A stretch of 64,000 bases of DNA from contig OZ242376.1 of the NCBI GenBank assembly GCA_965209085.1, positions 480,001 to 544,000 on the forward strand. The letters run 5' to 3'. The DNA is from Nitrosopumilaceae archaeon (lineage in GTDB: Archaea > Thermoproteota > Nitrososphaeria > Nitrososphaerales > Nitrosopumilaceae). The notes under the pieces were generated by a model that was not told where the DNA came from, ran no database searches, and saw only the letters and a program-made list of their open reading frames with translations. The position numbers were made by a program, and so were the translations under genes. Below, piece by piece: positions 1-64,000 of this stretch (within the stretch, counting starts at the first letter, position 1; every line of letters begins with the position of its first letter).

Positions 1-584
1 CCTTCTATGACGTCCTTTACAAGCAAAACCTCTTTTATGTTGGAAATTTTATCCAACGCTATTATCGTGGCATTTCTGTATTTTGTATCAATCTCGCGTT
101 CAATGTCTTGCGTTTCCTGGGCAAACTCTATAGCTTTTGAAACATCCGTGTTTAACATGCGGACAACTTCGTTGAGTTTTTGAATCTCATCTACAACCAG
201 ATTTATCAAATCTGTAATACTTTCATAAATTTCAGAATTTTTAAAAGTGGCAATTTTGATGTTTGACATTTTAAATGAAATACCGGTAATGTATCCGGCA
301 ATCTCGTCCATTGTATATGCTGTATTTAACAAGTTTTCACGGTTTAAAATAAGGCCTCCAACATCTGCCACTTCGCGCGTTATTTTTCTGCGAAGGCTTT
401 CAACCTCTTCCTCTATGGCCGATATCTGATGGAGGCACGTCTTTAGGCCTTTTTTGTCTTTTTTAACGAGAATCTCAGGCAGTTTTGCCATCTCGCGCGC
501 AGAATTGAGTATACGATTTATCTCATCTTGCAACATTGCAATGGCTTTGCGCTTTGCCTGTTCCTCTAGCTCACCGCTATACAT
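1..584 (-). CDS. DUF47/PhoU-like phosphate transport regulator (partial, runs off window start)
   Basis: Read manually: ATG at 584 gives MYSGELEEQAKRKAIAMLQDEINRILNSAREMAKLPE..., a helical protein typical of thaumarchaeal DUF47. Absent from the ORF track because it is truncated. Confidence 0.7.
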   Translation of the reverse strand, partial: MYSGELEEQAKRKAIAMLQDEINRILNSAREMAKLPEILVKKDKKGLKTCLHQISAIEEEVESLRRKITREVADVGGLILNRENLLNTAYTMDEIAGYITGISFKMSNIKIATFKNSEIYESITDLINLVVDEIQKLNEVVRMLNTDVSKAIEFAQETQDIEREIDTKYRNATIIALDKISNIKEVLLVKDVIE

Positions 585-640
585 TCACAACTGAAAACGT
601 AAAACGTCTTAAATACCATGCCTTTTTTTGTAAAAATCCG

Positions 641-2392
641 TCAATTGCCAGATTTGTTCTGAGCTTTATACAATGCCACAACCTCTTCCCACGTGGATGC
701 ATCTTCGGGAGATTTATCCGATCTGATTCTTCCTGTAAATTTTGGAAATCGCAGGGCAAGACCTGTGTCTTTTTTCAAAACTCCAAAAGCCGTTTTGTGA
801 ATAGGACTAAGGGTAATCTCGGATGCGACCACTTCTATGACTAATTCTGGGGGAAACCACACGTCAGCATCCATGGCACTTTGAACCCTGGCATCTTTTT
901 TGGCGCATGCCATACCTGAGAGAATCTGATATATCTGATCAAGATGCTCGTCGGTAAACCCCGTGCCGACTTTGCATATGCTTGAAAAAGAATCATCATC
1001 CCCATCGTATGTTGCCAGTAATAGTGTCCCATATCTTCCGGTACGCCTGCCCATGCCAAAATACGCGCCTATCACAATCAAATCCAAGCTGTCGCCAAGC
1101 TCGTTGCGGTATTCGCGTTTTAATTTCAGCCATTGGCTTCCGCGCGATCCGGCATTGTACGTGGAATCGGGCATCTTTAACATGAGCCCCTCAGAGCCGG
1201 CGTTTATACTCTCTTCCATAAATTCGACAATGTTGTTTTCCTCATTTACTATAACAGCGGTAATACATTTTGTAAAATTCCCGTTTTTTACCGTTTTTTC
1301 AAGCACCGCCCTTCTTTGGACATATTCTTTGTCAAGATAATCTACACCGTCAACATACAGTGCGTCAAAAAAATTCACGGATATTGGATAGTCTGCCACG
1401 GCTTTTTCAATGCCGTGTTTTTTCCTCCTGTGCATCAGTTCCTGAAACGGGAGAAAGTTGCCAGTCTTGGGATTTATGGCCACAGCCTCAGCTTCCAATA
1501 TGGCACTTGAGCATTTTAGATTCTCTTGTATGTTCTCTTTAATATCCGGATAAAATCTTGTAACATTTTCAAGACTTCTTGAAAATATCTGTACTTGCCC
1601 ATCTTTGATATGAATCTGAACGCGCTCCCCGTCCAGCTTGTATTCTGCTGCAAATCCTTTGCCCATCTTTTCCATAGCTTCTGCTTCGGATTTTACCCTG
1701 TCTGCAAGCATTGGCCGGATTGGCCTGAAAACTGAAACGCTGAATTTTTCCACAGCCTCCAACCCTCCTTTGCACACTGTATCTGCAATCTCGCCCAAAT
1801 CACTAGATACGTTGTATGCCGCCTCTACTTTCTGCCGGTTATTTTTATCGCCGGTAAACGCTATGGCAAGTCCGTCCATTACGGTATTTTCAGCAATGCC
1901 CAGCCTGAGTGTTCCAAGTAGCAGTTTTAGGATAAATCTAGCTTCTGTTGGATTGGCATCATTTAACAGACTTGATATGTATTTTATTTTTCTCTCCTGC
2001 GAGCTTGATCCTTTTAAATTTGCAATCGTATACAGCGTATCATATACGCGTTCAACGGTTATCTCTTGCATCATAAACGTGGTCTGTTTTCTGTTGCTTA
2101 AAATTCCGGATGCTGCACGTCCAAGGTCCCCGTCTTTTTTAAGCGCCTCCTCTATCCTGTCAATCTGAATGCCCGAGGATTTTGAGATTGCCCGAACGGC
2201 AAGCTTTTCGGCAACGCCAAGCTCGACTCCCTCATAATCGGGACGAATTTTTCCCTGTATGAGATAAACAATTTTTGACATGGTATCTTGCGGCGTTGCA
2301 TGAAACAAATCCACCAAATGTTCTGTAAGCTCTAATCTTTTTGTTGTATTTTCCATCTTTTCAAACGCTTCTGCCAAAATGGAAAAGTTCAT
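641..2392 (-). CDS. lig: ATP-dependent DNA ligase
   Basis: EYKLDGER adenylation motif, EGLMLK, WLKLK, LRFPKF; 583 aa. Confidence 0.97.
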   Translation of the reverse strand: MNFSILAEAFEKMENTTKRLELTEHLVDLFHATPQDTMSKIVYLIQGKIRPDYEGVELGVAEKLAVRAISKSSGIQIDRIEEALKKDGDLGRAASGILSNRKQTTFMMQEITVERVYDTLYTIANLKGSSSQERKIKYISSLLNDANPTEARFILKLLLGTLRLGIAENTVMDGLAIAFTGDKNNRQKVEAAYNVSSDLGEIADTVCKGGLEAVEKFSVSVFRPIRPMLADRVKSEAEAMEKMGKGFAAEYKLDGERVQIHIKDGQVQIFSRSLENVTRFYPDIKENIQENLKCSSAILEAEAVAINPKTGNFLPFQELMHRRKKHGIEKAVADYPISVNFFDALYVDGVDYLDKEYVQRRAVLEKTVKNGNFTKCITAVIVNEENNIVEFMEESINAGSEGLMLKMPDSTYNAGSRGSQWLKLKREYRNELGDSLDLIVIGAYFGMGRRTGRYGTLLLATYDGDDDSFSSICKVGTGFTDEHLDQIYQILSGMACAKKDARVQSAMDADVWFPPELVIEVVASEITLSPIHKTAFGVLKKDTGLALRFPKFTGRIRSDKSPEDASTWEEVVALYKAQNKSGN

Positions 2393-2428
2393 GCTGTAAA
2401 TAATTCACACTTGGATAAAAATCTAATA

Positions 2429-2845
2429 TCAGATATACTTGAATATGGTTTTTTTATCAGAATCTCCTCCGTCGGTAACCATTGCAAAATTGTACAGCGG
2501 ATATGATTTCTTGTACTGTTTCATAAAACTCCACGTCACATCGTGGGTTCTAAAATTAACACGCAGACCATCCATCAAAGATTCCCTGCCGCATACATCA
2601 AAGATCACTATGGAATATTCCTTTGGTCTGTGATGGGGCCGTGCCTGCAAAAACCACGCAAAAGCAAATATGAATATCCCTGCAAGTATTATGGCGCCTC
2701 CAGCATCCCTGAAAAATCCGTACAGTGTGGCAGGTATTATGCGCCAAAAAAGTTCGGCGATAAACTGTGAAAATGAGACTACCGCTAGTGCCATAACAAT
2801 ATACGTTTTAAGCGCAAAAATGCCGTATATCCTCATGATGCGCAA
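2429..2845 (-). CDS. Hypothetical membrane protein
   Basis: Two hydrophobic segments and a soluble C-terminus; start uncertain. Confidence 0.6.
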   Translation of the reverse strand: MRIMRIYGIFALKTYIVMALAVVSFSQFIAELFWRIIPATLYGFFRDAGGAIILAGIFIFAFAWFLQARPHHRPKEYSIVIFDVCGRESLMDGLRVNFRTHDVTWSFMKQYKKSYPLYNFAMVTDGGDSDKKTIFKYI

Positions 2846-2895
2846 TTATTGTGTTTATTTTTAATTCTTGCTGTATTTTGCAGGCGATCTTTTAA

Positions 2896-4032
2896 CTAGT
2901 CAGGATCTTCGTAGGATTCTTTTCTCCTAACGCCGGATGTCTGATCTTTCATGGACACCATTTTCTCATTTAGAATACTTATTCTTGCCTTGTATCCTTC
3001 AGCATATTCTAGCTCAGAGGGTACCAGTGTTGCCGGATGTATGAATCCCTGACTTCGCATGGCAAGCGCTTTTTTGACGGCAATTTGGCGTATATAGTCC
3101 CAGTCGGGAGTTGAAAATCCATCAAAGGGACCTGTAAATTTCCCATCATGCATGCTGAAAACCAAAGATTCGATTATTGGTATGCAAAAATCAATGGATG
3201 CTGCAGTGTTTAATTTTACGGGCATTAGCGGCATGTTGTGGCTTCCTCTTGTATTGCCTGCAACATAGTGCGGATTGTTAAAGACGCTTCCAGCTTCTTC
3301 TGTGGCTGGGAAATTTTTCTGCGTGCGTATCAAACATATCGGATCGTCTTTCCCAACATATGTTCCGGCAATGTTGTGCAGTCTGTCAGTTGATGCAGAA
3401 AGTATGGGTTCACCGTCTCTAGTTTCCACAGTAGAAATCACATATCTTCCAGGATACATCAGCGCAGCTTCAATGGTAGGTTTGTCTTCCCACAACTGCA
3501 GCCGTGCAATCTTTCCTTCTTCAACATCCATGATGTTCATGACGACACCTTCTGCCAAGGATTTGTTTACAATCAGTCCTGTATTGCTAAGACTGTCGAC
3601 AAACAATTTGTACAACGGATAATTAAATGCGCCAGGTTCTGTCTTGTCTGCTGCAAAAATTGTAAACGCCTCGTTTGCCCTCTCTTCAAATTCCAGTTCT
3701 GCAACTCCAGGACCCATGCCTTTGACATTTCCTGAAAACGAATCCTTTAACAGATCCTGCCCCGCCCCGTACAGCCCTTCTTTTTTTGCCACCTCTGTGG
3801 CAGAAGAGAAAGCATCCCATGCAAGCTTGTGCACTTTGTCACTGTCAACTCCAAGAGTGTGTGACATTACAATGTGTATATCATCCCCGCAGTATCCGAT
3901 ATAATGATCAAGCAGCATGTTACCTGCACCCTTTACGGTGGATCTTACAGCATCCAAGAGACCATCACTTGGCCTTGTATGTCCGCCTATGCCGCCAACA
4001 TCGGCCTTTATCGCAGAAACGGTTATCTTCAT
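2896..4032 (-). CDS. fbp: Fructose-1,6-bisphosphate aldolase/phosphatase (class V FBPase)
   Basis: KADVGGIGGH, GLYGAGQDLLKDSFSGNVKGMGP, YVGKDDP motifs. Confidence 0.97.
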   Translation of the reverse strand: MKITVSAIKADVGGIGGHTRPSDGLLDAVRSTVKGAGNMLLDHYIGYCGDDIHIVMSHTLGVDSDKVHKLAWDAFSSATEVAKKEGLYGAGQDLLKDSFSGNVKGMGPGVAELEFEERANEAFTIFAADKTEPGAFNYPLYKLFVDSLSNTGLIVNKSLAEGVVMNIMDVEEGKIARLQLWEDKPTIEAALMYPGRYVISTVETRDGEPILSASTDRLHNIAGTYVGKDDPICLIRTQKNFPATEEAGSVFNNPHYVAGNTRGSHNMPLMPVKLNTAASIDFCIPIIESLVFSMHDGKFTGPFDGFSTPDWDYIRQIAVKKALAMRSQGFIHPATLVPSELEYAEGYKARISILNEKMVSMKDQTSGVRRKESYEDPD

Positions 4033-4156
4033 ATCCTATGATAGAATATCACCGATGATTTATGTGTAGTTTTCATAACTTTGGGTAAATCTATAAAATC
4101 ACAATTTCTAACAAAAATCGCAAAGGTAATAAATGGCAATATTTGGTATGACATCG

Positions 4157-5455
4157 ATGGCAAAAAAAGACCACCTAAACCTAATCATAACAGGTCACAT
4201 TGATAATGGAAAATCCACAACAATGGGTCACTTTTTGATGGATTTGGGCGTGGTTGACGAGAGAACAATACAATCCCATGCAGAAGAGTCTGAAAAGATC
4301 GGCAAGGGTGACACTTTCAAATATGCCTGGGTTATGGACAACATTAAAGACGAGAGAGAGCGTGGCATTACAATTGATCTGGCATTTCAGAAATTCGAGT
4401 CTACAAAATACTTTTTCACACTAATTGACGCACCAGGACACCGAGACTTTATCAAAAACATGATTACAGGTGCTTCAGAGGCAGACTGTGCCGTTTTGGT
4501 TTTATCTGCCAAAGAAGGGGAAACTGACACTGCCATAGCCCCGGGCGGACAAGCACGAGAGCACGCATTTTTATTAAAAACACTGGGCGTAAAACAGATT
4601 ATCGTAGCCATCAATAAAATGGACAGTAGCAATTATTCCGAAGACGCATTCAAGGCTGCAAAGGAAAAAGGCGAAAAACTCATCAAATCCGTCGGTTACA
4701 AAGCGGATACTGTACCATTCATCCCAATATCTGGCTGGATAGGGGACAATTTGGTTAAAAAATCAGAAAACATGTCTTGGTATGGGGGAAAAACCCTGCT
4801 AGAAGCCTTTGATGACTTTATACTAGAGGAAAAACCAACGGGCAAACCATTGCGCGTACCAATCCAGGATGTTTATACAATTACTGGAGTTGGAACAGTA
4901 CCGGTAGGACGTGTAGAAACTGGAGTAATGAAACCAAACGACAAGATCATTATAATGCCTTCAGGTGCCGTAGGCGAGATTAAATCCATTGAAACTCACC
5001 ATACCCAACTAGACTCTGCGTCCGCAGGAGACAACGTGGGATTCAACCTTCGTGGAATAGAGAAAAAAGACATCCAGCGCGGCGATGTCATGGGCTCTCC
5101 GAGTGCACCTCCAAACGTGGCAAAAGAATTCCTTGCACAGATTATTGTTATCCACCATCCAACTGCACTAGCTCCTGGATATACCCCAGTCATGCACTGT
5201 CATACCGCACAAGTGGCCGCAACAATTACCGAATTTGTATCAAAGATAAACCCTGCAACCGGCGCTGAAGATGAAAAATCTCCAAAATTCCTAAAGGCGG
5301 GTGATTCTGCAATTGTAAAAATCCGTCCAGTAAGACCAACTCCTATAGAAACATTCCAGGAATTCCCAGAAATGGGCCGTTTTGCCCTGCGTGACATGGG
5401 CGCGACTATTGCTGCTGGTGTCGTAAAAGAAATTACCGAAGCACACCAGGTATAA
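4157..5455 (+). CDS. tuf: Translation elongation factor EF-1alpha
   Basis: GHIDNGKST, DAPGHRDF, NKMD; likely start at ATG 4157 (ORF track starts 4133). Confidence 0.98.
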   Translation: MAKKDHLNLIITGHIDNGKSTTMGHFLMDLGVVDERTIQSHAEESEKIGKGDTFKYAWVMDNIKDERERGITIDLAFQKFESTKYFFTLIDAPGHRDFIKNMITGASEADCAVLVLSAKEGETDTAIAPGGQAREHAFLLKTLGVKQIIVAINKMDSSNYSEDAFKAAKEKGEKLIKSVGYKADTVPFIPISGWIGDNLVKKSENMSWYGGKTLLEAFDDFILEEKPTGKPLRVPIQDVYTITGVGTVPVGRVETGVMKPNDKIIIMPSGAVGEIKSIETHHTQLDSASAGDNVGFNLRGIEKKDIQRGDVMGSPSAPPNVAKEFLAQIIVIHHPTALAPGYTPVMHCHTAQVAATITEFVSKINPATGAEDEKSPKFLKAGDSAIVKIRPVRPTPIETFQEFPEMGRFALRDMGATIAAGVVKEITEAHQV

Positions 5456-5465
5456 GCGGATTCAA

Positions 5466-5774
5466 ATGACGCAGCCTGCCCGTGTCAAACTCACAAGCAC
5501 AGATATTAAAAAACTCGATGGCGTATGCGCTGAGATTATGGGCATTGGTAAAAAAACAGGCGTAAAGATCAAAGGTCCGATACCACTGCCACTCAAAAAA
5601 CTGCACATTGCAACCAGAAAATCACCGTGCGGCAGTGGCACTGAAACGTATGAGAAATGGGAGATGCGTCTGCATAGAAGAGTTATTGACATAAGCGCCG
5701 ATGACAAGGCGATAAGACAGCTCATGAGACTAAAAATGCCAGATGATGTTCAAATAGAGCTGACCCTGACGTGA
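5466..5774 (+). CDS. rps10: 30S ribosomal protein S10 (uS10)
   Basis: GPIPLP, RKSPCGSGTETYEKWEMRLHRR; follows tuf. Confidence 0.97.
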   Translation: MTQPARVKLTSTDIKKLDGVCAEIMGIGKKTGVKIKGPIPLPLKKLHIATRKSPCGSGTETYEKWEMRLHRRVIDISADDKAIRQLMRLKMPDDVQIELTLT

Positions 5775-5811
5775 TTGCCTTTATTATGGGGTATTTTGGA
5801 GCAGGATACTG

Positions 5812-6024
5812 ATGGTTAATGAAGAGCTTTCTGAAAATGAAGAAACTGAAATGCCAGCAGAGGAGCCCAAAGTTCAACATGATGTCTTTTACAAATGTCT
5901 GCGTTGTGGAACGCATGCGTCAAATACGGAACTAGACAAACTGCCAGAGATAAAATGCATTTGTGGATTTAGAGTTTTTACCAAAGTTCGGCCCGAAATG
6001 CCAAAAATTGTAAACGCGATATAA
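5812..6024 (+). CDS. rpoP: RNA polymerase subunit Rpo12/P (zinc ribbon)
   Basis: YKCLRCG...IKCICGFRVFTKVRP. Confidence 0.85.
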   Translation: MVNEELSENEETEMPAEEPKVQHDVFYKCLRCGTHASNTELDKLPEIKCICGFRVFTKVRPEMPKIVNAI

Positions 6025-6035
6025 CATTAAACATT

Positions 6036-6446
6036 TTATCCAAACTGTGATTTTTGTCCGTCCCAGCACGTTCTGCACAAATGTCCGTTTATTTTCCATT
6101 TTGGTTTTGGATTATATCTGATTAAACCCATCTTTGCACCGCATAAAACGCAAAAGTTTTTCTTTTTTTCATGCGTGTTTTCTTTATTATCAAAGCAGGC
6201 CTTGCACAACAGTCCTTCCATGTCCCACTGCCACCGCGGCTCCCACAAGTCGGTAATCTTGTAGCTTGTACTGCATATGATGCACGGCTGCCTTGCCTTG
6301 CCCTCATAATATTCCTGTGTCTTATCCACATGGCAGTCGCCGCACAATTTGCCCTTTAGGTTCCATTCTTTTCTCGGTTTGTGCATATGCGAGGCATTCT
6401 TGCCGCATATGATGCACGGTTCATTCTTTCTGTTAAAGAGGCCCAT
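6036..6446 (-). CDS. Hypothetical protein with three CxxC...LCxxC zinc-finger repeats
   Basis: Three repeats C-x2-C-x(n)-P-x3-W-x3-G-x-LC-x2-C. Confidence 0.75.
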   Translation of the reverse strand: MGLFNRKNEPCIICGKNASHMHKPRKEWNLKGKLCGDCHVDKTQEYYEGKARQPCIICSTSYKITDLWEPRWQWDMEGLLCKACFDNKENTHEKKKNFCVLCGAKMGLIRYNPKPKWKINGHLCRTCWDGQKSQFG

Positions 6447-6491
6447 GAATTAAAGCAAATATCTCTTTAATAATATGTTATCTCATTTTAT

Positions 6492-6734
6492 TTGGGGAAA
6501 ATTTTTAACTATGCCATACTGATGACTTTCATGTACTATAACTTTGAGCTTGTCATGGCTGGAGCAATTCTGCTTACGGCAATGCTGATCGGGGGCATAG
6601 CATTGCGGGTAAGACGTTCACGCAGCATCGATGAAACACCGGATGCAAACCCGCTGGAGGGTGCGGATGCAAAAAATACCTGGCCTGATGTACGGGAAGA
6701 TACGGATGATGAGAGATCTGACTCGCAGACATAA
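6492..6734 (+). CDS. Small single-TM hypothetical protein
   Basis: Hydrophobic helix followed by an acidic tail; start uncertain. Confidence 0.5.
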   Translation: MGKIFNYAILMTFMYYNFELVMAGAILLTAMLIGGIALRVRRSRSIDETPDANPLEGADAKNTWPDVREDTDDERSDSQT

Positions 6735-6763
6735 AATAGCCGTATCTGCAAACTTGTTTTGAA

Positions 6764-7321
6764 ATGAATCTAATCGTGGGAATAACAGGAAGTACCGGCG
6801 TCATATACGGAATAAGACTGCTTGAGACTTTGAAGAAACTGGGCGTAAACGTGCATCTTGTTATGAGCGAGTGGGCCGCAAAATGCATTCCAATGGAGAC
6901 TGAATATACATCAGAGCAGGTAAAAAAATTGGCAGGAGTGCACTCGGATCCTTCAAACATGGCATCATCAATTTCTAGTGGAACACACAAGTCAGATGGC
7001 ATGATCGTCGCACCGTGCAGCATGAAGACACTTGCTGCAATATCGTGCGGATACGATGACACACTAGTGGCCCGTGCGGCCGGAGTTACAATAAAAGAAT
7101 CACGAAAACTAGTTTTAATGGCAAGGGAGACGCCTCTTTCGGCAATACATCTTGAAAACATGCTGAAACTTTCAAGACTTGGAGTTGTAATTCTCCCGCC
7201 CGTGGCAGAATTTTATACAAAGCCTAAAACAATATCTGACATGGTGGATCATGGAGTGGGAAAATGCCTTGATCAATTCAACATACCGCATACATTGTAT
7301 GAGAGATGGGGCGGCAACTAG
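6764..7321 (+). CDS. ubiX: Flavin prenyltransferase UbiX/Pad1
   Basis: VGITGSTG, SSGT, APCSMKTL, RETPLS motifs. Confidence 0.93.
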   Translation: MNLIVGITGSTGVIYGIRLLETLKKLGVNVHLVMSEWAAKCIPMETEYTSEQVKKLAGVHSDPSNMASSISSGTHKSDGMIVAPCSMKTLAAISCGYDDTLVARAAGVTIKESRKLVLMARETPLSAIHLENMLKLSRLGVVILPPVAEFYTKPKTISDMVDHGVGKCLDQFNIPHTLYERWGGN

Positions 7322-7767
7322 TGATATCCTGGCGGATAATGCGACACATAACCTTTGATGTGAAAATAAGCGCCGACATTGAAAAAGCATTTGCAATCTC
7401 TACAAACTATGCAAATTTGCACACTGTAACAAACGGATTCTACACCCTCTCAAAAACACGATCAACTAGAAAGACCTCGACACTTGTCGGACATCGCATA
7501 CTTGTTTTAAAAAACACTCTTGTTGTAATGATAAAACATGTCATAGAGGATGGGTACGTGCACAAATCATACTGGGTCGGAGGGGATGCAAAGGGAAGCA
7601 TCATATCTGAAACGTATGAAAAATCCGAAAATGAAACCATACTGCATGTTGATGCGCAGCTTAACCTGCCATTTTTTTTGGCATTAAAATCCGTATTTTA
7701 TTCTAAAAAACTTGAATCAAACCTGCAACATATGGCGCAGGGTATTGCACGTGCTGCAGAATCCTAG
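7306..7767 (+). CDS. SRPBCC/polyketide cyclase-like protein
   Basis: Size and pattern (AFAISTNYANL, GGDAKGS.I.ETY) resemble thaumarchaeal START/SRPBCC proteins; true start probably slightly downstream. Confidence 0.55.
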   Translation: MGRQLVISWRIMRHITFDVKISADIEKAFAISTNYANLHTVTNGFYTLSKTRSTRKTSTLVGHRILVLKNTLVVMIKHVIEDGYVHKSYWVGGDAKGSIISETYEKSENETILHVDAQLNLPFFLALKSVFYSKKLESNLQHMAQGIARAAES

Positions 7768-7964
7768 GATTCGTCATTTTTATCTTTGAATTTTTTCAAC
7801 TCATCGTCGCCTTCAAGTTTGCCTTTTTCAAATTCGCCTTTTGCCTTGCCAAACGTCTTTGCAAGCTCTGGTATTTTTTTTACCCCAAAGATTAGCACTG
7901 CGGCAATCACTATGACGATTATCAATTCCTGACCTGCAATAAAACCTGAAACCAATCCGAGCAT
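7764..7964 (-). CDS. tatA: Twin-arginine translocase TatA
   Basis: TM helix followed by FGVKKIPELAKTFGKAKGEF. Confidence 0.93.
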   Translation of the reverse strand: MLGLVSGFIAGQELIIVIVIAAVLIFGVKKIPELAKTFGKAKGEFEKGKLEGDDELKKFKDKNDES

Positions 7965-7997
7965 ACCCTAAATGCACGGAATTTAGATTTAAGTGTT

Positions 7998-8768
7998 TTA
8001 CACGCCAGATTCTTTTTTATTTTTACGCTCGTACCTTTCTGCAGCTATCATGCCTCCAAAATATAGGCCTATCATGGGGCCTGCAATGAACCACATGGTG
8101 ATGCCGCTGCCGTCAGGCGTGATAGCTGCACCGAATATCACAATGGCTACGATGGCATAGCGTATGTTTTTCCTCCAAAATTTCCCCCCCGTCATTCCGG
8201 ATGCTGTAAACGCGTACATTACCAGCGGAAGCTGAAACGACATTCCAAACGCAATCAAAAATTGGAGCACAAATCCGATAAAATCCATGACGTTAAGAAA
8301 CGTCACAAGTCCGGAAGATTCGCCGTATGTGTACAAAAAATCCAGTATGTACGGAATGACTGCCACGTATGAAAATATGCATCCTCCAAGAAACAAAAAA
8401 AGCGCGGGAAGTGCAATGCTTCGGCTAATCTTTACCTCTGTTTCTTTTAGTGCCGGCGCCAAAAATCCCACAGCCTCGCGGACTAGGATCGGCATTGAAC
8501 ATACGACTGATACAAGTGCTGCAATGTACACTTGGGCAAAAAATGCCTGACCTGGAGCAGTCTGTATAAGCTGCACGTTTTCTGGAACCAGAGTATCCCG
8601 CATATAGTTTGTTATCTGTGCTGCAATATTGTTGAGCGGTTCAGGCGTTGGATAATACAGCGTGAGTCCATACAGCTCGAACGGTTCTGCATGAAATGTT
8701 ATCAGAAAAACGGTAATTACACCAACTGCAACAGCGGATCTTAAAACACGTTTTCGTATCTCTTCCAA
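7998..8768 (-). CDS. tatC: Twin-arginine translocase TatC
   Basis: HLEEIRKR, FLAPALKETE, FQLP, AAITPD; six TM segments. Confidence 0.93.
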   Translation of the reverse strand: MEEIRKRVLRSAVAVGVITVFLITFHAEPFELYGLTLYYPTPEPLNNIAAQITNYMRDTLVPENVQLIQTAPGQAFFAQVYIAALVSVVCSMPILVREAVGFLAPALKETEVKISRSIALPALFLFLGGCIFSYVAVIPYILDFLYTYGESSGLVTFLNVMDFIGFVLQFLIAFGMSFQLPLVMYAFTASGMTGGKFWRKNIRYAIVAIVIFGAAITPDGSGITMWFIAGPMIGLYFGGMIAAERYERKNKKESGV

Positions 8769-8819
8769 ATGAGGACCGATTTCGCCGGCTGCATACTTTA
8801 TGATGCCCCGCCTCCAAAC

Positions 8820-9323
8820 TTACTTGCCCGCTATGGGAAGCAGCTTTGCCTCTGGAAGACCGTAAGATTTTGCATCCTCTTCGAGCATGTCTGCAAATTC
8901 CAGTGTAATGATGGCCTTTGTGTTAAATTTAGATTCCAAATCGGATGCAAGCTGTGATATCTCTTTTGGAGAATATATGATCTTTGAATCTTCCAAAATG
9001 ATTCTCTGGCCTTTTTCAAGCGGTTTTCCGCCGAATTTGTCCTTTAGGAAATTTGTAATATTTGGAACTTCCTTTTGATCAATGTTGTTGTGGTAAAAGG
9101 ATATTCCTTTGATTGATTTGTAATTGTTTGGGGTTCCATGCCTGTACAGAAATACGCCGATGTATATTGCCTCCTCCTCCGGTGCACGCACGCACTTTAT
9201 GTCCCAGTTTAACAGCTTGTCCTCCGGATATGAACACTTTGCAACCTCTTTTGATTCCATTTTCCAATATCTGCATCTTGCCATATGATGTGGTATCATT
9301 TTGTCTGATATAAATACAACCAA
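8820..9323 (-). CDS. Hypothetical protein
   Basis: 167-aa ORF co-oriented with tatC, host-like composition. Confidence 0.65.
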   Translation of the reverse strand: MVVFISDKMIPHHMARCRYWKMESKEVAKCSYPEDKLLNWDIKCVRAPEEEAIYIGVFLYRHGTPNNYKSIKGISFYHNNIDQKEVPNITNFLKDKFGGKPLEKGQRIILEDSKIIYSPKEISQLASDLESKFNTKAIITLEFADMLEEDAKSYGLPEAKLLPIAGK

Positions 9324-9348
9324 ATGACGTGGGATAGGTAATTATGCT

Positions 9349-9636
9349 TTGACTTTATGTACGCATCTTGTGGATACATACACAGTCAAGATTGTGATAG
9401 AAAACAAACCCGGAATCAACGATCCGGAAGGGGAAACAATACTGAATGATTTGATTCTCAAAGGTTCAGACTCCAAGATCACCGACGTTCGGACTGCCAA
9501 AATGCTTACCATAAAGATGCGGGAAAAATCCCCCAATGATGCAAAAAAAAGAACACAGAAAATGTGCGATGAGATGCGAATCTACAATCCGATGGTAAGC
9601 CAAATTTCAATTTCTGTCTCAAAGGCGCAAAAATGA
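9349..9636 (+). CDS. purS: Phosphoribosylformylglycinamidine synthase PurS
   Basis: KPGINDPEG, IYNPMV; probable start GTG ~9370; precedes purQL. Confidence 0.9.
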   Translation: MTLCTHLVDTYTVKIVIENKPGINDPEGETILNDLILKGSDSKITDVRTAKMLTIKMREKSPNDAKKRTQKMCDEMRIYNPMVSQISISVSKAQK

Positions 9637-9665
9637 TTCCCAATGTTCACATTAAATAAGCGGAC

Positions 9666-10355
9666 ATGCCAAGTATGCACGTGAGGGCAGGCATCGTGGT
9701 CTTTCCTGGAAGTAACTGCGATCGAGACATGATGCACGTAATGCGGGATGTTTGCGGGATTGACACACAGTTTTTTTGGCATGAAAAACCGCTCCCAAAA
9801 TCCGGTCTTGACGCAGTTGTACTGCCGGGAGGATTCTCATACGGTGACAGACTGCGTGCCGGTGTGATTGCAGCTCACAGTCCTGCAATGAGGGATGTTA
9901 AACGGATTGCCAAAGACGGCGTGCCGGTTTTGGGCGTCTGCAACGGTTTTCAAATACTTGTGGAATCTGGACTCTTGCCTGGCGTACTGTTGGGAAACGA
10001 ATCGCATTCCTTTATGTGCCAGTGGACCGAACTTTTAGTGGAGAATAATTCCACGCCGTTTACAAACATGCTGCAGATGCATCAGCGCATGCCAATACCC
10101 ATAGCAAACGGGGAGGGGAGATACTATGCGGACGAGGATACGATAAAAGAGATGCGCAAAAAAAACCAAATTGTTTTCAAATATACCAAAAGCGTAAACG
10201 GATCAAAAGGTGAAATAGCCGGCGTATGCAACAGGGAGGGCAACGTGGTGGGAATGATGCCACATCCTGAGAGGGCAGCAGAGCCGGAATTGAATCCTGC
10301 CGATTACAAACCTGCATCGATGATATTCAAATCACTCATGGGTGGATTCAGTTGA
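9666..10355 (+). CDS. purQ: FGAM synthase glutaminase subunit PurQ
   Basis: FPGSNCDRD, GGFSYGDRLRAG, GVCNGFQ, MMPHPER. Confidence 0.96.
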   Translation: MPSMHVRAGIVVFPGSNCDRDMMHVMRDVCGIDTQFFWHEKPLPKSGLDAVVLPGGFSYGDRLRAGVIAAHSPAMRDVKRIAKDGVPVLGVCNGFQILVESGLLPGVLLGNESHSFMCQWTELLVENNSTPFTNMLQMHQRMPIPIANGEGRYYADEDTIKEMRKKNQIVFKYTKSVNGSKGEIAGVCNREGNVVGMMPHPERAAEPELNPADYKPASMIFKSLMGGFS

Positions 10356-12514
10356 GTCTTACAAATGATGAGATGATACATTTGCGCTCAAGTCTAAAGC
10401 GTAACCCCACATCCACGGAACTAGACGTAGTCTCTGCAGAGTGGTCCGAGCACTGCTCGTACAAGTCCTCAAAGATGCATCTTGGACAGCTTCCAAATTC
10501 GGGCAAACTTGTCATATCCGAAAAAGGATACGATTCTGGTGTGCTTGATGTCGGGGACGGATACGTGGTAACTGTCCATATTGAAAGCCACAACCATCCT
10601 TCCGCCATCGAACCCTATGGCGGGGCGGCAACAGGTGTAGGCGGCGTGATACGGGACATACTCTCTGCTGGAACACGGCCCATTGCAATACTTGACGGAC
10701 TGCGGTTTGGCAACATACGCAAGGATGCGCATGCTGCATGGCTTTTTAGAAAAGCAGTATCCGGAATTGCAGCATACGGCAACTGTCTTGGAATACCAAC
10801 AGTCGGCGGAGAGATTGAATTTGATTCCTCGTATTCTGGATACGCCCTTGTGGATGTGGCAGCGGTGGGATTTGGAAAAAAAGATCTCTTGATTAAAAAC
10901 CGTGCAAAATCAGGAGATGTGGTTGTTTTACTTGGAGGTCCCACCGGCCGCGACGGGATGGGAGGTGCACAGTTTGCATCAGACAGTCTTAAATCCGAAG
11001 ACCGCTCCGCAGTGCAGATTCCTGATCCGTTTATCGAGAAAATGATCATAGAGGCGATATTGGATGCCCGGCGGGAGGGTCTGCTTCACGCCGTAAAGGA
11101 TCTTGGAGGAGGGGGACTCTCTTGTGCAATATCTGAAACCGCCGATGCATTATCCATAGGAATACGCATGGACGTATCCCGGGTGCACACTAGGGGATCA
11201 AAGATGCTGCCGCACGAGATAATGGTTTCTGAATCCCAGGAGCGCATGCTGATAATAACAACAAGATCCAAACTCAAACGTCTGCAGGAAATATGCAAAA
11301 AATACGGGGTGGCATGCTCTGATATCGGCCAGGTTACTAGTGATGGATTAATGCACGTAAAAAACGGCGCCAAAACCGTCGTTAAAATACGTGCAAAGAC
11401 GGTTGCAAACGCACCCTTACTTGATCTTCCATCAGTGCGTCCAAAATATTTGGATAATCTGCCAGATGGCTCTAATATCAAAACCCCCGCAAATCTCTCA
11501 AAACTCTTGCTAGAACTGCTTTCAAGTCCAAACATTGCCTCAAGGGAGCCGGTATACTCGCAGTATGATCATGAAGTGGGAATACGCACAATGGTTCGGC
11601 CGGGCAGGGATGCGGCACTGCTGAGGCTTGATAACGGAAAATACCTCTCGATGACGATGGATGGCAATCCGCGGCAGTGTTATGTAAATCCCAGGCGCGG
11701 AGCTGCCGGATGCTTTGAGGAGGCATGCCGTAATGTGGTGTGCACAGGCGCTCGGCCAATCGGAATGGTGGATCATCTGCAGTTTGGTGATCCAAATGAT
11801 CCTGAGATTTTCTGGACGTTTCTTGAATCACTCAAAGGAATAACTGAATGTGCAAAACGTCTGCAGATACCGTGCGTCGGGGGCAAGGTGAGCCTATACA
11901 ATGAGACGCCAAACGGTCCGATAAAACCCACTCCTGTTATAGGAGTGCTCGGCCTTGCAGAAAAACCGTTCTTGGCACAATCTGTAACCCGTGGAGATCA
12001 GCTTGTAATCGTAGGGGAGACAAAGGATGAGATGGGCGGCTCTGAATACTTTGAAGAGGTACATGCCATTAGCGGCGGGACGTGCCCGAGTGTTGATTAT
12101 GCAGCATCCTGCAAAAACTCCTCGTGTGTTTTACATGCTATAGAAAACGGAATGGTTTGTGCAGTACATGACTGCTCAAAGGGGGGACTTGCCGTTGCCA
12201 TATCTGAAATGTGCGTGTGTGATGGCATCGGATGCAGGGTGTACACCAATTTGATTCCTGCAGAAAAGATGCCCATCGACAGACTGCTCTTCTCTGAGAG
12301 TCATTCAAGATATCTTTTGGTCGTTCCACGATCAGATCTAAAACGCACCCTTGAATATCTTGAAAAAAGAAAATTAAAACATGCGGTAATTGGGGAATTT
12401 GGCGGCGATGTGATATCATTTGACGGAGACAAAAAACATACAGGTTTTGCCGTAAAACTAATGGTTGATAAGGCACAAAAAGCATGGCAAAACGGGTTGA
12501 TAGGTCTAATATGA
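10352..12514 (+). CDS. purL: FGAM synthase subunit PurL
   Basis: WSEHCSYKSS, ESHNHPS, SESQERM. Confidence 0.97.
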   Translation: MSLTNDEMIHLRSSLKRNPTSTELDVVSAEWSEHCSYKSSKMHLGQLPNSGKLVISEKGYDSGVLDVGDGYVVTVHIESHNHPSAIEPYGGAATGVGGVIRDILSAGTRPIAILDGLRFGNIRKDAHAAWLFRKAVSGIAAYGNCLGIPTVGGEIEFDSSYSGYALVDVAAVGFGKKDLLIKNRAKSGDVVVLLGGPTGRDGMGGAQFASDSLKSEDRSAVQIPDPFIEKMIIEAILDARREGLLHAVKDLGGGGLSCAISETADALSIGIRMDVSRVHTRGSKMLPHEIMVSESQERMLIITTRSKLKRLQEICKKYGVACSDIGQVTSDGLMHVKNGAKTVVKIRAKTVANAPLLDLPSVRPKYLDNLPDGSNIKTPANLSKLLLELLSSPNIASREPVYSQYDHEVGIRTMVRPGRDAALLRLDNGKYLSMTMDGNPRQCYVNPRRGAAGCFEEACRNVVCTGARPIGMVDHLQFGDPNDPEIFWTFLESLKGITECAKRLQIPCVGGKVSLYNETPNGPIKPTPVIGVLGLAEKPFLAQSVTRGDQLVIVGETKDEMGGSEYFEEVHAISGGTCPSVDYAASCKNSSCVLHAIENGMVCAVHDCSKGGLAVAISEMCVCDGIGCRVYTNLIPAEKMPIDRLLFSESHSRYLLVVPRSDLKRTLEYLEKRKLKHAVIGEFGGDVISFDGDKKHTGFAVKLMVDKAQKAWQNGLIGLI

Positions 12515-13956
12515 CCCGGCAGGCAAGAGAAAACTGCGGAGTCGTGGGAATATTCAGCCTTGATGGAAAAAATGTCATCCCGATGGCATTTGATGCGCTT
12601 CGTGCAGTACAGCACCGGGGGCAGGAAGCGTGGGGAATTGCAATTCCAAATAAAATTCCCTTCAAGCGGACAGGACTAGTCTCTGAATCCTCAAAGGATT
12701 TTAAAAATCTCATGCAAGAGTACAACTCACCGTGCGCCATAGGTCATGTGCGGTATTCCACAATGGGGAAAAGCAGTCTAGAGAATGCACAGCCCCTCAA
12801 AGTGCGGGATTTGTGCGTGGCACACAATGGGACTATAAACAACGTACAAGAGCTCTCCAATCTTGTAGGCGGATGCTCGTTTACCCCCCAGAGTGCAAGC
12901 GATACGCTAGTGGCAGCGCAGCGTCTAGTCGACCTCATATCAAAAAAAGGCAACATGGGAGCGGCACTCTCTGTTTTGAAAAACGAGATGATAGGATCTT
13001 ATTGTTTTACATTTATCTCCGATGATGGCTCAGTATACGCTGCAAGGGATCCAAAAGGATTCCGGCCGATGGTTTTGGGATATAAAAAAGATACAAACAC
13101 GTACATTGTCGCATCCGAATCAGTCGCACTCTCTTCCATAGGTGCAGAATTAGAACGTGACATACGTCCGGGGGAGCTTGTACGGATGAGCAAAAAAGGA
13201 ATTGAATCTGAAATGTTCTCCGATGATGTATGCAAGGCACACTGTTCGTTTGAATTTACATATTTTGCACACCCTTCAAGCAAAATGGAAGGATCCAACA
13301 TTTATCTTGCAAGAAAACGCATCGGGCAGTTTCTGGCGAAAAAATTCCCAATAAAGGATGCTGACCTTGTAATTCCGGTACCGGATTCGGCGCGTCCTGC
13401 AGCTTTGGGTTTTGCACAGGAATCTGGAATTCCATTTGATGAGGGACTGCTAAAGGACCGGTATAGCAAAAAAGGTCCACTGCGCAGCTTTATTGAACCG
13501 CATCAGAGTGACCGCATAGAGATAAACCGGTGGATAATTCCAATTAAAGAGATTGTGGATGGAAAACATGTGGTGGTCATAGACGATAGCCTCGTGCGGG
13601 GTACAAGCTCGCGTGCAATAATAAAGGCGCTAAGACGTGCCGGTGCCAAAAAAATAAGCATGCTTGTAACGTATCCTCCCATACAGTATCCATGCTATGC
13701 CGGAATAGACTTTCCCTCCCAGGAAGAGCTTGCCACGTATTCCAAAGAAGGGCATGCCTCAGAGGAGGCGATGATAAAAAAGGTACGCACTAGTATTGGG
13801 GCCGATTTTCTAGGGTACAATGATTCAACAAACCTTGCAAATGCCATCGGCATGAATGAGGACTCTATGTGTTTTACATGCTCTACTGGAAATTACGAGT
13901 CGCTTGGAATAACGCCTGAATTTAAAAACCGTCTAAAGATAAAGGGCAAACCGTAA
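12484..13956 (+). CDS. purF: Amidophosphoribosyltransferase
   Basis: CGVVG, QHRGQEA, GHVRYST, DDSLVRGT. Confidence 0.97.
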   Translation: MAKRVDRSNMTRQARENCGVVGIFSLDGKNVIPMAFDALRAVQHRGQEAWGIAIPNKIPFKRTGLVSESSKDFKNLMQEYNSPCAIGHVRYSTMGKSSLENAQPLKVRDLCVAHNGTINNVQELSNLVGGCSFTPQSASDTLVAAQRLVDLISKKGNMGAALSVLKNEMIGSYCFTFISDDGSVYAARDPKGFRPMVLGYKKDTNTYIVASESVALSSIGAELERDIRPGELVRMSKKGIESEMFSDDVCKAHCSFEFTYFAHPSSKMEGSNIYLARKRIGQFLAKKFPIKDADLVIPVPDSARPAALGFAQESGIPFDEGLLKDRYSKKGPLRSFIEPHQSDRIEINRWIIPIKEIVDGKHVVVIDDSLVRGTSSRAIIKALRRAGAKKISMLVTYPPIQYPCYAGIDFPSQEELATYSKEGHASEEAMIKKVRTSIGADFLGYNDSTNLANAIGMNEDSMCFTCSTGNYESLGITPEFKNRLKIKGKP

Positions 13957-13988
13957 AAGATTAAACGTAATGTCTGCAGTCTCGCAGT

Positions 13989-14501
13989 ATGTCCGAATCG
14001 CTTATCGATATAAAGGCCAGAATTTTAAAACTGGACTCGCAGCTGCATAATGCCGGAGATGCCCCAAATCCGGCACCTGAAATGCTTGATGCGACAAACG
14101 CTCTCCGATTATGCGAGCATTTTGCCGAAATTGATTCTATAAAATCCGAATTAATTGGGACATATGTCCAGTATTCTGCAGGTCTTGAAGAGATGGTGGG
14201 TGAGGCACTGCAAATCCAAAAAGATCTGAGTGCGCTTTTGTCAAAAAAATCAAAACGTCCTGTGAAAAAACCGCAAAGAGAAACCACTGCAAAAAGAAAA
14301 CCTCCACTGCGTAAAATTACGATTCGTAAAAAACCATCAAAGAAAAAACCGCAGAAAAAAACTCTTGCAAAAAGAAAAACCCTGAAAAGAAAACCATCAC
14401 TGCGTAAAATTACGATTCGTAAAAAACTCTCAAAGAAAAAACCGCAGAAAAAAACAACTAGGAGAAAATCTTCAACAAAACATAAATCATCTAGACGTTA
14501 A
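13989..14501 (+). CDS. Hypothetical protein: helical N-terminus and Lys/Arg-rich repetitive tail
   Basis: C-terminal half is K/R-rich with a 93-bp (31-aa) duplication. Confidence 0.7.
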   Translation: MSESLIDIKARILKLDSQLHNAGDAPNPAPEMLDATNALRLCEHFAEIDSIKSELIGTYVQYSAGLEEMVGEALQIQKDLSALLSKKSKRPVKKPQRETTAKRKPPLRKITIRKKPSKKKPQKKTLAKRKTLKRKPSLRKITIRKKLSKKKPQKKTTRRKSSTKHKSSRR

Positions 14502-14505
14502 TTTC

Positions 14506-15471
14506 TCATATCGTACCTGAAATAATCCTGTGAAATTCCTCTCCACTCTGCAAAACCAGTGCGCCATCCGGGTCCAGCCTTACTGCAATACCTTGCACGG
14601 TTTTACCTTTTGATTTGACTGTAACTTTTGAGCCTATCGTATCTGATGCATCAGTCCAGCGTTTTATCATATTTTTGCCCCCATCCTTCACCATAGAATC
14701 GATTTGCTCTTCTAAATTTAATAGAAATTTTTGAATTATTGGCACCTTGAGTCCTGCTCCCTTTAACACTGTAACATCGTCCCTTTTTGTTGATTTTTTT
14801 ATCTCATCTATCTTGAGATCATAGTTTACTCCAACGCCCAATACAACCTGGTTTAATCCATCCGAATCCAGTATGGCATCTGTGATTATACCTGCAACTT
14901 TTTTACCGTCCACGAGAAGATCATTTGGCCATTTTAATTTTGTATCTGCGTCAAGTATCTCACGTATTGCATCTGCAAGTGATACTGCAGCGGCAATCGG
15001 AAACAATGTGGGCTCAAAATTTGAGGATGCTCCAAGTATTACGGACATCCATATTCCGCCCTTTGGAGATACCCATACATTTTTTCCTCTACCACGCCCG
15101 GCATTTTGTTCTTCTGCTATCACAATGGCGCCGTTTTTTGCCGGATCTTTTGCCATCTCTACTGCGTAATCCTGCGTAGAATCAATATAGTCAAAATGGT
15201 ATGCGATTTGGCCAAGCATCTTTGTCTGAATGCCATCATCTATCTCCCACGGGTATGCTGCATCCATTGGCTGCAAAAGCCTGTACCCGTAGGTTTTATC
15301 CGATTCTATGGAATACCCCAGTGTGCGAAGTCTTTCGATATGTTTCCATACTGCTATGCGGCTTATCTTTAAAACATCGCTGAGATCCTGACCTGAAAGA
15401 TATTCTGAACCGTGCTCTTTTAAAAGCGAGAGAAGACGTACAAATCTTGGCGGATCGTATGATGTGTACAT
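14506..15471 (-). CDS. birA: Bifunctional biotin-protein ligase/repressor
   Basis: N-terminal HTH (SGQDLS...ISRIAVWKHI), GRGR, KWPND, KVAGI. Confidence 0.95.
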   Translation of the reverse strand: MYTSYDPPRFVRLLSLLKEHGSEYLSGQDLSDVLKISRIAVWKHIERLRTLGYSIESDKTYGYRLLQPMDAAYPWEIDDGIQTKMLGQIAYHFDYIDSTQDYAVEMAKDPAKNGAIVIAEEQNAGRGRGKNVWVSPKGGIWMSVILGASSNFEPTLFPIAAAVSLADAIREILDADTKLKWPNDLLVDGKKVAGIITDAILDSDGLNQVVLGVGVNYDLKIDEIKKSTKRDDVTVLKGAGLKVPIIQKFLLNLEEQIDSMVKDGGKNMIKRWTDASDTIGSKVTVKSKGKTVQGIAVRLDPDGALVLQSGEEFHRIISGTI

Positions 15472-15507
15472 TGCAACGTAAAGCCCGTTGCGGCATTTAT
15501 CATTATG

Positions 15508-15996
15508 CTAAAACCCTTTGTCCAAGTCAAAATCGCCGGCATCGCCTGAGTCACCCGTGCCCGTATCGGGCATCTGATCCGCTGGGACATAGTCTCCGGC
15601 ACTAGCTCCTATCATACTAAACATGGCACTAAACATCATCATGTCCATTACTCCAAAGAACATCATCATGGGAAGGAAACTGCGGTTATCGTCCATGAAT
15701 CCCTTCATTTTTTTCTTGTCGCCTGTCTTTTGCAGGGCAATCATCTTGCCCCAACGTTCCTGCATTTGGGATATTCTTAATTCAAGCTCATCCTGCCCTT
15801 TTGGTGTGGCGTGAATCTCTATTGATTTTCCAAGCCATCCTTTCTTTTCCTCAACTATAATCATGCTTTGCTCTTCTAGATGCTCCAAGATGGTGTTTAT
15901 CTCCTTTGGGTCTATGTTTGTCTTTGAGCGTATTTTATCGAATTTTTTTGCACCGCGGCGTACTGCTCCCAGTACGATAATCTCGTTTGGTTCCAT
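15508..15996 (-). CDS. Winged-helix protein with Met-rich hydrophobic C-terminal segment
   Basis: wHTH-like N-terminus, MMMFFGVMDMMMF segment, acidic tail. Confidence 0.65.
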   Translation of the reverse strand: MEPNEIIVLGAVRRGAKKFDKIRSKTNIDPKEINTILEHLEEQSMIIVEEKKGWLGKSIEIHATPKGQDELELRISQMQERWGKMIALQKTGDKKKMKGFMDDNRSFLPMMMFFGVMDMMMFSAMFSMIGASAGDYVPADQMPDTGTGDSGDAGDFDLDKGF

Positions 15997-16282
15997 AAAG
16001 TATCTGTAAAATACACTAGTATAAATTCGATATCATGTTAAAAATTCTCTTATGAACGATCGAGTTCTTTTTGTTATAAACTTGTACGGTTTTGTTTAAA
16101 ATGGTGTACATCTATCGCTATGGGTCAGTCTCCACATTTGTAGATTTTGAATCCGACGGATCATATTCGTGATTAAATAGCACGTGGTTTTCGCTTGTAT
16201 GGCATCAAAGTTCAACCTGTGATACGCACTCACAATACAAGAACTTAACGGACATTTGTGCCTTTCACTCATCTGATGTGAT

Positions 16283-16516
16283 GTGGAAGATAAATCAACT
16301 AGATTATTTACGATAGATCTTCTTGGTGAAAATCTGATTAATACAATAACAGTAATCGGTTTGTTTGTGGTTTTAGTAAATCTGCATTTTAAGATGTTTA
16401 ATTATTGGGATTTTACACAAGTGGAATTAATGTTGACAATAGTTGGAATTGGTGCTGGTTTGTTTGGGTATTGGATGTGGAAGAAGTGGTTTAATCTAAA
16501 AATGATCATTTTTTGA
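16283..16516 (+). CDS. Small two-TM hypothetical protein (island)
   Basis: 77-aa ORF with two hydrophobic helices in an AT-rich region. Confidence 0.5.
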   Translation: MEDKSTRLFTIDLLGENLINTITVIGLFVVLVNLHFKMFNYWDFTQVELMLTIVGIGAGLFGYWMWKKWFNLKMIIF

Positions 16517-16844
16517 CATATGACGATAAACTTTTAGATCGCAAGATACTCCATGAGTAAGATGAATAGAATAATGCCGTCTATAACAGATGATATTAAC
16601 ATAAAGAAATGAGGGGTAATGAATTAGGTCAAAATTTGAAGAAATTTTTTTAACAAACATGGATCAAACATTGACATTTGTTAATGGAAATGGAATAATA
16701 ATTGGTAAAAAACTTGAAGATGTTGAAAAAACGCTTGAGGATCATACGGGCAAATTAAATGAGATTGGAGATGTGTTAAATGCGCTTTAAAGTAGATTTG
16801 ATAGAACGGATGAGAAATTAGATGAACTGTTGTGTAAAACACCC

Positions 16845-16887
16845 GATCCTTAACACTATTTTTAGCACCTGTAGGTTGAACAGTACC
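16845..16887. repeat. Left copy of imperfect direct repeat flanking the two-gene cassette
   Basis: GATCCTTAACAC-N14-GTAGGTTGAACAGTACC matches GATCCTTAACAC-N15-GCAGATTGAACAGTACC at 18392-18435. Confidence 0.75.
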
Positions 16888-16895
16888 AAATAAAA

Positions 16896-17591
16896 TCATG
16901 CATAATTAATCATTACATCATCAACAATTTTGACAAATTCATTATTGAAATTTTTGCCCTGAATTAAAATTTTATCTTTATATAGTTCAATATTTATATT
17001 ATCATTACTACCACTTATAAAATCTAATTTTCCTAAATCTAAAATTTTATTTATTTTGTCCAATGAGTTTAATTCACAACTTAATACAAATTGTTCGTTC
17101 AAATGAATATCTATGTTGTTTAAATTATCTTTTAAATGCATCAGAATATCCATATAATTAATTATGTTCGATTTCAAATTACTTGTTTTGCATTTTATTT
17201 TAAAAGTACATTCTAATTGCTCAACATATTCATCATCAATGTTTTCATCATCTTTGGTAATAATATCCATTTTAATTTCTATTTCTTGTGATCCATTTTT
17301 TACATTAAATGAAAAACAATTATTATTTTCTCGAATATCTTCATATGCATCTGTAAGTTTAGTTTTTAATTTTGTTTTAAATTCATCAGCTTTAATGTTT
17401 TCCATATTGATCGATTTAACAATTAATGCAGTAGTTACATCTTTACTAAAAACATATCTAGCATATTTATTATAATGATATGTTGGTTTTTCTTTAAATC
17501 TACGTGGGATCATTCGATATACTAGTGACGATATCCCTAAGGTAACAGATATAATTGTTATAAATCCCCACCAATCAATCATGTGTTCCAT
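16896..17591 (-). CDS. Uncharacterised N-terminally membrane-anchored protein (island gene B)
   Basis: 231 aa, one N-terminal TM helix then an alpha/beta region; AT-rich; 6 nt downstream of gene A. Confidence 0.8.
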   Translation of the reverse strand: MEHMIDWWGFITIISVTLGISSLVYRMIPRRFKEKPTYHYNKYARYVFSKDVTTALIVKSINMENIKADEFKTKLKTKLTDAYEDIRENNNCFSFNVKNGSQEIEIKMDIITKDDENIDDEYVEQLECTFKIKCKTSNLKSNIINYMDILMHLKDNLNNIDIHLNEQFVLSCELNSLDKINKILDLGKLDFISGSNDNINIELYKDKILIQGKNFNNEFVKIVDDVMINYA

Positions 17592-17597
17592 AATCCA

Positions 17598-18278
17598 TCA
17601 TGTACATAATGGAATAATATCTCTTAAAATGAATTGTTCTTGATTCTCTGATTCCATTTTATTACGTATTGACACAGTTGCAGTTTGACTTATGCTTAAT
17701 GTAACATCACTACCAGGTATGTTAAAGAATACGTTATTTCTAATTCCATGTTTGTCATATCTTATGAAATCCTGGGTGGCATCTATTAAATTCCCAGTTA
17801 TGTGCGCGTTAGATAATGCTGGCAGATCTAAATCTTTCCAACTACATCCTTTAATTATACATTTATTAATCTTTAAGTAAGCTTCTAATTTATCTTGGTG
17901 TATTTTTCTATTAAGTATAGGATCACTTTTATCATTAAATACAATGTTTGAAAGTAAATGTGCAGTTTTTGATGCTGATTGAAATGAATCATGGACAAAT
18001 AAATTTAAACTACCTTTATGAAATGTAAATGGTGTGATTCTTACCTTCTGTATAGATTTTTGTTTTCCTTCCCGATCCTGCCACTTGTCTAGATAATCTT
18101 GTTTCACAATACCGCCAACGTAATTCTCTTTAAATATAATATCATCAATGGTTGTCTTTAAAGTTACAGATTCTCCCTCTGGTGTGCTCGCAATTTCTTT
18201 AATTGGTTTAATGTGAAGTTTCTTCTTTATATCCTTAATACTCATATTTTCAATTACTTCAAATATGGTAATTCCCAT
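17598..18278 (-). CDS. Uncharacterised soluble alpha/beta protein (island gene A)
   Basis: ORF track 17598..18338; likely ATG 18278 (MGITIFEV); AT-rich. Confidence 0.8.
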   Translation of the reverse strand: MGITIFEVIENMSIKDIKKKLHIKPIKEIASTPEGESVTLKTTIDDIIFKENYVGGIVKQDYLDKWQDREGKQKSIQKVRITPFTFHKGSLNLFVHDSFQSASKTAHLLSNIVFNDKSDPILNRKIHQDKLEAYLKINKCIIKGCSWKDLDLPALSNAHITGNLIDATQDFIRYDKHGIRNNVFFNIPGSDVTLSISQTATVSIRNKMESENQEQFILRDIIPLCT

Positions 18279-18391
18279 ATTATTAATATTCATATGCAAT
18301 AATATAAAGAATTGGTAGATCTGTTTATCCAGATTCAAAAAATATACATTATTTATTAATAATTTTAATAAAAATCATCATTTCATCCACT

Positions 18392-18530
18392 GATCCTTAA
18401 CACCAGTCTGTAATCCTCGCAGATTGAACAGTACCCCTTCCGTCTAGAACTCTAGCAGATTGAACAGTACCTTTCACATCTGATGATCCTGTAGATTGAA
18501 CAGTGCTCTATAGTAGAGTGAACAGATCTG
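18392..18530. repeat. Mini tandem array, 36-bp period, core GYAGATTGAACAGTRC
   Basis: Core copies start at 18419, 18455 and 18491, with a degenerate copy at 18513; variable ~19-nt intervening sequences. Confidence 0.8.
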
Positions 18531-18624
18531 TAGGTAAATTTAACATATGGAATTAAACAAAACCTCAGATGTTGAAGATCTAGGAATGAATTGAATGTGA
18601 ATGATATACAAATTTCAAGATATT

Positions 18625-20004
18625 TTAGCGATCTTTTACCATCCACAAAGTGCGTCCAGCTTCATCTTTTATCTCCACATTCATGTTTTTCAGCTCGTCC
18701 CTTAACGCATCAGACTCTGCATATTTTTTCTGCTCGCGTAACTCATTCCGCCTCTTCAATATCTGATTGATACGAATCATCTCATCATTTGATGGAACCT
18801 TTATGACAAGTCCCAGAGTATTCATCATGTATTCAAACACGGGACGAATTTCACCTGCCATCCCCTGAGACATCTTTGCACCCATGCCAATACAATATGA
18901 TGATAGTACATTTAACGCAACCAGTGCCCCATGCGTGTTCAAATCATCATCTAGTGCTGCATCAAAATCTTTTCTCATCTCTGCAACCTTTACAGAATCT
19001 CCAACGCCTGATTTGCACTGTAGCAACATGTTGTATGCAAGCCTTGTCCTGTTCCAATTTGACTCGTGCTCATCAAGGGACTCTTCTGTATAATCAACGG
19101 GCTTTGAATAATGCGCTCCAAGACAAAACATCCGTATCACATTTGGACTGCGTTTGTTCAATACTGCCGCCACCTGCCTTACATTTCCAACTGATTTTGA
19201 CATTTTTTCACCATCCACTGTAACCATTCCCACATGCATCCAAGTTTTTGCCATGGGTTTGCCGTTTTTAGATTCAGACTGGGCTATCTCATTTTCATGG
19301 TGGGGAAAAATCAAATCCCGGCCTCCACCGTGTATCTCAAATGTATCCCCAAGATATTTCTGGCATATTACAGAGCATTCTATGTGCCATCCTGGCCTCC
19401 CCTTCCCCCACGGACTCTCCCATGATGGCTCATCATCTGAGTTTTTCCACAGGGCAAAATCCAAAGGATTGCGCTTGCGCTCGTCAACTTGAACTCTGGC
19501 ACCTGCCTGCAGATCCTCAATATTTTTTTTTGAAAGTTTGCCGTATTTGGAAAATTTCTCCACTGCAAAATATGCGCCATTCTCTGTCACATATGCTGCA
19601 TCCGACTCTACCAGTTTTGATATAAATTCAATCATGTCTGCAATGTGTTCGGTGGCTCTTGGATATGCAAATGCACGCTTTACATTTAACGCATCAAAGC
19701 ACTCGTAATAATCCTGTATGTATTTTTCACTGACATCTTTGGCAGTAGAGCCATCCTTTACAGCCCTTGCAATTATTTTATCATCAACATCGGTAAAATT
19801 TTGCACAAGTTTAACACGCACTCCTTTTGATTCCAAATGCCGGCGTAACGCATCAAAGACCACTATGGTCCGTGCATGACCCATGTGTGATTTATCATAC
19901 ACTGTAACACCGCACAGGTATATTGAAATCTCCTCGCCATCAACTGTATTCTGATTGCCGGACATTGTATCGGATATTTTCATACCAACAATACACTCAA
20001 ACAT
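18625..20004 (-). CDS. cysS: Cysteinyl-tRNA synthetase
   Basis: CGVTVYD-HMGH, GRPGWHIECS, FPHHENE, KMSKS. Confidence 0.97.
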   Translation of the reverse strand: MFECIVGMKISDTMSGNQNTVDGEEISIYLCGVTVYDKSHMGHARTIVVFDALRRHLESKGVRVKLVQNFTDVDDKIIARAVKDGSTAKDVSEKYIQDYYECFDALNVKRAFAYPRATEHIADMIEFISKLVESDAAYVTENGAYFAVEKFSKYGKLSKKNIEDLQAGARVQVDERKRNPLDFALWKNSDDEPSWESPWGKGRPGWHIECSVICQKYLGDTFEIHGGGRDLIFPHHENEIAQSESKNGKPMAKTWMHVGMVTVDGEKMSKSVGNVRQVAAVLNKRSPNVIRMFCLGAHYSKPVDYTEESLDEHESNWNRTRLAYNMLLQCKSGVGDSVKVAEMRKDFDAALDDDLNTHGALVALNVLSSYCIGMGAKMSQGMAGEIRPVFEYMMNTLGLVIKVPSNDEMIRINQILKRRNELREQKKYAESDALRDELKNMNVEIKDEAGRTLWMVKDR

Positions 20005-20299
20005 CTATGTATATTTGCCCGTTTTCTTCCTTTACGTCGTATTTTTGGAGCTGTACATCATTTAGATAATCCAATAATTTGCCAGTCTTTATGTCATAAT
20101 GCCAAAAATGCAGCGGACATTCGACCACCGTACCCTCTAATTTACCATAAGCTATGGAGCCGTCCTGATGCACACATACGGCATCTAGGGCGTGGTATCC
20201 TTCCTGGTTGAATACTGCTATGCGCTTTCCTTTGAGCCTAATCTCTTTTCCGCCGCCCTGGGGTATCTCGCCCTTTTTTGCAATTTTCTGCCATGCCAT
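19997..20299 (-). CDS. Rieske [2Fe-2S] ferredoxin
   Basis: CVHQ...CPLH Rieske motifs. Confidence 0.9.
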   Translation of the reverse strand: MAWQKIAKKGEIPQGGGKEIRLKGKRIAVFNQEGYHALDAVCVHQDGSIAYGKLEGTVVECPLHFWHYDIKTGKLLDYLNDVQLQKYDVKEENGQIYIDV

Positions 20300-20377
20300 G
20301 CGAAAAACATCATACAGCCGCTTATTTATCTTGACGTACGGTATAGGGTTTTATAGCATTATTTCAAAGCCGCACAT

Positions 20378-21619
20378 ATGAAATACAAAGTTCGGGATAT
20401 TCGTCTTGCAAAAAAAGGCCAAATCTCGCACGAATGGGCAAAAAACCACATGCCCATATTGGAGAAAACACTGGCCAGATTTAGAAAAACAAAACCCCTC
20501 AAAGGAATTACAATTGGATTCTGCCTGCATATAACAAAAGAAACCTCAGTGTTGCTTTTGGGTGCAAAGGAGCTTGGAGCAACCGTGGCAGCATGCGGGG
20601 GAAACCCGCTTACCGCACAGGATGATATTGCAGCTTTTCTAGCCTCCAAAGGAATACACATTTACGCCTGGACAAAAGAGTCTGCAAAAGAATACGACTG
20701 GTGCATATCGCAAGTACTCTCGCACAAACCATCGATATTAGTTGATGATGGTGCGGACATGAACGTAATGGCGCATTTTGATAAAAAACACAAGGATTTG
20801 AAAATAATCGGTGCAACAGAAGAGACAACTGCCGGCGTAACGCGGATAAAAGCCATTGAGAAAAAAGGCAAGCTAAAGTATCCTGTCATAGTTGTAAATG
20901 ATGCACGGACAAAAAACATGTTTGACAATCGGTATGGAACAGGCCAGAGTACCATAGACGGATACCTGCGTGCCATGAACCTGCTCTTTGCATCAAAAAG
21001 AGTTGTTATTGCCGGGTATGGCTGGGTGGGACGCGGAGTGGCGCAGCGCTGCCGCGGAATGGGCTCCAAAGTTATACTTACGGAAGTGGATCCGGTAAAA
21101 GCGTTAGAGGCACACATGGACGGATACGAGGTAATGCCAATGGCACAAGCTGCAAAGATTGGTGATATCTTTGTTACGTGCACCGGCATGAGGGATATAA
21201 TAACAAAATCACACATCGGACTCATGAAGGATGGCGCAATATTGGGAAACGTGGGACACTTTGACATTGAAATTGATACAGAATATCTTTTAAAGAAATC
21301 AAAGTCTGTGCGGGAAGTGAGACCAAACCTTGATGAGTGTCTTCTTGCCGGCGGAAAGCGCGTCTATCTCATAGGTAAGGGCAGGCTTGCAAACCTGGTG
21401 GCAGCAGAAGGGCATCCCCCAGAGGTCATGGCTCAGTCTTTTTCAAATCAGATGATGTCCATAATGCACATACTCAAAAACCACAAAAAACTCCCACGCA
21501 CCCTCATAAAGGTGCCAGATGAGCTGGACAAACAGGTGGCAGTGGATGCACTAAAGGCAATGTCAGTTGGCATTGACAAACTTACTCCAAAGCAGATCGC
21601 ATACATGAATACCTGGTAG
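20378..21619 (+). CDS. ahcY: Adenosylhomocysteinase (copy 1)
   Basis: CLHITKET, DDGAD, EETTAG, FDNRYGTG, GYGWVG, GHFD. Confidence 0.96.
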   Translation: MKYKVRDIRLAKKGQISHEWAKNHMPILEKTLARFRKTKPLKGITIGFCLHITKETSVLLLGAKELGATVAACGGNPLTAQDDIAAFLASKGIHIYAWTKESAKEYDWCISQVLSHKPSILVDDGADMNVMAHFDKKHKDLKIIGATEETTAGVTRIKAIEKKGKLKYPVIVVNDARTKNMFDNRYGTGQSTIDGYLRAMNLLFASKRVVIAGYGWVGRGVAQRCRGMGSKVILTEVDPVKALEAHMDGYEVMPMAQAAKIGDIFVTCTGMRDIITKSHIGLMKDGAILGNVGHFDIEIDTEYLLKKSKSVREVRPNLDECLLAGGKRVYLIGKGRLANLVAAEGHPPEVMAQSFSNQMMSIMHILKNHKKLPRTLIKVPDELDKQVAVDALKAMSVGIDKLTPKQIAYMNTW

Positions 21620-21635
21620 GCAGCGGTGCTACCTA

Positions 21636-22862
21636 TTGGGTAAAATTAAAAATGCAAAACTTGCACCTTTTGGCATTATCTCATACGAATGGGCATCTGC
21701 CCACATGCCTGTTTTATCCGGTATAATTGCCACGTATGCAAAGGCAAAACCCCTCTTGGGAATCAAAGTGGGATTTTGTCTCCAGCTGACATCTGAGACT
21801 GCATCTCTTATCCTTGGAGCCAAGGCACTTGGTGCGCAAGTTTGTGCCTCATCTGGGAATCCATTGACTACAAATGATGCCATTGCTGCATATCTTGCCT
21901 CTGTGGGGGTGGACGTATACGGATGGTCGGGGCAGACATATGTTGAATTTGCAAAATGCGCCGATGATGTCATGTTTCAAAAACCTGACATTATAGCAGA
22001 TGATGGTGCTGAGCTTGCAGTGCGTGCACATAATGATGGACGATTTTCAAAATATAAGATTCTTGGGGGTACAGAGGAGACCACCACAGGAGTGCGCCGA
22101 ATCAATTCCATGCAAAGATGTAACCGCATACGTTTTCCCATAATGGCGGTAAATGATGCGGACACGAAACGAATGTTTGACAATCGATACGGAACAGGTC
22201 AGAGTACAGTTGATGCATTAATGCGTACAACCAGTCTTCTTTTTGCATCAAAGATAGCCGTTGTATGCGGTTATGGCTGGGTTGGGCGAGGAGTGGCAGA
22301 GCGGCTGCGTGCCATGGGGTGTAGGGTAATTGTTACAGAAGTTGATCCAATACGTGCACTGGAAGCTCATATGGACGGATATGATCAAATGCCAATGATG
22401 CAAGCTGCATCACGCGGGCAGATATTTGTAACATGCACAGGAGGATCTAAAGTCATAACTTTGAAACACATGAGGCGTATGCGCGATGGTGCCATACTGG
22501 CAAACGCCGGACATTTTGATGTGGAAATTGACATGACACCCCTTGGCCGGGGAAAGCCGGTACGGCCAGGCCTTGATGAGCATTCTTTTTTGGGCAAAAA
22601 AATCTATATCATATCCAAAGGGCGGGTTGCAAATCTAGCTGCAGCTGAAGGGCATCCGCCAGAAATCATGGACCTCTCTTTCTCAAACCATCTTTTGTGC
22701 ATATTGCATGTGTGCAAAAACGGGAAAAAAATGGCAAACCGCATCCACGGTGTGCCAAAAAACATAGACAATCTTGTGGCACGCTCTGCTTTGCAAGCAT
22801 CTGGGGTGAAAATAGACAAATTATCTGCAGAGCAAATCCGGTACGCATCCCAAATGTTATGA
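21636..22862 (+). CDS. ahcY: Adenosylhomocysteinase paralog (copy 2, His->Gln variant)
   Basis: Same motifs but CLQLTSET instead of CLHITKET; TTG start. Confidence 0.88.
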   Translation: MGKIKNAKLAPFGIISYEWASAHMPVLSGIIATYAKAKPLLGIKVGFCLQLTSETASLILGAKALGAQVCASSGNPLTTNDAIAAYLASVGVDVYGWSGQTYVEFAKCADDVMFQKPDIIADDGAELAVRAHNDGRFSKYKILGGTEETTTGVRRINSMQRCNRIRFPIMAVNDADTKRMFDNRYGTGQSTVDALMRTTSLLFASKIAVVCGYGWVGRGVAERLRAMGCRVIVTEVDPIRALEAHMDGYDQMPMMQAASRGQIFVTCTGGSKVITLKHMRRMRDGAILANAGHFDVEIDMTPLGRGKPVRPGLDEHSFLGKKIYIISKGRVANLAAAEGHPPEIMDLSFSNHLLCILHVCKNGKKMANRIHGVPKNIDNLVARSALQASGVKIDKLSAEQIRYASQML

Positions 22863-22875
22863 CTATAAAGCAATA

Positions 22876-24534
22876 TTGCATATGTTATACATGAGGGATA
22901 GGGCAATCATAACCAGCGCTTTACCGTATGCAAACGGCGAGATACATCTGGGACACGTGGCATCCACCTATATTCCGGCCGATGTAATGACCCGATTTTT
23001 GAGACTAAAGGGTGTCGAGGCATATTACGTGTGCGCCTCTGATGATTACGGAACGCCAATACTGGTCCAGTCTGAAAAAGAGGGCAAAACTCCCCAAGAG
23101 TATGCCGGATACTGGAACGGCCGCGATGCTGAAGATTTTGCAGCACTTGATATAAAATTTGATTTATTTTACCGTACAAGCTCGCCTGAAAATATAAAAT
23201 TCGTCCAGGATGTATTTTGTAAATTGCAGGATGCGGGCCATATTTATGAAAAAGATGTGGTACAGTTTTACTGTGAAAATGATAAAAAATTCCTGCCTGA
23301 CCGGTACGTAAAGGGAACATGCCCTTACTGCAAAGCTGATGATCAGTATTCGGATTTGTGTGAAAAATGCGGCAGAGTTCCTGAAGAGATATTGGATCCA
23401 AAATGCAGCATCTGCTCCCGCCCTCCTGTGAAAAAATCCTCGTCGCATTATTTTTTCCGATTGGGAAGTTTTGCAGACAAACTTGAGTCATGGTTGGAGT
23501 CAAACAAAAACCTCCAGTCTGATGTTAAAAAATACGTACAAAACTGGATAAAATCCGGACTGGAAGACTGGGATATAACTCGGGATATTCCATGGGGCGT
23601 GCCGGTTCCGGGTTCTGAAAACAAGGTCTTTTACGGATGGTTTGACAATCATTTGGCCTATATCTCAACTGCAGTAAAGATGCTTGAATCCAAAGGGTAT
23701 GACGGATCCGAATTTTGGAATTCATCTGACATTTATCATTTTATCGGCAAAGATATCGTATACCATCACTATCTGTTTTTGCCGGCAATGCGGATGGGTC
23801 TTGGCGATGCGTACCGACTGCCTGATTATATCCCAACACGCGGACATCTTACCTTGCAGTCCCGCAAGATATCCAAAAGCCGCAACTGGTATATCGGCTT
23901 GAGGGAATTTTTAAAATACTATCCTGCCGATTATCTGCGGTTTTACCTTGTAGCAATAAACCCGTACACGCAAGATGATCTGAATTTTGACTGGGATGAT
24001 TTTATGACAAAGATAAACTCTGAATTAATCGGCAATGCCGGCAATTTGGTAAATCGGGCTTTGGGATTTACAAAGAAAACCTTTGGCGGGGTGGTGCCAA
24101 AACCTGAACATGTGGATGAGGCTGATAAAAAAGCCGAGATGCAGTTTGATGCATTTGCAGAGCAGACAGGTGCGCTTTTGACGCAAAATCATTTGGATCG
24201 GGCTCTAAAGCGCATATTGGAGTTTTCTGCATACTTTAACCAGTATTTTCAGCATAAAGAACCCTGGAAGGGTGAATCTGAGACGTGCGTGTACATGTCT
24301 GTAAACGCTGTCAGGTCAATGGCTATAGCACTCTGCCCGTTTTTGCCCTCATCTGCGCAGAAAATATGGGATCAGCTTGGATTGGATGGTACAGTCTCTG
24401 AGCAGGGCTGGGATGCGATATCAAAATTTGGAGTATTAGAGGGACACAAGATAGGCGACCCTACACCAATCTTTGCCAAAGTGGATGCAGACGATATAAA
24501 AGAATACAAGAAAAAATTCACTGGACATATTTGA
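22876..24534 (+). CDS. metG: Methionyl-tRNA synthetase
   Basis: ALPYANG-HLGH, zinc knuckles, KISKS. Confidence 0.97.
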   Translation: MHMLYMRDRAIITSALPYANGEIHLGHVASTYIPADVMTRFLRLKGVEAYYVCASDDYGTPILVQSEKEGKTPQEYAGYWNGRDAEDFAALDIKFDLFYRTSSPENIKFVQDVFCKLQDAGHIYEKDVVQFYCENDKKFLPDRYVKGTCPYCKADDQYSDLCEKCGRVPEEILDPKCSICSRPPVKKSSSHYFFRLGSFADKLESWLESNKNLQSDVKKYVQNWIKSGLEDWDITRDIPWGVPVPGSENKVFYGWFDNHLAYISTAVKMLESKGYDGSEFWNSSDIYHFIGKDIVYHHYLFLPAMRMGLGDAYRLPDYIPTRGHLTLQSRKISKSRNWYIGLREFLKYYPADYLRFYLVAINPYTQDDLNFDWDDFMTKINSELIGNAGNLVNRALGFTKKTFGGVVPKPEHVDEADKKAEMQFDAFAEQTGALLTQNHLDRALKRILEFSAYFNQYFQHKEPWKGESETCVYMSVNAVRSMAIALCPFLPSSAQKIWDQLGLDGTVSEQGWDAISKFGVLEGHKIGDPTPIFAKVDADDIKEYKKKFTGHI

Positions 24535-24636
24535 TAACTTCTGGTGTCATGAAATCAAGGAATTTGGATGGATGTTTGCGTTGATCATATTTTGATTGAA
24601 TGCCAATTAATCTTTAGATCTAATGGGAATACATTG

Positions 24637-24955
24637 CTATTTTAAAGATTTTTTGATTACTGGATGTACATCTATACCATACCTTGGCTCACCGTCATTA
24701 GTATAATGGCTGGATTTAGACACGCTATCTGACACAGTTTTTATACCTATGGACATTCTTTTGTTTATATAGTAAACACTAAACTTTTCTTTCAACACCT
24801 CAAATTTCACATTCTCTATGATTATATTTTCATCTAGATCATCTGATGTTACATTTTTAAATTTTAAAGGTTTACGGTATTTTTTTGATTGTGATTTGAC
24901 GTGGTAAGCTGACAGTCCTTGAAAAATCCATATTCGTATATATATACTGAAAAGT
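24637..24955 (-). pseudogene. Start-less or frameshifted ~100-codon ORF of an uncharacterised small archaeal family
   Basis: Manual translation ...ENVKFEVLKEKFSVYYINKRMSIGIKTVSDSVSKSSHYTNDGEPRYGIDVHPVIKKSLK*; no in-frame ATG at the 5' end; AT-rich. Confidence 0.5.
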
Positions 24956-25001
24956 TTACAGCACCACTTGACATTCTAGTTAAATACTGTATTGTGTTTG
25001 C

Positions 25002-25757
25002 ATGTATGTGAATGAAAAAATTCCCCGTGTTTCAACGCGGGGACGTTTTGATCTCTTAAACGGAAAATCCATTGCCGGCCGCTCAGCATATACATTGTAC
25101 CCTGTGCGCTCTTTTGATGCCATTTATGGCAGTACCGAGGTGGCAGTAATGGTGCACGGATTACGAAACAATCCTGCAGGAGCCATTGAAAAATTTATCC
25201 TGGCAAAACGCCGCCTGCGAAAACTCAGATACGTGCATCCTGTTGTGGGATTCTCATATGATTCAAACACGCGTGGTGCACATGTGAGAAAAACCCAAAT
25301 GAGGGCACTGCGTGCCGGCCAGCGCATAGCAAAATATAATGGAAAAAATCTTGCACAATTTATTGTTGATTTTCACTCTAAAAGTCCAAAGACAAAATTC
25401 CGTCTTTTGGGCCACTCGCTTGGCTCTGAGGTAATATACAATACCCTGCTGCATCTTGATAAACTTGGAAAATCCCATCTAGTTTTGGCAACTTATTTCT
25501 TTGGAGCATCAGTCCCCTCTAATGTCGTATACATAAAGTCTGCAAATTTGGCAATACTGAAATTACCAGGTAAAATAATAAACTATTACAATCCAAATGA
25601 TGAGGTTTTACGTGAGGCAGTTGATGATGCAGACATTCGCGAGCCTCTCGGACTTGGAGTGTCCCGAAAAACTGTCCCAAAATACGTGCAAAAACGTGTC
25701 AAATCAAAAAACCACAGATTTGCAAGCTATATGCTCACGCTTGGCAAATTTCCATAA
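25002..25757 (+). CDS. Alpha/beta-hydrolase fold protein (DUF726/DUF900-like)
   Basis: VHG, GHSLG nucleophile elbow, D-x-VL, C-terminal His. Confidence 0.8.
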   Translation: MYVNEKIPRVSTRGRFDLLNGKSIAGRSAYTLYPVRSFDAIYGSTEVAVMVHGLRNNPAGAIEKFILAKRRLRKLRYVHPVVGFSYDSNTRGAHVRKTQMRALRAGQRIAKYNGKNLAQFIVDFHSKSPKTKFRLLGHSLGSEVIYNTLLHLDKLGKSHLVLATYFFGASVPSNVVYIKSANLAILKLPGKIINYYNPNDEVLREAVDDADIREPLGLGVSRKTVPKYVQKRVKSKNHRFASYMLTLGKFP

Positions 25758-25798
25758 TCTACACATGGTTAAATTATGCATAAAAAAACCGAATCTAA

Positions 25799-26731
25799 AT
25801 GGACTCTGTAAATTTCTCCATGCTAGGCGATCCGGAGATTGCCTCATTGTTTGGAAAAAAAGGAACATCCACGGATCTTACCCTATATGATAAGAAAGAA
25901 TCCGGAATAATACGCACATGGGTTGCACCAAACGGATTTCCAGAAAAAATACAGCCCCTGATGCAGGCCATAAATTTGGCCGAATACGCCCTGGTGAATA
26001 TTTCAACATTGGACAAATTTGCCGGCGAGATTGTAATCTCTTTGGATATTTTGCAAAAACGTCACGGAGTACTATTGCATACATACGAGGTGGATGAGGG
26101 ACGCCTTGAATCCATGATATCTGGAACAGTGCTTGAAAAATACCAAAGATCTGATGCAGACAATGTACACAAAGCGCTTGCACAATTCAAACCTGTTTCA
26201 TGTGATGGTCCAAGTCGCGTAATCATTGATCATTGTTTTGATGTAAAGGGGGCCGGAACCGTGGTTTTAGGTAAAGTTGAATCGGGGATGATAAAACAGT
26301 ATGATGAGCTGACACTATTGCCGTCCGGCTCCAAAGTCATGGTAAAATCAATACAAATGCACGATGATCCTGCAACAGAGGCACACTCTCCGGCACGCGT
26401 GGGACTCTCGATAAAAGGCGCTGATGTTGATGAGATATCACGCGGTGACATGCTGTGCGCCGGTGAGCTGCCAACTATTGGACTTGGGGTGCAACTTGAT
26501 TTTACAAAAAACAAATTCTACAAAGGCGAGCATACTGTAGGGCAGATGTGTCTTGTAAGCATTGGCATGCAGATACGGCCTGCAAAATTCTCCTCTATAG
26601 ATCCTGTAAAGCTTGTCTTTGAGAAACCTGCAGTATGTGAAAAAGAGCAGATATGCATCATACTAAAACCCGAATCTGAAACTGTAAGGATTCTAGGCTC
26701 AGGTAAAATACGGGCAATAGATACGCAATGA
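25799..26731 (+). CDS. EF-Tu/SelB-like protein with degenerate GTPase domain
   Basis: GKKGTSTD, IDHCFDVKGAGTVVLG, VKSIQMHD. Confidence 0.85.
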   Translation: MDSVNFSMLGDPEIASLFGKKGTSTDLTLYDKKESGIIRTWVAPNGFPEKIQPLMQAINLAEYALVNISTLDKFAGEIVISLDILQKRHGVLLHTYEVDEGRLESMISGTVLEKYQRSDADNVHKALAQFKPVSCDGPSRVIIDHCFDVKGAGTVVLGKVESGMIKQYDELTLLPSGSKVMVKSIQMHDDPATEAHSPARVGLSIKGADVDEISRGDMLCAGELPTIGLGVQLDFTKNKFYKGEHTVGQMCLVSIGMQIRPAKFSSIDPVKLVFEKPAVCEKEQICIILKPESETVRILGSGKIRAIDTQ

Positions 26732-26850
26732 TGAAGCCAAAACGGTCGTGCCCCGTATGTAGGTCGTGCGGCGGGCACAAATTTGAACGTCTCAAAGATA
26801 ACGGTACTTTAGTTCGATGTACCTCGTGCGGTCTTGAGGTTCGCATATGA
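26728..26850 (+). CDS. Unannotated 40-aa zinc-ribbon microprotein
   Basis: MMKPKRSCPVCRSCGGHKFERLKDNGTLVRCTSCGLEVRI*; ATGA overlaps with both neighbours. Confidence 0.7.
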   Translation: MMKPKRSCPVCRSCGGHKFERLKDNGTLVRCTSCGLEVRI

Positions 26851-28112
26851 GCGATGGGCAGCGGTATACACTAGGCTCGATATACCTGGTAAATTTTTTT
26901 GGAACCTTGGGATTTAGCATTGTATTCCCGTTTTTGGTCTTTCTCAACCTTGAATTTGGCGGGGATTCGTTTCTCTTTGGCATGATGCTTGCAGTATATT
27001 CGTTATTTCAGATACCAGGAGCTGCCATTTTGGGCAAACTTTCTGATAAGATTGGCCGCAGAAAAGTGCTCTTGGCAAGCCACATGGGAACTGTCTGCTC
27101 GTGGGGCATATACATTTTGGCGCTGCTAGTCCCTCTGATCCCGCTGTATCATGTAACCTCTGGGATTGCCACATTTACCCTCACACTCCCGCTTTTGCTG
27201 TTGTTTATCGCCCGCGGTTTTGATGGGCTCACGGGCGGAAACGTGGCAGTTGCAAACGCGTATCTTGTTGATATCTCATCAAAAAATACAATTACTGCTA
27301 GACTTGGAAAAAATTCACTAGTCTCTGATTTGGGTCTGATTATAGGACCTATAATTGGCGGAACATTGGGATCAATTCTCTCAGGGACCGAAGCTCAAAA
27401 GGCAATTTTACCAGTTGCCACAACACTTGTGATTTCAGCTGCTGCCCTGTTTGTAATATTTCGTCTAAGAGAATCCCCGCTCTTTGCAAAAATAAAAGAT
27501 AACTCATCATCTATAAAATGTATAAAACCTAAACTTGCAGACGTACTGGCAGTTCCAAAGGTTTTACAGACGATGGGGATATTTTTTGTTTTAATCTTTA
27601 CACTTGGGCTTTTCATTACCATTTTGCCGCTGCATACACAGGTGGAACTTGACTGGTCTGCATTGGATATTGCAATTTTATTTGCAATATTTGGTCTTGC
27701 ACTGGTGGTTACAGAAGGACCTGTGATATCTAGGCTCTCAAATAAAATATCCGATATTGGGATTGGACTGGCAGGACTTGGAATTATCGCGTTAGGGTAT
27801 GGTATGTTTGCACTGGGGGGTGTGATTTACTGGTATTTTCTAGCAGCTGTACCGTTTGCCATAGGCTTGGGACTTGCCGCCACAGCGTTTCATGCATTTG
27901 CTACAAAACTTGCACCAGATCACCTCCAGGGTACACTGCAGGGGGCTTTGACTATGACTGATGCCATTGGTGCAGTATTTGGTCTCATGTTAGGCGGTAT
28001 TTTGTACGGGTTGATTGGAGCATATTGGATATACGTCATGATGGCAGCAGCTGCTGTACTGTTAATTCCATTTTCTGTATTTTTGCGGGGTATCTCTAAA
28101 AATGATGGTTAA
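26847..28112 (+). CDS. MFS transporter (TetA/DHA1-like)
   Basis: GKLSDKIGRRKVL motif A, about 12 TM segments. Confidence 0.92.
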   Translation: MSDGQRYTLGSIYLVNFFGTLGFSIVFPFLVFLNLEFGGDSFLFGMMLAVYSLFQIPGAAILGKLSDKIGRRKVLLASHMGTVCSWGIYILALLVPLIPLYHVTSGIATFTLTLPLLLLFIARGFDGLTGGNVAVANAYLVDISSKNTITARLGKNSLVSDLGLIIGPIIGGTLGSILSGTEAQKAILPVATTLVISAAALFVIFRLRESPLFAKIKDNSSSIKCIKPKLADVLAVPKVLQTMGIFFVLIFTLGLFITILPLHTQVELDWSALDIAILFAIFGLALVVTEGPVISRLSNKISDIGIGLAGLGIIALGYGMFALGGVIYWYFLAAVPFAIGLGLAATAFHAFATKLAPDHLQGTLQGALTMTDAIGAVFGLMLGGILYGLIGAYWIYVMMAAAAVLLIPFSVFLRGISKNDG

Positions 28113-28140
28113 TATTTGATGGATTGTGCAATGTGCGTAT

Positions 28141-29139
28141 ATGGCAAAAACATGGAAGGATGAGCAGATTAGCCTTGATTCGATAAAGGGTGAAAAGATT
28201 GCAGTAATCGGCTATGGAATACAGGGCAGTGCTCAGGCCTCCAACATGAAAGATTCCGGCCTTGATGTCATAGTTGGTTTAAACAAAGATGGCAAATCCT
28301 GGGCAAAAGCTGAGTCAGAGGGGCATACTGTCTTTGAGGTCTCAGAGGCATGTGCCAAAGCTGACATTATTCACGTACTGATACCGGACATGGTTCAGGC
28401 AAAGACGTTCAAAGAAAAGATTGCACCGCATCTCTCAGATGGTAATGCGCTATCATTTTCGCATGCTGCAGCAATACACTGGAGATGGATAGATGCGCCT
28501 GAAAATGTAGATGTGATAATGGTAGCCCCAAAGGGTCCAGGTTCCAAAGTGCGCGAGACATACCTTGATGGATTTGGAACCCCCTCCATAGTGGCAGTAC
28601 AGCAGGATCATACAGGTAAGGCATGGGATAGGACGCTTGGAATTGCAAAGGCAATTGGCAGTGCGCGGGCCGGACTGATAAAGACAACGTTTCAAGAAGA
28701 GGTTGAAACTGACTGGTTTGGAGAGCAAGCTGACCTATGTGGCGGTTCTGCATCAATGGTAATGAATGCGTTTGAAACTTTGGTGGAATCCGGATACCAG
28801 CCAGAGATTGCATACTTTGAGGTACTGCACGAGCTTAAACTGATTGTAGATATGATACAGCGTTACGGCATTGGCGGAATGTACCGCCGTGTAAGTGAGA
28901 CTGCAAGATTTGGCGGATTGACCCGCGGACCAATGGTGATGGATGCTGAATGCAAAAACCGCATGAAAAAAATAATTGAAATGATAAAGGATGGCACGTT
29001 TAACTCTGAATGGACCAGCGAATATGAGAAAAACGGCAAGGATGCATTTGAGCGCCACATGAGGGTGATTGATTCACACCAGATTGAAAAAGTTGGAAAA
29101 GAGATGCGCAAAATGATGTGGCCAGATTCCACAGAATAG
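28141..29139 (+). CDS. ilvC: Ketol-acid reductoisomerase
   Basis: GYGIQG, APKGPG, ETDWFGEQ, HELKLIVD. Confidence 0.96.
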   Translation: MAKTWKDEQISLDSIKGEKIAVIGYGIQGSAQASNMKDSGLDVIVGLNKDGKSWAKAESEGHTVFEVSEACAKADIIHVLIPDMVQAKTFKEKIAPHLSDGNALSFSHAAAIHWRWIDAPENVDVIMVAPKGPGSKVRETYLDGFGTPSIVAVQQDHTGKAWDRTLGIAKAIGSARAGLIKTTFQEEVETDWFGEQADLCGGSASMVMNAFETLVESGYQPEIAYFEVLHELKLIVDMIQRYGIGGMYRRVSETARFGGLTRGPMVMDAECKNRMKKIIEMIKDGTFNSEWTSEYEKNGKDAFERHMRVIDSHQIEKVGKEMRKMMWPDSTE

Positions 29140-29143
29140 ATGT

Positions 29144-29572
29144 TTATTTTTTAGCTAGTTTTTTAACGCCATTGTTTACATAGTCTATGATATCCATCAG
29201 GGATGTTCCAGGTCCAAATACCTCGCTAATGCCGGCTTTTTTTAATGCTTTTTTATCCTCATCCGGTATTACTCCTCCTCCGACTACAAGGACATTTTTT
29301 ATTCTTTTTTTCTTCATCTCTTTGATAACCCGCGGGAATAATGTACCGTGTGCGCCATTTAACAAACTTAGTGCAATGACGTTGACATCTTCATCTTCGG
29401 CAATTCTAGCTACCCTCTCTGGCGTTGCAAAAAGGCCAGAATACACAACTTCCATGCCCGCATCCCGAAAAGCCTTACATAAGACTAATGCCCCGCGGTC
29501 ATGACCGTCTAATCCAAGCTTTGCCACGAGTATTTTCAGCGGATGTGACTGTGTTTTTTGCTTTGTACCCAT
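29144..29572 (-). CDS. mcmB: Methylmalonyl-CoA mutase small (B12-binding) subunit
   Basis: KLGLDGHDRGA (DxHxxG), GGGVIP; likely start ATG 29572. Confidence 0.93.
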   Translation of the reverse strand: MGTKQKTQSHPLKILVAKLGLDGHDRGALVLCKAFRDAGMEVVYSGLFATPERVARIAEDEDVNVIALSLLNGAHGTLFPRVIKEMKKKRIKNVLVVGGGVIPDEDKKALKKAGISEVFGPGTSLMDIIDYVNNGVKKLAKK

Positions 29573-29764
29573 GAATGTATGTGATATGTGCCCATTTATT
29601 TGATTTGTGTTATGTTTTTGAGAACATCCGCATACATTAATTCGTGCCTTGCATACTGTAAAATGAATATTAGACCGTACACAGCAACACGCCAAAGTTC
29701 ATGAGTGTTTGGTCATCCATGTACTATCGAATTGAGATTATTTTAGCGCACGAACTTTTGCGTG

Positions 29765-29841
29765 TAACTATACATAATTGATTGAATTCACAATTTTTAT
29801 GAATAAAAATGATTGATTTGAATGATTATGTACAAAATCTA
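29765..29841 (+). mobile_element. Degenerate ~80-bp MITE copy
   Basis: Aligns with 55673-55751 and with the reverse complement of 55019-55091 (AATTCACAATTTTTA.GA..AAAAATGA..GATTTGAA.GATTAT). Confidence 0.7.
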
Positions 29842-29866
29842 ATGTACTGATCTCTTAAATAATTCT

Positions 29867-30559
29867 TCATTTTTCATCACTATTGTATTTTTTTAGTAAT
29901 TCAATAATAGTTCTTCGATCCCATAGTATTACGTTATTAATTTTTGCTAGCTCTCTTGCAGATAATGTAAAAAATGAATTTGTCACCACTAATCCTTTAT
30001 CTGCATTATAATATTTTATTGCCCCGAAAACTTCTTGAACGGCCTTGTTTGTAACTTTTCTATTTATGGAGTAATTTTTTGCTTGAATGATTATTTTTTC
30101 ATCATTATGATATGTCAAAATATCTCCACCTTGATCTCCTTTTTGACCCGTTATTTGAGTATCTGTATATCCATTAATATCTAATAATTTTTTCATAAAT
30201 ATTTCAAATTCAGCTCCACTAAGCATGTCCACATCATAAATTTTGTATTCGTTAGATGATGTATTATCATCAGATTTTGTTATTGTTGGATTATAATTAG
30301 ATCTTATGAAATTTATTTTGCGAGTTGATATTTCATTATTCACAAAATCCAATAATTTTTTTGAGTCTAGTTGCTTTCCAATCAATTCTTCACCAATAAT
30401 TATTTTTGCGAATTTTTTTTTGTTCTTGTCTATTGAATCAGAAAACTCGTTGAGAAAATGAGGTAAAATATGTGACATTTTCTTTTCACCTGTAAACGTA
30501 TTCCAAAATTTATACACAAAATCATTTTCAATTTCAGGTTGTTTTTTATTAATGGACAT
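29867..30559 (-). CDS. Mrr-type (Mrr_cat) restriction endonuclease
   Basis: SGAEFE...GDQGGD...IIQAK...AVQEV...VVTNSFFT.SA.ELA. Confidence 0.9.
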   Translation of the reverse strand: MSINKKQPEIENDFVYKFWNTFTGEKKMSHILPHFLNEFSDSIDKNKKKFAKIIIGEELIGKQLDSKKLLDFVNNEISTRKINFIRSNYNPTITKSDDNTSSNEYKIYDVDMLSGAEFEIFMKKLLDINGYTDTQITGQKGDQGGDILTYHNDEKIIIQAKNYSINRKVTNKAVQEVFGAIKYYNADKGLVVTNSFFTLSARELAKINNVILWDRRTIIELLKKYNSDEK

Positions 30560-30562
30560 AAT

Positions 30563-32479
30563 TTAGTTTCCTCTTATAATCTGCATAGTATCTCTTTGAA
30601 CTACAATAATTTTCGAACCTAAAAATTTCTTAATTTTGAAAATCATATATTTTTCATTCATACCAAACTCCCAGTTTTTATGTTTTTTATATTGATCATA
30701 TTTTTGGATCAATTCTTTTATTTGAGGATGATTACGATCACTGGATTTTAAATTGCGGCATGTATTACAATGATCTTTCTTAACACAATTCGAACTATAC
30801 GCACATTTACAGATCTTACATGTTTTTGCATCAAAACCACAATGTAATTTCATACAAATTCCACATGTTTCATAATGTGTTGCACAGAATAGATTATTAC
30901 AAATTCCACATTTTTTAGAATCATCTTCACATGACGGACTCTGACACGCCGTGCATTTTTTGATATCATTATTGCAAAATCTTCTAGAACAAATTCCACA
31001 TGTTTCAGAACAATGATCGCACGAAAACTCTGAACATTGTTGGCAATTTGTAACATGAGTTACGCATGATATTTTATTACAAATTCCACATTTATTAGAA
31101 TCTTCATCACAAATTAAAACATCACATACTGCACATTGATGCAAATCTCGACTACAAAACCGTCTTGAACAAAACCCACATGTTTCAGAACAAAAATAAC
31201 ATGAAAACTTTGAACAATGTTGGCAATTTGTAGCATGAATATTACATGTAATTTCAAAACAAAATTCACATGTTTTTGAACAATTATTACAAAATTCGTC
31301 TTTACATATATAGCATGAATTTAATTCTGAAGCACAATTTAAACAAAACTCATTATTGCAATTCAAACAATTTTTTATACAATTATCACACGTCGCATGT
31401 AAATTTTCACAAAGATGAATTGTTTCATTTTTACTTTGACAAATATCACAATATGTCACAAAGCTTGAAGAAGGATCTATGTACTGTGCTTTTAGACTAG
31501 TATTTTTATCTCCTTTTTGAATTGATAAAACGCAATCTAAAACACTGTATGAATATACCTGTGCAGCTAACAATGAGAAAGTTAGACTTGGCTTATATTT
31601 TTGAATAATATGTCTCAGTGCTGTTTGCTTATCGTTTCCAATTTTTTCAATATGTTTGACTGTTTCTTTTTCCATTTTTTTTATTTTATTTTTAAAATTT
31701 TCTTTTTTTTCAAAATATTTATGTGCAACATTAGCACTTTTAGCACGTAACATCCTTCGGTCAAATTCCTTAAGCTTATTTTCTTCATTTTTTAATTCAT
31801 CTTTAATTTCTTTTAATCGTTTTTGATCTTGAATATTTAACAATCCTATTTCATCATCTTTGTTTTGCTGTGTTAATCCCACATATTTTTCAACTTGAGG
31901 CATCATGTCACTTTCAAACTCTTTTATAGCTCTAGTATATGCATCACCAAATTTTTTATCACGTAAATTTAATTTTAGATTTTTTGTATTAAAATTCAAT
32001 TTATATGGCAATTCTAATAACGTTAATGATTCTAGATCAAAATCTATCCATCGTAATGATGATACATTTTTAATACTTTGTAGTGTTATATGAAAATAAA
32101 ATCTAATTCCTAATTTTTTATTTTCATTTTGTTCAACAAGTTCAATTTTAGAATTTTTGGCATTAATTTTATTTGTTATATCTGACGTGTTTTGTATATT
32201 TTTAGGAATTGATCCTACAACAACTGGTGCCTGTTTTTGTACTTCTCTTATAACGGTAGACAAAAAATTACTACCCGGAACTACTAATTCATAAAAATGA
32301 ATAGCTGCAACATCTGGATTAAACGTGATTTTTTTTCTATCACCACCAAATAATTTTGCAACTGTCGGTGGAAACGTTACATAGTATATTCCATCTTGTT
32401 CATTTACATCCGCATTTATTTCATCAAGATAATTCAATGTTAATTCTTTTGAAAATTGTAAAATAGTATTTTCGTCCAA
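30563..32479 (-). CDS. YqhG-like N-terminal region, coiled coil and long Cys-rich zinc-binding repeat array
   Basis: About 12-13 units of C-x2-C-x4-C-x2-[C/H/D]-x3; directly follows the SNF2 gene, as Bacillus yqhG pairs with yqhH (YqhG link is inference). Confidence 0.75.
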   Translation of the reverse strand: MDENTILQFSKELTLNYLDEINADVNEQDGIYYVTFPPTVAKLFGGDRKKITFNPDVAAIHFYELVVPGSNFLSTVIREVQKQAPVVVGSIPKNIQNTSDITNKINAKNSKIELVEQNENKKLGIRFYFHITLQSIKNVSSLRWIDFDLESLTLLELPYKLNFNTKNLKLNLRDKKFGDAYTRAIKEFESDMMPQVEKYVGLTQQNKDDEIGLLNIQDQKRLKEIKDELKNEENKLKEFDRRMLRAKSANVAHKYFEKKENFKNKIKKMEKETVKHIEKIGNDKQTALRHIIQKYKPSLTFSLLAAQVYSYSVLDCVLSIQKGDKNTSLKAQYIDPSSSFVTYCDICQSKNETIHLCENLHATCDNCIKNCLNCNNEFCLNCASELNSCYICKDEFCNNCSKTCEFCFEITCNIHATNCQHCSKFSCYFCSETCGFCSRRFCSRDLHQCAVCDVLICDEDSNKCGICNKISCVTHVTNCQQCSEFSCDHCSETCGICSRRFCNNDIKKCTACQSPSCEDDSKKCGICNNLFCATHYETCGICMKLHCGFDAKTCKICKCAYSSNCVKKDHCNTCRNLKSSDRNHPQIKELIQKYDQYKKHKNWEFGMNEKYMIFKIKKFLGSKIIVVQRDTMQIIRGN

Positions 32480-34240
32480 TTAAACATCCCCCAAGACAGA
32501 TAATTTGAAATTTGAAAATACTTCTGGATTGAATTCATTCATTGTTTCTTCAATTTTTGTTTTTTCATTATTCCATTCTTTCCCCAATGCAGAAAATTTA
32601 TTTATAATTTCTTGCTTACTATTAGATGAAATATATGATTCAAAAATTTTATTTTCAACCATATGTGGTCCATGATCTTCAAAAAGATCCAATTCCCCAA
32701 TAGTCATTTTAAACAAATTAACTTTTTCATAAAGTAATTTTAGAACATATTCTTCTATGGTGTCTTTGATGGAAAAATTATGGATAACCACATCTTCCTC
32801 TTGACCTATTCTATGGACTCTGCCTACTCTTTGTTCTACTTTCATTGGATTCCACGGTAGATCATAATTGACAACATTGTGACAGAATTGGAAGTTTTTC
32901 CCCTCACCACCAGCTTCTGTTGCAACCATGATCTGTGATTTTTTTTGGAATTCACTTGTAGCCACATCTCTTTCAGATGTGGACATTGAACCATTAAATT
33001 TAACCACGTTAAAATTTTCATCCCATAAACTATCATAAATATAATCTTGCGTGTCACGAAATTCAGTAAATATCAAAAATTTAGACTCTTCATCATTTCG
33101 AATAATTTCTTTTAATTTTATCATTTTGGTGTCTGTTTCAATCTTTTCTGCCAAATAAATTAATTCTTGAATTTTTTTATTTTCTTTTTGATCATCTTTC
33201 ATTTTTCTTCGAAGAGCAGGAATTGTGGCATAAGTGCTACTCGATAATTGTCTTTGCAATGTCATCAATGGTAAGACGACACTTCGATTCCTTCCCCATA
33301 AATTTTTAATATATTTTGTAGTCAACGAATATAGATTTTTTTCATAAATATTAGATTCTAAAATATGTGTTTTAGGAATTCTATCTGTAAATTCAATATA
33401 TCTTTTTACTTCATCTCTAGTTGTTCTAATAATCACTTGGGATAGAAGATCTTGTAGCTCATGTCTTTTTTCCATTACAAGCGCACGACTATTCTCATCT
33501 TGTAGATACGTTTTTGCGAAATTATTCCAAGTTCCAAGATGACCCGGTCTAACCAATTCGATCAAATTGTAAAGCTCTTTTAGATTATTTTGCATTGGTG
33601 TTGCAGATAATAATAATAGAAATTTTTTTGATAATTCTTTTACAAATTGATGTGCTTTAGTTTTTGAATTTTTTAATCTATGAGCCTCATCGACAATTAC
33701 CATGTCCCAATCAATAGAATTTATTTCCAATGCATTTTTTTCCATATGTACAGATGACAATGAAGCAATAAGCATATTATGACGATCATATCCCATAAAG
33801 TCGTCATCATCTTTACTCGCAATAAAATTTAATCCAAATTTTGACTCCATTTCAGATTTCCATTGTCCAACTAGTGATGGTGGTACAAGAATAAGTGCTG
33901 TTTTAATTAATCCTGTAGTATAATATTCTTTTAGTAAAATTCCTGCTTCTATAGTTTTACCGAGACCAACTTCATCCGCTAATAACGCATGTCCATTTAG
34001 ATCATTTTTAACACGTTGTGCCGCCAATATTTGATGATCAAAAATTGAAATTTTTGATTGAAGTGATTTTAATATAGTTAATTTTTTAGATTGTTGATTG
34101 ATGATGATATCGTACGCCATTAAGAGATTGTCTAATGATTTTTTATCGCTAAAATCAAGTTGTTGTAATTTATTTTTTACCCCAAATTTATCATCATAAT
34201 GTAAATCTACAAGATCTGATAAAATCAATTCATGATTCAT
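32480..34240 (-). CDS. SNF2/RapA-family helicase (YqhH-like)
   Basis: LADEVGLGKTIEAG, DEAHRL, LSATPMQN, TEAGGEG.NFQ, YDLPWNP..EQRVGRVHRIGQ. Confidence 0.93.
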   Translation of the reverse strand: MNHELILSDLVDLHYDDKFGVKNKLQQLDFSDKKSLDNLLMAYDIIINQQSKKLTILKSLQSKISIFDHQILAAQRVKNDLNGHALLADEVGLGKTIEAGILLKEYYTTGLIKTALILVPPSLVGQWKSEMESKFGLNFIASKDDDDFMGYDRHNMLIASLSSVHMEKNALEINSIDWDMVIVDEAHRLKNSKTKAHQFVKELSKKFLLLLSATPMQNNLKELYNLIELVRPGHLGTWNNFAKTYLQDENSRALVMEKRHELQDLLSQVIIRTTRDEVKRYIEFTDRIPKTHILESNIYEKNLYSLTTKYIKNLWGRNRSVVLPLMTLQRQLSSSTYATIPALRRKMKDDQKENKKIQELIYLAEKIETDTKMIKLKEIIRNDEESKFLIFTEFRDTQDYIYDSLWDENFNVVKFNGSMSTSERDVATSEFQKKSQIMVATEAGGEGKNFQFCHNVVNYDLPWNPMKVEQRVGRVHRIGQEEDVVIHNFSIKDTIEEYVLKLLYEKVNLFKMTIGELDLFEDHGPHMVENKIFESYISSNSKQEIINKFSALGKEWNNEKTKIEETMNEFNPEVFSNFKLSVLGDV

Positions 34241-34303
34241 ACATAGTTTGAATAATTTATCAATTATAAATTAATAGACCGAGACTATGTATGAGGTCAG
34301 ATA

Positions 34304-34648
34304 TTAAACGATATTGAGCACCCCTTCAAAGACGCTCTTACCGTGTGCCTTCCATGTCAAAATACACGTTAGAAAGTTTGACATTCTCTTCATGGATTTA
34401 GATCCTCTGATCTGACCACTTATCTTACGGCGAACCACATCCCGCAATGCACACTCGGCAGCATTGTTTGTGGGCGGAATGTTTTCATGTTCAACAAATG
34501 CAAACAGAGTCCTCGCTGCATTTTCCAACCGTTTGATCAGACTCTGCATTCCGGACATTTCAAAACTGCGGTATCCATCCAACATGAGGTCAAATGTGTA
34601 TTCAAACGTGTGCCGCACTCTTGCATCACAATTGGCATTGTTTTTGGC
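34304..34648 (-). pseudogene. IS66-family transposase C-terminal fragment
   Basis: IPPTNNAAECALRDVVRRKISGQIRG...TWKAHG resembles the IS66 TnpC end. Confidence 0.8.
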
Positions 34649-34875
34649 ATGACGTACTTGAATATGTCAAATCTAGAAAAGGACGAATCAGTTTAATTTA
34701 TCATCCATCGTATACGCCAGAGCTAAATCCGATAGAAATCCAGTGGCGCGTTTTACGAAAATGCATATAAAATGGACATTTTGAATCGATCAGACATATG
34801 AAAAAGAAAATTGACAGGGTCATACTGTCCAATCAGATGAAACTTGTCAAACTGCACGATTATCTAATTTTTTAG
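34648..34875 (+). pseudogene. IS630-family transposase C-terminal fragment with internal stop
   Basis: LIYHPSYTPELNPIEIQWRVLRKCI* (TAA at 34768-34770) then NGHFESIRHMK...HDYLIF*. Confidence 0.82.
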
Positions 34876-35295
34876 AAATAATAATGTGGGTAATTGTTAC
34901 TATGGAGATTGTATTCGTTGTGTTTGTGATAAAATGTAAATTATAAATTCTTATACTATAGTTGTTGACTATATGTTAGAACATTATTTTTTAATTTTAC
35001 TATTCCAACATCATTATCGTATTTCCAAAAAAATCCCACATATAACATTCATAATCATATATTAAACTCATATTTGATCACTTGTATGTACGTAAACTTG
35101 TACTTTATCAATGTTTCCAATTTGTTATTTTAACAACGTTGATTTGGTATTGACTGCTATAGGCATAATTGTTTCCATTTCATTAACATTAACACCATTT
35201 TTGTTCATTTAGAACATTTTTGTTTAGTTCTGAGATCCATATTTCAAGTCAAACATGGGTCCTGATAACGCAACAGAATCTCCATTAAGCAATAT

Positions 35296-35709
35296 TTAAG
35301 CACGGGTCAGAAAAGGACAGTACACGAAGCACCCGATAATGGTACTGCCACAGCTGCATTTGGTATTTTTCATGGTGTGCTTTACAGTACTGGTTGGATT
35401 GTGTTTGCGTGATGCTCCCTTATGACCTGGACGGCCGCCTGGTTTTTTTGATGGCAGTAATTCGCCATTTTCTCTTGCCTTGCGTATTTTGCGTTTTTCT
35501 TTCATATATTCAAGTAAGCGTGAAGAGGTTGGCGTGTTGGAGTTTTCGTAGTATGCAAGTCGATTCCGGAGAAGTATAATTCCCTTATTCTGTGCATCCA
35601 CCTGATGTGCATGCTCTGCTTTGAGATTACTGATCGTTTTATTCGTCTTTTCTGTAAAATCTCGTACAAATGCCTCCAATTCGTGATATGTGGGACGTTG
35701 ATTGCTCAT
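35296..35709 (-). pseudogene. IS66-family transposase N-terminal fragment
   Basis: Coiled coil, ENSNTPTSS, KKPGGRPGHKG and CxC; truncated. Confidence 0.8.
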
Positions 35710-35889
35710 GAGATGTATTATTTATTGATGGTATTTGGATCTAGATGATCGTGTGTATTGACTAATTTGTTAGTCATGAGGTAACATCATACTTATTTTG
35801 ATTGTATGGGAAAAATATGTAATTTTTAGTCATATTTGGGCACTTTAGCAAAAAGATTCCTTTAAATATGATTCCCGTGTTATTAATTC

Positions 35890-36030
35890 ATGACTGAAGA
35901 ATTGTGGACTGATGTTGAACGTAATGCCATGGATGAATTTAAAAACGAAGTTAAAAACAATGCTAAACCCGATAAACAGTTTGATACAGTAGAAGAGGGT
36001 ATAAAATGGATGGAAGAGATAAGAAATTAG
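35890..36030 (+). CDS. Unannotated 46-aa acidic protein, putative type II antitoxin
   Basis: MTEELWTDVERNAMDEFKNEVKNNAKPDKQFDTVEEGIKWMEEIRN*; overlaps the next ORF. Confidence 0.55.
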   Translation: MTEELWTDVERNAMDEFKNEVKNNAKPDKQFDTVEEGIKWMEEIRN

Positions 36031-36314
36031 CATGGACTACCACATATTATCCAAATGAATTTGATCCAAAATCTGAAAAATTTCAAACATTTCATGATGA
36101 TTATGATAAAATAAGCGTTATTGATGCAGATTATTGCCATAAAATCATAGAAAGTGTATATAAACTTGTTACAGATTTTCATATGAAGGACGTAAAATTC
36201 TGCGATATGCATTTTATAAAATATATCGGGAAATTCAAATTATTGGTTTGGACAGATGTTAGCACTTTAACATTCCATTTGAAATTTGTAGAGATCTCTA
36301 CTCTAAATGCTTGA
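36006..36314 (+). CDS. Putative RelE/ParE-like toxin (possibly degenerate)
   Basis: About 100 aa; W-x-T-Y-x-P-x-F N-terminus and C-terminal IGKFKLLVWTD...LKFVEI strands. Confidence 0.4.
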   Translation: MDGRDKKLAWTTTYYPNEFDPKSEKFQTFHDDYDKISVIDADYCHKIIESVYKLVTDFHMKDVKFCDMHFIKYIGKFKLLVWTDVSTLTFHLKFVEISTLNA

Positions 36315-36409
36315 TAGACAGACATAATTCCATTGGTTTGAACAAAACTCGATAATCTCTAAAACCAATTCAAGACAATATTTAAGCAAGGGTACGCAAA
36401 GAACAACGT

Positions 36410-38923
36410 ATGAGACATCATGTGACCCCCATATCATATAATCTTGAATTTGAACCCGATCTTAAGAAATTCACATTTTCAGGCAAATCGAAAATTACTG
36501 CCAAATGCAACACGCCTACATCAAAGATCACGATGGATTGCGCAGAACTAAAGATACACTCCTGCAAGGTTTATGCGGGAAAAAAACCCATAAAATGTAC
36601 AGTAAAGACTGATGCAAAATCTGAAGATCTAACAATATCACTTGACACACGAGTATCCGGATCAGTATACATTGATCTTGAATTTTCAGGAATTTTAAAC
36701 GACCGCTTACTTGGATTCTACCGCAGTACGTACATGCAGGGTGGCAAAAAAAGATACATGGCTACCACCCAGTTTGAGGCAGCGGATGCACGGCGTGCAT
36801 TCCCCTGTTGGGATGAACCTGAAGCAAAGGCCACTTTTGAGATATCACTTGTTGCAAAAAATACCCACACTGCGGTATCAAACATGCCAATAAAATCAAA
36901 AAAGAATCTTGGAGGGGGAAGAATACTCTACAAGTTTGGAAAAACACCGGTAATGTCCACGTATCTTGTATATCTTGGAGTGGGCGAGTTTGAATACACT
37001 TCTGGAAAATACGGCAAAACACAGGTGCGTGTAATCACCACAAAGGGTCACAAGAAAAAAACTGCATACGCACTAGATCTTGGAAAACGACTGTTAAAAG
37101 AATATGATGAATATTTTGGAATAAAATACCCGTTACCAAAACTGGACCTAATCGCGATACCGGACTTTGCAGCAGGTGCCATGGAAAACTGGGGGGCAAT
37201 AACATTCCGCGAGACCATACTGTTGTATGATTCAAAAACATCTTCAACTAGGACAAAACAATACATTGCAGAGGTAATATCACACGAGATTGCACACCAG
37301 TGGTTTGGCAACCTTGTAACCATGCAGTGGTGGAACGATCTGTGGCTCAACGAGAGCTTTGCCACGTACATGGCCACAAAATTCGTCGACAAACTCTACC
37401 CAAAATGGCACATGTGGGATCAGTTTCTAGGCGATGCAATGGCAGTAGCCATGAATTTAGACTCGTTAAAATCATCCCATCCAATAGACGTAAAGGTAAA
37501 CAGCCCCTCTGAGATACGCGAGATATTTGATGCCATATCATACGATAAAGGAGGCTGTCTATTACTCATGCTGGAAGATTACGTGGGAGAGCCAAAGTTT
37601 CGTGCAGGATTGCGCAAATATCTTGCAAAACACAAGTATGCAAATGCAAAGGGCTCTGACCTATGGGATGAAATAGGCAAAGTCTCACACATGCCCGTGC
37701 GTAAAGTGATGGAATCTTGGATTGGCCAGATGGGATTTCCACTGGTGAGTGCAAAAAAATCCAAAAACCGCATAATGTTGCAGCAAAGCCGATTTTTACG
37801 TGACGGCAAGGCAGGCCCTGGTAAATGGCCCATACCTGTAACTGTCGGATTTGAAAAGGCTACCTCAAAAACACTCCTAACCGGTACAAAAGGTTCAGTA
37901 TCTGCACCCAAAGGTACACAGGGATATCTTGTAAACCATGGACGGCGGGGATTTTACCGCGTACGGTATGATGAAGAATCTGTTTTGGATCTAAAATATG
38001 CTGTCCAGACCAAAAAAATACCCCACGTTGACAGATGGGCGGTACAAAACGACATGCACGAGCTGTGCACACAGGGCTCCATCCCGATACGTGAATACTT
38101 GGATTTCTCTGATGCATATCTTGCTGAAACTTCAGCATTGGCCTCATCTGATGTTGCAGCAAATCTTGCCACCCTACACCGCAGATCCATAGGGGAATCA
38201 TTTGAACCGGTACTACGCAATTATGCAAGAAACTTTTTTGCACGAGCCCTTATGCGTCTTGGATGGGATCCAAAAAACAATGAATCAAACGAGGATGCAA
38301 TGCTGCGGGCTCAGGCAGTTTCGGCATTGATCAGACTTGGTGATACGCACGTACAGCAAGAAGCGGTGGCACGCTTTGAGAAATTTGTAAAAAAACCTGA
38401 CACACTGCCAGCTGACCTTCGTGAGCCCGTATACTCTGCATACGCCTGGGTTGTAAATTCTCCCGCAGCATATGCTAGACTTGCACGCATGTACAAAAAT
38501 GCCTTCTCACAGGAAGAGAAACAGCGATTCCTGTCATCTTTATGCTCGTTTAAGGATAAAAAACTACTCTTAAAGACGCTAAACTTTTCTCTGACACCGT
38601 CTGTGCGTTCGCAAAACATGCAGCTGCCGATAATGCGAATTGCTGCAAATCCGAATGGAAAAGAGATACTCTGGCCGTGGATTGGAAAAAACTGGAAAAA
38701 ATTATCATCCAAAGTAGGATGTGGCAACCCGATCTTAAACCGCATAGTCTCAAGTCTGTCTCTTGTGGCAGGATCCAAAGATGTGCCTGCAATCAGGGAG
38801 TTTTTCAGGAAAAATCCCACTCCTGGGACAGAGCGTTCACTGCGGCAGGTCTTTGAACGTATATCCATAAACGAGGCGTTTTTGAAGCGTGCAAGAATTG
38901 AATTTGGCGGCCGGAAATCTTGA
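36410..38923 (+). CDS. pepN: M1 family aminopeptidase (PepN/tricorn-interacting factor-like)
   Basis: GAMEN, HEIAHQW-x18-E, YDKG, ERAP1-like C-terminus. Confidence 0.95.
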   Translation: MRHHVTPISYNLEFEPDLKKFTFSGKSKITAKCNTPTSKITMDCAELKIHSCKVYAGKKPIKCTVKTDAKSEDLTISLDTRVSGSVYIDLEFSGILNDRLLGFYRSTYMQGGKKRYMATTQFEAADARRAFPCWDEPEAKATFEISLVAKNTHTAVSNMPIKSKKNLGGGRILYKFGKTPVMSTYLVYLGVGEFEYTSGKYGKTQVRVITTKGHKKKTAYALDLGKRLLKEYDEYFGIKYPLPKLDLIAIPDFAAGAMENWGAITFRETILLYDSKTSSTRTKQYIAEVISHEIAHQWFGNLVTMQWWNDLWLNESFATYMATKFVDKLYPKWHMWDQFLGDAMAVAMNLDSLKSSHPIDVKVNSPSEIREIFDAISYDKGGCLLLMLEDYVGEPKFRAGLRKYLAKHKYANAKGSDLWDEIGKVSHMPVRKVMESWIGQMGFPLVSAKKSKNRIMLQQSRFLRDGKAGPGKWPIPVTVGFEKATSKTLLTGTKGSVSAPKGTQGYLVNHGRRGFYRVRYDEESVLDLKYAVQTKKIPHVDRWAVQNDMHELCTQGSIPIREYLDFSDAYLAETSALASSDVAANLATLHRRSIGESFEPVLRNYARNFFARALMRLGWDPKNNESNEDAMLRAQAVSALIRLGDTHVQQEAVARFEKFVKKPDTLPADLREPVYSAYAWVVNSPAAYARLARMYKNAFSQEEKQRFLSSLCSFKDKKLLLKTLNFSLTPSVRSQNMQLPIMRIAANPNGKEILWPWIGKNWKKLSSKVGCGNPILNRIVSSLSLVAGSKDVPAIREFFRKNPTPGTERSLRQVFERISINEAFLKRARIEFGGRKS

Positions 38924-39321
38924 GGAGAAAATTCCTAGCTCCAGTCCTGCTAGTAACAGTTACTGTATTTGCAGTCAGCTCGTATTGGCCTGATTCTGAT
39001 ATGCAGTATGAGGGCGATTTTACACTGGATGCTGTTTTTTATCCTGAAAGGAATGTCTTGGAGATATCATTTAAAGACGGTACAGGTATGATCTCAGATT
39101 CTACAATGCAGATACTTGGATTGCGTGAGCCGTTTTTGCGCCAATATTATGGTGTATCATTTACAGAAAATGTTGAATTCACCACCGAGCCTGAATACGG
39201 CTGGAAGGCTCATCCTATCATAGTGCGTTTTGATCACCCCCAGTACGGCGAGATTGGAATAAAGACTGAGGCTTATACTGTCGGCCAATCCGCACCTCTA
39301 CTCGTATACGAATCTCCATAG
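38920..39321 (+). CDS. Hypothetical secreted or membrane-anchored protein
   Basis: N-terminal signal/TM segment; overlaps pepN stop. Confidence 0.7.
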   Translation: MRRKFLAPVLLVTVTVFAVSSYWPDSDMQYEGDFTLDAVFYPERNVLEISFKDGTGMISDSTMQILGLREPFLRQYYGVSFTENVEFTTEPEYGWKAHPIIVRFDHPQYGEIGIKTEAYTVGQSAPLLVYESP

Positions 39322-39331
39322 ATGCCTTTTA

Positions 39332-40270
39332 TTGAGGGCGAATGTAATTTCATACATGGATGAGATTGTATTGGATCTCAAAAAAGGCAAGCGGAGTGCA
39401 ATTGCACGTGCCATTACAATGATTGAAAATGATCCCGTTCCGGCAAGGCGTATGATGAAAAAAATATTCCTTGATTCCAAAAAACGCTCTACTGTTATCG
39501 GCATTACAGGACCTGCCGGCTCTGGAAAAAGCTCACTAATTGATTTAATGGCACTGCATTTGCAAAAGAAAAAAAACAAACCTGCGATACTTGCAGTTGA
39601 TCCTACCAGCTCGATAACGGGGGGTGCCATGCTGGGGGATAGGGTACGCATGGTAGACTCTACTGATTCGGGAATATTCATGCGGAGTCTTGCATCAAGG
39701 AATGCCACAGGTGCGGTTGCCGTCTCTGTGCGAGATAGTATTCGGGTTTTAGAGTATGCTGGATTTAATCCAATATTGATTGAGAGCGTGGGTGCCGGAC
39801 AAACGGAGACTGCAATATCAAAGATAGTTGATGTAACAATAGTTGTCTTTACCCCAAATACTGGTGATAGCATACAGGCCATAAAGGCCGGATTGACAGA
39901 AATTGGAGACGTATACGTTGTAAACAAGAGTGATTTACCCGGCTCTGATCAGCTTTACAATGCAGTATGTGATTATATCTCTGACCCGTTAGGCTCACCT
40001 GTGATAAAGACGTCTGCAAAACGCCGCACCGGCATATCTTCACTAGTAAATGTGGCAATGGATGCCGCATCCAAGAAAATAGACGATCCTAAATTAGAGT
40101 TTGAACGTATGGGTGCAGAATTATCCGATATTGTTTTAAATATAATGTCAGAAAAAACGGATCTGATGACAAAATCTGAGGAATATCAAAGACTAGTCAA
40201 AAGGGTACATGATGGAAAAGTAGACCCGTATTCTGCTGCATCAAGACTTGCCCGGGGGATGGTAAAATAA
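39332..40270 (+). CDS. meaB: Methylmalonyl-CoA mutase-associated GTPase MeaB
   Basis: GPAGSGKSS, AVDPTS..TGGAMLGDRVRM, NKSD. Confidence 0.95.
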   Translation: MRANVISYMDEIVLDLKKGKRSAIARAITMIENDPVPARRMMKKIFLDSKKRSTVIGITGPAGSGKSSLIDLMALHLQKKKNKPAILAVDPTSSITGGAMLGDRVRMVDSTDSGIFMRSLASRNATGAVAVSVRDSIRVLEYAGFNPILIESVGAGQTETAISKIVDVTIVVFTPNTGDSIQAIKAGLTEIGDVYVVNKSDLPGSDQLYNAVCDYISDPLGSPVIKTSAKRRTGISSLVNVAMDAASKKIDDPKLEFERMGAELSDIVLNIMSEKTDLMTKSEEYQRLVKRVHDGKVDPYSAASRLARGMVK

Positions 40271-41871
40271 TGGTGCAAAAAAAGAAAAATACCACAAAAT
40301 CTGGCACAAAAAAACTGGTAACTGATTCACTCATTCCAGTTGATGCATTTTACACAAAAAGCGGACGTACCTCACGTGAGGAGCCTGGCAAGTATCCGTT
40401 CACACGTGGAATACATCCGGGAATGTATCGTGATAGGCTTTGGACGATGAGGCAGTATTCAGGATTTGGGGATGCAAAGCTGACCAACGAGCGATTCAAG
40501 TTTATGCTTGATAAAGGCCAGACCGGACTTAGTATGGCATTTGATCTGCCCACACAGATGGGTCATGATCCGGATTCACCTCAAGCGGAAGGTGAGGTAG
40601 GTAAAGTTGGAGTATCCATTGCATCATTAAAGGATATGATGACAGCCTTTGGCGGGATTCCTTTGGGTGAGGTTAGCTCGTCCATGACCATAAATTCTAC
40701 TGCCTCTACTTTACTTGCGTATTATATCGCGGTTGGAAAATCCCAGGGTTTTAAGAGCTCACAGCTGCGCGGAACGACTCAAAACGACATACTAAAAGAA
40801 TACATTGCACGCAATACCTACATTTACCCACCGCAGCAATCCATGAGGATAATCGGCGATATGATATCATATTGTGCAAAAAACGTGCCCCAGTGGTATC
40901 CAGTATCTATATCCGGATACCATATGAGGGAAGCCGGATGTACGGCAGTACAAGAGGTTGCATTTACACTTGCCAATGCAATTGCATACATTCAGACATG
41001 CCTTGATCATGGGTTGAAAATAGATGATTTTGCACCGCGTCTTTCGTTCTTTTTCTGCTGTACGATTGAATTCTTTGAAGAGATTGCCAAATTCCGTGTT
41101 GCCCGAAAAGTATATTCAAAGATATTGAAAGAAAAATTTGGTGCAAAAAACCCGCGTTCGATGCAGCTGAAATTTCACACACAGACCAGCGGTGAATCAC
41201 TTACAGCGCAGCAGCCAGATAACAATATTGCACGCGTTGCAATCCAGTCAATGGCAGCTGTTCTTGGAGGTACGCAGTCATTGCATACAAATTCCAAAGA
41301 TGAGGCCCTTGCCCTACCCACGCAGGCATCAGCAAAGATTGCACTGCGTACACAGCAGATAGTGGGGTATGAGAGCGGTATTACAAAGACTGCCGATCCG
41401 ATGGCCGGTTCGCATTATGTGGAATATTTGTGCGAGCAGATTGAAGATGAGGTTTGGAAGTATCTAAAGCGTATTGAAAAGATGGGCGGCTCGATAAAGG
41501 CCATAGAGCGCGGATTTTTCCAGTCTGAAATTCGCAAAAACGCCTATCGGCTCAAAAAAGAGGCTGATTCACAAGGGCGAATACTAGTTGGAGTAAACAA
41601 GTTTATTGATTCTAGAGAAGAGCAGCCAAAACTGCTCCGTATAGGCGAGGATGTGGGGATAGGGCAGGTAAAGGCCATGGTCAAATTGCGCAAATCCCGC
41701 AATTCTAAAAAGGTTGAATCTTACCTCTCTGCATTATCATCTGCTGCTGATAGCACTGATAATCTCATGCCCTATATTCTAAATGCTGTAACAGCATATG
41801 CTACAACAGGTGAGATTAGCAATACACTGCGGGATGTCTTTGGCGAATACCGTCCAAACGAGGTTTTTTGA
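40270..41871 (+). CDS. mcmA: Methylmalonyl-CoA mutase large subunit
   Basis: PFTRG..WTMRQYSG, AFDLPTQ, QNDILKEY, SISGYHMREAG. Confidence 0.96.
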   Translation: MVQKKKNTTKSGTKKLVTDSLIPVDAFYTKSGRTSREEPGKYPFTRGIHPGMYRDRLWTMRQYSGFGDAKLTNERFKFMLDKGQTGLSMAFDLPTQMGHDPDSPQAEGEVGKVGVSIASLKDMMTAFGGIPLGEVSSSMTINSTASTLLAYYIAVGKSQGFKSSQLRGTTQNDILKEYIARNTYIYPPQQSMRIIGDMISYCAKNVPQWYPVSISGYHMREAGCTAVQEVAFTLANAIAYIQTCLDHGLKIDDFAPRLSFFFCCTIEFFEEIAKFRVARKVYSKILKEKFGAKNPRSMQLKFHTQTSGESLTAQQPDNNIARVAIQSMAAVLGGTQSLHTNSKDEALALPTQASAKIALRTQQIVGYESGITKTADPMAGSHYVEYLCEQIEDEVWKYLKRIEKMGGSIKAIERGFFQSEIRKNAYRLKKEADSQGRILVGVNKFIDSREEQPKLLRIGEDVGIGQVKAMVKLRKSRNSKKVESYLSALSSAADSTDNLMPYILNAVTAYATTGEISNTLRDVFGEYRPNEVF

Positions 41872-42263
41872 TGCGTATCGATCATGTGGCCATTGCAGTG
41901 GAGGATCTTGATGCGGCAGTAAAACAGTATACTGATGCGCTTGGAATAAAGGATGTAGAATATGAGACTATTGAATCTGAAAAAGTCAAAGTTGCCATAT
42001 TAAAAATGGAGAATGCCAGTATAGAGCTGATGACAAGCACCGGAGATGGGCCGATTAAAAAATTCCTGGACACTAGAGGATCAGGATTGCATCATGTTGC
42101 ATTGGAGGTTTCAGATATTGACGGACAGGTATCAAAAATGGAATCCTGTGGTGTGAAAATTCTTGGAGGCGTGCGTTCAGGCTCGCGTGGAACCCGCATT
42201 ACCTTTGTGCATCCAAAGTCACTCTCTGGCGTATTAACAGAGCTCTGCGAGCATTCAAAGTAA
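41868..42263 (+). CDS. mce: Methylmalonyl-CoA epimerase
   Basis: IDHVAIAV, GLHHVA, FVHPKS..GVLTEL. Confidence 0.94.
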   Translation: MMRIDHVAIAVEDLDAAVKQYTDALGIKDVEYETIESEKVKVAILKMENASIELMTSTGDGPIKKFLDTRGSGLHHVALEVSDIDGQVSKMESCGVKILGGVRSGSRGTRITFVHPKSLSGVLTELCEHSK

Positions 42264-42275
42264 TTGAATTTGTTT

Positions 42276-42830
42276 TTACTCTGCCAACTGTAGAGTATCG
42301 CTTGCCGTTATTATTCCAATAATGTTTGAATTTTTTGAGACTAGGATGCATTTTGTTATGCGTATGAGGGCGACAAGGGCATTTGCTGGAGTATCATGGT
42401 CTACGACTGCCGGGGCCGGCTCTATAATGCTGGAGATTATTGTGTTTTTTATATCAGAGCCGTCACTGTCAAGATGTCTCATAATTCCATCCTCTGTTAC
42501 TAGTCCTACAAGCGCATTTTTATCAAATACTGGTATCTGACTGATGGAAAATTTGCGCATTTTTGATACTGCTGCACTCAGCGTATCATTTATGTCGATT
42601 TTTACAATCTGTCCACTACATACGTCCCCTGCCTTTTTCTTGGAGGCTGAACCCTCCAACGTGGCAAGTGAGTCAAATATGCGCCTTGCAGTCTCATAGC
42701 TTGGTTTGCAACTGTTTGATTCTATCTGATTTATCATGGATGTACTCACGCCTGCCATGATGGCAAGTTTTTTTTGCGTAATGCCGAGTTTTATACGCAT
42801 TTTGCCGATGGTGTCAAGCTTTGGTATCAT
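42276..42830 (-). CDS. XRE HTH plus tandem CBS-domain transcriptional regulator
   Basis: GITQKKLA..AGVS..MINQIES, ISQIPV. Confidence 0.9.
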   Translation of the reverse strand: MIPKLDTIGKMRIKLGITQKKLAIMAGVSTSMINQIESNSCKPSYETARRIFDSLATLEGSASKKKAGDVCSGQIVKIDINDTLSAAVSKMRKFSISQIPVFDKNALVGLVTEDGIMRHLDSDGSDIKNTIISSIIEPAPAVVDHDTPANALVALIRITKCILVSKNSNIIGIITASDTLQLAE

Positions 42831-42879
42831 GAATCATCTTTATTGTTGATCGGTTTTAATCTATCTCTTGATTATGTGC

Positions 42880-42957
42880 ATCATTTGAAAGCCTTTCCTT
42901 TTTCATTTCTCGAATGGCGTATCTTATGGCGTTTTCATTCAGTTTTACAATTGGCAT
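42880..42957 (-). pseudogene. Possible transposase N-terminal remnant (IS481-like)
   Basis: MPIVKLNENAIRYAIREMKKERLS...; short, at the island's left edge. Confidence 0.35.
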
Positions 42958-43140
42958 GAGATTTCTATGATTGTTGATCAAATACGTCTTTCCATGTTCT
43001 TTGTATGAGAGTGTTAATGTTTTGTACCGCCTAATACGAATAATAGCACAATATAGTATCTAGCGTCACTTCATACTCATATCTTCATTTACTTTGTAAA
43101 TTCTAGATAATATGCTACCACATACGAGTAGTATACGTAA

Positions 43141-43845
43141 ATGTTTAATATCTCGCATGAATTATATAATCAGTTGACTAGTAAATCAAAATTAGCATGG
43201 AAACGTATCGTTCCCAATAAAAAACCTACTGGACACATTGCATATTATTACAGTGATGATGATGCATCTCTTCCAATACGTGCAGTTCGAAAAAAAAATG
43301 ACAACAAATCAGATCCGAATATAGAAACAAAATCATATGGTATGTTTTCTACATGTATGCCTCCAGCACGAAAAAACATGGTTAAACGTAATGATTCCTA
43401 TATTTTCTTTTTTACTAAATGGATGGGGAAACGAATGTTTACTGGATATTATGAATTAAGCAGTTATCTCAATACGGGAATAACGCCTATTCGCGGTGGA
43501 AAAGAATCTAATTTTAGTGATTATGCATTGTTAGCTAAACACACTCATTTTATCAAAAACGGAATTCCACTGACTGGTAAAAAATGGAGCAAAATCGTAC
43601 TTGATAAAATTAAAAATAAAGAAATCAAGGGATATGGTCCACGAGATTTTTCCAAAATTGATTCTGCTATAACTATGAAACTTAAAAAAATATTGGATCG
43701 TCATTCAAACATAACTAAAGAATATGTCCGAGAGATTAAAAAAATGGAAAAAGAAAATTTCGTAAACGATAAAATGTGTTATCCCACATGGGGTAGAAAA
43801 ACTGGATTCACAAAAACAAATTTTCGAGATTTTGTAAAATGGTAG
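43141..43845 (+). CDS. Uncharacterised protein, Nmad (nucleotide-modification-associated, PUA-like) candidate
   Basis: KSDPNIETKSYGMFSTCMPPARKNMVKRNDSYIFFFT...FTGYY resembles Nmad2/Nmad3-type motifs. Confidence 0.6.
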   Translation: MFNISHELYNQLTSKSKLAWKRIVPNKKPTGHIAYYYSDDDASLPIRAVRKKNDNKSDPNIETKSYGMFSTCMPPARKNMVKRNDSYIFFFTKWMGKRMFTGYYELSSYLNTGITPIRGGKESNFSDYALLAKHTHFIKNGIPLTGKKWSKIVLDKIKNKEIKGYGPRDFSKIDSAITMKLKKILDRHSNITKEYVREIKKMEKENFVNDKMCYPTWGRKTGFTKTNFRDFVKW

Positions 43846-43979
43846 ACAACCATCCTCATAAATGGGAATGCACTAGTTGCGGTAATATACTTGAAGGACA
43901 AATGTGTCTACTAAAACGCTGTGAAAAATGTAAAGCAGTTGGGTGTATGACAAGATGGATGTATGGTGATGTTAAATGA
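43839..43979 (+). CDS. Unannotated 46-aa zinc-ribbon microprotein
   Basis: MVDNHPHKWECTSCGNILEGQMCLLKRCEKCKAVGCMTRWMYGDVK*; overlaps the upstream stop, ATGA overlap with the downstream gene. Confidence 0.75.
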   Translation: MVDNHPHKWECTSCGNILEGQMCLLKRCEKCKAVGCMTRWMYGDVK

Positions 43980-44566
43980 ATGAATTGCGAGAATTACAAA
44001 AATACCAGAATGTACACGATCTTGAATGCCATAAAGATATCTTACGATTAAAATTTGACGATAGTTTCAAACATGATGTGTTGCATTTTGGTAAATATTC
44101 TGGAAGATTATCTAAATTATTAGAATCAAAATATGAAACGCCTAAAAACACATCCGATATTAAAAAAACAATTGTCGACGCATTTATAATCATATTGCAT
44201 TTATCAAATACATTTAATTTTGATCTTTTAAAAATTTTAGATTGTATGGATATAAATAATGGCACCATTGATGATGTAGTTGCAAAAATAATTAAAAATA
44301 ATCCTGATTTATATAAATCACTCAATGTCACAAATTATGATGATAAATTATTGCAATTCATACTTAAATTAACCTCGACAATAGGACCATTACAAAAATT
44401 TGCTGAAGATTTAGATCATCTGTTAGGTTTTGAAATTAAAAAAATGCGTGATGAATTAATTAAATTAACACCAATTATATTACTTGAAGGTAAAATATGG
44501 GGAGTTAATTTTAATAATGACGTAAAACAACGTTGGATTGATATAAAACAAAACCAAACTGTCTAG
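43976..44566 (+). CDS. MazG-like all-helical NTP pyrophosphatase-fold protein (tandem halves)
   Basis: LQKYQ..HD..CHKDI...KHDVLHFGKYSGRL...IVDAFII; second half GPLQKFAEDLDH...RW. Confidence 0.6.
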   Translation: MNELRELQKYQNVHDLECHKDILRLKFDDSFKHDVLHFGKYSGRLSKLLESKYETPKNTSDIKKTIVDAFIIILHLSNTFNFDLLKILDCMDINNGTIDDVVAKIIKNNPDLYKSLNVTNYDDKLLQFILKLTSTIGPLQKFAEDLDHLLGFEIKKMRDELIKLTPIILLEGKIWGVNFNNDVKQRWIDIKQNQTV

Positions 44567-44848
44567 AGTTTTGAATCTAAATTACAGAGATATTCTTCCA
44601 AATAGTCATGAAATTTCAGATCTCTCACTCTGCGCCTCCTTTACACTAGTCAATATCTTGTGAGCCTCAGCACCGCTTTTTGGGCGGCGGTCGTATGCAA
44701 TCTTGTATATTATGACGTTTGGTCTATTCCTCTTTAGGTGGTATTGTTGTGTTAGTAGGTACGGTAGAAAATACTTGATCAAATCACTTCAAAACTCTGA
44801 ATAGTTGTCATAAATGTAATCATGATTTATTTTAAAAATTCATACCCA

Positions 44849-45496
44849 TTATGTTAATTTAGATATAAATTTGATAATTTTTAAAAATTCACTAATATAT
44901 CTCTCTTTATTAATTTTTTGATATCCGCCGCCACGTATGATAAAAGCAGGATGCCATAATGGAAATACATGATAATTTTTATATTCAATAAACTCTCCAA
45001 AAATTATTTTTGTACGATCTTTGAGAATTATTTTAGATGATGGCAATCCCAAGGTTACAATTAATTTGGGTTGTATTATATTAATTTCTAGATCAAGATA
45101 ATCTGTGCAATTATTAATTTCATTTTTTGTTGGGCATCGATTTGTACCATCTAATTTCTGTGGATTACATTTTACTATATTTGTAATATAAACACGTTTT
45201 AGATCGGGTCTTTCTGATTCCGGTTTTGATGTACTAAAACCCATTTGACATAATATTTCTTGTAATAACCTACCACTTCGATCTTTTGTGAATGGAACGC
45301 CCGTAATATTCGCTCCATATCTTCCAGGTGCTTCTCCAATAAACATGACATCTGCATTAAAATCACCATACCCTACCACGGATTGTTTTCTAGATTTAAC
45401 TAATGCTTCGCATTTTAGACAATTTTTAATATTTTCATTAATGGGATAAATTTGGCGCTGTTTTTTTATAGTTGTGATAGATTTGAGCATTGCCAA
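44849..45496 (-). CDS. udg: Uracil-DNA glycosylase superfamily, 4Fe-4S type (family 4/5-like)
   Basis: CxxC, GEAPG, TNIVKC.P..NR.P..E...C, HPA. Confidence 0.9.
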   Translation of the reverse strand: MAMLKSITTIKKQRQIYPINENIKNCLKCEALVKSRKQSVVGYGDFNADVMFIGEAPGRYGANITGVPFTKDRSGRLLQEILCQMGFSTSKPESERPDLKRVYITNIVKCNPQKLDGTNRCPTKNEINNCTDYLDLEINIIQPKLIVTLGLPSSKIILKDRTKIIFGEFIEYKNYHVFPLWHPAFIIRGGGYQKINKERYISEFLKIIKFISKLT

Positions 45497-45853
45497 TTAA
45501 TAATTTACACCCAATTATGCTAGTATAAAGACGTATTGGAAACTCAGGCTCTGTCCATGAATAAAATCCAAAACATACCGTAAAGCTTTTAGATCATGAG
45601 TGTAAACGACTGAAAAATCTTTTGATCAACAGATCTGAGCGATTTTAATGAACATAACAAAATACAAATGACAAGAAAATTTCATCAGATTAAATCAAAT
45701 GTTAACCTTGATCACAATGAAAACAAAAAACCAAGTAGGCAACCACAAGAATTTTTCTAAATCTATGGCACAATATTTCAGATACTTTACATCGAGTACG
45801 TATTTTGAACATATGTGAATTTTGTCTTATTTACTGTGAAGATTTAATAATAT

Positions 45854-46183
45854 TTGTTTATACGTAATATCATGCTATTTGGAGTCTTTGCAGTACACAG
45901 TCCGGAATCCTGCCCGCTCAACAATGATGCCAGCAAAAATAAAGTCATAAAGATGCATGAGAGTATGGAGCCAAATCTTGCCAAATTCAATATTGAGCGA
46001 ATCGTAGGTTCTTTTATATCTGCATTAGAGCACCAATGGGTGCTGATTTTGGATGCAAAAAGTGCCCACGAGATTGAAAAATTCTGCATACATACGGGAA
46101 TATCATCAATCAATACGATAAAGATCGTACCATTAAACAACTTTGAAGATATTGTTGCAAAAATAAAATCAACTTCACACTAG
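45854..46183 (+). CDS. Small hypothetical protein (HSPESCP type)
   Basis: HSPESCPLNN...EH motif; likely start ATG ~45872. Confidence 0.7.
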   Translation: MFIRNIMLFGVFAVHSPESCPLNNDASKNKVIKMHESMEPNLAKFNIERIVGSFISALEHQWVLILDAKSAHEIEKFCIHTGISSINTIKIVPLNNFEDIVAKIKSTSH

Positions 46184-46201
46184 ATTTTTAATATAATTAG
46201 T

Positions 46202-49093
46202 TTAACGGCGTCTTCGAACCGGGCGTTTTGTGGTGCGTTTTACAGTCTTACGTCGTGCACTGGATTTTACGGTACGTTTTTTGATCTTTACACGTTTTAC
46301 AATTTTACGACGTACACTGGATTTCCCAATACGTTTCTTACCCTGTACACGTTTTACAATTTTACGTTGTGCACCAGATTTCACGGTACGTTTTTTGACC
46401 TTTACACGTTTTACAATTTTACGCCCTCTAAACTTTACATTTTTTCTAGCTGGTACACGTTTCACATTTTGCAAAGCTGCCTGTGCTGCGGCAATTATTG
46501 CAATGGGTATCCTATGCGGGGATGCACTAACATAATCAAGTCCGGCTTTATGACAAAATACTATGGACCTTGGATCCCCTCCATGCTCCCCACAAATGCC
46601 AGCTTCAATTCCCCGCCTAGTTTTTCTACCACGCTCCAATGCAATCTTCATCAAATCTCCAACTCCATCCTCATCTATTGACTGGAATGGACTTGTATCA
46701 AGAATCTCTTTTTCTATATACTCTGGCAGAAATTTACCTTCTGCATCCTCTCGGCTAAAGCTAAACGTGGCCTGTGTCAAATCGTTTGTTCCAAAACTAA
46801 AAAATTCAGCAGTCCGTGCAAGATCTCCGGCAGTAAGTGCAGCCCTTACAACCTCTATCATGGTGCCAAAATTAATCTTAAATCTCATCTTGTGTTTTGA
46901 TTGCATTTGCACGCGTACACGCTCGTATATGCTCTTGATATAATCAAGCTCAGCCAAACTTCCCACCTGTGGTACCATTATCTGTGCTATTCCCTTTATC
47001 TTACCACCTGACATGTGAGCTGCTGCCTCAAAGACTGCCCTTATCTGCATCTCGTAAATTTCCGGATACGTGACTGCCACACGCACGCCCCTATGACCCA
47101 TCATGGGGTTTATCTCTGCTAACTCACGTGCCCTCTCCAAAATCGGCCTAAAATTTTCAGCCTCTGATTCGCCCATGGACCTTATCTTATCTGCAAGCTC
47201 TTCAGGATTTGGAAGAAATTCATGCAGCGGCGGATCAAGCAGCCGTATGGTAACTGGCCTGCCACTCATCGCAGTAAGTATCTCTACAAAATCATCTCTT
47301 TGCAGCTGACCAAGCTTTACAAGAGATTTTGCACGCTCTGCATCATCTTTTGCCATTATCATATCCACAAACAACTGTATGCGGTCCTCGCCGTTGAACA
47401 TTCTCTCCGTACGGCACAACCCGATACCTTCAGCACCGTATTCATCTGCAAGTTTGGCACCCTCTGGCGTGTCAGCATTTGCCCGAACGCCAATCTTTTT
47501 TGCCTGCAAAGCCCAAGTTAGGATTTTCTTAAAATCATCTGTCATCTTTGGCTCTATTGTTGGAACGCTGCCAATGTATACTGAACCCGTACTGCCATCG
47601 ATGGTTATAGTATCTCCTTCTGATATTACAACCTCACCGCAGACACATTTGTTGTTTTTTGCATCAATTTTCATCTCTGATGCCCCGACAATGCACGGTT
47701 TGCCCATTCCACGTGCCACTACTGCCGCATGCGATGTCTTACCACCGCGACTAGTCAATATCCCAGCTGATGCAAAAAATGCTGGAACATCCTCCGGTTT
47801 TGTCTCCTCCCGTATCAGTATGATGCTTTTACCATCCTCTCCCATAGCAGTTGCACGTTTTACATCAAATACTGCAACTCCCACGGCAGCTCCGGGGGAT
47901 GCTGCAATTCCTGTAACGGCTTTGGTGTAAGATGGTACTTTGTCATTATCAATCATGTTGTGGAGCAGCTGCTCCAACTGTTCAGCATTCAGGCGCGTAA
48001 TTGCCCTACTTGATGAGATGAGACGCTCTGATACCATGTCTATGCTAGTCTTTATCATGGCAACTGCGTTCATCTTTGCATTGCGCGTCTGCAAAAGATA
48101 AAATCTTCCACGCTCTATTGTAAATTCTATATCCTGCGGTTCCTTGTAGTGTTTTTCCAATTTGCTGCATGTTTGAGCTAACGTCTTGTACGAGTCGGGC
48201 ATCTCATTTCTCATCATATCTACAGGTTTTGGCGTGCGAGTACCAGCTACCACATCCTCACCTTGGGCATTTACAAGATATTCTCCAAAGATCTGCCTTT
48301 TACCATCCCCAGGGTTTCTTGTAAATACGACACCTGTGGCACTATCATCCCCCATATTGCCAAACACCATGGATACAACATTGACTGCCGTACCATTAGC
48401 TATCTCTTTTGTTATGTGATTTTTTCCCCTATACACTATGGCCCTCTCGCCCATCCAGCTTGAAAAAACAGCCTTTATGGCAAGCTCTACCTGTTCCTGT
48501 GGTTTTGAGGGAAATTCTTTTCCGGTATGGTTTTTGCAGATTCTCTTATACTCTGATACTATATTGCGTAAAGAGGCCTCACTTAGCTCCCCATCAGTCT
48601 TTACATTTTGGGAATTTTTTGCACCAGTCAGTACGGTTTCAAATAATTCATCATCTATACCAAAGACCACCTTACCGAAGAGCTGCATAAATCTCCTGTA
48701 CGAATCCCATGCAAATCGTGGATTACTACTCATGGCAGCCAATCCGTCAACTGTTGAATCATTTAATCCCAAATTGAGTATCGTGTCCATCATGCCGGGC
48801 ATCGATACTGCCGCACCAGATCGCACAGAAACCAAAAGCGGGTTTTTTGGATTATTCCACCCTTTGCCGGTTTTTTTCTCCATCCTTGCAATGCCGCGGC
48901 TCACCTGTGATAGGACCTCGCGGTTTAGTTTTTTCCCATTTGCATAGTATGATTTGCATACCTCTGTGGTTATGACAAATCCTGGGGGAACTGGCAGCTT
49001 TAGGCGCGTCATCTCTGAGAGTCCGGCACCTTTGCCTCCAAGCAGTTTCTTATTATTCCCTTTTCCTTCGCTAAAATCATACACTGCCTTCAT
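46202..49093 (-). CDS. ppdK: Pyruvate, phosphate dikinase with long basic C-terminal tail
   Basis: LGGKGAGL, SVRSGA..SMPGMMDT, GGKTSHAAVVARG, FSFGTNDLTQ, CGEHGG. Confidence 0.97.
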   Translation of the reverse strand: MKAVYDFSEGKGNNKKLLGGKGAGLSEMTRLKLPVPPGFVITTEVCKSYYANGKKLNREVLSQVSRGIARMEKKTGKGWNNPKNPLLVSVRSGAAVSMPGMMDTILNLGLNDSTVDGLAAMSSNPRFAWDSYRRFMQLFGKVVFGIDDELFETVLTGAKNSQNVKTDGELSEASLRNIVSEYKRICKNHTGKEFPSKPQEQVELAIKAVFSSWMGERAIVYRGKNHITKEIANGTAVNVVSMVFGNMGDDSATGVVFTRNPGDGKRQIFGEYLVNAQGEDVVAGTRTPKPVDMMRNEMPDSYKTLAQTCSKLEKHYKEPQDIEFTIERGRFYLLQTRNAKMNAVAMIKTSIDMVSERLISSSRAITRLNAEQLEQLLHNMIDNDKVPSYTKAVTGIAASPGAAVGVAVFDVKRATAMGEDGKSIILIREETKPEDVPAFFASAGILTSRGGKTSHAAVVARGMGKPCIVGASEMKIDAKNNKCVCGEVVISEGDTITIDGSTGSVYIGSVPTIEPKMTDDFKKILTWALQAKKIGVRANADTPEGAKLADEYGAEGIGLCRTERMFNGEDRIQLFVDMIMAKDDAERAKSLVKLGQLQRDDFVEILTAMSGRPVTIRLLDPPLHEFLPNPEELADKIRSMGESEAENFRPILERARELAEINPMMGHRGVRVAVTYPEIYEMQIRAVFEAAAHMSGGKIKGIAQIMVPQVGSLAELDYIKSIYERVRVQMQSKHKMRFKINFGTMIEVVRAALTAGDLARTAEFFSFGTNDLTQATFSFSREDAEGKFLPEYIEKEILDTSPFQSIDEDGVGDLMKIALERGRKTRRGIEAGICGEHGGDPRSIVFCHKAGLDYVSASPHRIPIAIIAAAQAALQNVKRVPARKNVKFRGRKIVKRVKVKKRTVKSGAQRKIVKRVQGKKRIGKSSVRRKIVKRVKIKKRTVKSSARRKTVKRTTKRPVRRRR
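46225..46425 (-). repeat. 57-bp (19-aa) tandem repeat encoding the K/R-rich PPDK tail
   Basis: ACGTTTTACAATTTTACG at 46292, 46349 and 46406. Confidence 0.85.
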
Positions 49094-49205
49094 TTTCAGA
49101 ATACAAAGTCGATTTTTGGCATATTAAAACCCATAGATGAGATGGATAACATATTGTATGGTGAGATTTTAAATTTATGCAATATACATATCTGATTATC
49201 TCACA

Positions 49206-49865
49206 TCATATCTGGGATGCAAAATCGCCTATAATTTTATCCCAATTTTTTGCGCGTATAACTCCGCTTGCAACTAGAATGCCCTTTGAGCCAAGACTGA
49301 TTGCACTTGATACATCTTCGGCAGTTACAATGCCTGCACCGCACAGCAGTTTTGTTCTGTTTTTTGCTAATGCGACAGCCTTTGCTGAACCGCTGATGAT
49401 CTTTGGCTTGTGTTTGGAGACTGATTTGCCAGAACCGATAAGGTCTGGGGGCTCTACTGCAACATAATTTGGATTTATTTTTGCCATTTTGCCAGATTCT
49501 GCGGCATTTTTTGCACATACTATACTCAAAAGGTGCATCTTTGAGAGTCTGCTGACAGTCTCCTGTATGTGGGATATGGGAACGCGGTGCTCGCTGTGGT
49601 TTATTATGGCACCGGCTATCTTTGAGTTTGCAAGCATTTCTGGAATGACATATCCTGTCGTACTGCCGGTTCCCTGTATGTCAACATGCTGAGCTAACAC
49701 TGTTATCTTTGATGACTGTGCAAGCCATGTGCACATGTGAGATGGTGGTGCTATGGCAATTTTTGCCTTGTATTTTTTTGATGCTTTGAGGGCAGAATTT
49801 GCAAGTTGGAGCAGTTTTTTTGGAGATGATACTTCGGCATAGTTTTTACAGTTGATTACAAGCAA
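49206..49865 (-). CDS. tpiA: Triosephosphate isomerase (archaeal)
   Basis: INCKNY, INHSEHR, AVEPPDLIG, CGAGI, GILVAS. Confidence 0.95.
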   Translation of the reverse strand: MLVINCKNYAEVSSPKKLLQLANSALKASKKYKAKIAIAPPSHMCTWLAQSSKITVLAQHVDIQGTGSTTGYVIPEMLANSKIAGAIINHSEHRVPISHIQETVSRLSKMHLLSIVCAKNAAESGKMAKINPNYVAVEPPDLIGSGKSVSKHKPKIISGSAKAVALAKNRTKLLCGAGIVTAEDVSSAISLGSKGILVASGVIRAKNWDKIIGDFASQI

Positions 49866-50072
49866 TATGATGGCGTATTGGCTCTGGGTTATTAATACCG
49901 TGTATTTTTATTATTGATAAATTTAACGAATTAATGATGTATGTGTTATTTTATAATATCTTTTCTATTTTTTAAGATGGTATAACATAATTAAATATTA
50001 AGAACAAGTCATAATTTAGATCTATGAAGATCTGAATGTTGGATTGCATAATGTACTTGCAACATTTTAAAA

Positions 50073-51371
50073 TTATATTCCTAATAATCCAGACTCATTA
50101 ATAACATTCCCAAGTAAATTTACAGGATCTGACCTATGTAAATACGATTGTTTTGTATCAAATGCAACAAAATTGTATTTCATATCCAAATTTAAACAAA
50201 ATCTTCTAATAATTCTGAATGCTGATTCATCTTCATTTATCACATATTTTAATAATTCAATTACAGGTTCTGGACATTTTTTATACATGTTTTGAATTCC
50301 AATATCATTTTTGAATGCTCGCTTTAAAAGCTCCAAAATTTTTACATCTTCACATATCATTGAAGCTAATAATAGATATGATGGATCATGATTAATTATT
50401 TTTGCAATATGTCTATGATGTGATATTAATGTGATCCATAACAATAGTGTTTTTAAATATTTTTCAAAATACTTATTTTTTTCTTCTTGAGGGTTTCCGA
50501 TCATCTGTGCATCCTGTAAAACAAAACGAACGATGTTGAGTGTTCTTTTGATGGCACGAGGATTTAAATTAAAATTATCTAGCAACTCATCAACTTCATT
50601 ACTGTCACCCATGGATAATAATTCACGTATGTAACCAATAAACATGTTATCTCGTTTTGATGAAATTGACAATCTTAATTGAAACATTTTTTCAAGATGT
50701 TGCCTTCCTGAAATAGCTCCAAGTTCAGACCTATAACGTAATTGCCAAGCTTGTTCAAGTTTTAACATGTCTGCAGCAATAACAAATATGACATTTTTAA
50801 CAGATAGAAACATTTTGATGGATTCGAATATTTTAAACATGCTCTCTGGATTGCATCTATCCAAATCATCTACAAATATGACAAATTTATTATCACCTAC
50901 AATTTTTTCTAATGTGTCTGATATTGTTTCTATATTTTTTATAGATTCTTTATATTTTTCTACCATTTCATCCGATGATATATTTACGATACTTTTTAGT
51001 GCTTGATCAAGTAGCATACATGATATAATTTTAGCAATTTTAGTTTTATTATGTTTATCTTCAATATGTTGAAAAAGTCCTGCCACTACATCCGTTTTTT
51101 CATATTTCCATGCATTAAATTCTATAACTCTTACGTCATTTTTATTGTATAATTCTATTCTTTTTTTGACAGCATTAAGTAATGTTGTTTTACCATCTCC
51201 CCATTCCCCATTAATTCCAATAGAAAATGGTGTGGGTGTTTTATCATCCATTATGAATGCTGCAATTTTTTTTGCATGTATATCAAAGTTAAAATATAAA
51301 TTTTCATGTTCAGGTTCATCAGTATATGTTTGAAGTCTTTCAAGAAATCGCTTTTTTTTATCTTCGACCAT
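50073..51371 (-). CDS. KAP family P-loop NTPase
   Basis: GEWGDGKT, FNAWKYE, FVDDLDRC, LEKMFQ, NPRAIKR; AT-rich insert. Confidence 0.92.
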   Translation of the reverse strand: MVEDKKKRFLERLQTYTDEPEHENLYFNFDIHAKKIAAFIMDDKTPTPFSIGINGEWGDGKTTLLNAVKKRIELYNKNDVRVIEFNAWKYEKTDVVAGLFQHIEDKHNKTKIAKIISCMLLDQALKSIVNISSDEMVEKYKESIKNIETISDTLEKIVGDNKFVIFVDDLDRCNPESMFKIFESIKMFLSVKNVIFVIAADMLKLEQAWQLRYRSELGAISGRQHLEKMFQLRLSISSKRDNMFIGYIRELLSMGDSNEVDELLDNFNLNPRAIKRTLNIVRFVLQDAQMIGNPQEEKNKYFEKYLKTLLLWITLISHHRHIAKIINHDPSYLLLASMICEDVKILELLKRAFKNDIGIQNMYKKCPEPVIELLKYVINEDESAFRIIRRFCLNLDMKYNFVAFDTKQSYLHRSDPVNLLGNVINESGLLGI

Positions 51372-51500
51372 TTAAAAATAATGTTTGTATGGTATAATAT
51401 ATGTTTTAAAAATTTTTGATTTACTCATTTTCTATACATGAACCACTTAATTAGTAATCTGTGTCTAACATGTACACCAAATTCACAAAATCTGCATTTC

Positions 51501-51818
51501 TCACGCACTGCTTATATTCTCAGTCCATCTGCGCTCATCATCATACCGTCTCTTCATAATGTATACTGTCAGCATCAAAGCAATGGCTGCAATATTTGTA
51601 CCAATTATGAAAATATCCCCGACGGCAATGCCGTAAATCAGCCATAAGGTGGCTCCTGCCAAAATAAGCAGCAAAAGATATTTTGAAATGTCTTTGAGAC
51701 TTTTGGTGCGGTATCCTTTTAACAATTGTTGCACCCATCCTGAAAGTATGAGTATGCCGGCAATCGTTACAATAATGGACAGCCATGGCTCTCCAATCTC
51801 CATATAACCCTCACTCAT
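51501..51818 (-). CDS. SemiSWEET/PQ-loop family small membrane protein
   Basis: Three TM segments, KSLKDIS, LWLIYG, TN. Confidence 0.8.
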   Translation of the reverse strand: MSEGYMEIGEPWLSIIVTIAGILILSGWVQQLLKGYRTKSLKDISKYLLLLILAGATLWLIYGIAVGDIFIIGTNIAAIALMLTVYIMKRRYDDERRWTENISSA

Positions 51819-51829
51819 CTCACATTCAC

Positions 51830-54379
51830 CTAGAAGAAGAAATCCTCAATACCTGTCTGTTTTGGCTTGCCCAATATCTCATCAAAATCTATTCCAAGCG
51901 AGGATGTTATCTGATCCAAAGTTGACTCCATAAATTCCATATATTTTTTATTGTCAATCTCTGATATCTTTGCCAACTGTATGGGCCGGACTCCAATTTT
52001 GGAGGTAATTTTCACATATGATATAATATCGCCTTTTTTGATATTTTTATCTGCATCTTCTTCAAGCTGTTTTGCAGCCCGTATATGCTGTGGTACAGTC
52101 TTTGTATACTCTGATGGCGCCTTGCTTAGCATAACATGAAATGCCAAATCATCTAGTGGAATCTCATGTGCTTCAAGTTTTTTAGCACATGCTAGAATCT
52201 TCTCCCCTATAATCCTCTTTGCCACTGTAAAGTCATTCTTATCTTGCACCTTTGATAATGCATCAGTTATCTCATAAAAGAGCGTCTTGATAAACGGCGG
52301 AGTGTGGGATTTTTTCCCAGTTAACCCCTTTATGTCCACTTTGCCTTTTTTTGTAACTCCAAGATAGTTTTTCTTGCGGTCGCTTAGCACGACATATCTG
52401 TACTCTTTATCCACCTCTAACTCTACACCGTGATCTTTTTTTGCCTCCTCAATCACTGTAGCAATCTGCTCTTGTGTGGGATTTTTAACAAACAGCGAGT
52501 CAGTATCCCCGTACAAGACTGTGATTCCGGCATTTTCGCATTTTTTTATCGTCTGTACAATAATGTGCCGGCCAACAGCCGTGGTGGCCTCAGCAGCGGG
52601 CAAAAAATACAGGGGAAATATTTCAGCTCCCATTACGCCATAGCTGGCATTGAGTATAACCTTGAGTGCCTGACTCACCACAGTATACTGCTGGCGCTGA
52701 TCTTCTGTAAGGGACTGATCATTTGAGAGATTTTTATAATAATTTACGCGTAAATCCCGCAAAGATCCAATCAAAAGCGACGTTATTCCGTTCTTTTTTG
52801 TACACGCCCAGTGTGTGGTATCCGGTATTGCATTTGTTTTGCACTCTTCATGCGGGCAGCGTACAGTCTCATAGGAGAGATTTTTGACCTTTATAATGCT
52901 GGGGTATAGGCTTGCAAAATCCATCACCGTAACATCAAAATGCACCCCCTGTTTTGGATCCACCACAAGACCGCCGCGGTATTTTTTATTCTTAATTACC
53001 GCAGTATTGCTTACCCCTGATGATTTTTTTTCAAGCTCCTCTCTTCTTGGAATCAGCGCATTGCGCTGCCTGTGCTCGTAATACAAGAGACTGCGTATCC
53101 ACTGCGAGACACCCATCCTTGCAATATCATCAATGGGCATCCGTCCTATGCGGCCTATGACTATAAGCAGATTCATCAGCACATCGCTGTTAAACGTGGT
53201 AAGTGCCAAAGTTATCCTTGCATCATTGTAACAGTAATGTGCAAGCTGGTTTAATTCTAGTTTATCAAGCGCTATTCCATAGTCTATTTTTTCCTCATTT
53301 AGAAGCGCCTTTGTAACACTATTCAGGGAAAAATCCGAATACTTTGCACTAAACGCGTATATCTGAAAAGAACGGTTTGAAAACGTCCTGTACAGGTCTA
53401 TGTGCACGCCGACATTTAGCGTTGCTGAATCCCTCAGCATGTGGAACGGATTTTCAGTATCTGCTATTCCAAGACGTTTTGCCCTGTTATACAGATACGG
53501 CATGTCAAAATCATCCCCGTTGTATGTAAGCACTATGGGATATTCGCATATAAGATCAAAGGCATCCTCTAAAAGTTTCTTCTCATCATCATAAAAGACC
53601 ACCTGCACATCATCGGGAAGTCTTTTCTGCCCTTCTGTATGATCCCGCATCCTGAGCACAAAGACCTTGCTCATCCCGTCGTTTCCTGCAAAACCAATTG
53701 CCGTGACTATCTTTTCTGCAATCTTTGGGTCAGGAATGCGACCTATCACACTCTCCACTTCAATGTCAAAGCTTAGGCGGCGCATGAAGGGTATGGGCTG
53801 ATTTAACAGATTTGCCCACTCTGTGGTGTATTTTTTAAACTCATCATAATCTACGACATTTTCCCCTGAAATTTTATCCAAAAGCAAAGTCTGAAGCGAT
53901 GAGCGAATCTCTTTTGGTATCTCCATCTCATGCGGGGAGATCTTGCCATCCTGTATGGAATAATATTTTCCAACTATTAATTTTGAATCATAAAGATAGT
54001 TTTCATAATATTTTATGTCCGATTCCCACGTATCCATGTTATTCCTAATACTTTTGCTGTTCATGGTGCCGCCTATTGCAAGAGGGTCAGCAACTGTGAT
54101 CTTTGAGAGCTCTGTAATCTTATCTTGCAGCATATCCATGCGGGATACGGTATCAATGGATAAAACATCGTCCCTCTCGTCAAGAAAAGAGAGATCACTT
54201 TTACTCAATCTGGAATAACAGTACGGCTTGTGACCGCTCTCATCCTTCCAGAGAATGAGTTTTTGCGTTTCTGGCACGTAAAATTTCAATACTGCACTTT
54301 TATTTGGACCATCGTATGCTGCAGAAATCAGCATGGATGGGGGAACTGTTTTGCTGTATTCAGAATCTTTCACGCTCAA
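51830..54379 (-). CDS. polB: Family B DNA polymerase (PolB1)
   Basis: DIEV exonuclease I, DFASLYPS, KVILNASYG, YGDTDS. Confidence 0.97.
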   Translation of the reverse strand: MSVKDSEYSKTVPPSMLISAAYDGPNKSAVLKFYVPETQKLILWKDESGHKPYCYSRLSKSDLSFLDERDDVLSIDTVSRMDMLQDKITELSKITVADPLAIGGTMNSKSIRNNMDTWESDIKYYENYLYDSKLIVGKYYSIQDGKISPHEMEIPKEIRSSLQTLLLDKISGENVVDYDEFKKYTTEWANLLNQPIPFMRRLSFDIEVESVIGRIPDPKIAEKIVTAIGFAGNDGMSKVFVLRMRDHTEGQKRLPDDVQVVFYDDEKKLLEDAFDLICEYPIVLTYNGDDFDMPYLYNRAKRLGIADTENPFHMLRDSATLNVGVHIDLYRTFSNRSFQIYAFSAKYSDFSLNSVTKALLNEEKIDYGIALDKLELNQLAHYCYNDARITLALTTFNSDVLMNLLIVIGRIGRMPIDDIARMGVSQWIRSLLYYEHRQRNALIPRREELEKKSSGVSNTAVIKNKKYRGGLVVDPKQGVHFDVTVMDFASLYPSIIKVKNLSYETVRCPHEECKTNAIPDTTHWACTKKNGITSLLIGSLRDLRVNYYKNLSNDQSLTEDQRQQYTVVSQALKVILNASYGVMGAEIFPLYFLPAAEATTAVGRHIIVQTIKKCENAGITVLYGDTDSLFVKNPTQEQIATVIEEAKKDHGVELEVDKEYRYVVLSDRKKNYLGVTKKGKVDIKGLTGKKSHTPPFIKTLFYEITDALSKVQDKNDFTVAKRIIGEKILACAKKLEAHEIPLDDLAFHVMLSKAPSEYTKTVPQHIRAAKQLEEDADKNIKKGDIISYVKITSKIGVRPIQLAKISEIDNKKYMEFMESTLDQITSSLGIDFDEILGKPKQTGIEDFFF

Positions 54380-54924
54380 CTGCTGGCACCTTTGATGAGC
54401 TTTGATACCCAGTGGGATATCTTTGCTGAATCAATAATGTCAACTTTTACACCGGCATCCTCTAGCAGCGAATAATCTGTCTCCGGATATTTCCCCATGC
54501 AGACAAACCGCCGTATGCCGATGGTTATTGCCATTTTACTGCATTCAAGGCAGGGAACAAGTGTCGTGTACAAAATTGAGCCCTCTGTCCCTGCCCCGAT
54601 TCCCATTATGGCACAGTGCATTATCGCATTTGCCTCTGCATGATTGCATAAACAGCGGTCAAGTCCTTCACCGGAAGCGATTTTTCCACTAGCCCTATCC
54701 TGGCATCTTTTGCATCCGCCCTCGTAGCAGTTTTTCACTCCAGGAGGGGTTCCGTTGTATCCGGTGGCAAGCTGCCTGTTTTTTTTCACAATTACTGCAC
54801 CCACCTTGCGAATCATACAGTTTGATCGAAGCTTTGCAAGCTCTGCCTGTAGCATAAAATATTCATCCCAGTCTGGTCTTTCAAACTCTGACAATACTGG
54901 TAAGAATGCGTATTTGTATATCAT
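54376..54924 (-). CDS. dCMP deaminase family protein
   Basis: RPDWDEYFM, TGYNG, HAEANA, PCLEC. Confidence 0.92.
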   Translation of the reverse strand: MIYKYAFLPVLSEFERPDWDEYFMLQAELAKLRSNCMIRKVGAVIVKKNRQLATGYNGTPPGVKNCYEGGCKRCQDRASGKIASGEGLDRCLCNHAEANAIMHCAIMGIGAGTEGSILYTTLVPCLECSKMAITIGIRRFVCMGKYPETDYSLLEDAGVKVDIIDSAKISHWVSKLIKGASS

Positions 54925-55018
54925 TGTAGTGTTAGAGTAGAAATATTGTATCTGATCCCATGTGTGTAATTCTATGTTTTGAAGGCTATACGCAAATCTG
55001 ATATGGATTTAATAATTC

Positions 55019-55091
55019 TAGATATAATCGTTCAAATCGGTCATTTTTGCTCGTAAAAATTGTGAATTTGATCAATTATGCATACGGTCTA
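55019..55091 (-). mobile_element. MITE copy (inverted), intact TIR TAGACCGTATGCATAAT at 55091
   Basis: Reverse complement aligns with 55673-55751 and 29765-29841. Confidence 0.75.
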
Positions 55092-55159
55092 TCGTATAAA
55101 TTTTAAGAATGATTGGCTCCCTCTAAAACATATCGGAATATTAATTAATTCCAACCTAT

Positions 55160-55675
55160 TTGATAAAAATGAATCTATCTATGAACAAACCTAAAATGAA
55201 TAAAAAAATACAGTCAGAATCAAATAGAAAATCTGAACCTTCTATAGAACATAACTTCGATTCTGATATACTTTTTAATATTAAAAAATATCTGAAAAAG
55301 AAATACCAGATACCGATAAACCAAATAAAAATAGACCACAGTATAAAATTTACAGCCAAGGGTTATGAAATATTGGGAAAGATGAATAATATTGAAATTT
55401 CAAACACTGCAAAATTAAACCCGGTGCATACCCCGGATATCATCATAACCGACAAAAATAAAATAGTACTCATAATTGAACAAGACGGCAAGATCCATGA
55501 ATCTGAAAAAGTTATAAAAAAAGATTATAATAGAAACAGACACTACACTAAAGCAGAAATACCATTCATTATAATTAATTCTGAAAAACTCCGATTGATG
55601 AAAAAAACATGCCAGACATATTTGGAGGAAGAATTAAAAAAATATGATCATGAACTATATTCCCTTAATCAATAG
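55160..55675 (+). CDS. DUF559/Vsr-like PD-(D/E)XK endonuclease
   Basis: TPDIII...IIEQDGKIH...KDYNRN..Y....IPFIII. Confidence 0.75.
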   Translation: MIKMNLSMNKPKMNKKIQSESNRKSEPSIEHNFDSDILFNIKKYLKKKYQIPINQIKIDHSIKFTAKGYEILGKMNNIEISNTAKLNPVHTPDIIITDKNKIVLIIEQDGKIHESEKVIKKDYNRNRHYTKAEIPFIIINSEKLRLMKKTCQTYLEEELKKYDHELYSLNQ

Positions 55676-55751
55676 ACCGTATGATAACTGATAAAATTCG
55701 TAATTTTTACAAATAAAAATGACTGATTTGAATGATCATACATACGATCTA
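55673..55751 (+). mobile_element. 79-bp MITE with imperfect TIRs (TAGACCGTATG...CATACGATCTA)
   Basis: Terminal inverted repeats visible; family TIR matches the IS end at 63585 (15/17). Confidence 0.75.
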
Positions 55752-55939
55752 ACAACCTGCAAATTAACAACATGTGTGATTTTTCAAGTAGATAATCTGA
55801 GAAAATATAGAATTTCTAATATCTGAAACGATTCGTATCTGTAACCTAGATCATGATTTTATGCCTACAGTTTACGCATTGATGGTACGGCGAGGTAGAA
55901 TGCGACATATTTTTAACATTCAGAGGGTATGATCATATT

Positions 55940-56950
55940 GTGGATGATGATAACCTACGTGTACGCTTTAACTCTATAATGACAAAGGGTGCCAAAACAA
56001 ACACGTACAAATTTGCACTAGCAAAATTCATGCTAGAATATACTGACAAATTCACACACTCACAGCTGCTCAACATGGCCGATCACAACCAGCCTGCAAA
56101 GGTCGATTATTCTGATACTGCCATGGAATTTTTAAAATATTACTGGCACCAGGAATGCAAATACCGGATACGTCAAAATTCCGATCCAAGCAGACTGCCG
56201 TATGTAATCAGCATTATCCGAGAAGAGTTTGATGAGGCAGATGCTAAAAAGTCATTCTCTGAGATATCCTACGAGAAAAAACTCAAAGCCGCTGAGCGCA
56301 TAAAATCAAAAGTATTTGGCAAAGGCCAGTATTCTCACGTGGTTCCGCGATTTCAAAACCTCAAAAACAATACTGAGAAAAACATCTTTTATGATTATGA
56401 TTCAAAACACATGCTGATTCATCCTGAATCTTTGCTGTTTTTTAAAAACAACAAGCACTGCCTTTTGAAAACTGTTGTTCTTGAATGGTCAAAATTTCTT
56501 GAAAAACGAAACAACATACCAATGCTGATAGCAAAAATAGAAAATGACCGGGCAAAAAGAGGGACGCTTTTAAAATACAAAAAAATGTTTGAGACAAGTT
56601 TCTGTAAATGCTTTTACTGTGAATCCCGTTTGCAAAAGAAATTTGTACATGTGGATCATTTCATACCATGGTCATTCATACCCGAAGATGAGGCATGGAA
56701 TCTTGTACTTGCATGCAACGAGTGCAATTGTAAAAAAAGCGACTCGCTTGCACAAAAATCATACCTGACCTCCCTTATCGACCGCAACTATCAGTATGGG
56801 TCGGAGATAAGGGATCTTGCAAAATCCCTGCACAATTTGAACGCTGATGCAAAAACTGTGATAAATTCCACGCGTACGTGGGAATCTGAAATCCTCTCAA
56901 GATATAAGAACTGTAAAAACCACGGCTTTACTATGGTTCAGATGCCATAG
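55940..56950 (+). CDS. HNH endonuclease (putative type IV restriction enzyme)
   Basis: CFYC...VDHFIPWS...WNLVLACNECNCKKSD; N-terminal NTYKFAL domain. Confidence 0.88.
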   Translation: MDDDNLRVRFNSIMTKGAKTNTYKFALAKFMLEYTDKFTHSQLLNMADHNQPAKVDYSDTAMEFLKYYWHQECKYRIRQNSDPSRLPYVISIIREEFDEADAKKSFSEISYEKKLKAAERIKSKVFGKGQYSHVVPRFQNLKNNTEKNIFYDYDSKHMLIHPESLLFFKNNKHCLLKTVVLEWSKFLEKRNNIPMLIAKIENDRAKRGTLLKYKKMFETSFCKCFYCESRLQKKFVHVDHFIPWSFIPEDEAWNLVLACNECNCKKSDSLAQKSYLTSLIDRNYQYGSEIRDLAKSLHNLNADAKTVINSTRTWESEILSRYKNCKNHGFTMVQMP

Positions 56951-57022
56951 TGTAATTTACGTTCACTATTACAAAGCTAATTTTGTACAGCAAAGGTAAA
57001 AAGCATAAACTATTGCAATCAA

Positions 57023-58525
57023 ATGATGGCAGAGGAGCTGTATGTTGAGAAAAAATACATCAAAAAAGACACAGTAGAGCTGCGTGAGTATCAGGAACAG
57101 CTGGCCTTTCATGCAAAGGGGAAAAACACAATGGTGGTGCTGCCAACAGGTCTTGGAAAAACAGTGGTTGCACTGCATATTATCTCAGATCACCTTGAAA
57201 CAAAACAGACCCCCGTACTTTTTTTGGCACCCACCCGCGTACTGGTAGGACAGCACCAGAATTTTCTTTTGACAAAAAGCACGATTGCCGATGTTGGGAT
57301 GATAACTGGCGAGGATACAATTGAGAAAAGGCGCCGGCAGTGGGGTGCAAACAGCATAATGTGCGCTACGCCTGAAATTACGCGAAACGATCTTGCACGG
57401 GGGGTTATAAAACCCGAGCAGTTTGGACTGGTGATATTTGATGAGGCACACAGAACAGTGGGCGATTATGCATATACGAAAATTGCAGAATTATTGTTAC
57501 CACATGCTAGAATAATTGGAATGACTGCCACGCTTCCAAGCGAGGCTGCAAAGGCAAAAGAGATAATGTCAACTCTTGGCGTACAGGAAGTTGCATACCG
57601 GGACGAGCAGAGCCCTGATGTTGTACCGTACATACAGACGACCAACACTGAATGGATAAAGGTGGACCTTCCGCCCGAAGTTGAAACCGTCCGTATCCTA
57701 GTAAAGCGTGCACTACAGGCCAGGTATGATGCCCTGCAAAGGTGCGGCGTAAAGGTGGATGGAATGTCACTCTCAGCGCTTTTGCGTCAGAGACCGTACG
57801 TTTTGTATCGTAACCGCAAGGGTGCAAAACCGCTGTTCATGGCAATACGCATAACGTATGCGCTGAACATTTTAGAGGCTCATGGAATCACGCCGTTTTT
57901 AAAATTCTGTGAGAGATCTATGAAAAAACCCGGAGCCGGTGCAAAGGAACTCTTTGAGGCTGATCCAGACTTTGTCCCCGCATTGGCGCGGGCAAAAGAG
58001 GCAAAGGCAAAGGGCATAGAGCACTCTAAAATCCCAAAACTGTTGGAATTGTTGTCAAATCTTGACGGCAAGGCGCTGATATTTTCAAGCTATAGGGATT
58101 CAGTTGAGATGATTCGTGAAAATTTGACATCTGCTGGAATTGAATCCGGCTTCCTCATAGGTAAAGCGGGCAAGGATGGGTTGAAACAGAAACAACAGAT
58201 AGAAACTGTGGAAAAATTCCGCGGCGGCGAGTACAATGTGCTGGTCTCAACGCGTGTGGGGGAGGAGGGACTAGACATATCAGAGGTAAACCTGGTGATA
58301 TTTTACGACAATGTTCCAAGCTCTATACGGTTTGTACAGCGCAGGGGGCGGACTGGGAGAAAAAATGCTGGCCGGCTGGTTGTTTTAATTGCAAACAAGA
58401 CCATCGATGAGGCATATTACTGGATAGGGCAGCGCAAGATAAAACAAGCTGGAGGCATGGGTGAAAAGATGGTAAAACATGTGGCAGATAATCCTAGTCC
58501 GAATGTACTTGATGCGTACGTTTAG
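57023..58525 (+). CDS. hef: Hef/FANCM-like DEAH helicase
   Basis: LPTGLGKT, DEAHR, MTAT, GEEGLDI, QRRGRTGR. Confidence 0.9.
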   Translation: MMAEELYVEKKYIKKDTVELREYQEQLAFHAKGKNTMVVLPTGLGKTVVALHIISDHLETKQTPVLFLAPTRVLVGQHQNFLLTKSTIADVGMITGEDTIEKRRRQWGANSIMCATPEITRNDLARGVIKPEQFGLVIFDEAHRTVGDYAYTKIAELLLPHARIIGMTATLPSEAAKAKEIMSTLGVQEVAYRDEQSPDVVPYIQTTNTEWIKVDLPPEVETVRILVKRALQARYDALQRCGVKVDGMSLSALLRQRPYVLYRNRKGAKPLFMAIRITYALNILEAHGITPFLKFCERSMKKPGAGAKELFEADPDFVPALARAKEAKAKGIEHSKIPKLLELLSNLDGKALIFSSYRDSVEMIRENLTSAGIESGFLIGKAGKDGLKQKQQIETVEKFRGGEYNVLVSTRVGEEGLDISEVNLVIFYDNVPSSIRFVQRRGRTGRKNAGRLVVLIANKTIDEAYYWIGQRKIKQAGGMGEKMVKHVADNPSPNVLDAYV

Positions 58526-58800
58526 GCCAATCGCTTTATCACGTGGTATCCAAACTCGCTTTTTACCGGCTCTGATATCTGACCCACTTGGAGCTTGAAT
58601 GCTACCTCTTCAAACGGTTTTACCATTACACCGCGTCCAAAGTATCCCAAATTTCCATCACGTTTTGCGCTTCCTGAATCAATGGACTTGCTTTTGCACA
58701 GTGCGCCGAATTTTTCTCCCTTGTTTACCAGATCGAGTATCTCTTGCGCTTCGCTGAGTTTTTTGACCAGTGCGTGTGAGCATTTTATCTTTGAGGACAT
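58522..58800 (-). CDS. Parvulin-type peptidyl-prolyl isomerase
   Basis: IKCSHALVK, G.LG.FGRG.MVKPFE, SEFGYHVI. Confidence 0.93.
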   Translation of the reverse strand: MSSKIKCSHALVKKLSEAQEILDLVNKGEKFGALCKSKSIDSGSAKRDGNLGYFGRGVMVKPFEEVAFKLQVGQISEPVKSEFGYHVIKRLA

Positions 58801-58882
58801 GAATGTACATGTGAGCACAGGGGTATATTGTCTTTGGCATATTCTTGGACATCTTTAAATAAAGATTTGAGAGGGTAAAACC

Positions 58883-59275
58883 ATGTCCAGTTATTTTACA
58901 ATAAAACAGGCAAACGATGCAATTCCACACGTAAAAGAAATGTACGCTCACATATTGGAATGCCAAAAAGTGATCATACGTGCGGAGCAAAATATAGCCA
59001 CCTCTAATGGTTCGCTTGCAGAATATGTACCATTAAAGCAAAAGCTAAATTCAGCAGCTGCTGACTTTTACAAGGCGGTGGAAAAATTAGAGGCCACAGG
59101 CGTGCTTTTAAAAAGCATCGATGAGGGACTGCTTGACTTTCCTGCTCAAAGGTATGATGAGGAGATTTGGCTGTGCTGGAAGGCTGGCGAGGATGGCGTA
59201 AAATTTTGGCACGAGAAAGACTCTGGATTCGGAGGAAGAAAACCTCTGGAAATCAACGATGAATCGCTGGTATGA
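58883..59275 (+). CDS. DUF2203 family protein
   Basis: FT..QAN..P, GLLDFP, WLCWK.GE..V.FWH...GF.GRKP. Confidence 0.88.
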   Translation: MSSYFTIKQANDAIPHVKEMYAHILECQKVIIRAEQNIATSNGSLAEYVPLKQKLNSAAADFYKAVEKLEATGVLLKSIDEGLLDFPAQRYDEEIWLCWKAGEDGVKFWHEKDSGFGGRKPLEINDESLV

Positions 59276-60179
59276 TGTGCATCTAAAACCGTGGGTGCGG
59301 CTGATTCGGCCCAGATTTTTACTTGCATCAGTCATTGCAGTAATGGCCGGTATTGCAATTAGTTGGAATGATGGAATTGTTCCAAATCCGTACACTGCAT
59401 CTTTGACGATGCTTGGAGTTGTACTGCTTCATGCAAGTGTTGACATGTTAAATGATTACTGGGATTTCAAGCGGGGCATTGATACAAAGACAAAACGAAC
59501 ACCGTTTAGCGGAGGAACAGGAGTGTTACCTGAGAAAATTTTGAATGCTAAAGATGTGCGTATAGTGGGTCTTGGGTTACTTGCTGCTGGTGCATCAGTT
59601 GGAGCGTACTTTGTGATTACCTCTGGACCTGTAATAGCTGTGTTGCTTGGATTTGCCATAGTTTCGATTTACTTTTACTCTACACGCATTGTTGATTCAG
59701 GACTTGCTGAAGTTTTTGTGGCAGTAAAGGGGACTATGATTGTTCTAGGTTCTGCGTTCATACAACAGGGTGCAATTACTATATCTGCAGCACATGCTGG
59801 AGTCGTACTTGGGATATTATCTGCAATGGTTCTTTTCGTTGCATCGTTTCCAGATTATGATGCAGACCGTGGCGGTGGGCGCCGGACGCTTGTTATAGTA
59901 CTTGGGAGGGGGCGTGCATCAAAACTTTACTGGTTGTTTTTGGCAGCATCGCATGCGGCACTTTTCTGCGGTGTATGGTCCGGTTCACTTCACCCCTGGT
60001 CGCTTGTATGCCTTGCAGTACTGCCTGTTGGAGTGGTTGCAGGATGGCGTCTTCGAGTGCATCATTCTTTGGAGAGTGTGGGTGGGATTTTAAAAAATGT
60101 GGTATTGTATGGGAGAATAACTGGAATATTGTTTGTGATTTCACTGCTGGCAGTTGTGTTGATTAATCCTGCACGATAA
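59259..60179 (+). CDS. menA: UbiA/MenA-family prenyltransferase
   Basis: NDYWDFKRGID, PDYDADRGGGRRTL, multiple TM segments. Confidence 0.85.
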   Translation: MNRWYDVHLKPWVRLIRPRFLLASVIAVMAGIAISWNDGIVPNPYTASLTMLGVVLLHASVDMLNDYWDFKRGIDTKTKRTPFSGGTGVLPEKILNAKDVRIVGLGLLAAGASVGAYFVITSGPVIAVLLGFAIVSIYFYSTRIVDSGLAEVFVAVKGTMIVLGSAFIQQGAITISAAHAGVVLGILSAMVLFVASFPDYDADRGGGRRTLVIVLGRGRASKLYWLFLAASHAALFCGVWSGSLHPWSLVCLAVLPVGVVAGWRLRVHHSLESVGGILKNVVLYGRITGILFVISLLAVVLINPAR

Positions 60180-60326
60180 AAACGACAATATGCAAAAGAT
60201 ATATTGTTTTCATACAGGATGAGGCAATATTCGCCGATATCACAGATCCTAAGAACAAATATTGGTCCAAAGTGGAGTCTTGTTCTATGGGAGTCCGCAC
60301 CATAGTTTATAATTGTCTTATTTTAT

Positions 60327-62303
60327 TTGTACTTGTATATGATACCTAAACATGCTCAATTATTATTGCCGATTTTAAAATTATGTCATGATAATAAATT
60401 CATTGATAGAAAAAAAAATTTATTGTCATTATTATCCAATCAATTTAAACTAACATCTGAAGAAATAAATAAAACCAAAGGTAGTGGTGGTGAAACAACA
60501 TTTGAAAATAGAATAAGATTGGCTGTATTTCATTTAGATAAAGCTGAATTAATTACTATAAATGGTGATAAAATACGCATAACAAATAATGGAAATGATG
60601 TTTACGCAAAAAATTTAAAAACTATAAGTTTTAAATTTTTAAAATCTATTCCAAAATACATGAGTTGGTATACTCAATCAACATCTAGTAGTAAAACTTC
60701 TGACTCAAATGCAATAAATTATTACATCATTCAACCAGGTTTGAATGGAGAATATTGGAAATATTGGGTAAATGAAAAACGAATTGGCATAAATTATTGT
60801 GATATTCCAGATCTGTTGAAACTAGAATTTATACGTGAGAAATCTACTAATGTATCATTAATAGATGAAATTATTTCAAAACAATCTAGTAATTTAGAAA
60901 TAAAAAAACCAAAAACATTGAAATCTGCTATTGAACAATGTAAATTATTTTTCCAAATAAAAAAAAATGATAAAATAATTGCATTAAAAAACAATACTAC
61001 AATATTGGGCATAGGTGTTATTGTCGGTGATTATTTTCACAAATCTACAGACAAGCAATGTCATAACTATAATATAAAATGGATTGACACTAGAGCGAGA
61101 AAAATCAAAAAAATCCCTAATCGTAAAACAATACGAAAAATATCTAAATCAATATATGATAAATCAATAAAATCCGAATCAAATACAGAATTTGATGAAT
61201 ATGAAAAAATATTAGAATTTGAAAAACAGATTATATTTCATGGGCCACCAGGTACCGGAAAAACTTATACTGCAAAAAAAGTTGCAGAATACCTCACTAG
61301 GAAAAATATTGCACCAAGTATGACATGCATGGATGCAATAATTAAAATTTTAAAAAAATCAAATAAAGAAATGAATAATAAAGAAATACTCGAAGAAATT
61401 AAGAAACACAAGTTAATTAAAATCACTGGTTCTACACCTTATGATACTATCAGTGCCAGAATGGTGGAAGATATAAAACGTAAAGGAGGAGAATCATATT
61501 TCATAAGGACTAGACCTAGTTATTATAAATTAAATGATAACGTTTATGACCTTGATAACATAGAAAATAACGTTAAAGAAAAACAATTCATAAAATATAT
61601 TACATTCCATCAATCGTATTCATACGAAGAATTTATTGAAGGATTAAAACCCATATCTCATAACGGTAAAATTTCATATTTTATTGAATCTGGCATACTT
61701 CATAAATTTTGCGAATCTGCAAATGCTGATATCGATAATAAGTATGTACTAGTAATAGATGAAATAAATCGAGGAAATATTTCAAAAATATTTGGTGAGA
61801 TAATAACATTAATCGAATCGGATAAAAGAGAAAACATGGTATTACAATTACCGTATTCTAAAGAAAATTTCACTATGCCGAAAAATTTGTATATAATTGG
61901 TACTATGAACACAACAGATAGAAGTCTTACACAAATTGACACTGCACTACGAAGAAGATTTGCATTTCAAGAGTTATTGCCAAATTATCAACTAATTGAA
62001 TATAATATAGGTGGAATTGATCTACATCGTCTTTTAAAACATATTAATGAAAAAATAATCGATGAGGGTATTAGAAATAAACAAATCGGGCATTCATATT
62101 TTATGAATTTAAAAAATAACTGGGATCTGCAATATGTTATGATGTACAAAATAATTCCGTTATTACAAGACTATTTTTTTAATGATTATGAAATTTTAGA
62201 AAATATATTGAGTACCACATTTATTGATCGTAAAAATGAAAAAATAAATAAAATACAAGATCCAATTAAATTCTTTGAAGCTTTAAAAAATGTGTTAAAA
62301 TGA
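60327..62303 (+). CDS. mcrB: McrB-family AAA+ GTPase with Mrr_N wHTH, EVE/PUA-like region and inserted HARE-HTH
   Basis: GPPGTGKT, FHQSYSYEEFIEG, IDEINRGN, GTMNTTDRS, ALRRRF, IGHSYF. Confidence 0.92.
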   Translation: MYLYMIPKHAQLLLPILKLCHDNKFIDRKKNLLSLLSNQFKLTSEEINKTKGSGGETTFENRIRLAVFHLDKAELITINGDKIRITNNGNDVYAKNLKTISFKFLKSIPKYMSWYTQSTSSSKTSDSNAINYYIIQPGLNGEYWKYWVNEKRIGINYCDIPDLLKLEFIREKSTNVSLIDEIISKQSSNLEIKKPKTLKSAIEQCKLFFQIKKNDKIIALKNNTTILGIGVIVGDYFHKSTDKQCHNYNIKWIDTRARKIKKIPNRKTIRKISKSIYDKSIKSESNTEFDEYEKILEFEKQIIFHGPPGTGKTYTAKKVAEYLTRKNIAPSMTCMDAIIKILKKSNKEMNNKEILEEIKKHKLIKITGSTPYDTISARMVEDIKRKGGESYFIRTRPSYYKLNDNVYDLDNIENNVKEKQFIKYITFHQSYSYEEFIEGLKPISHNGKISYFIESGILHKFCESANADIDNKYVLVIDEINRGNISKIFGEIITLIESDKRENMVLQLPYSKENFTMPKNLYIIGTMNTTDRSLTQIDTALRRRFAFQELLPNYQLIEYNIGGIDLHRLLKHINEKIIDEGIRNKQIGHSYFMNLKNNWDLQYVMMYKIIPLLQDYFFNDYEILENILSTTFIDRKNEKINKIQDPIKFFEALKNVLK

Positions 62304-63535
62304 ATCAAATTGAAATCAGAGAATATGATAAAAAAACCATAGAATATGTGATAAATGATGATGATAAAATTTTACTAGAAAAATTAAAAAGGAAACAAAT
62401 TCTTAATATTACAGAGGATCTCATAAATAAAAAATTACAGATCGAATCCCAAAGTTATATTGGCACTATAAAATTTTCCGATTTCATTTTGATTATATTT
62501 CCTAAAATATCTATTGAAAAAATTGTTGATCTATTAAATTACGTATTTGATATAAAATTAAAAATTTTTAATAACGATATATCGGAAAGATTTCAAATAC
62601 ACGATAAAAAGAATACATTAATTGAAATCATCATACATACATTTGTAAAAGAATGTCAATGTGTTTTACAACATGGACTGATAAAATCATATGTTTCTCA
62701 TGAAAATAACCAGACATTTTTAAGAGGTAAACTATTAGTTAATCGTCAAATTATTAATGATTCGTGCATGAATTTACAATTTATGTGTGAATATGATGAA
62801 TATGATTCAAACATATTGGAAAACCAAATATTACTTTTTTGTCTTCATCAATGTTATAATATAACAAATAATATGAAAAATAAAAAAAATATTCTTCAAA
62901 TAGCTGAAATGTTTGAAGGAGTAACTATTAACAAAAATATCATATCTAGTGATTTTGATGACATTAGTTATAACCAACTAAATGATCATTATATAGCTGC
63001 ACACGATTTATCCAAATTGATAATAGACGGTCTTATAATGTCTGATGATAAAAATTCTGATGTTTCCGTAAGCTCATTTTTTATTGACATGAATAGAATT
63101 TTTGAAAAATTTATCACCAAGTTATTTATTGATTTTTATCCTATGAAATGTTCCAAACAAAAAAAATCAACACCATTTATTCATGGCTTAAACGTTGATT
63201 CCACATTTAGCATAATACCAGATATTTTACTTGAAGAAAAAAATATAATCAAGGATATTATTGATATAAAATATAAATATAAATATGTAAATGGAGATAT
63301 ATACCAAATTTCATTTTATGCAAAATATTATAAAAAAAATATTGCACATATTATATTACCTACAATCAAACAAACTTATAATCAATCAATTCGATTAAAT
63401 AATCAAGAATTTACGATTAATATAATATATATAAATATTGATGATTTTTTAAATGAAATACATTCTAATTTTAATGATAAATCTAGTATAAATATTACAA
63501 TAAAATTAAAAAAATTACTGACAAATATTATTTAG
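62300..63535 (+). CDS. mcrC: McrC-family PD-(D/E)XK nuclease
   Basis: PKI, LRGKL, DMNRIFEKF, PDI...IDIKYK, DIYQ..FY; ATGA overlap with mcrB. Confidence 0.92.
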   Translation: MNQIEIREYDKKTIEYVINDDDKILLEKLKRKQILNITEDLINKKLQIESQSYIGTIKFSDFILIIFPKISIEKIVDLLNYVFDIKLKIFNNDISERFQIHDKKNTLIEIIIHTFVKECQCVLQHGLIKSYVSHENNQTFLRGKLLVNRQIINDSCMNLQFMCEYDEYDSNILENQILLFCLHQCYNITNNMKNKKNILQIAEMFEGVTINKNIISSDFDDISYNQLNDHYIAAHDLSKLIIDGLIMSDDKNSDVSVSSFFIDMNRIFEKFITKLFIDFYPMKCSKQKKSTPFIHGLNVDSTFSIIPDILLEEKNIIKDIIDIKYKYKYVNGDIYQISFYAKYYKKNIAHIILPTIKQTYNQSIRLNNQEFTINIIYINIDDFLNEIHSNFNDKSSINITIKLKKLLTNII

Positions 63536-63584
63536 ATGTGCATACAATGAATCGTATATTAACACAATAGACCGTCATAATCAT

Positions 63585-64000
63585 TAGGCCTTATGCATAA
63601 TCAATCACTGAGACATACGGTTTCGACTATGACGCTGTCATGATCAAAGTACACATGGCCTAAAACCTTCAAGCAGACAACAAAATAAATCAAAATATCA
63701 TATGCATGACAAAAAGCAGAATATTATGCGTGACTGTATGCACAAAGATGTGCTACTTGATTTGAGCGCAAACTTTTTCCAACGGTTCGATATACTTGCG
63801 ATCCTTTAACATGATGTGCAGATTGGTCAGTCCTGTAACCACTTGGATTTCTGTATAAAACGCATCCATTGTATCATCATATACGGCACTCATTCTGCGG
63901 AACCATTTGAGCCGGTTTATGGCATGCTCTACTTTTATGCGCTTACGACTGATTCTCTTGCTGTATTCACGTTCCGTCTCTGTCAGCCCCTTACCCTTTG
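63585..64000 (-). mobile_element. IS5-family (ISL2 group, DDE_Tnp_4) element, partial; transposase C-terminus 63753..>63998
   Basis: KGKGLTETEREYSKRISRKRIKVEHAINRLKWFRRM...; terminus TAGGCCTTATGCATAAT at 63585. Confidence 0.8.

Follow-up and report, generated by a model that had tools for sequence, protein, structure and literature searches.

A three-gene SNF2, Cys-repeat and Mrr_cat cassette of Nitrosopumilaceae, most likely a translocase-nuclease acting against mobile DNA

Introduction

What does a compact, AT-rich operon encoding an SNF2 ATPase, a Cys-rich protein and a nuclease do for an ammonia-oxidising nitrosopumilaceal archaeon, and do its three genes work together at all? The operon lies in a window of 64,000 nt (the whole stretch of DNA analysed), in which a sequence-only reading had proposed a new defence system. 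Here, the genomic setting, the distribution of the genes, the structures predicted for their products and the known systems that they resemble are considered in turn.

A compact cassette in a low-GC island

The three genes (Table 1) are intact and lie on the minus strand in the order SNF2, Cys-repeat protein and Mrr_cat nuclease, with intergenic gaps of 0 nt (P0001/P0002) and 3 nt (P0002/P0003), within an island of 28% GC. Coordinates, strand, spacing and GC content all agree with the sequence-only reading, which had described three intact, AT-rich ORFs with these same gaps. In 500-nt steps, GC is 0.26-0.32 throughout 29500-34499, versus 0.42-0.48 at 28000-29499 and 36500-39999, and for the triad as a whole it is 0.281, versus 0.402 for the remaining window.

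The cassette had been placed between mcmB and pepN; PF02310 supports the first as a B12-binding mutase subunit, while the pepN side rests on a translation read by eye. The MITE/IS debris claimed for the flanks was recovered upstream only, as the IS66-family fragment and as window segments 34280-34650 and 35339-35804, both present in multiple copies in G019, a genome of the same genus. In that genome ~28 kb separate the two flanks, and nothing matches the cassette. A search for terminal direct or inverted repeats bordering the island found none. As had been claimed, no methyltransferase family is present among the 12 flanking window ORFs (Pfam scan). The ORFs scanned around the cassette also lack an Hma/BR-type ATPase and the PglZ family, and the scanned flanks hold no linked modification enzyme or other means of telling self from non-self.

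Table 1. Features of the cassette and its surroundings, in window coordinates.
Feature	Position	Strand	Size or basis
P0001, SNF2 ATPase	32480-34240	-	586 aa
P0002, Cys-rich middle protein	30563-32479	-	638 aa; TTG start right behind the SNF2 stop
RapA C-terminal-domain-like / YqhG-like module, P0002 residues 1-335	31475-32479	-	AF2 model, Foldseek, VIA, hhalign
CxxC / Cx4C repeat array, presumed zinc-binding, P0002 residues 344-575	30755-31450	-	Invariant Cys and His columns
Small C-terminal alpha+beta tail, P0002 residues 576-638	30566-30754	-	pLDDT 82-95
P0003, Mrr_cat nuclease	29867-30559	-	230 aa
P0003 N-terminal domain, residues 1-110	30230-30559	-	No family match; no Mrr_N
Mrr_cat PD-(D/E)XK nuclease domain, P0003 residues 111-222	29894-30229	-	PF04471
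Low-GC (0.30) variable island with cassette and IS remnants	29696-36409		GC; comparison with same-genus genome G019
B12-binding protein (PF02310), small mutase subunit, flanking gene	29144-29695	-	Pfam scan
837-aa flanking ORF, aminopeptidase N per translation read by eye	36410-38923	+	Translation
Truncated transposase fragment (IS66 family), immediately upstream of cassette	34304-34618	-	104 aa; PF03050 model positions 225-280 of 284

Distribution and mobility

Searches of genome contigs recovered seven related Nitrosopumilaceae loci, and all seven carry SNF2, partner and Mrr genes in identical order, with identities to the window proteins of 56-77% (SNF2), 31-53% (partner) and 36-56% (Mrr); in one homologue, L002, the Mrr gene is frameshifted. 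The full-length partner occurs sporadically, in 7 of 401 Nitrosopumilaceae genomes (G000 included). The related loci occupy differing genomic sites, with flanks that have no genes in common with the window. For the window, L001 and L006 alike, triad GC falls at least 8 points under that of the flanks. The triad is a real, conserved three-gene unit that is sporadic and mobile in its distribution, and the earlier proposal that the genes belong together is upheld by the constant order, the non-syntenic and sporadic occurrence, the low GC and the adjoining IS remnants.

The flanks of the related triads consist mainly of metabolic genes and hold a single other clear defence-type gene, a canonical Mrr in L005, so that the setting is not a textbook defence island. 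Transposases are the commonest families among the relatives' 84 flanking ORFs (DDE_3, five; DDE_Tnp_1, three; DDE_Tnp_4, two). These neighbours, the differing insertion sites and the low-GC island with its IS remnants would also suit cargo that serves a mobile element, such as an addiction or exclusion module built on a nuclease, which would stabilise the island or keep out competitors. Such a role appears improbable, since the cassette alone is conserved, without accompanying integrase, replication or conjugation genes, and viral contigs yielded no copy; furthermore, an activity that keeps out competing elements would, biochemically, amount in practice to defence.

The SNF2 motor

P0001 matches SNF2-rel_dom at residues 84-314 (PF00176; 1.7e-37, 129.6 bits against a cut-off of 24.9) and Helicase_C at residues 372-479 (PF00271; 1.1e-24, 87.2 bits against 23.5), and its translation shows the motifs GLGKT, DEAH, SATP and QRVGRVHRIGQ. 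With two lobes and motifs I, II, III and VI in place, P0001 is a Swi2/Snf2 ATPase core. Its best solved relatives are the SNF2 protein of S. solfataricus (1z63; 3.9e-42) and RapA (1.7e-40), and the RapA model (NCBIfam NF003426; 959 positions) aligns with residues 42-559 over its positions 129-671. At 218.4 bits, below the cut-off of 576, P0001 is rejected as a RapA equivalog. The pairing of residue 42 with model position 129 leaves ~41-60 residues ahead, too short for the tandem Tudor pair of RapA, and Pfam gave no Tudor match in P0001. In a quick IQ-TREE analysis, the SNF2 proteins of all eight triads fall on one side of a branch.

The middle protein

P0002 as a whole has no match in Pfam, PADLOC or NCBIfam. 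Its N-terminal module is modelled by AF2 (pLDDT 85.3) as an alpha+beta domain, two long antiparallel helices (residues 175-244 and 249-294) and a beta hairpin. The top four Foldseek matches to this model are all RapA (6.9e-6 to 2.8e-5; the next match is at 0.1), and VIA superimposes model residues 7-314 on RapA residues 712-968 (8spg; Z 9.4, 229 residues aligned), so a RapA-like fold is predicted. The RapA link thus consists of a predicted fold together with weak profile matches: of 105 proteins matched by the N-module profile A2, three carry RapA_C and three carry Pfam YqhG, and among PDB sequences the profile found no RapA chain at E<=10.

The partner had been called YqhG-like, and this description holds at the level of profiles. 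Profile A2 recovers P0177, a PF11079-positive Bacillota protein (46.4 bits with PF11079), at 7e-7, and hhalign pairs the N-module profile with P0177 at 96.4% (E 1.1e-9, 181 columns). The Pfam YqhG model itself, with a cut-off of 25 bits that a B. subtilis control exceeded, does not match P0002 at E<=0.01 or anything in the whole genome at E<=10. Judged from remote homology and from its position directly downstream of the SNF2 gene, P0002 is related to YqhG. In Bacillus, the SNF2 gene yqhH is likewise followed by a partner, of ~260-290 aa, which has an ELxxPGS motif in common with P0002 but is without Cys repeats, C-terminal tail or linked nuclease.

The N-terminal half of P0002 is profile-related to YqhG and is predicted to share the fold of the RapA C-terminal domain from E. 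coli, so that the SNF2 protein and its partner would together make up a split RapA-like ATPase. The RapA-type C-terminal architecture is present, but it is carried by the next polypeptide: a stop codon divides motor and C-terminal domains into two ORFs, both in the window and in each of the seven relatives, and no fused form appeared among the longer proteins searched with P0002 residues 1-335, which is weak evidence.

Beyond the module, the number of Cys repeats differs among homologues, and DNA direct repeats of 45/90 nt occupy 30830-31291, in the repeat region. The repeats, which AF2 models poorly (pLDDT under 50), would be expected to bind zinc. The C-terminal tail is kept in thaumarchaeal long forms, whereas mid-length relatives, represented by the A5 consensus only, seem to stop shortly past the last CxxC and so to be without the tail. 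A search with the tail gave no informative fold match (best Z 5.8).

The nuclease and its predicted docking

In the Mrr family of type IV restriction enzymes, the N-terminal winged-helix domain Mrr_N reads modified DNA. P0003 has the complete catalytic domain of that family (PF04471; 98.6 bits where 21 is the cut-off, covering model positions 2-115 of 115). D142, D146, Q159 and K161 are invariant in 8/8 sequences, and E176 is invariant too; the Mrr_cat nuclease of the earlier reading is intact, with an invariant D...QxK signature. P0003 differs from canonical Mrr at its other end, where Mrr_N (PF14338) has no match (the canonical Mrr beside the triad in L005 has one) and an unrelated N-terminal domain, moderately conserved across seven full-length homologues, is predicted to bind P0002. 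This domain takes the place of Mrr_N, and its predicted docking site is the Cys-repeat array.

The predicted complex of P0002 residues 330-638 (Cys repeats and tail) with the P0003 N-terminal domain reaches an ipSAE of 0.64, versus 0.00 for the best of three controls, with contact agreement of at least 37% between runs and a partner pLDDT of at least 73. Of 80 solved complexes 58 attained this mark, as did 2 of 110 mismatched pairs; these counts are only rough because our own alignments were supplied to the prediction. The putative interface joins P0002 residues 372, 390-394 and 428-429, all within the repeats, to P0003 residues 25-29 and 59-72, and it uses the CY(I/L)C segment of P0002, which is invariant within the triad family.

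Type IV enzymes have Mrr_cat as their catalytic domain, a canonical Mrr adjoins the triad in L005, and the wider SNF2/partner pair occurs without a nuclease, all of which would fit two independent neighbours, a SNF2/YqhG-like pair and a stand-alone, modification-dependent Mrr enzyme. Order and tight spacing are nevertheless kept in 8/8 loci across deep divergence, P0003 carries a private N-domain in place of Mrr_N, and the predicted contact of P0003 with P0002 came with clean controls; two unconnected systems are therefore very improbable.

Wider relatives of the pair

The closest SNF2 relatives of the triad, a sister clade from three genomes, are paired with a short partner and are found directly behind dndB-C-D-E-iscS. 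In a distant archaeal lineage, all 80 metagenomic loci of the SNF2/Cys-repeat pair lack a Mrr-like gene; the SNF2 gene lies no more than five ORFs upstream in 45 of the 54 loci with 2 kb or more of upstream sequence. The proposed co-conservation of nuclease and pair consequently holds for the seven related triads and fails in this lineage (0/80). Here the pair adjoins housekeeping genes for prolyl-tRNA synthetase, pseudouridine synthase and deoxyhypusine synthase, the first two of which each recur in 15 loci. Since the pair occurs without a nuclease amid housekeeping genes, the ancestral pair may have a cellular role.

This conserved housekeeping synteny bears on a further possibility, in which the cassette is a genome-maintenance or transcription factor: a RapA-like remodeller that frees stalled RNA polymerase or acts in transcription-coupled repair, and that in thaumarchaea would have gained a nuclease to make repair incisions and not to provide immunity. 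The RapA-like fold would agree with it, as would the closest solved relatives of the motor, RapA and the Sulfolobus SNF2 protein, and one study describes reduced UV survival after yqhH knock-out in Bacillus thuringiensis (PMC10054049). A factor of this kind would be expected to occur widely and at syntenic positions, whereas the triad is confined to 7/401 family genomes, at differing, low-GC sites near IS elements, and is missing from G019, and the sister pair is embedded within a dnd cluster; a repair or transcription role is thus considered unlikely.

Comparison with known systems

Among known systems, the cassette comes closest to two defence proteins in which SNF2 and nuclease are fused, HmaA / Type-1 BR helicase and ZorD. 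ZorD, a further known defence protein that fuses a SNF2 helicase to a nuclease, is a single polypeptide that acts with ZorABC and is without a Cys-repeat partner. The cassette resembles this type I Zorya protein in having a SNF2 helicase followed by a Mrr-like nuclease, and the PADLOC ZorD model PDLC00631 covers P0001 with positions 424-924 and P0003 residues 93-226 with positions 927-1064 of 1071. Assignment to type I Zorya is rejected, as the NCBIfam ZorD model NF041790 scores 108 bits against a cut-off of 1500 and the adjacent genes are IS fragments and the B12-binding subunit rather than zorA, zorB or zorC.

RapA-like SNF2 helicases fused to a PD-(D/E)XK nuclease are known defence components, as two papers describe (PMC11232893, PMC12839542). 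For example, the Snf2 helicase HmaA, which carries its PD-(D/E)XK nuclease at the C-terminus, is described in the first as protecting E. coli against T4 on its own, in dependence on helicase motif VI and the nuclease (PMC11232893), and the second attributes RapA-like architecture to BrxHII and the BR-system helicases, of which the Type-1 BR form also contains an active REase (PMC12839542). The cassette shares with HmaA the Swi2/Snf2 motor, the PD-(D/E)XK nuclease and RapA-like accessory domains behind the motor, and the PADLOC HmaA model gives a partial match to P0001 (1.6e-51). It differs in comprising three separate proteins with a long Cys-repeat stalk inserted, in using Mrr_cat rather than NOV_C, and in having no evident N-terminal Tudor domain. 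An Hma / BR assignment is rejected, with no DUF499-type ATPase or methyltransferase in the scanned ORFs or recurrent in the relatives' flanks.

As in RapA (HepA) and BrxHII, P0001 and then the P0002 N-module align to consecutive RapA parts, but the cassette protein is split behind the motor, adds zinc-type repeats and recruits a predicted-active nuclease. BrxHII also belongs to type 3 BREX, and no BREX genes occur in the ORFs scanned near the cassette. DISARM and BREX are likewise rejected on scores below the cut-offs (DrmD_b, 260.7 bits against 950; DrmD, 242.2 against 610), and the core genes DrmA/B/C/M, PglZ, BrxC and PglX are absent from the scanned neighbouring ORFs.

The earlier view that this is not a named system stands to the extent that P0002 has no PADLOC model, P0001 and P0003 match single components only, and companion genes were unseen in the scanned flanks. 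The cassette does have a precedent in the fused RapA-like SNF2-nuclease defence proteins, of which it is probably a split relative.

Proposed mechanism and role

Taken as a whole, the cassette is most likely an anti-mobile-DNA translocase-nuclease, and it is on balance probable that three polypeptides build one ATP-driven machine of split RapA-like design against foreign DNA. P0001 would provide the Swi2/Snf2 motor. P0002 would bring the C-terminal alpha+beta/coiled-coil module, and because that module is fused to the motor in RapA-type helicases, P0002 is expected to bind P0001 as its other half. P0002 would then continue as a variable stalk built of cysteine repeats that probably bind zinc, and on the first of these repeats P0003 is predicted to dock through the private N-terminal domain that replaced the DNA-reading Mrr_N. 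The link to defence comes from the sister SNF2 clade within the dnd cluster, from the ZorD model, which spans P0001 and P0003 in consecutive segments, and from the published HmaA and BR-system helicases. The complex would most likely track along double-stranded DNA and nick or cut it when triggered and, as with the fused SNF2-nuclease proteins HmaA and ZorD, the cell would thereby be protected from viruses or other mobile DNA.

Architecture of the cassette and its surroundings

The cassette comprises genes for an SNF2 ATPase (P0001), a Cys-repeat middle protein or partner (P0002), and an Mrr_cat nuclease (P0003). The sequence-only reading had described an AT-rich operon of three intact, co-directional ORFs without a methyltransferase, and annotation reproduced it exactly, with the same coordinates on the minus strand. 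The GC content of the triad is 0.281 vs 0.402 for the remaining window (0.26-0.32 over the cassette vs 0.42-0.48 in the adjoining core genes), and no methyltransferase family was found among the 12 flanking window ORFs scanned. P0002 matched nothing in Pfam, PADLOC, or NCBIfam, and P0001 scored far under the cut-offs of NCBIfam equivalogs (DrmD_b, 261 vs 950; RapA, 218 vs 576; ZorD, 108 vs 1500). Terminal repeats bounding the island were looked for, and none were found.

Features of the cassette, its flanks, and the dnd-linked locus L026
Feature	Location	Strand	Description
P0001	32480-34240	minus	586 aa; SNF2-rel_dom and Helicase_C
P0002	30563-32479	minus	638 aa; TTG start abuts the P0001 stop
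P0003	29867-30559	minus	230 aa; 3 nt past the P0002 stop; complete Mrr_cat, residues 111-222
B12-binding mutase subunit	downstream of cassette
IS66-family fragment	upstream of cassette
837-aa ORF	upstream of cassette		aminopeptidase N by eye, from translation only
dnd-linked run	L026:37-12849		dndB-dndC-dndD-dndE-cysteine desulfurase, SNF2, 263-269-aa RapA_C/YqhG-like partner, ParB_N, 257-aa unknown, MBL-like, 454-aa unknown

Two segments beside the cassette (34280-34650 and 35339-35804) recur in dozens of copies in G019, a genome of the same genus, and one of the two is a fragment of an IS66-family transposase; they belong to an IS that is high-copy in that genus, with only broken pieces left in the window. 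Elsewhere, two paralogous ORFs in tandem (413 and 408 aa; 20378-21619 and 21636-22862, plus strand) resemble S-adenosylhomocysteine hydrolases by eye. Two ORFs of 234 and 196 aa without a Pfam match (43141-44566, plus strand) adjoin a uracil-DNA glycosylase superfamily gene (44849-45496, minus strand) and may form another accessory patch.

Conservation, distribution, and mobility

The three genes form a genuine unit that is intact, conserved, and horizontally mobile within the Nitrosopumilaceae. A search of a 5.8-billion-protein collection returned 26 P0002 relatives at E<=1e-3, self counted, all from metagenomes or thaumarchaeal MAGs. Scanning of genome contigs yielded seven loci (L001-L007), all from Nitrosopumilus, Nitrosopumilaceae, or Thaumarchaeota MAGs, and tblastn recovered the order SNF2-partner-Mrr on one strand in 7/7. 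One locus (L001) carries an additional 194-aa ORF without a Pfam match between the partner and Mrr genes (9738-10322), and in another (L002, 9816-10447) the Mrr gene lies in two frames, reflecting a frameshift or an assembly error. The full-length partner occurs in 7/401 sampled family genomes, including G000, a set that largely overlaps the seven contig-scan loci and is not independent of them.

The cassette is absent from G019, the sole other genome of the same genus, in which homologues of the window's two flanks lie ~28 kb apart. The window flanks were matched by no flanking ORF of the seven related loci, and transposase families were the commonest matches among the 84 flanking ORFs of those loci, the other matches being mostly metabolic, with one canonical Mrr. 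In the window, L001, and L006, triad GC falls at least 8 points under that of the flanks; in L002-L004 the two are alike. Viral contigs gave 36 pattern matches to the cassette, 0 of them confirmed.

The canonical Mrr, a 300-aa protein with both Mrr_N and Mrr_cat, is encoded at L005:5217-6119 (minus strand), in divergent orientation just upstream of the triad, with a 725-aa SMC-like AAA_23 ATPase beyond it.

A middle protein predicted to resemble the RapA C-terminal domain

An alignment of 20 P0002 family members resolves a conserved N-terminal module (N-module; residues 1 to ~335), a Cys/His repeat array (344-575), and a tail that is likewise conserved. AF2 models the N-module (pLDDT 85.3) as an alpha+beta domain with two helices, 70 and 46 residues long, plus a long beta hairpin. 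Its four significant Foldseek matches were all E. coli RapA (6.9e-6 to 2.8e-5; next match, 0.1), and in VIA-align RapA was the sole match across the whole module, other rows covering the helical hairpin only. Against 8spg, model residues 7-314 aligned with RapA 712-968 (Z 9.4, rmsd 6.9, 229 residues). P0001 in turn aligns with RapA model positions 129-671; P0001 and the N-module thus fall on consecutive parts of RapA and together rebuild it from just past its N-terminal domain to its end. The best solved relative of P0001 is an S. solfataricus SNF2 protein (1z63).

A profile of the N-module gathered 235 representatives at E<=1e-3 from 1.84 billion proteins. Cysteines are missing from the short forms of this superfamily (~255-275 aa), and CxxC arrays are present in forms of 380-1051 aa. 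Pfam YqhG was found in 3/105 of the profile matches scanned and RapA_C in 3/105. For example, P0177, from a cluster that includes a Bacillota MAG protein, scored 46.4 bits on YqhG and matched the N-module profile at 96.4% probability. The partner had been called YqhG-like, and that description holds through this remote profile link but not at the level of the Pfam YqhG model, which does not detect P0002. Likewise, the N-module profile retrieved only coiled-coil noise from PDB sequences and no RapA chain. The relationship of P0002 to RapA and YqhG is therefore remote. No fused form longer than 1117 aa turned up in a search with P0002 residues 1-335, a result that carries little weight. According to a recent survey, the RapA C-terminal domain has no homologues outside RapA-type helicases (PMC12839542); the cassette ties the uncharacterised YqhG family to that domain.

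The Pfam YqhG model also gave sub-threshold signal in control genomes of Sulfolobus acidocaldarius and Lactococcus lactis, and YqhG-like SNF2 partners could thus be widespread among archaea.

The Cys-repeat array and a predicted tether for the nuclease

The number of Cys/His repeats in residues 344-575 varies within the family: the window copy carries one additional unit of 60 aa, P0005 has two extra units, and the metagenomic P0020 (885 aa) has approximately eleven near-identical tandem units of 29 aa. Direct DNA repeats of 45/90 nt are present at window positions 30830-31291. This periodicity, together with copy-number variation between close relatives, argues that the array expands and contracts. 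An ESM Atlas search with the Cys-repeat half (P0002 336-638) returned no usable match, and its AF2 model has pLDDT under 50 over model residues 1-169, too low to read a fold for the repeats. A wide VIA search with the C-terminal tail gave weak small-domain matches only (best Z 5.8, 54 residues aligned).

In the nuclease, D142, D146, Q159, K161, and E176 are invariant across eight aligned homologues, among which the N-terminal ~80-100 residues are moderately conserved. This N-terminal region is not Mrr_N by Pfam, and a search with residues 1-105 recovered the query alone, the word index probably being too insensitive. Complex prediction of P0002 330-638 with P0003 scored 0.64 (0.63-0.65 over three runs), and three control pairs scored 0.00 each; by a calibration that is only rough, since custom alignments were used, the 0.64 mark was reached by 58/80 solved complexes and 2/110 mismatched pairs. 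The runs had at least 37% of contacts in common, with partner pLDDT of at least 73, and placed P0002 372, 390-394, and 428-429 against P0003 25-29 and 59-72. The P0002 interface overlaps a CY(I/L)C segment (389-392) that is invariant in the triad family and, by eye, was not seen in nuclease-free mid-length relatives. These models support a predicted binding of P0003 to the Cys-repeat half of P0002.

A nuclease-free pair in another archaeal lineage

A metagenome scan with mid-length (~460-520 aa) Cys-repeat relatives yielded 80 loci. A P0001-like SNF2 gene lay on the same strand within five ORFs in 45 of the 54 loci having at least 2 kb upstream, and was directly adjacent in 29. A P0003-like gene was found in 0/80, and no gene family recurred at position +1 downstream. 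Recurrent neighbours are prolyl-tRNA synthetase (archaeal-type C-terminal domain), pseudouridine synthase, and amino-acid permease, with deoxyhypusine synthase present as well, and the lineage is archaeal and low-GC (median GC 0.33). Given the housekeeping neighbours and the 0/80 count, the pair in that lineage appears to be inherited vertically and to lack the nuclease, suggesting that SNF2 and its mid-length partner have a conserved cellular function there.

This housekeeping context favours the main rival explanation for the cassette itself, that it acts in the cell as a RapA-like remodelling or repair factor, as does the UV phenotype reported for Bacillus thuringiensis yqhH (PMC10054049). 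We consider this rival improbable. The best-supported reading, held with somewhat better than even confidence, is a modular SNF2 translocase-nuclease directed against foreign DNA, of the same kind as HmaA, ZorD, and the BR helicases.

A sister pair beside dnd genes

In three family genomes (G111, G374, and G302; loci L024-L026), a 263-269-aa partner without repeats lies directly downstream of an SNF2 gene whose product is 48-51% identical to P0001. DndC/DndD-type gene homologues lie upstream in 3/3, and the pair directly follows DndE and cysteine-desulfurase genes in 2/3; in L025, the desulfurase is matched by just a short fragment of 94 aa, and a DndE-like ORF was not recovered. Names from Pfam and PADLOC come from L026 alone (PADLOC: DndB 5e-122, DndD 7.8e-190), the other two loci being assigned by BLAST to L026, and the last five genes of the L026 run had no PADLOC match.

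In a quick IQ-TREE search of 51 SNF2 sequences with midpoint rooting only, the eight triad and three dnd-linked proteins formed one clade (SH-aLRT 100), within which a branch labelled 99* parts the dnd-linked group from the triads; the branch joining the eight triads has support of 85 and is drawn open. The dnd-linked run may be an undescribed restriction arm of a thaumarchaeal phosphorothioation system.

The Pbe system was considered for the dnd-linked genes and rejected: PbeA-D as re-annotated comprise an HKD-SF2 helicase, a small protein, a CxC ABC ATPase, and a DndE cognate (PMC10853773), and the genes here encode ParB_N, an unknown, and an MBL-like protein.

Relation to known systems and biological meaning

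Several known proteins combine a helicase with a nuclease. Type-1 BR helicases carry an extra active PD-(D/E)XK REase (PMC12839542), and HmaA is an Snf2 helicase with a C-terminal PD-(D/E)XK domain that, expressed alone, protects E. coli from T4 in a manner requiring motif VI and the nuclease (PMC11232893). The PADLOC model of ZorD, PDLC00631, spans P0001 and then P0003 in consecutive segments. However, HmaA, ZorD, and the BR helicases are each a single fused protein, whereas the cassette encodes three separate proteins, adds a Cys-repeat stalk, and has an Mrr_cat nuclease with a private, predicted docking domain. In the surrounding ORFs scanned, the companion genes of Hma/BR, BREX, and DISARM, the three systems covered, are absent. 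The three-gene arrangement was not found described in the literature searched, which excluded supplements that may list such neighbourhoods.

A broader proposal, more tentative and short of an even chance, is that the cassette is a self-contained immune machine of three proteins, free of any methyltransferase and restricted to ammonia-oxidising archaea, in which a split RapA-type motor would bear an Mrr nuclease by way of a zinc-repeat stalk of variable length acting as sensor or ruler; that the sister pair, together with the ParB-like and metallo-beta-lactamase genes, would form a hitherto unrecognised restriction arm of thaumarchaeal Dnd phosphorothioation systems; and that YqhG proteins would be detached RapA C-terminal domains. 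If true, bacterial and archaeal YqhH/YqhG pairs, so far uncharacterised, would gain a structural explanation.

Ammonia-oxidising archaea abound in both oceans and soils, and to our knowledge hardly any of their antiviral systems has been characterised. The cassette illustrates a three-part build of a helicase-nuclease effector that is elsewhere one fused protein (HmaA, ZorD, and the BR helicases), and adds to such effectors a Cys-repeat adaptor of strain-dependent length. Finally, the sister pair beside the dnd genes is a candidate for the restriction side of archaeal DNA phosphorothioation.
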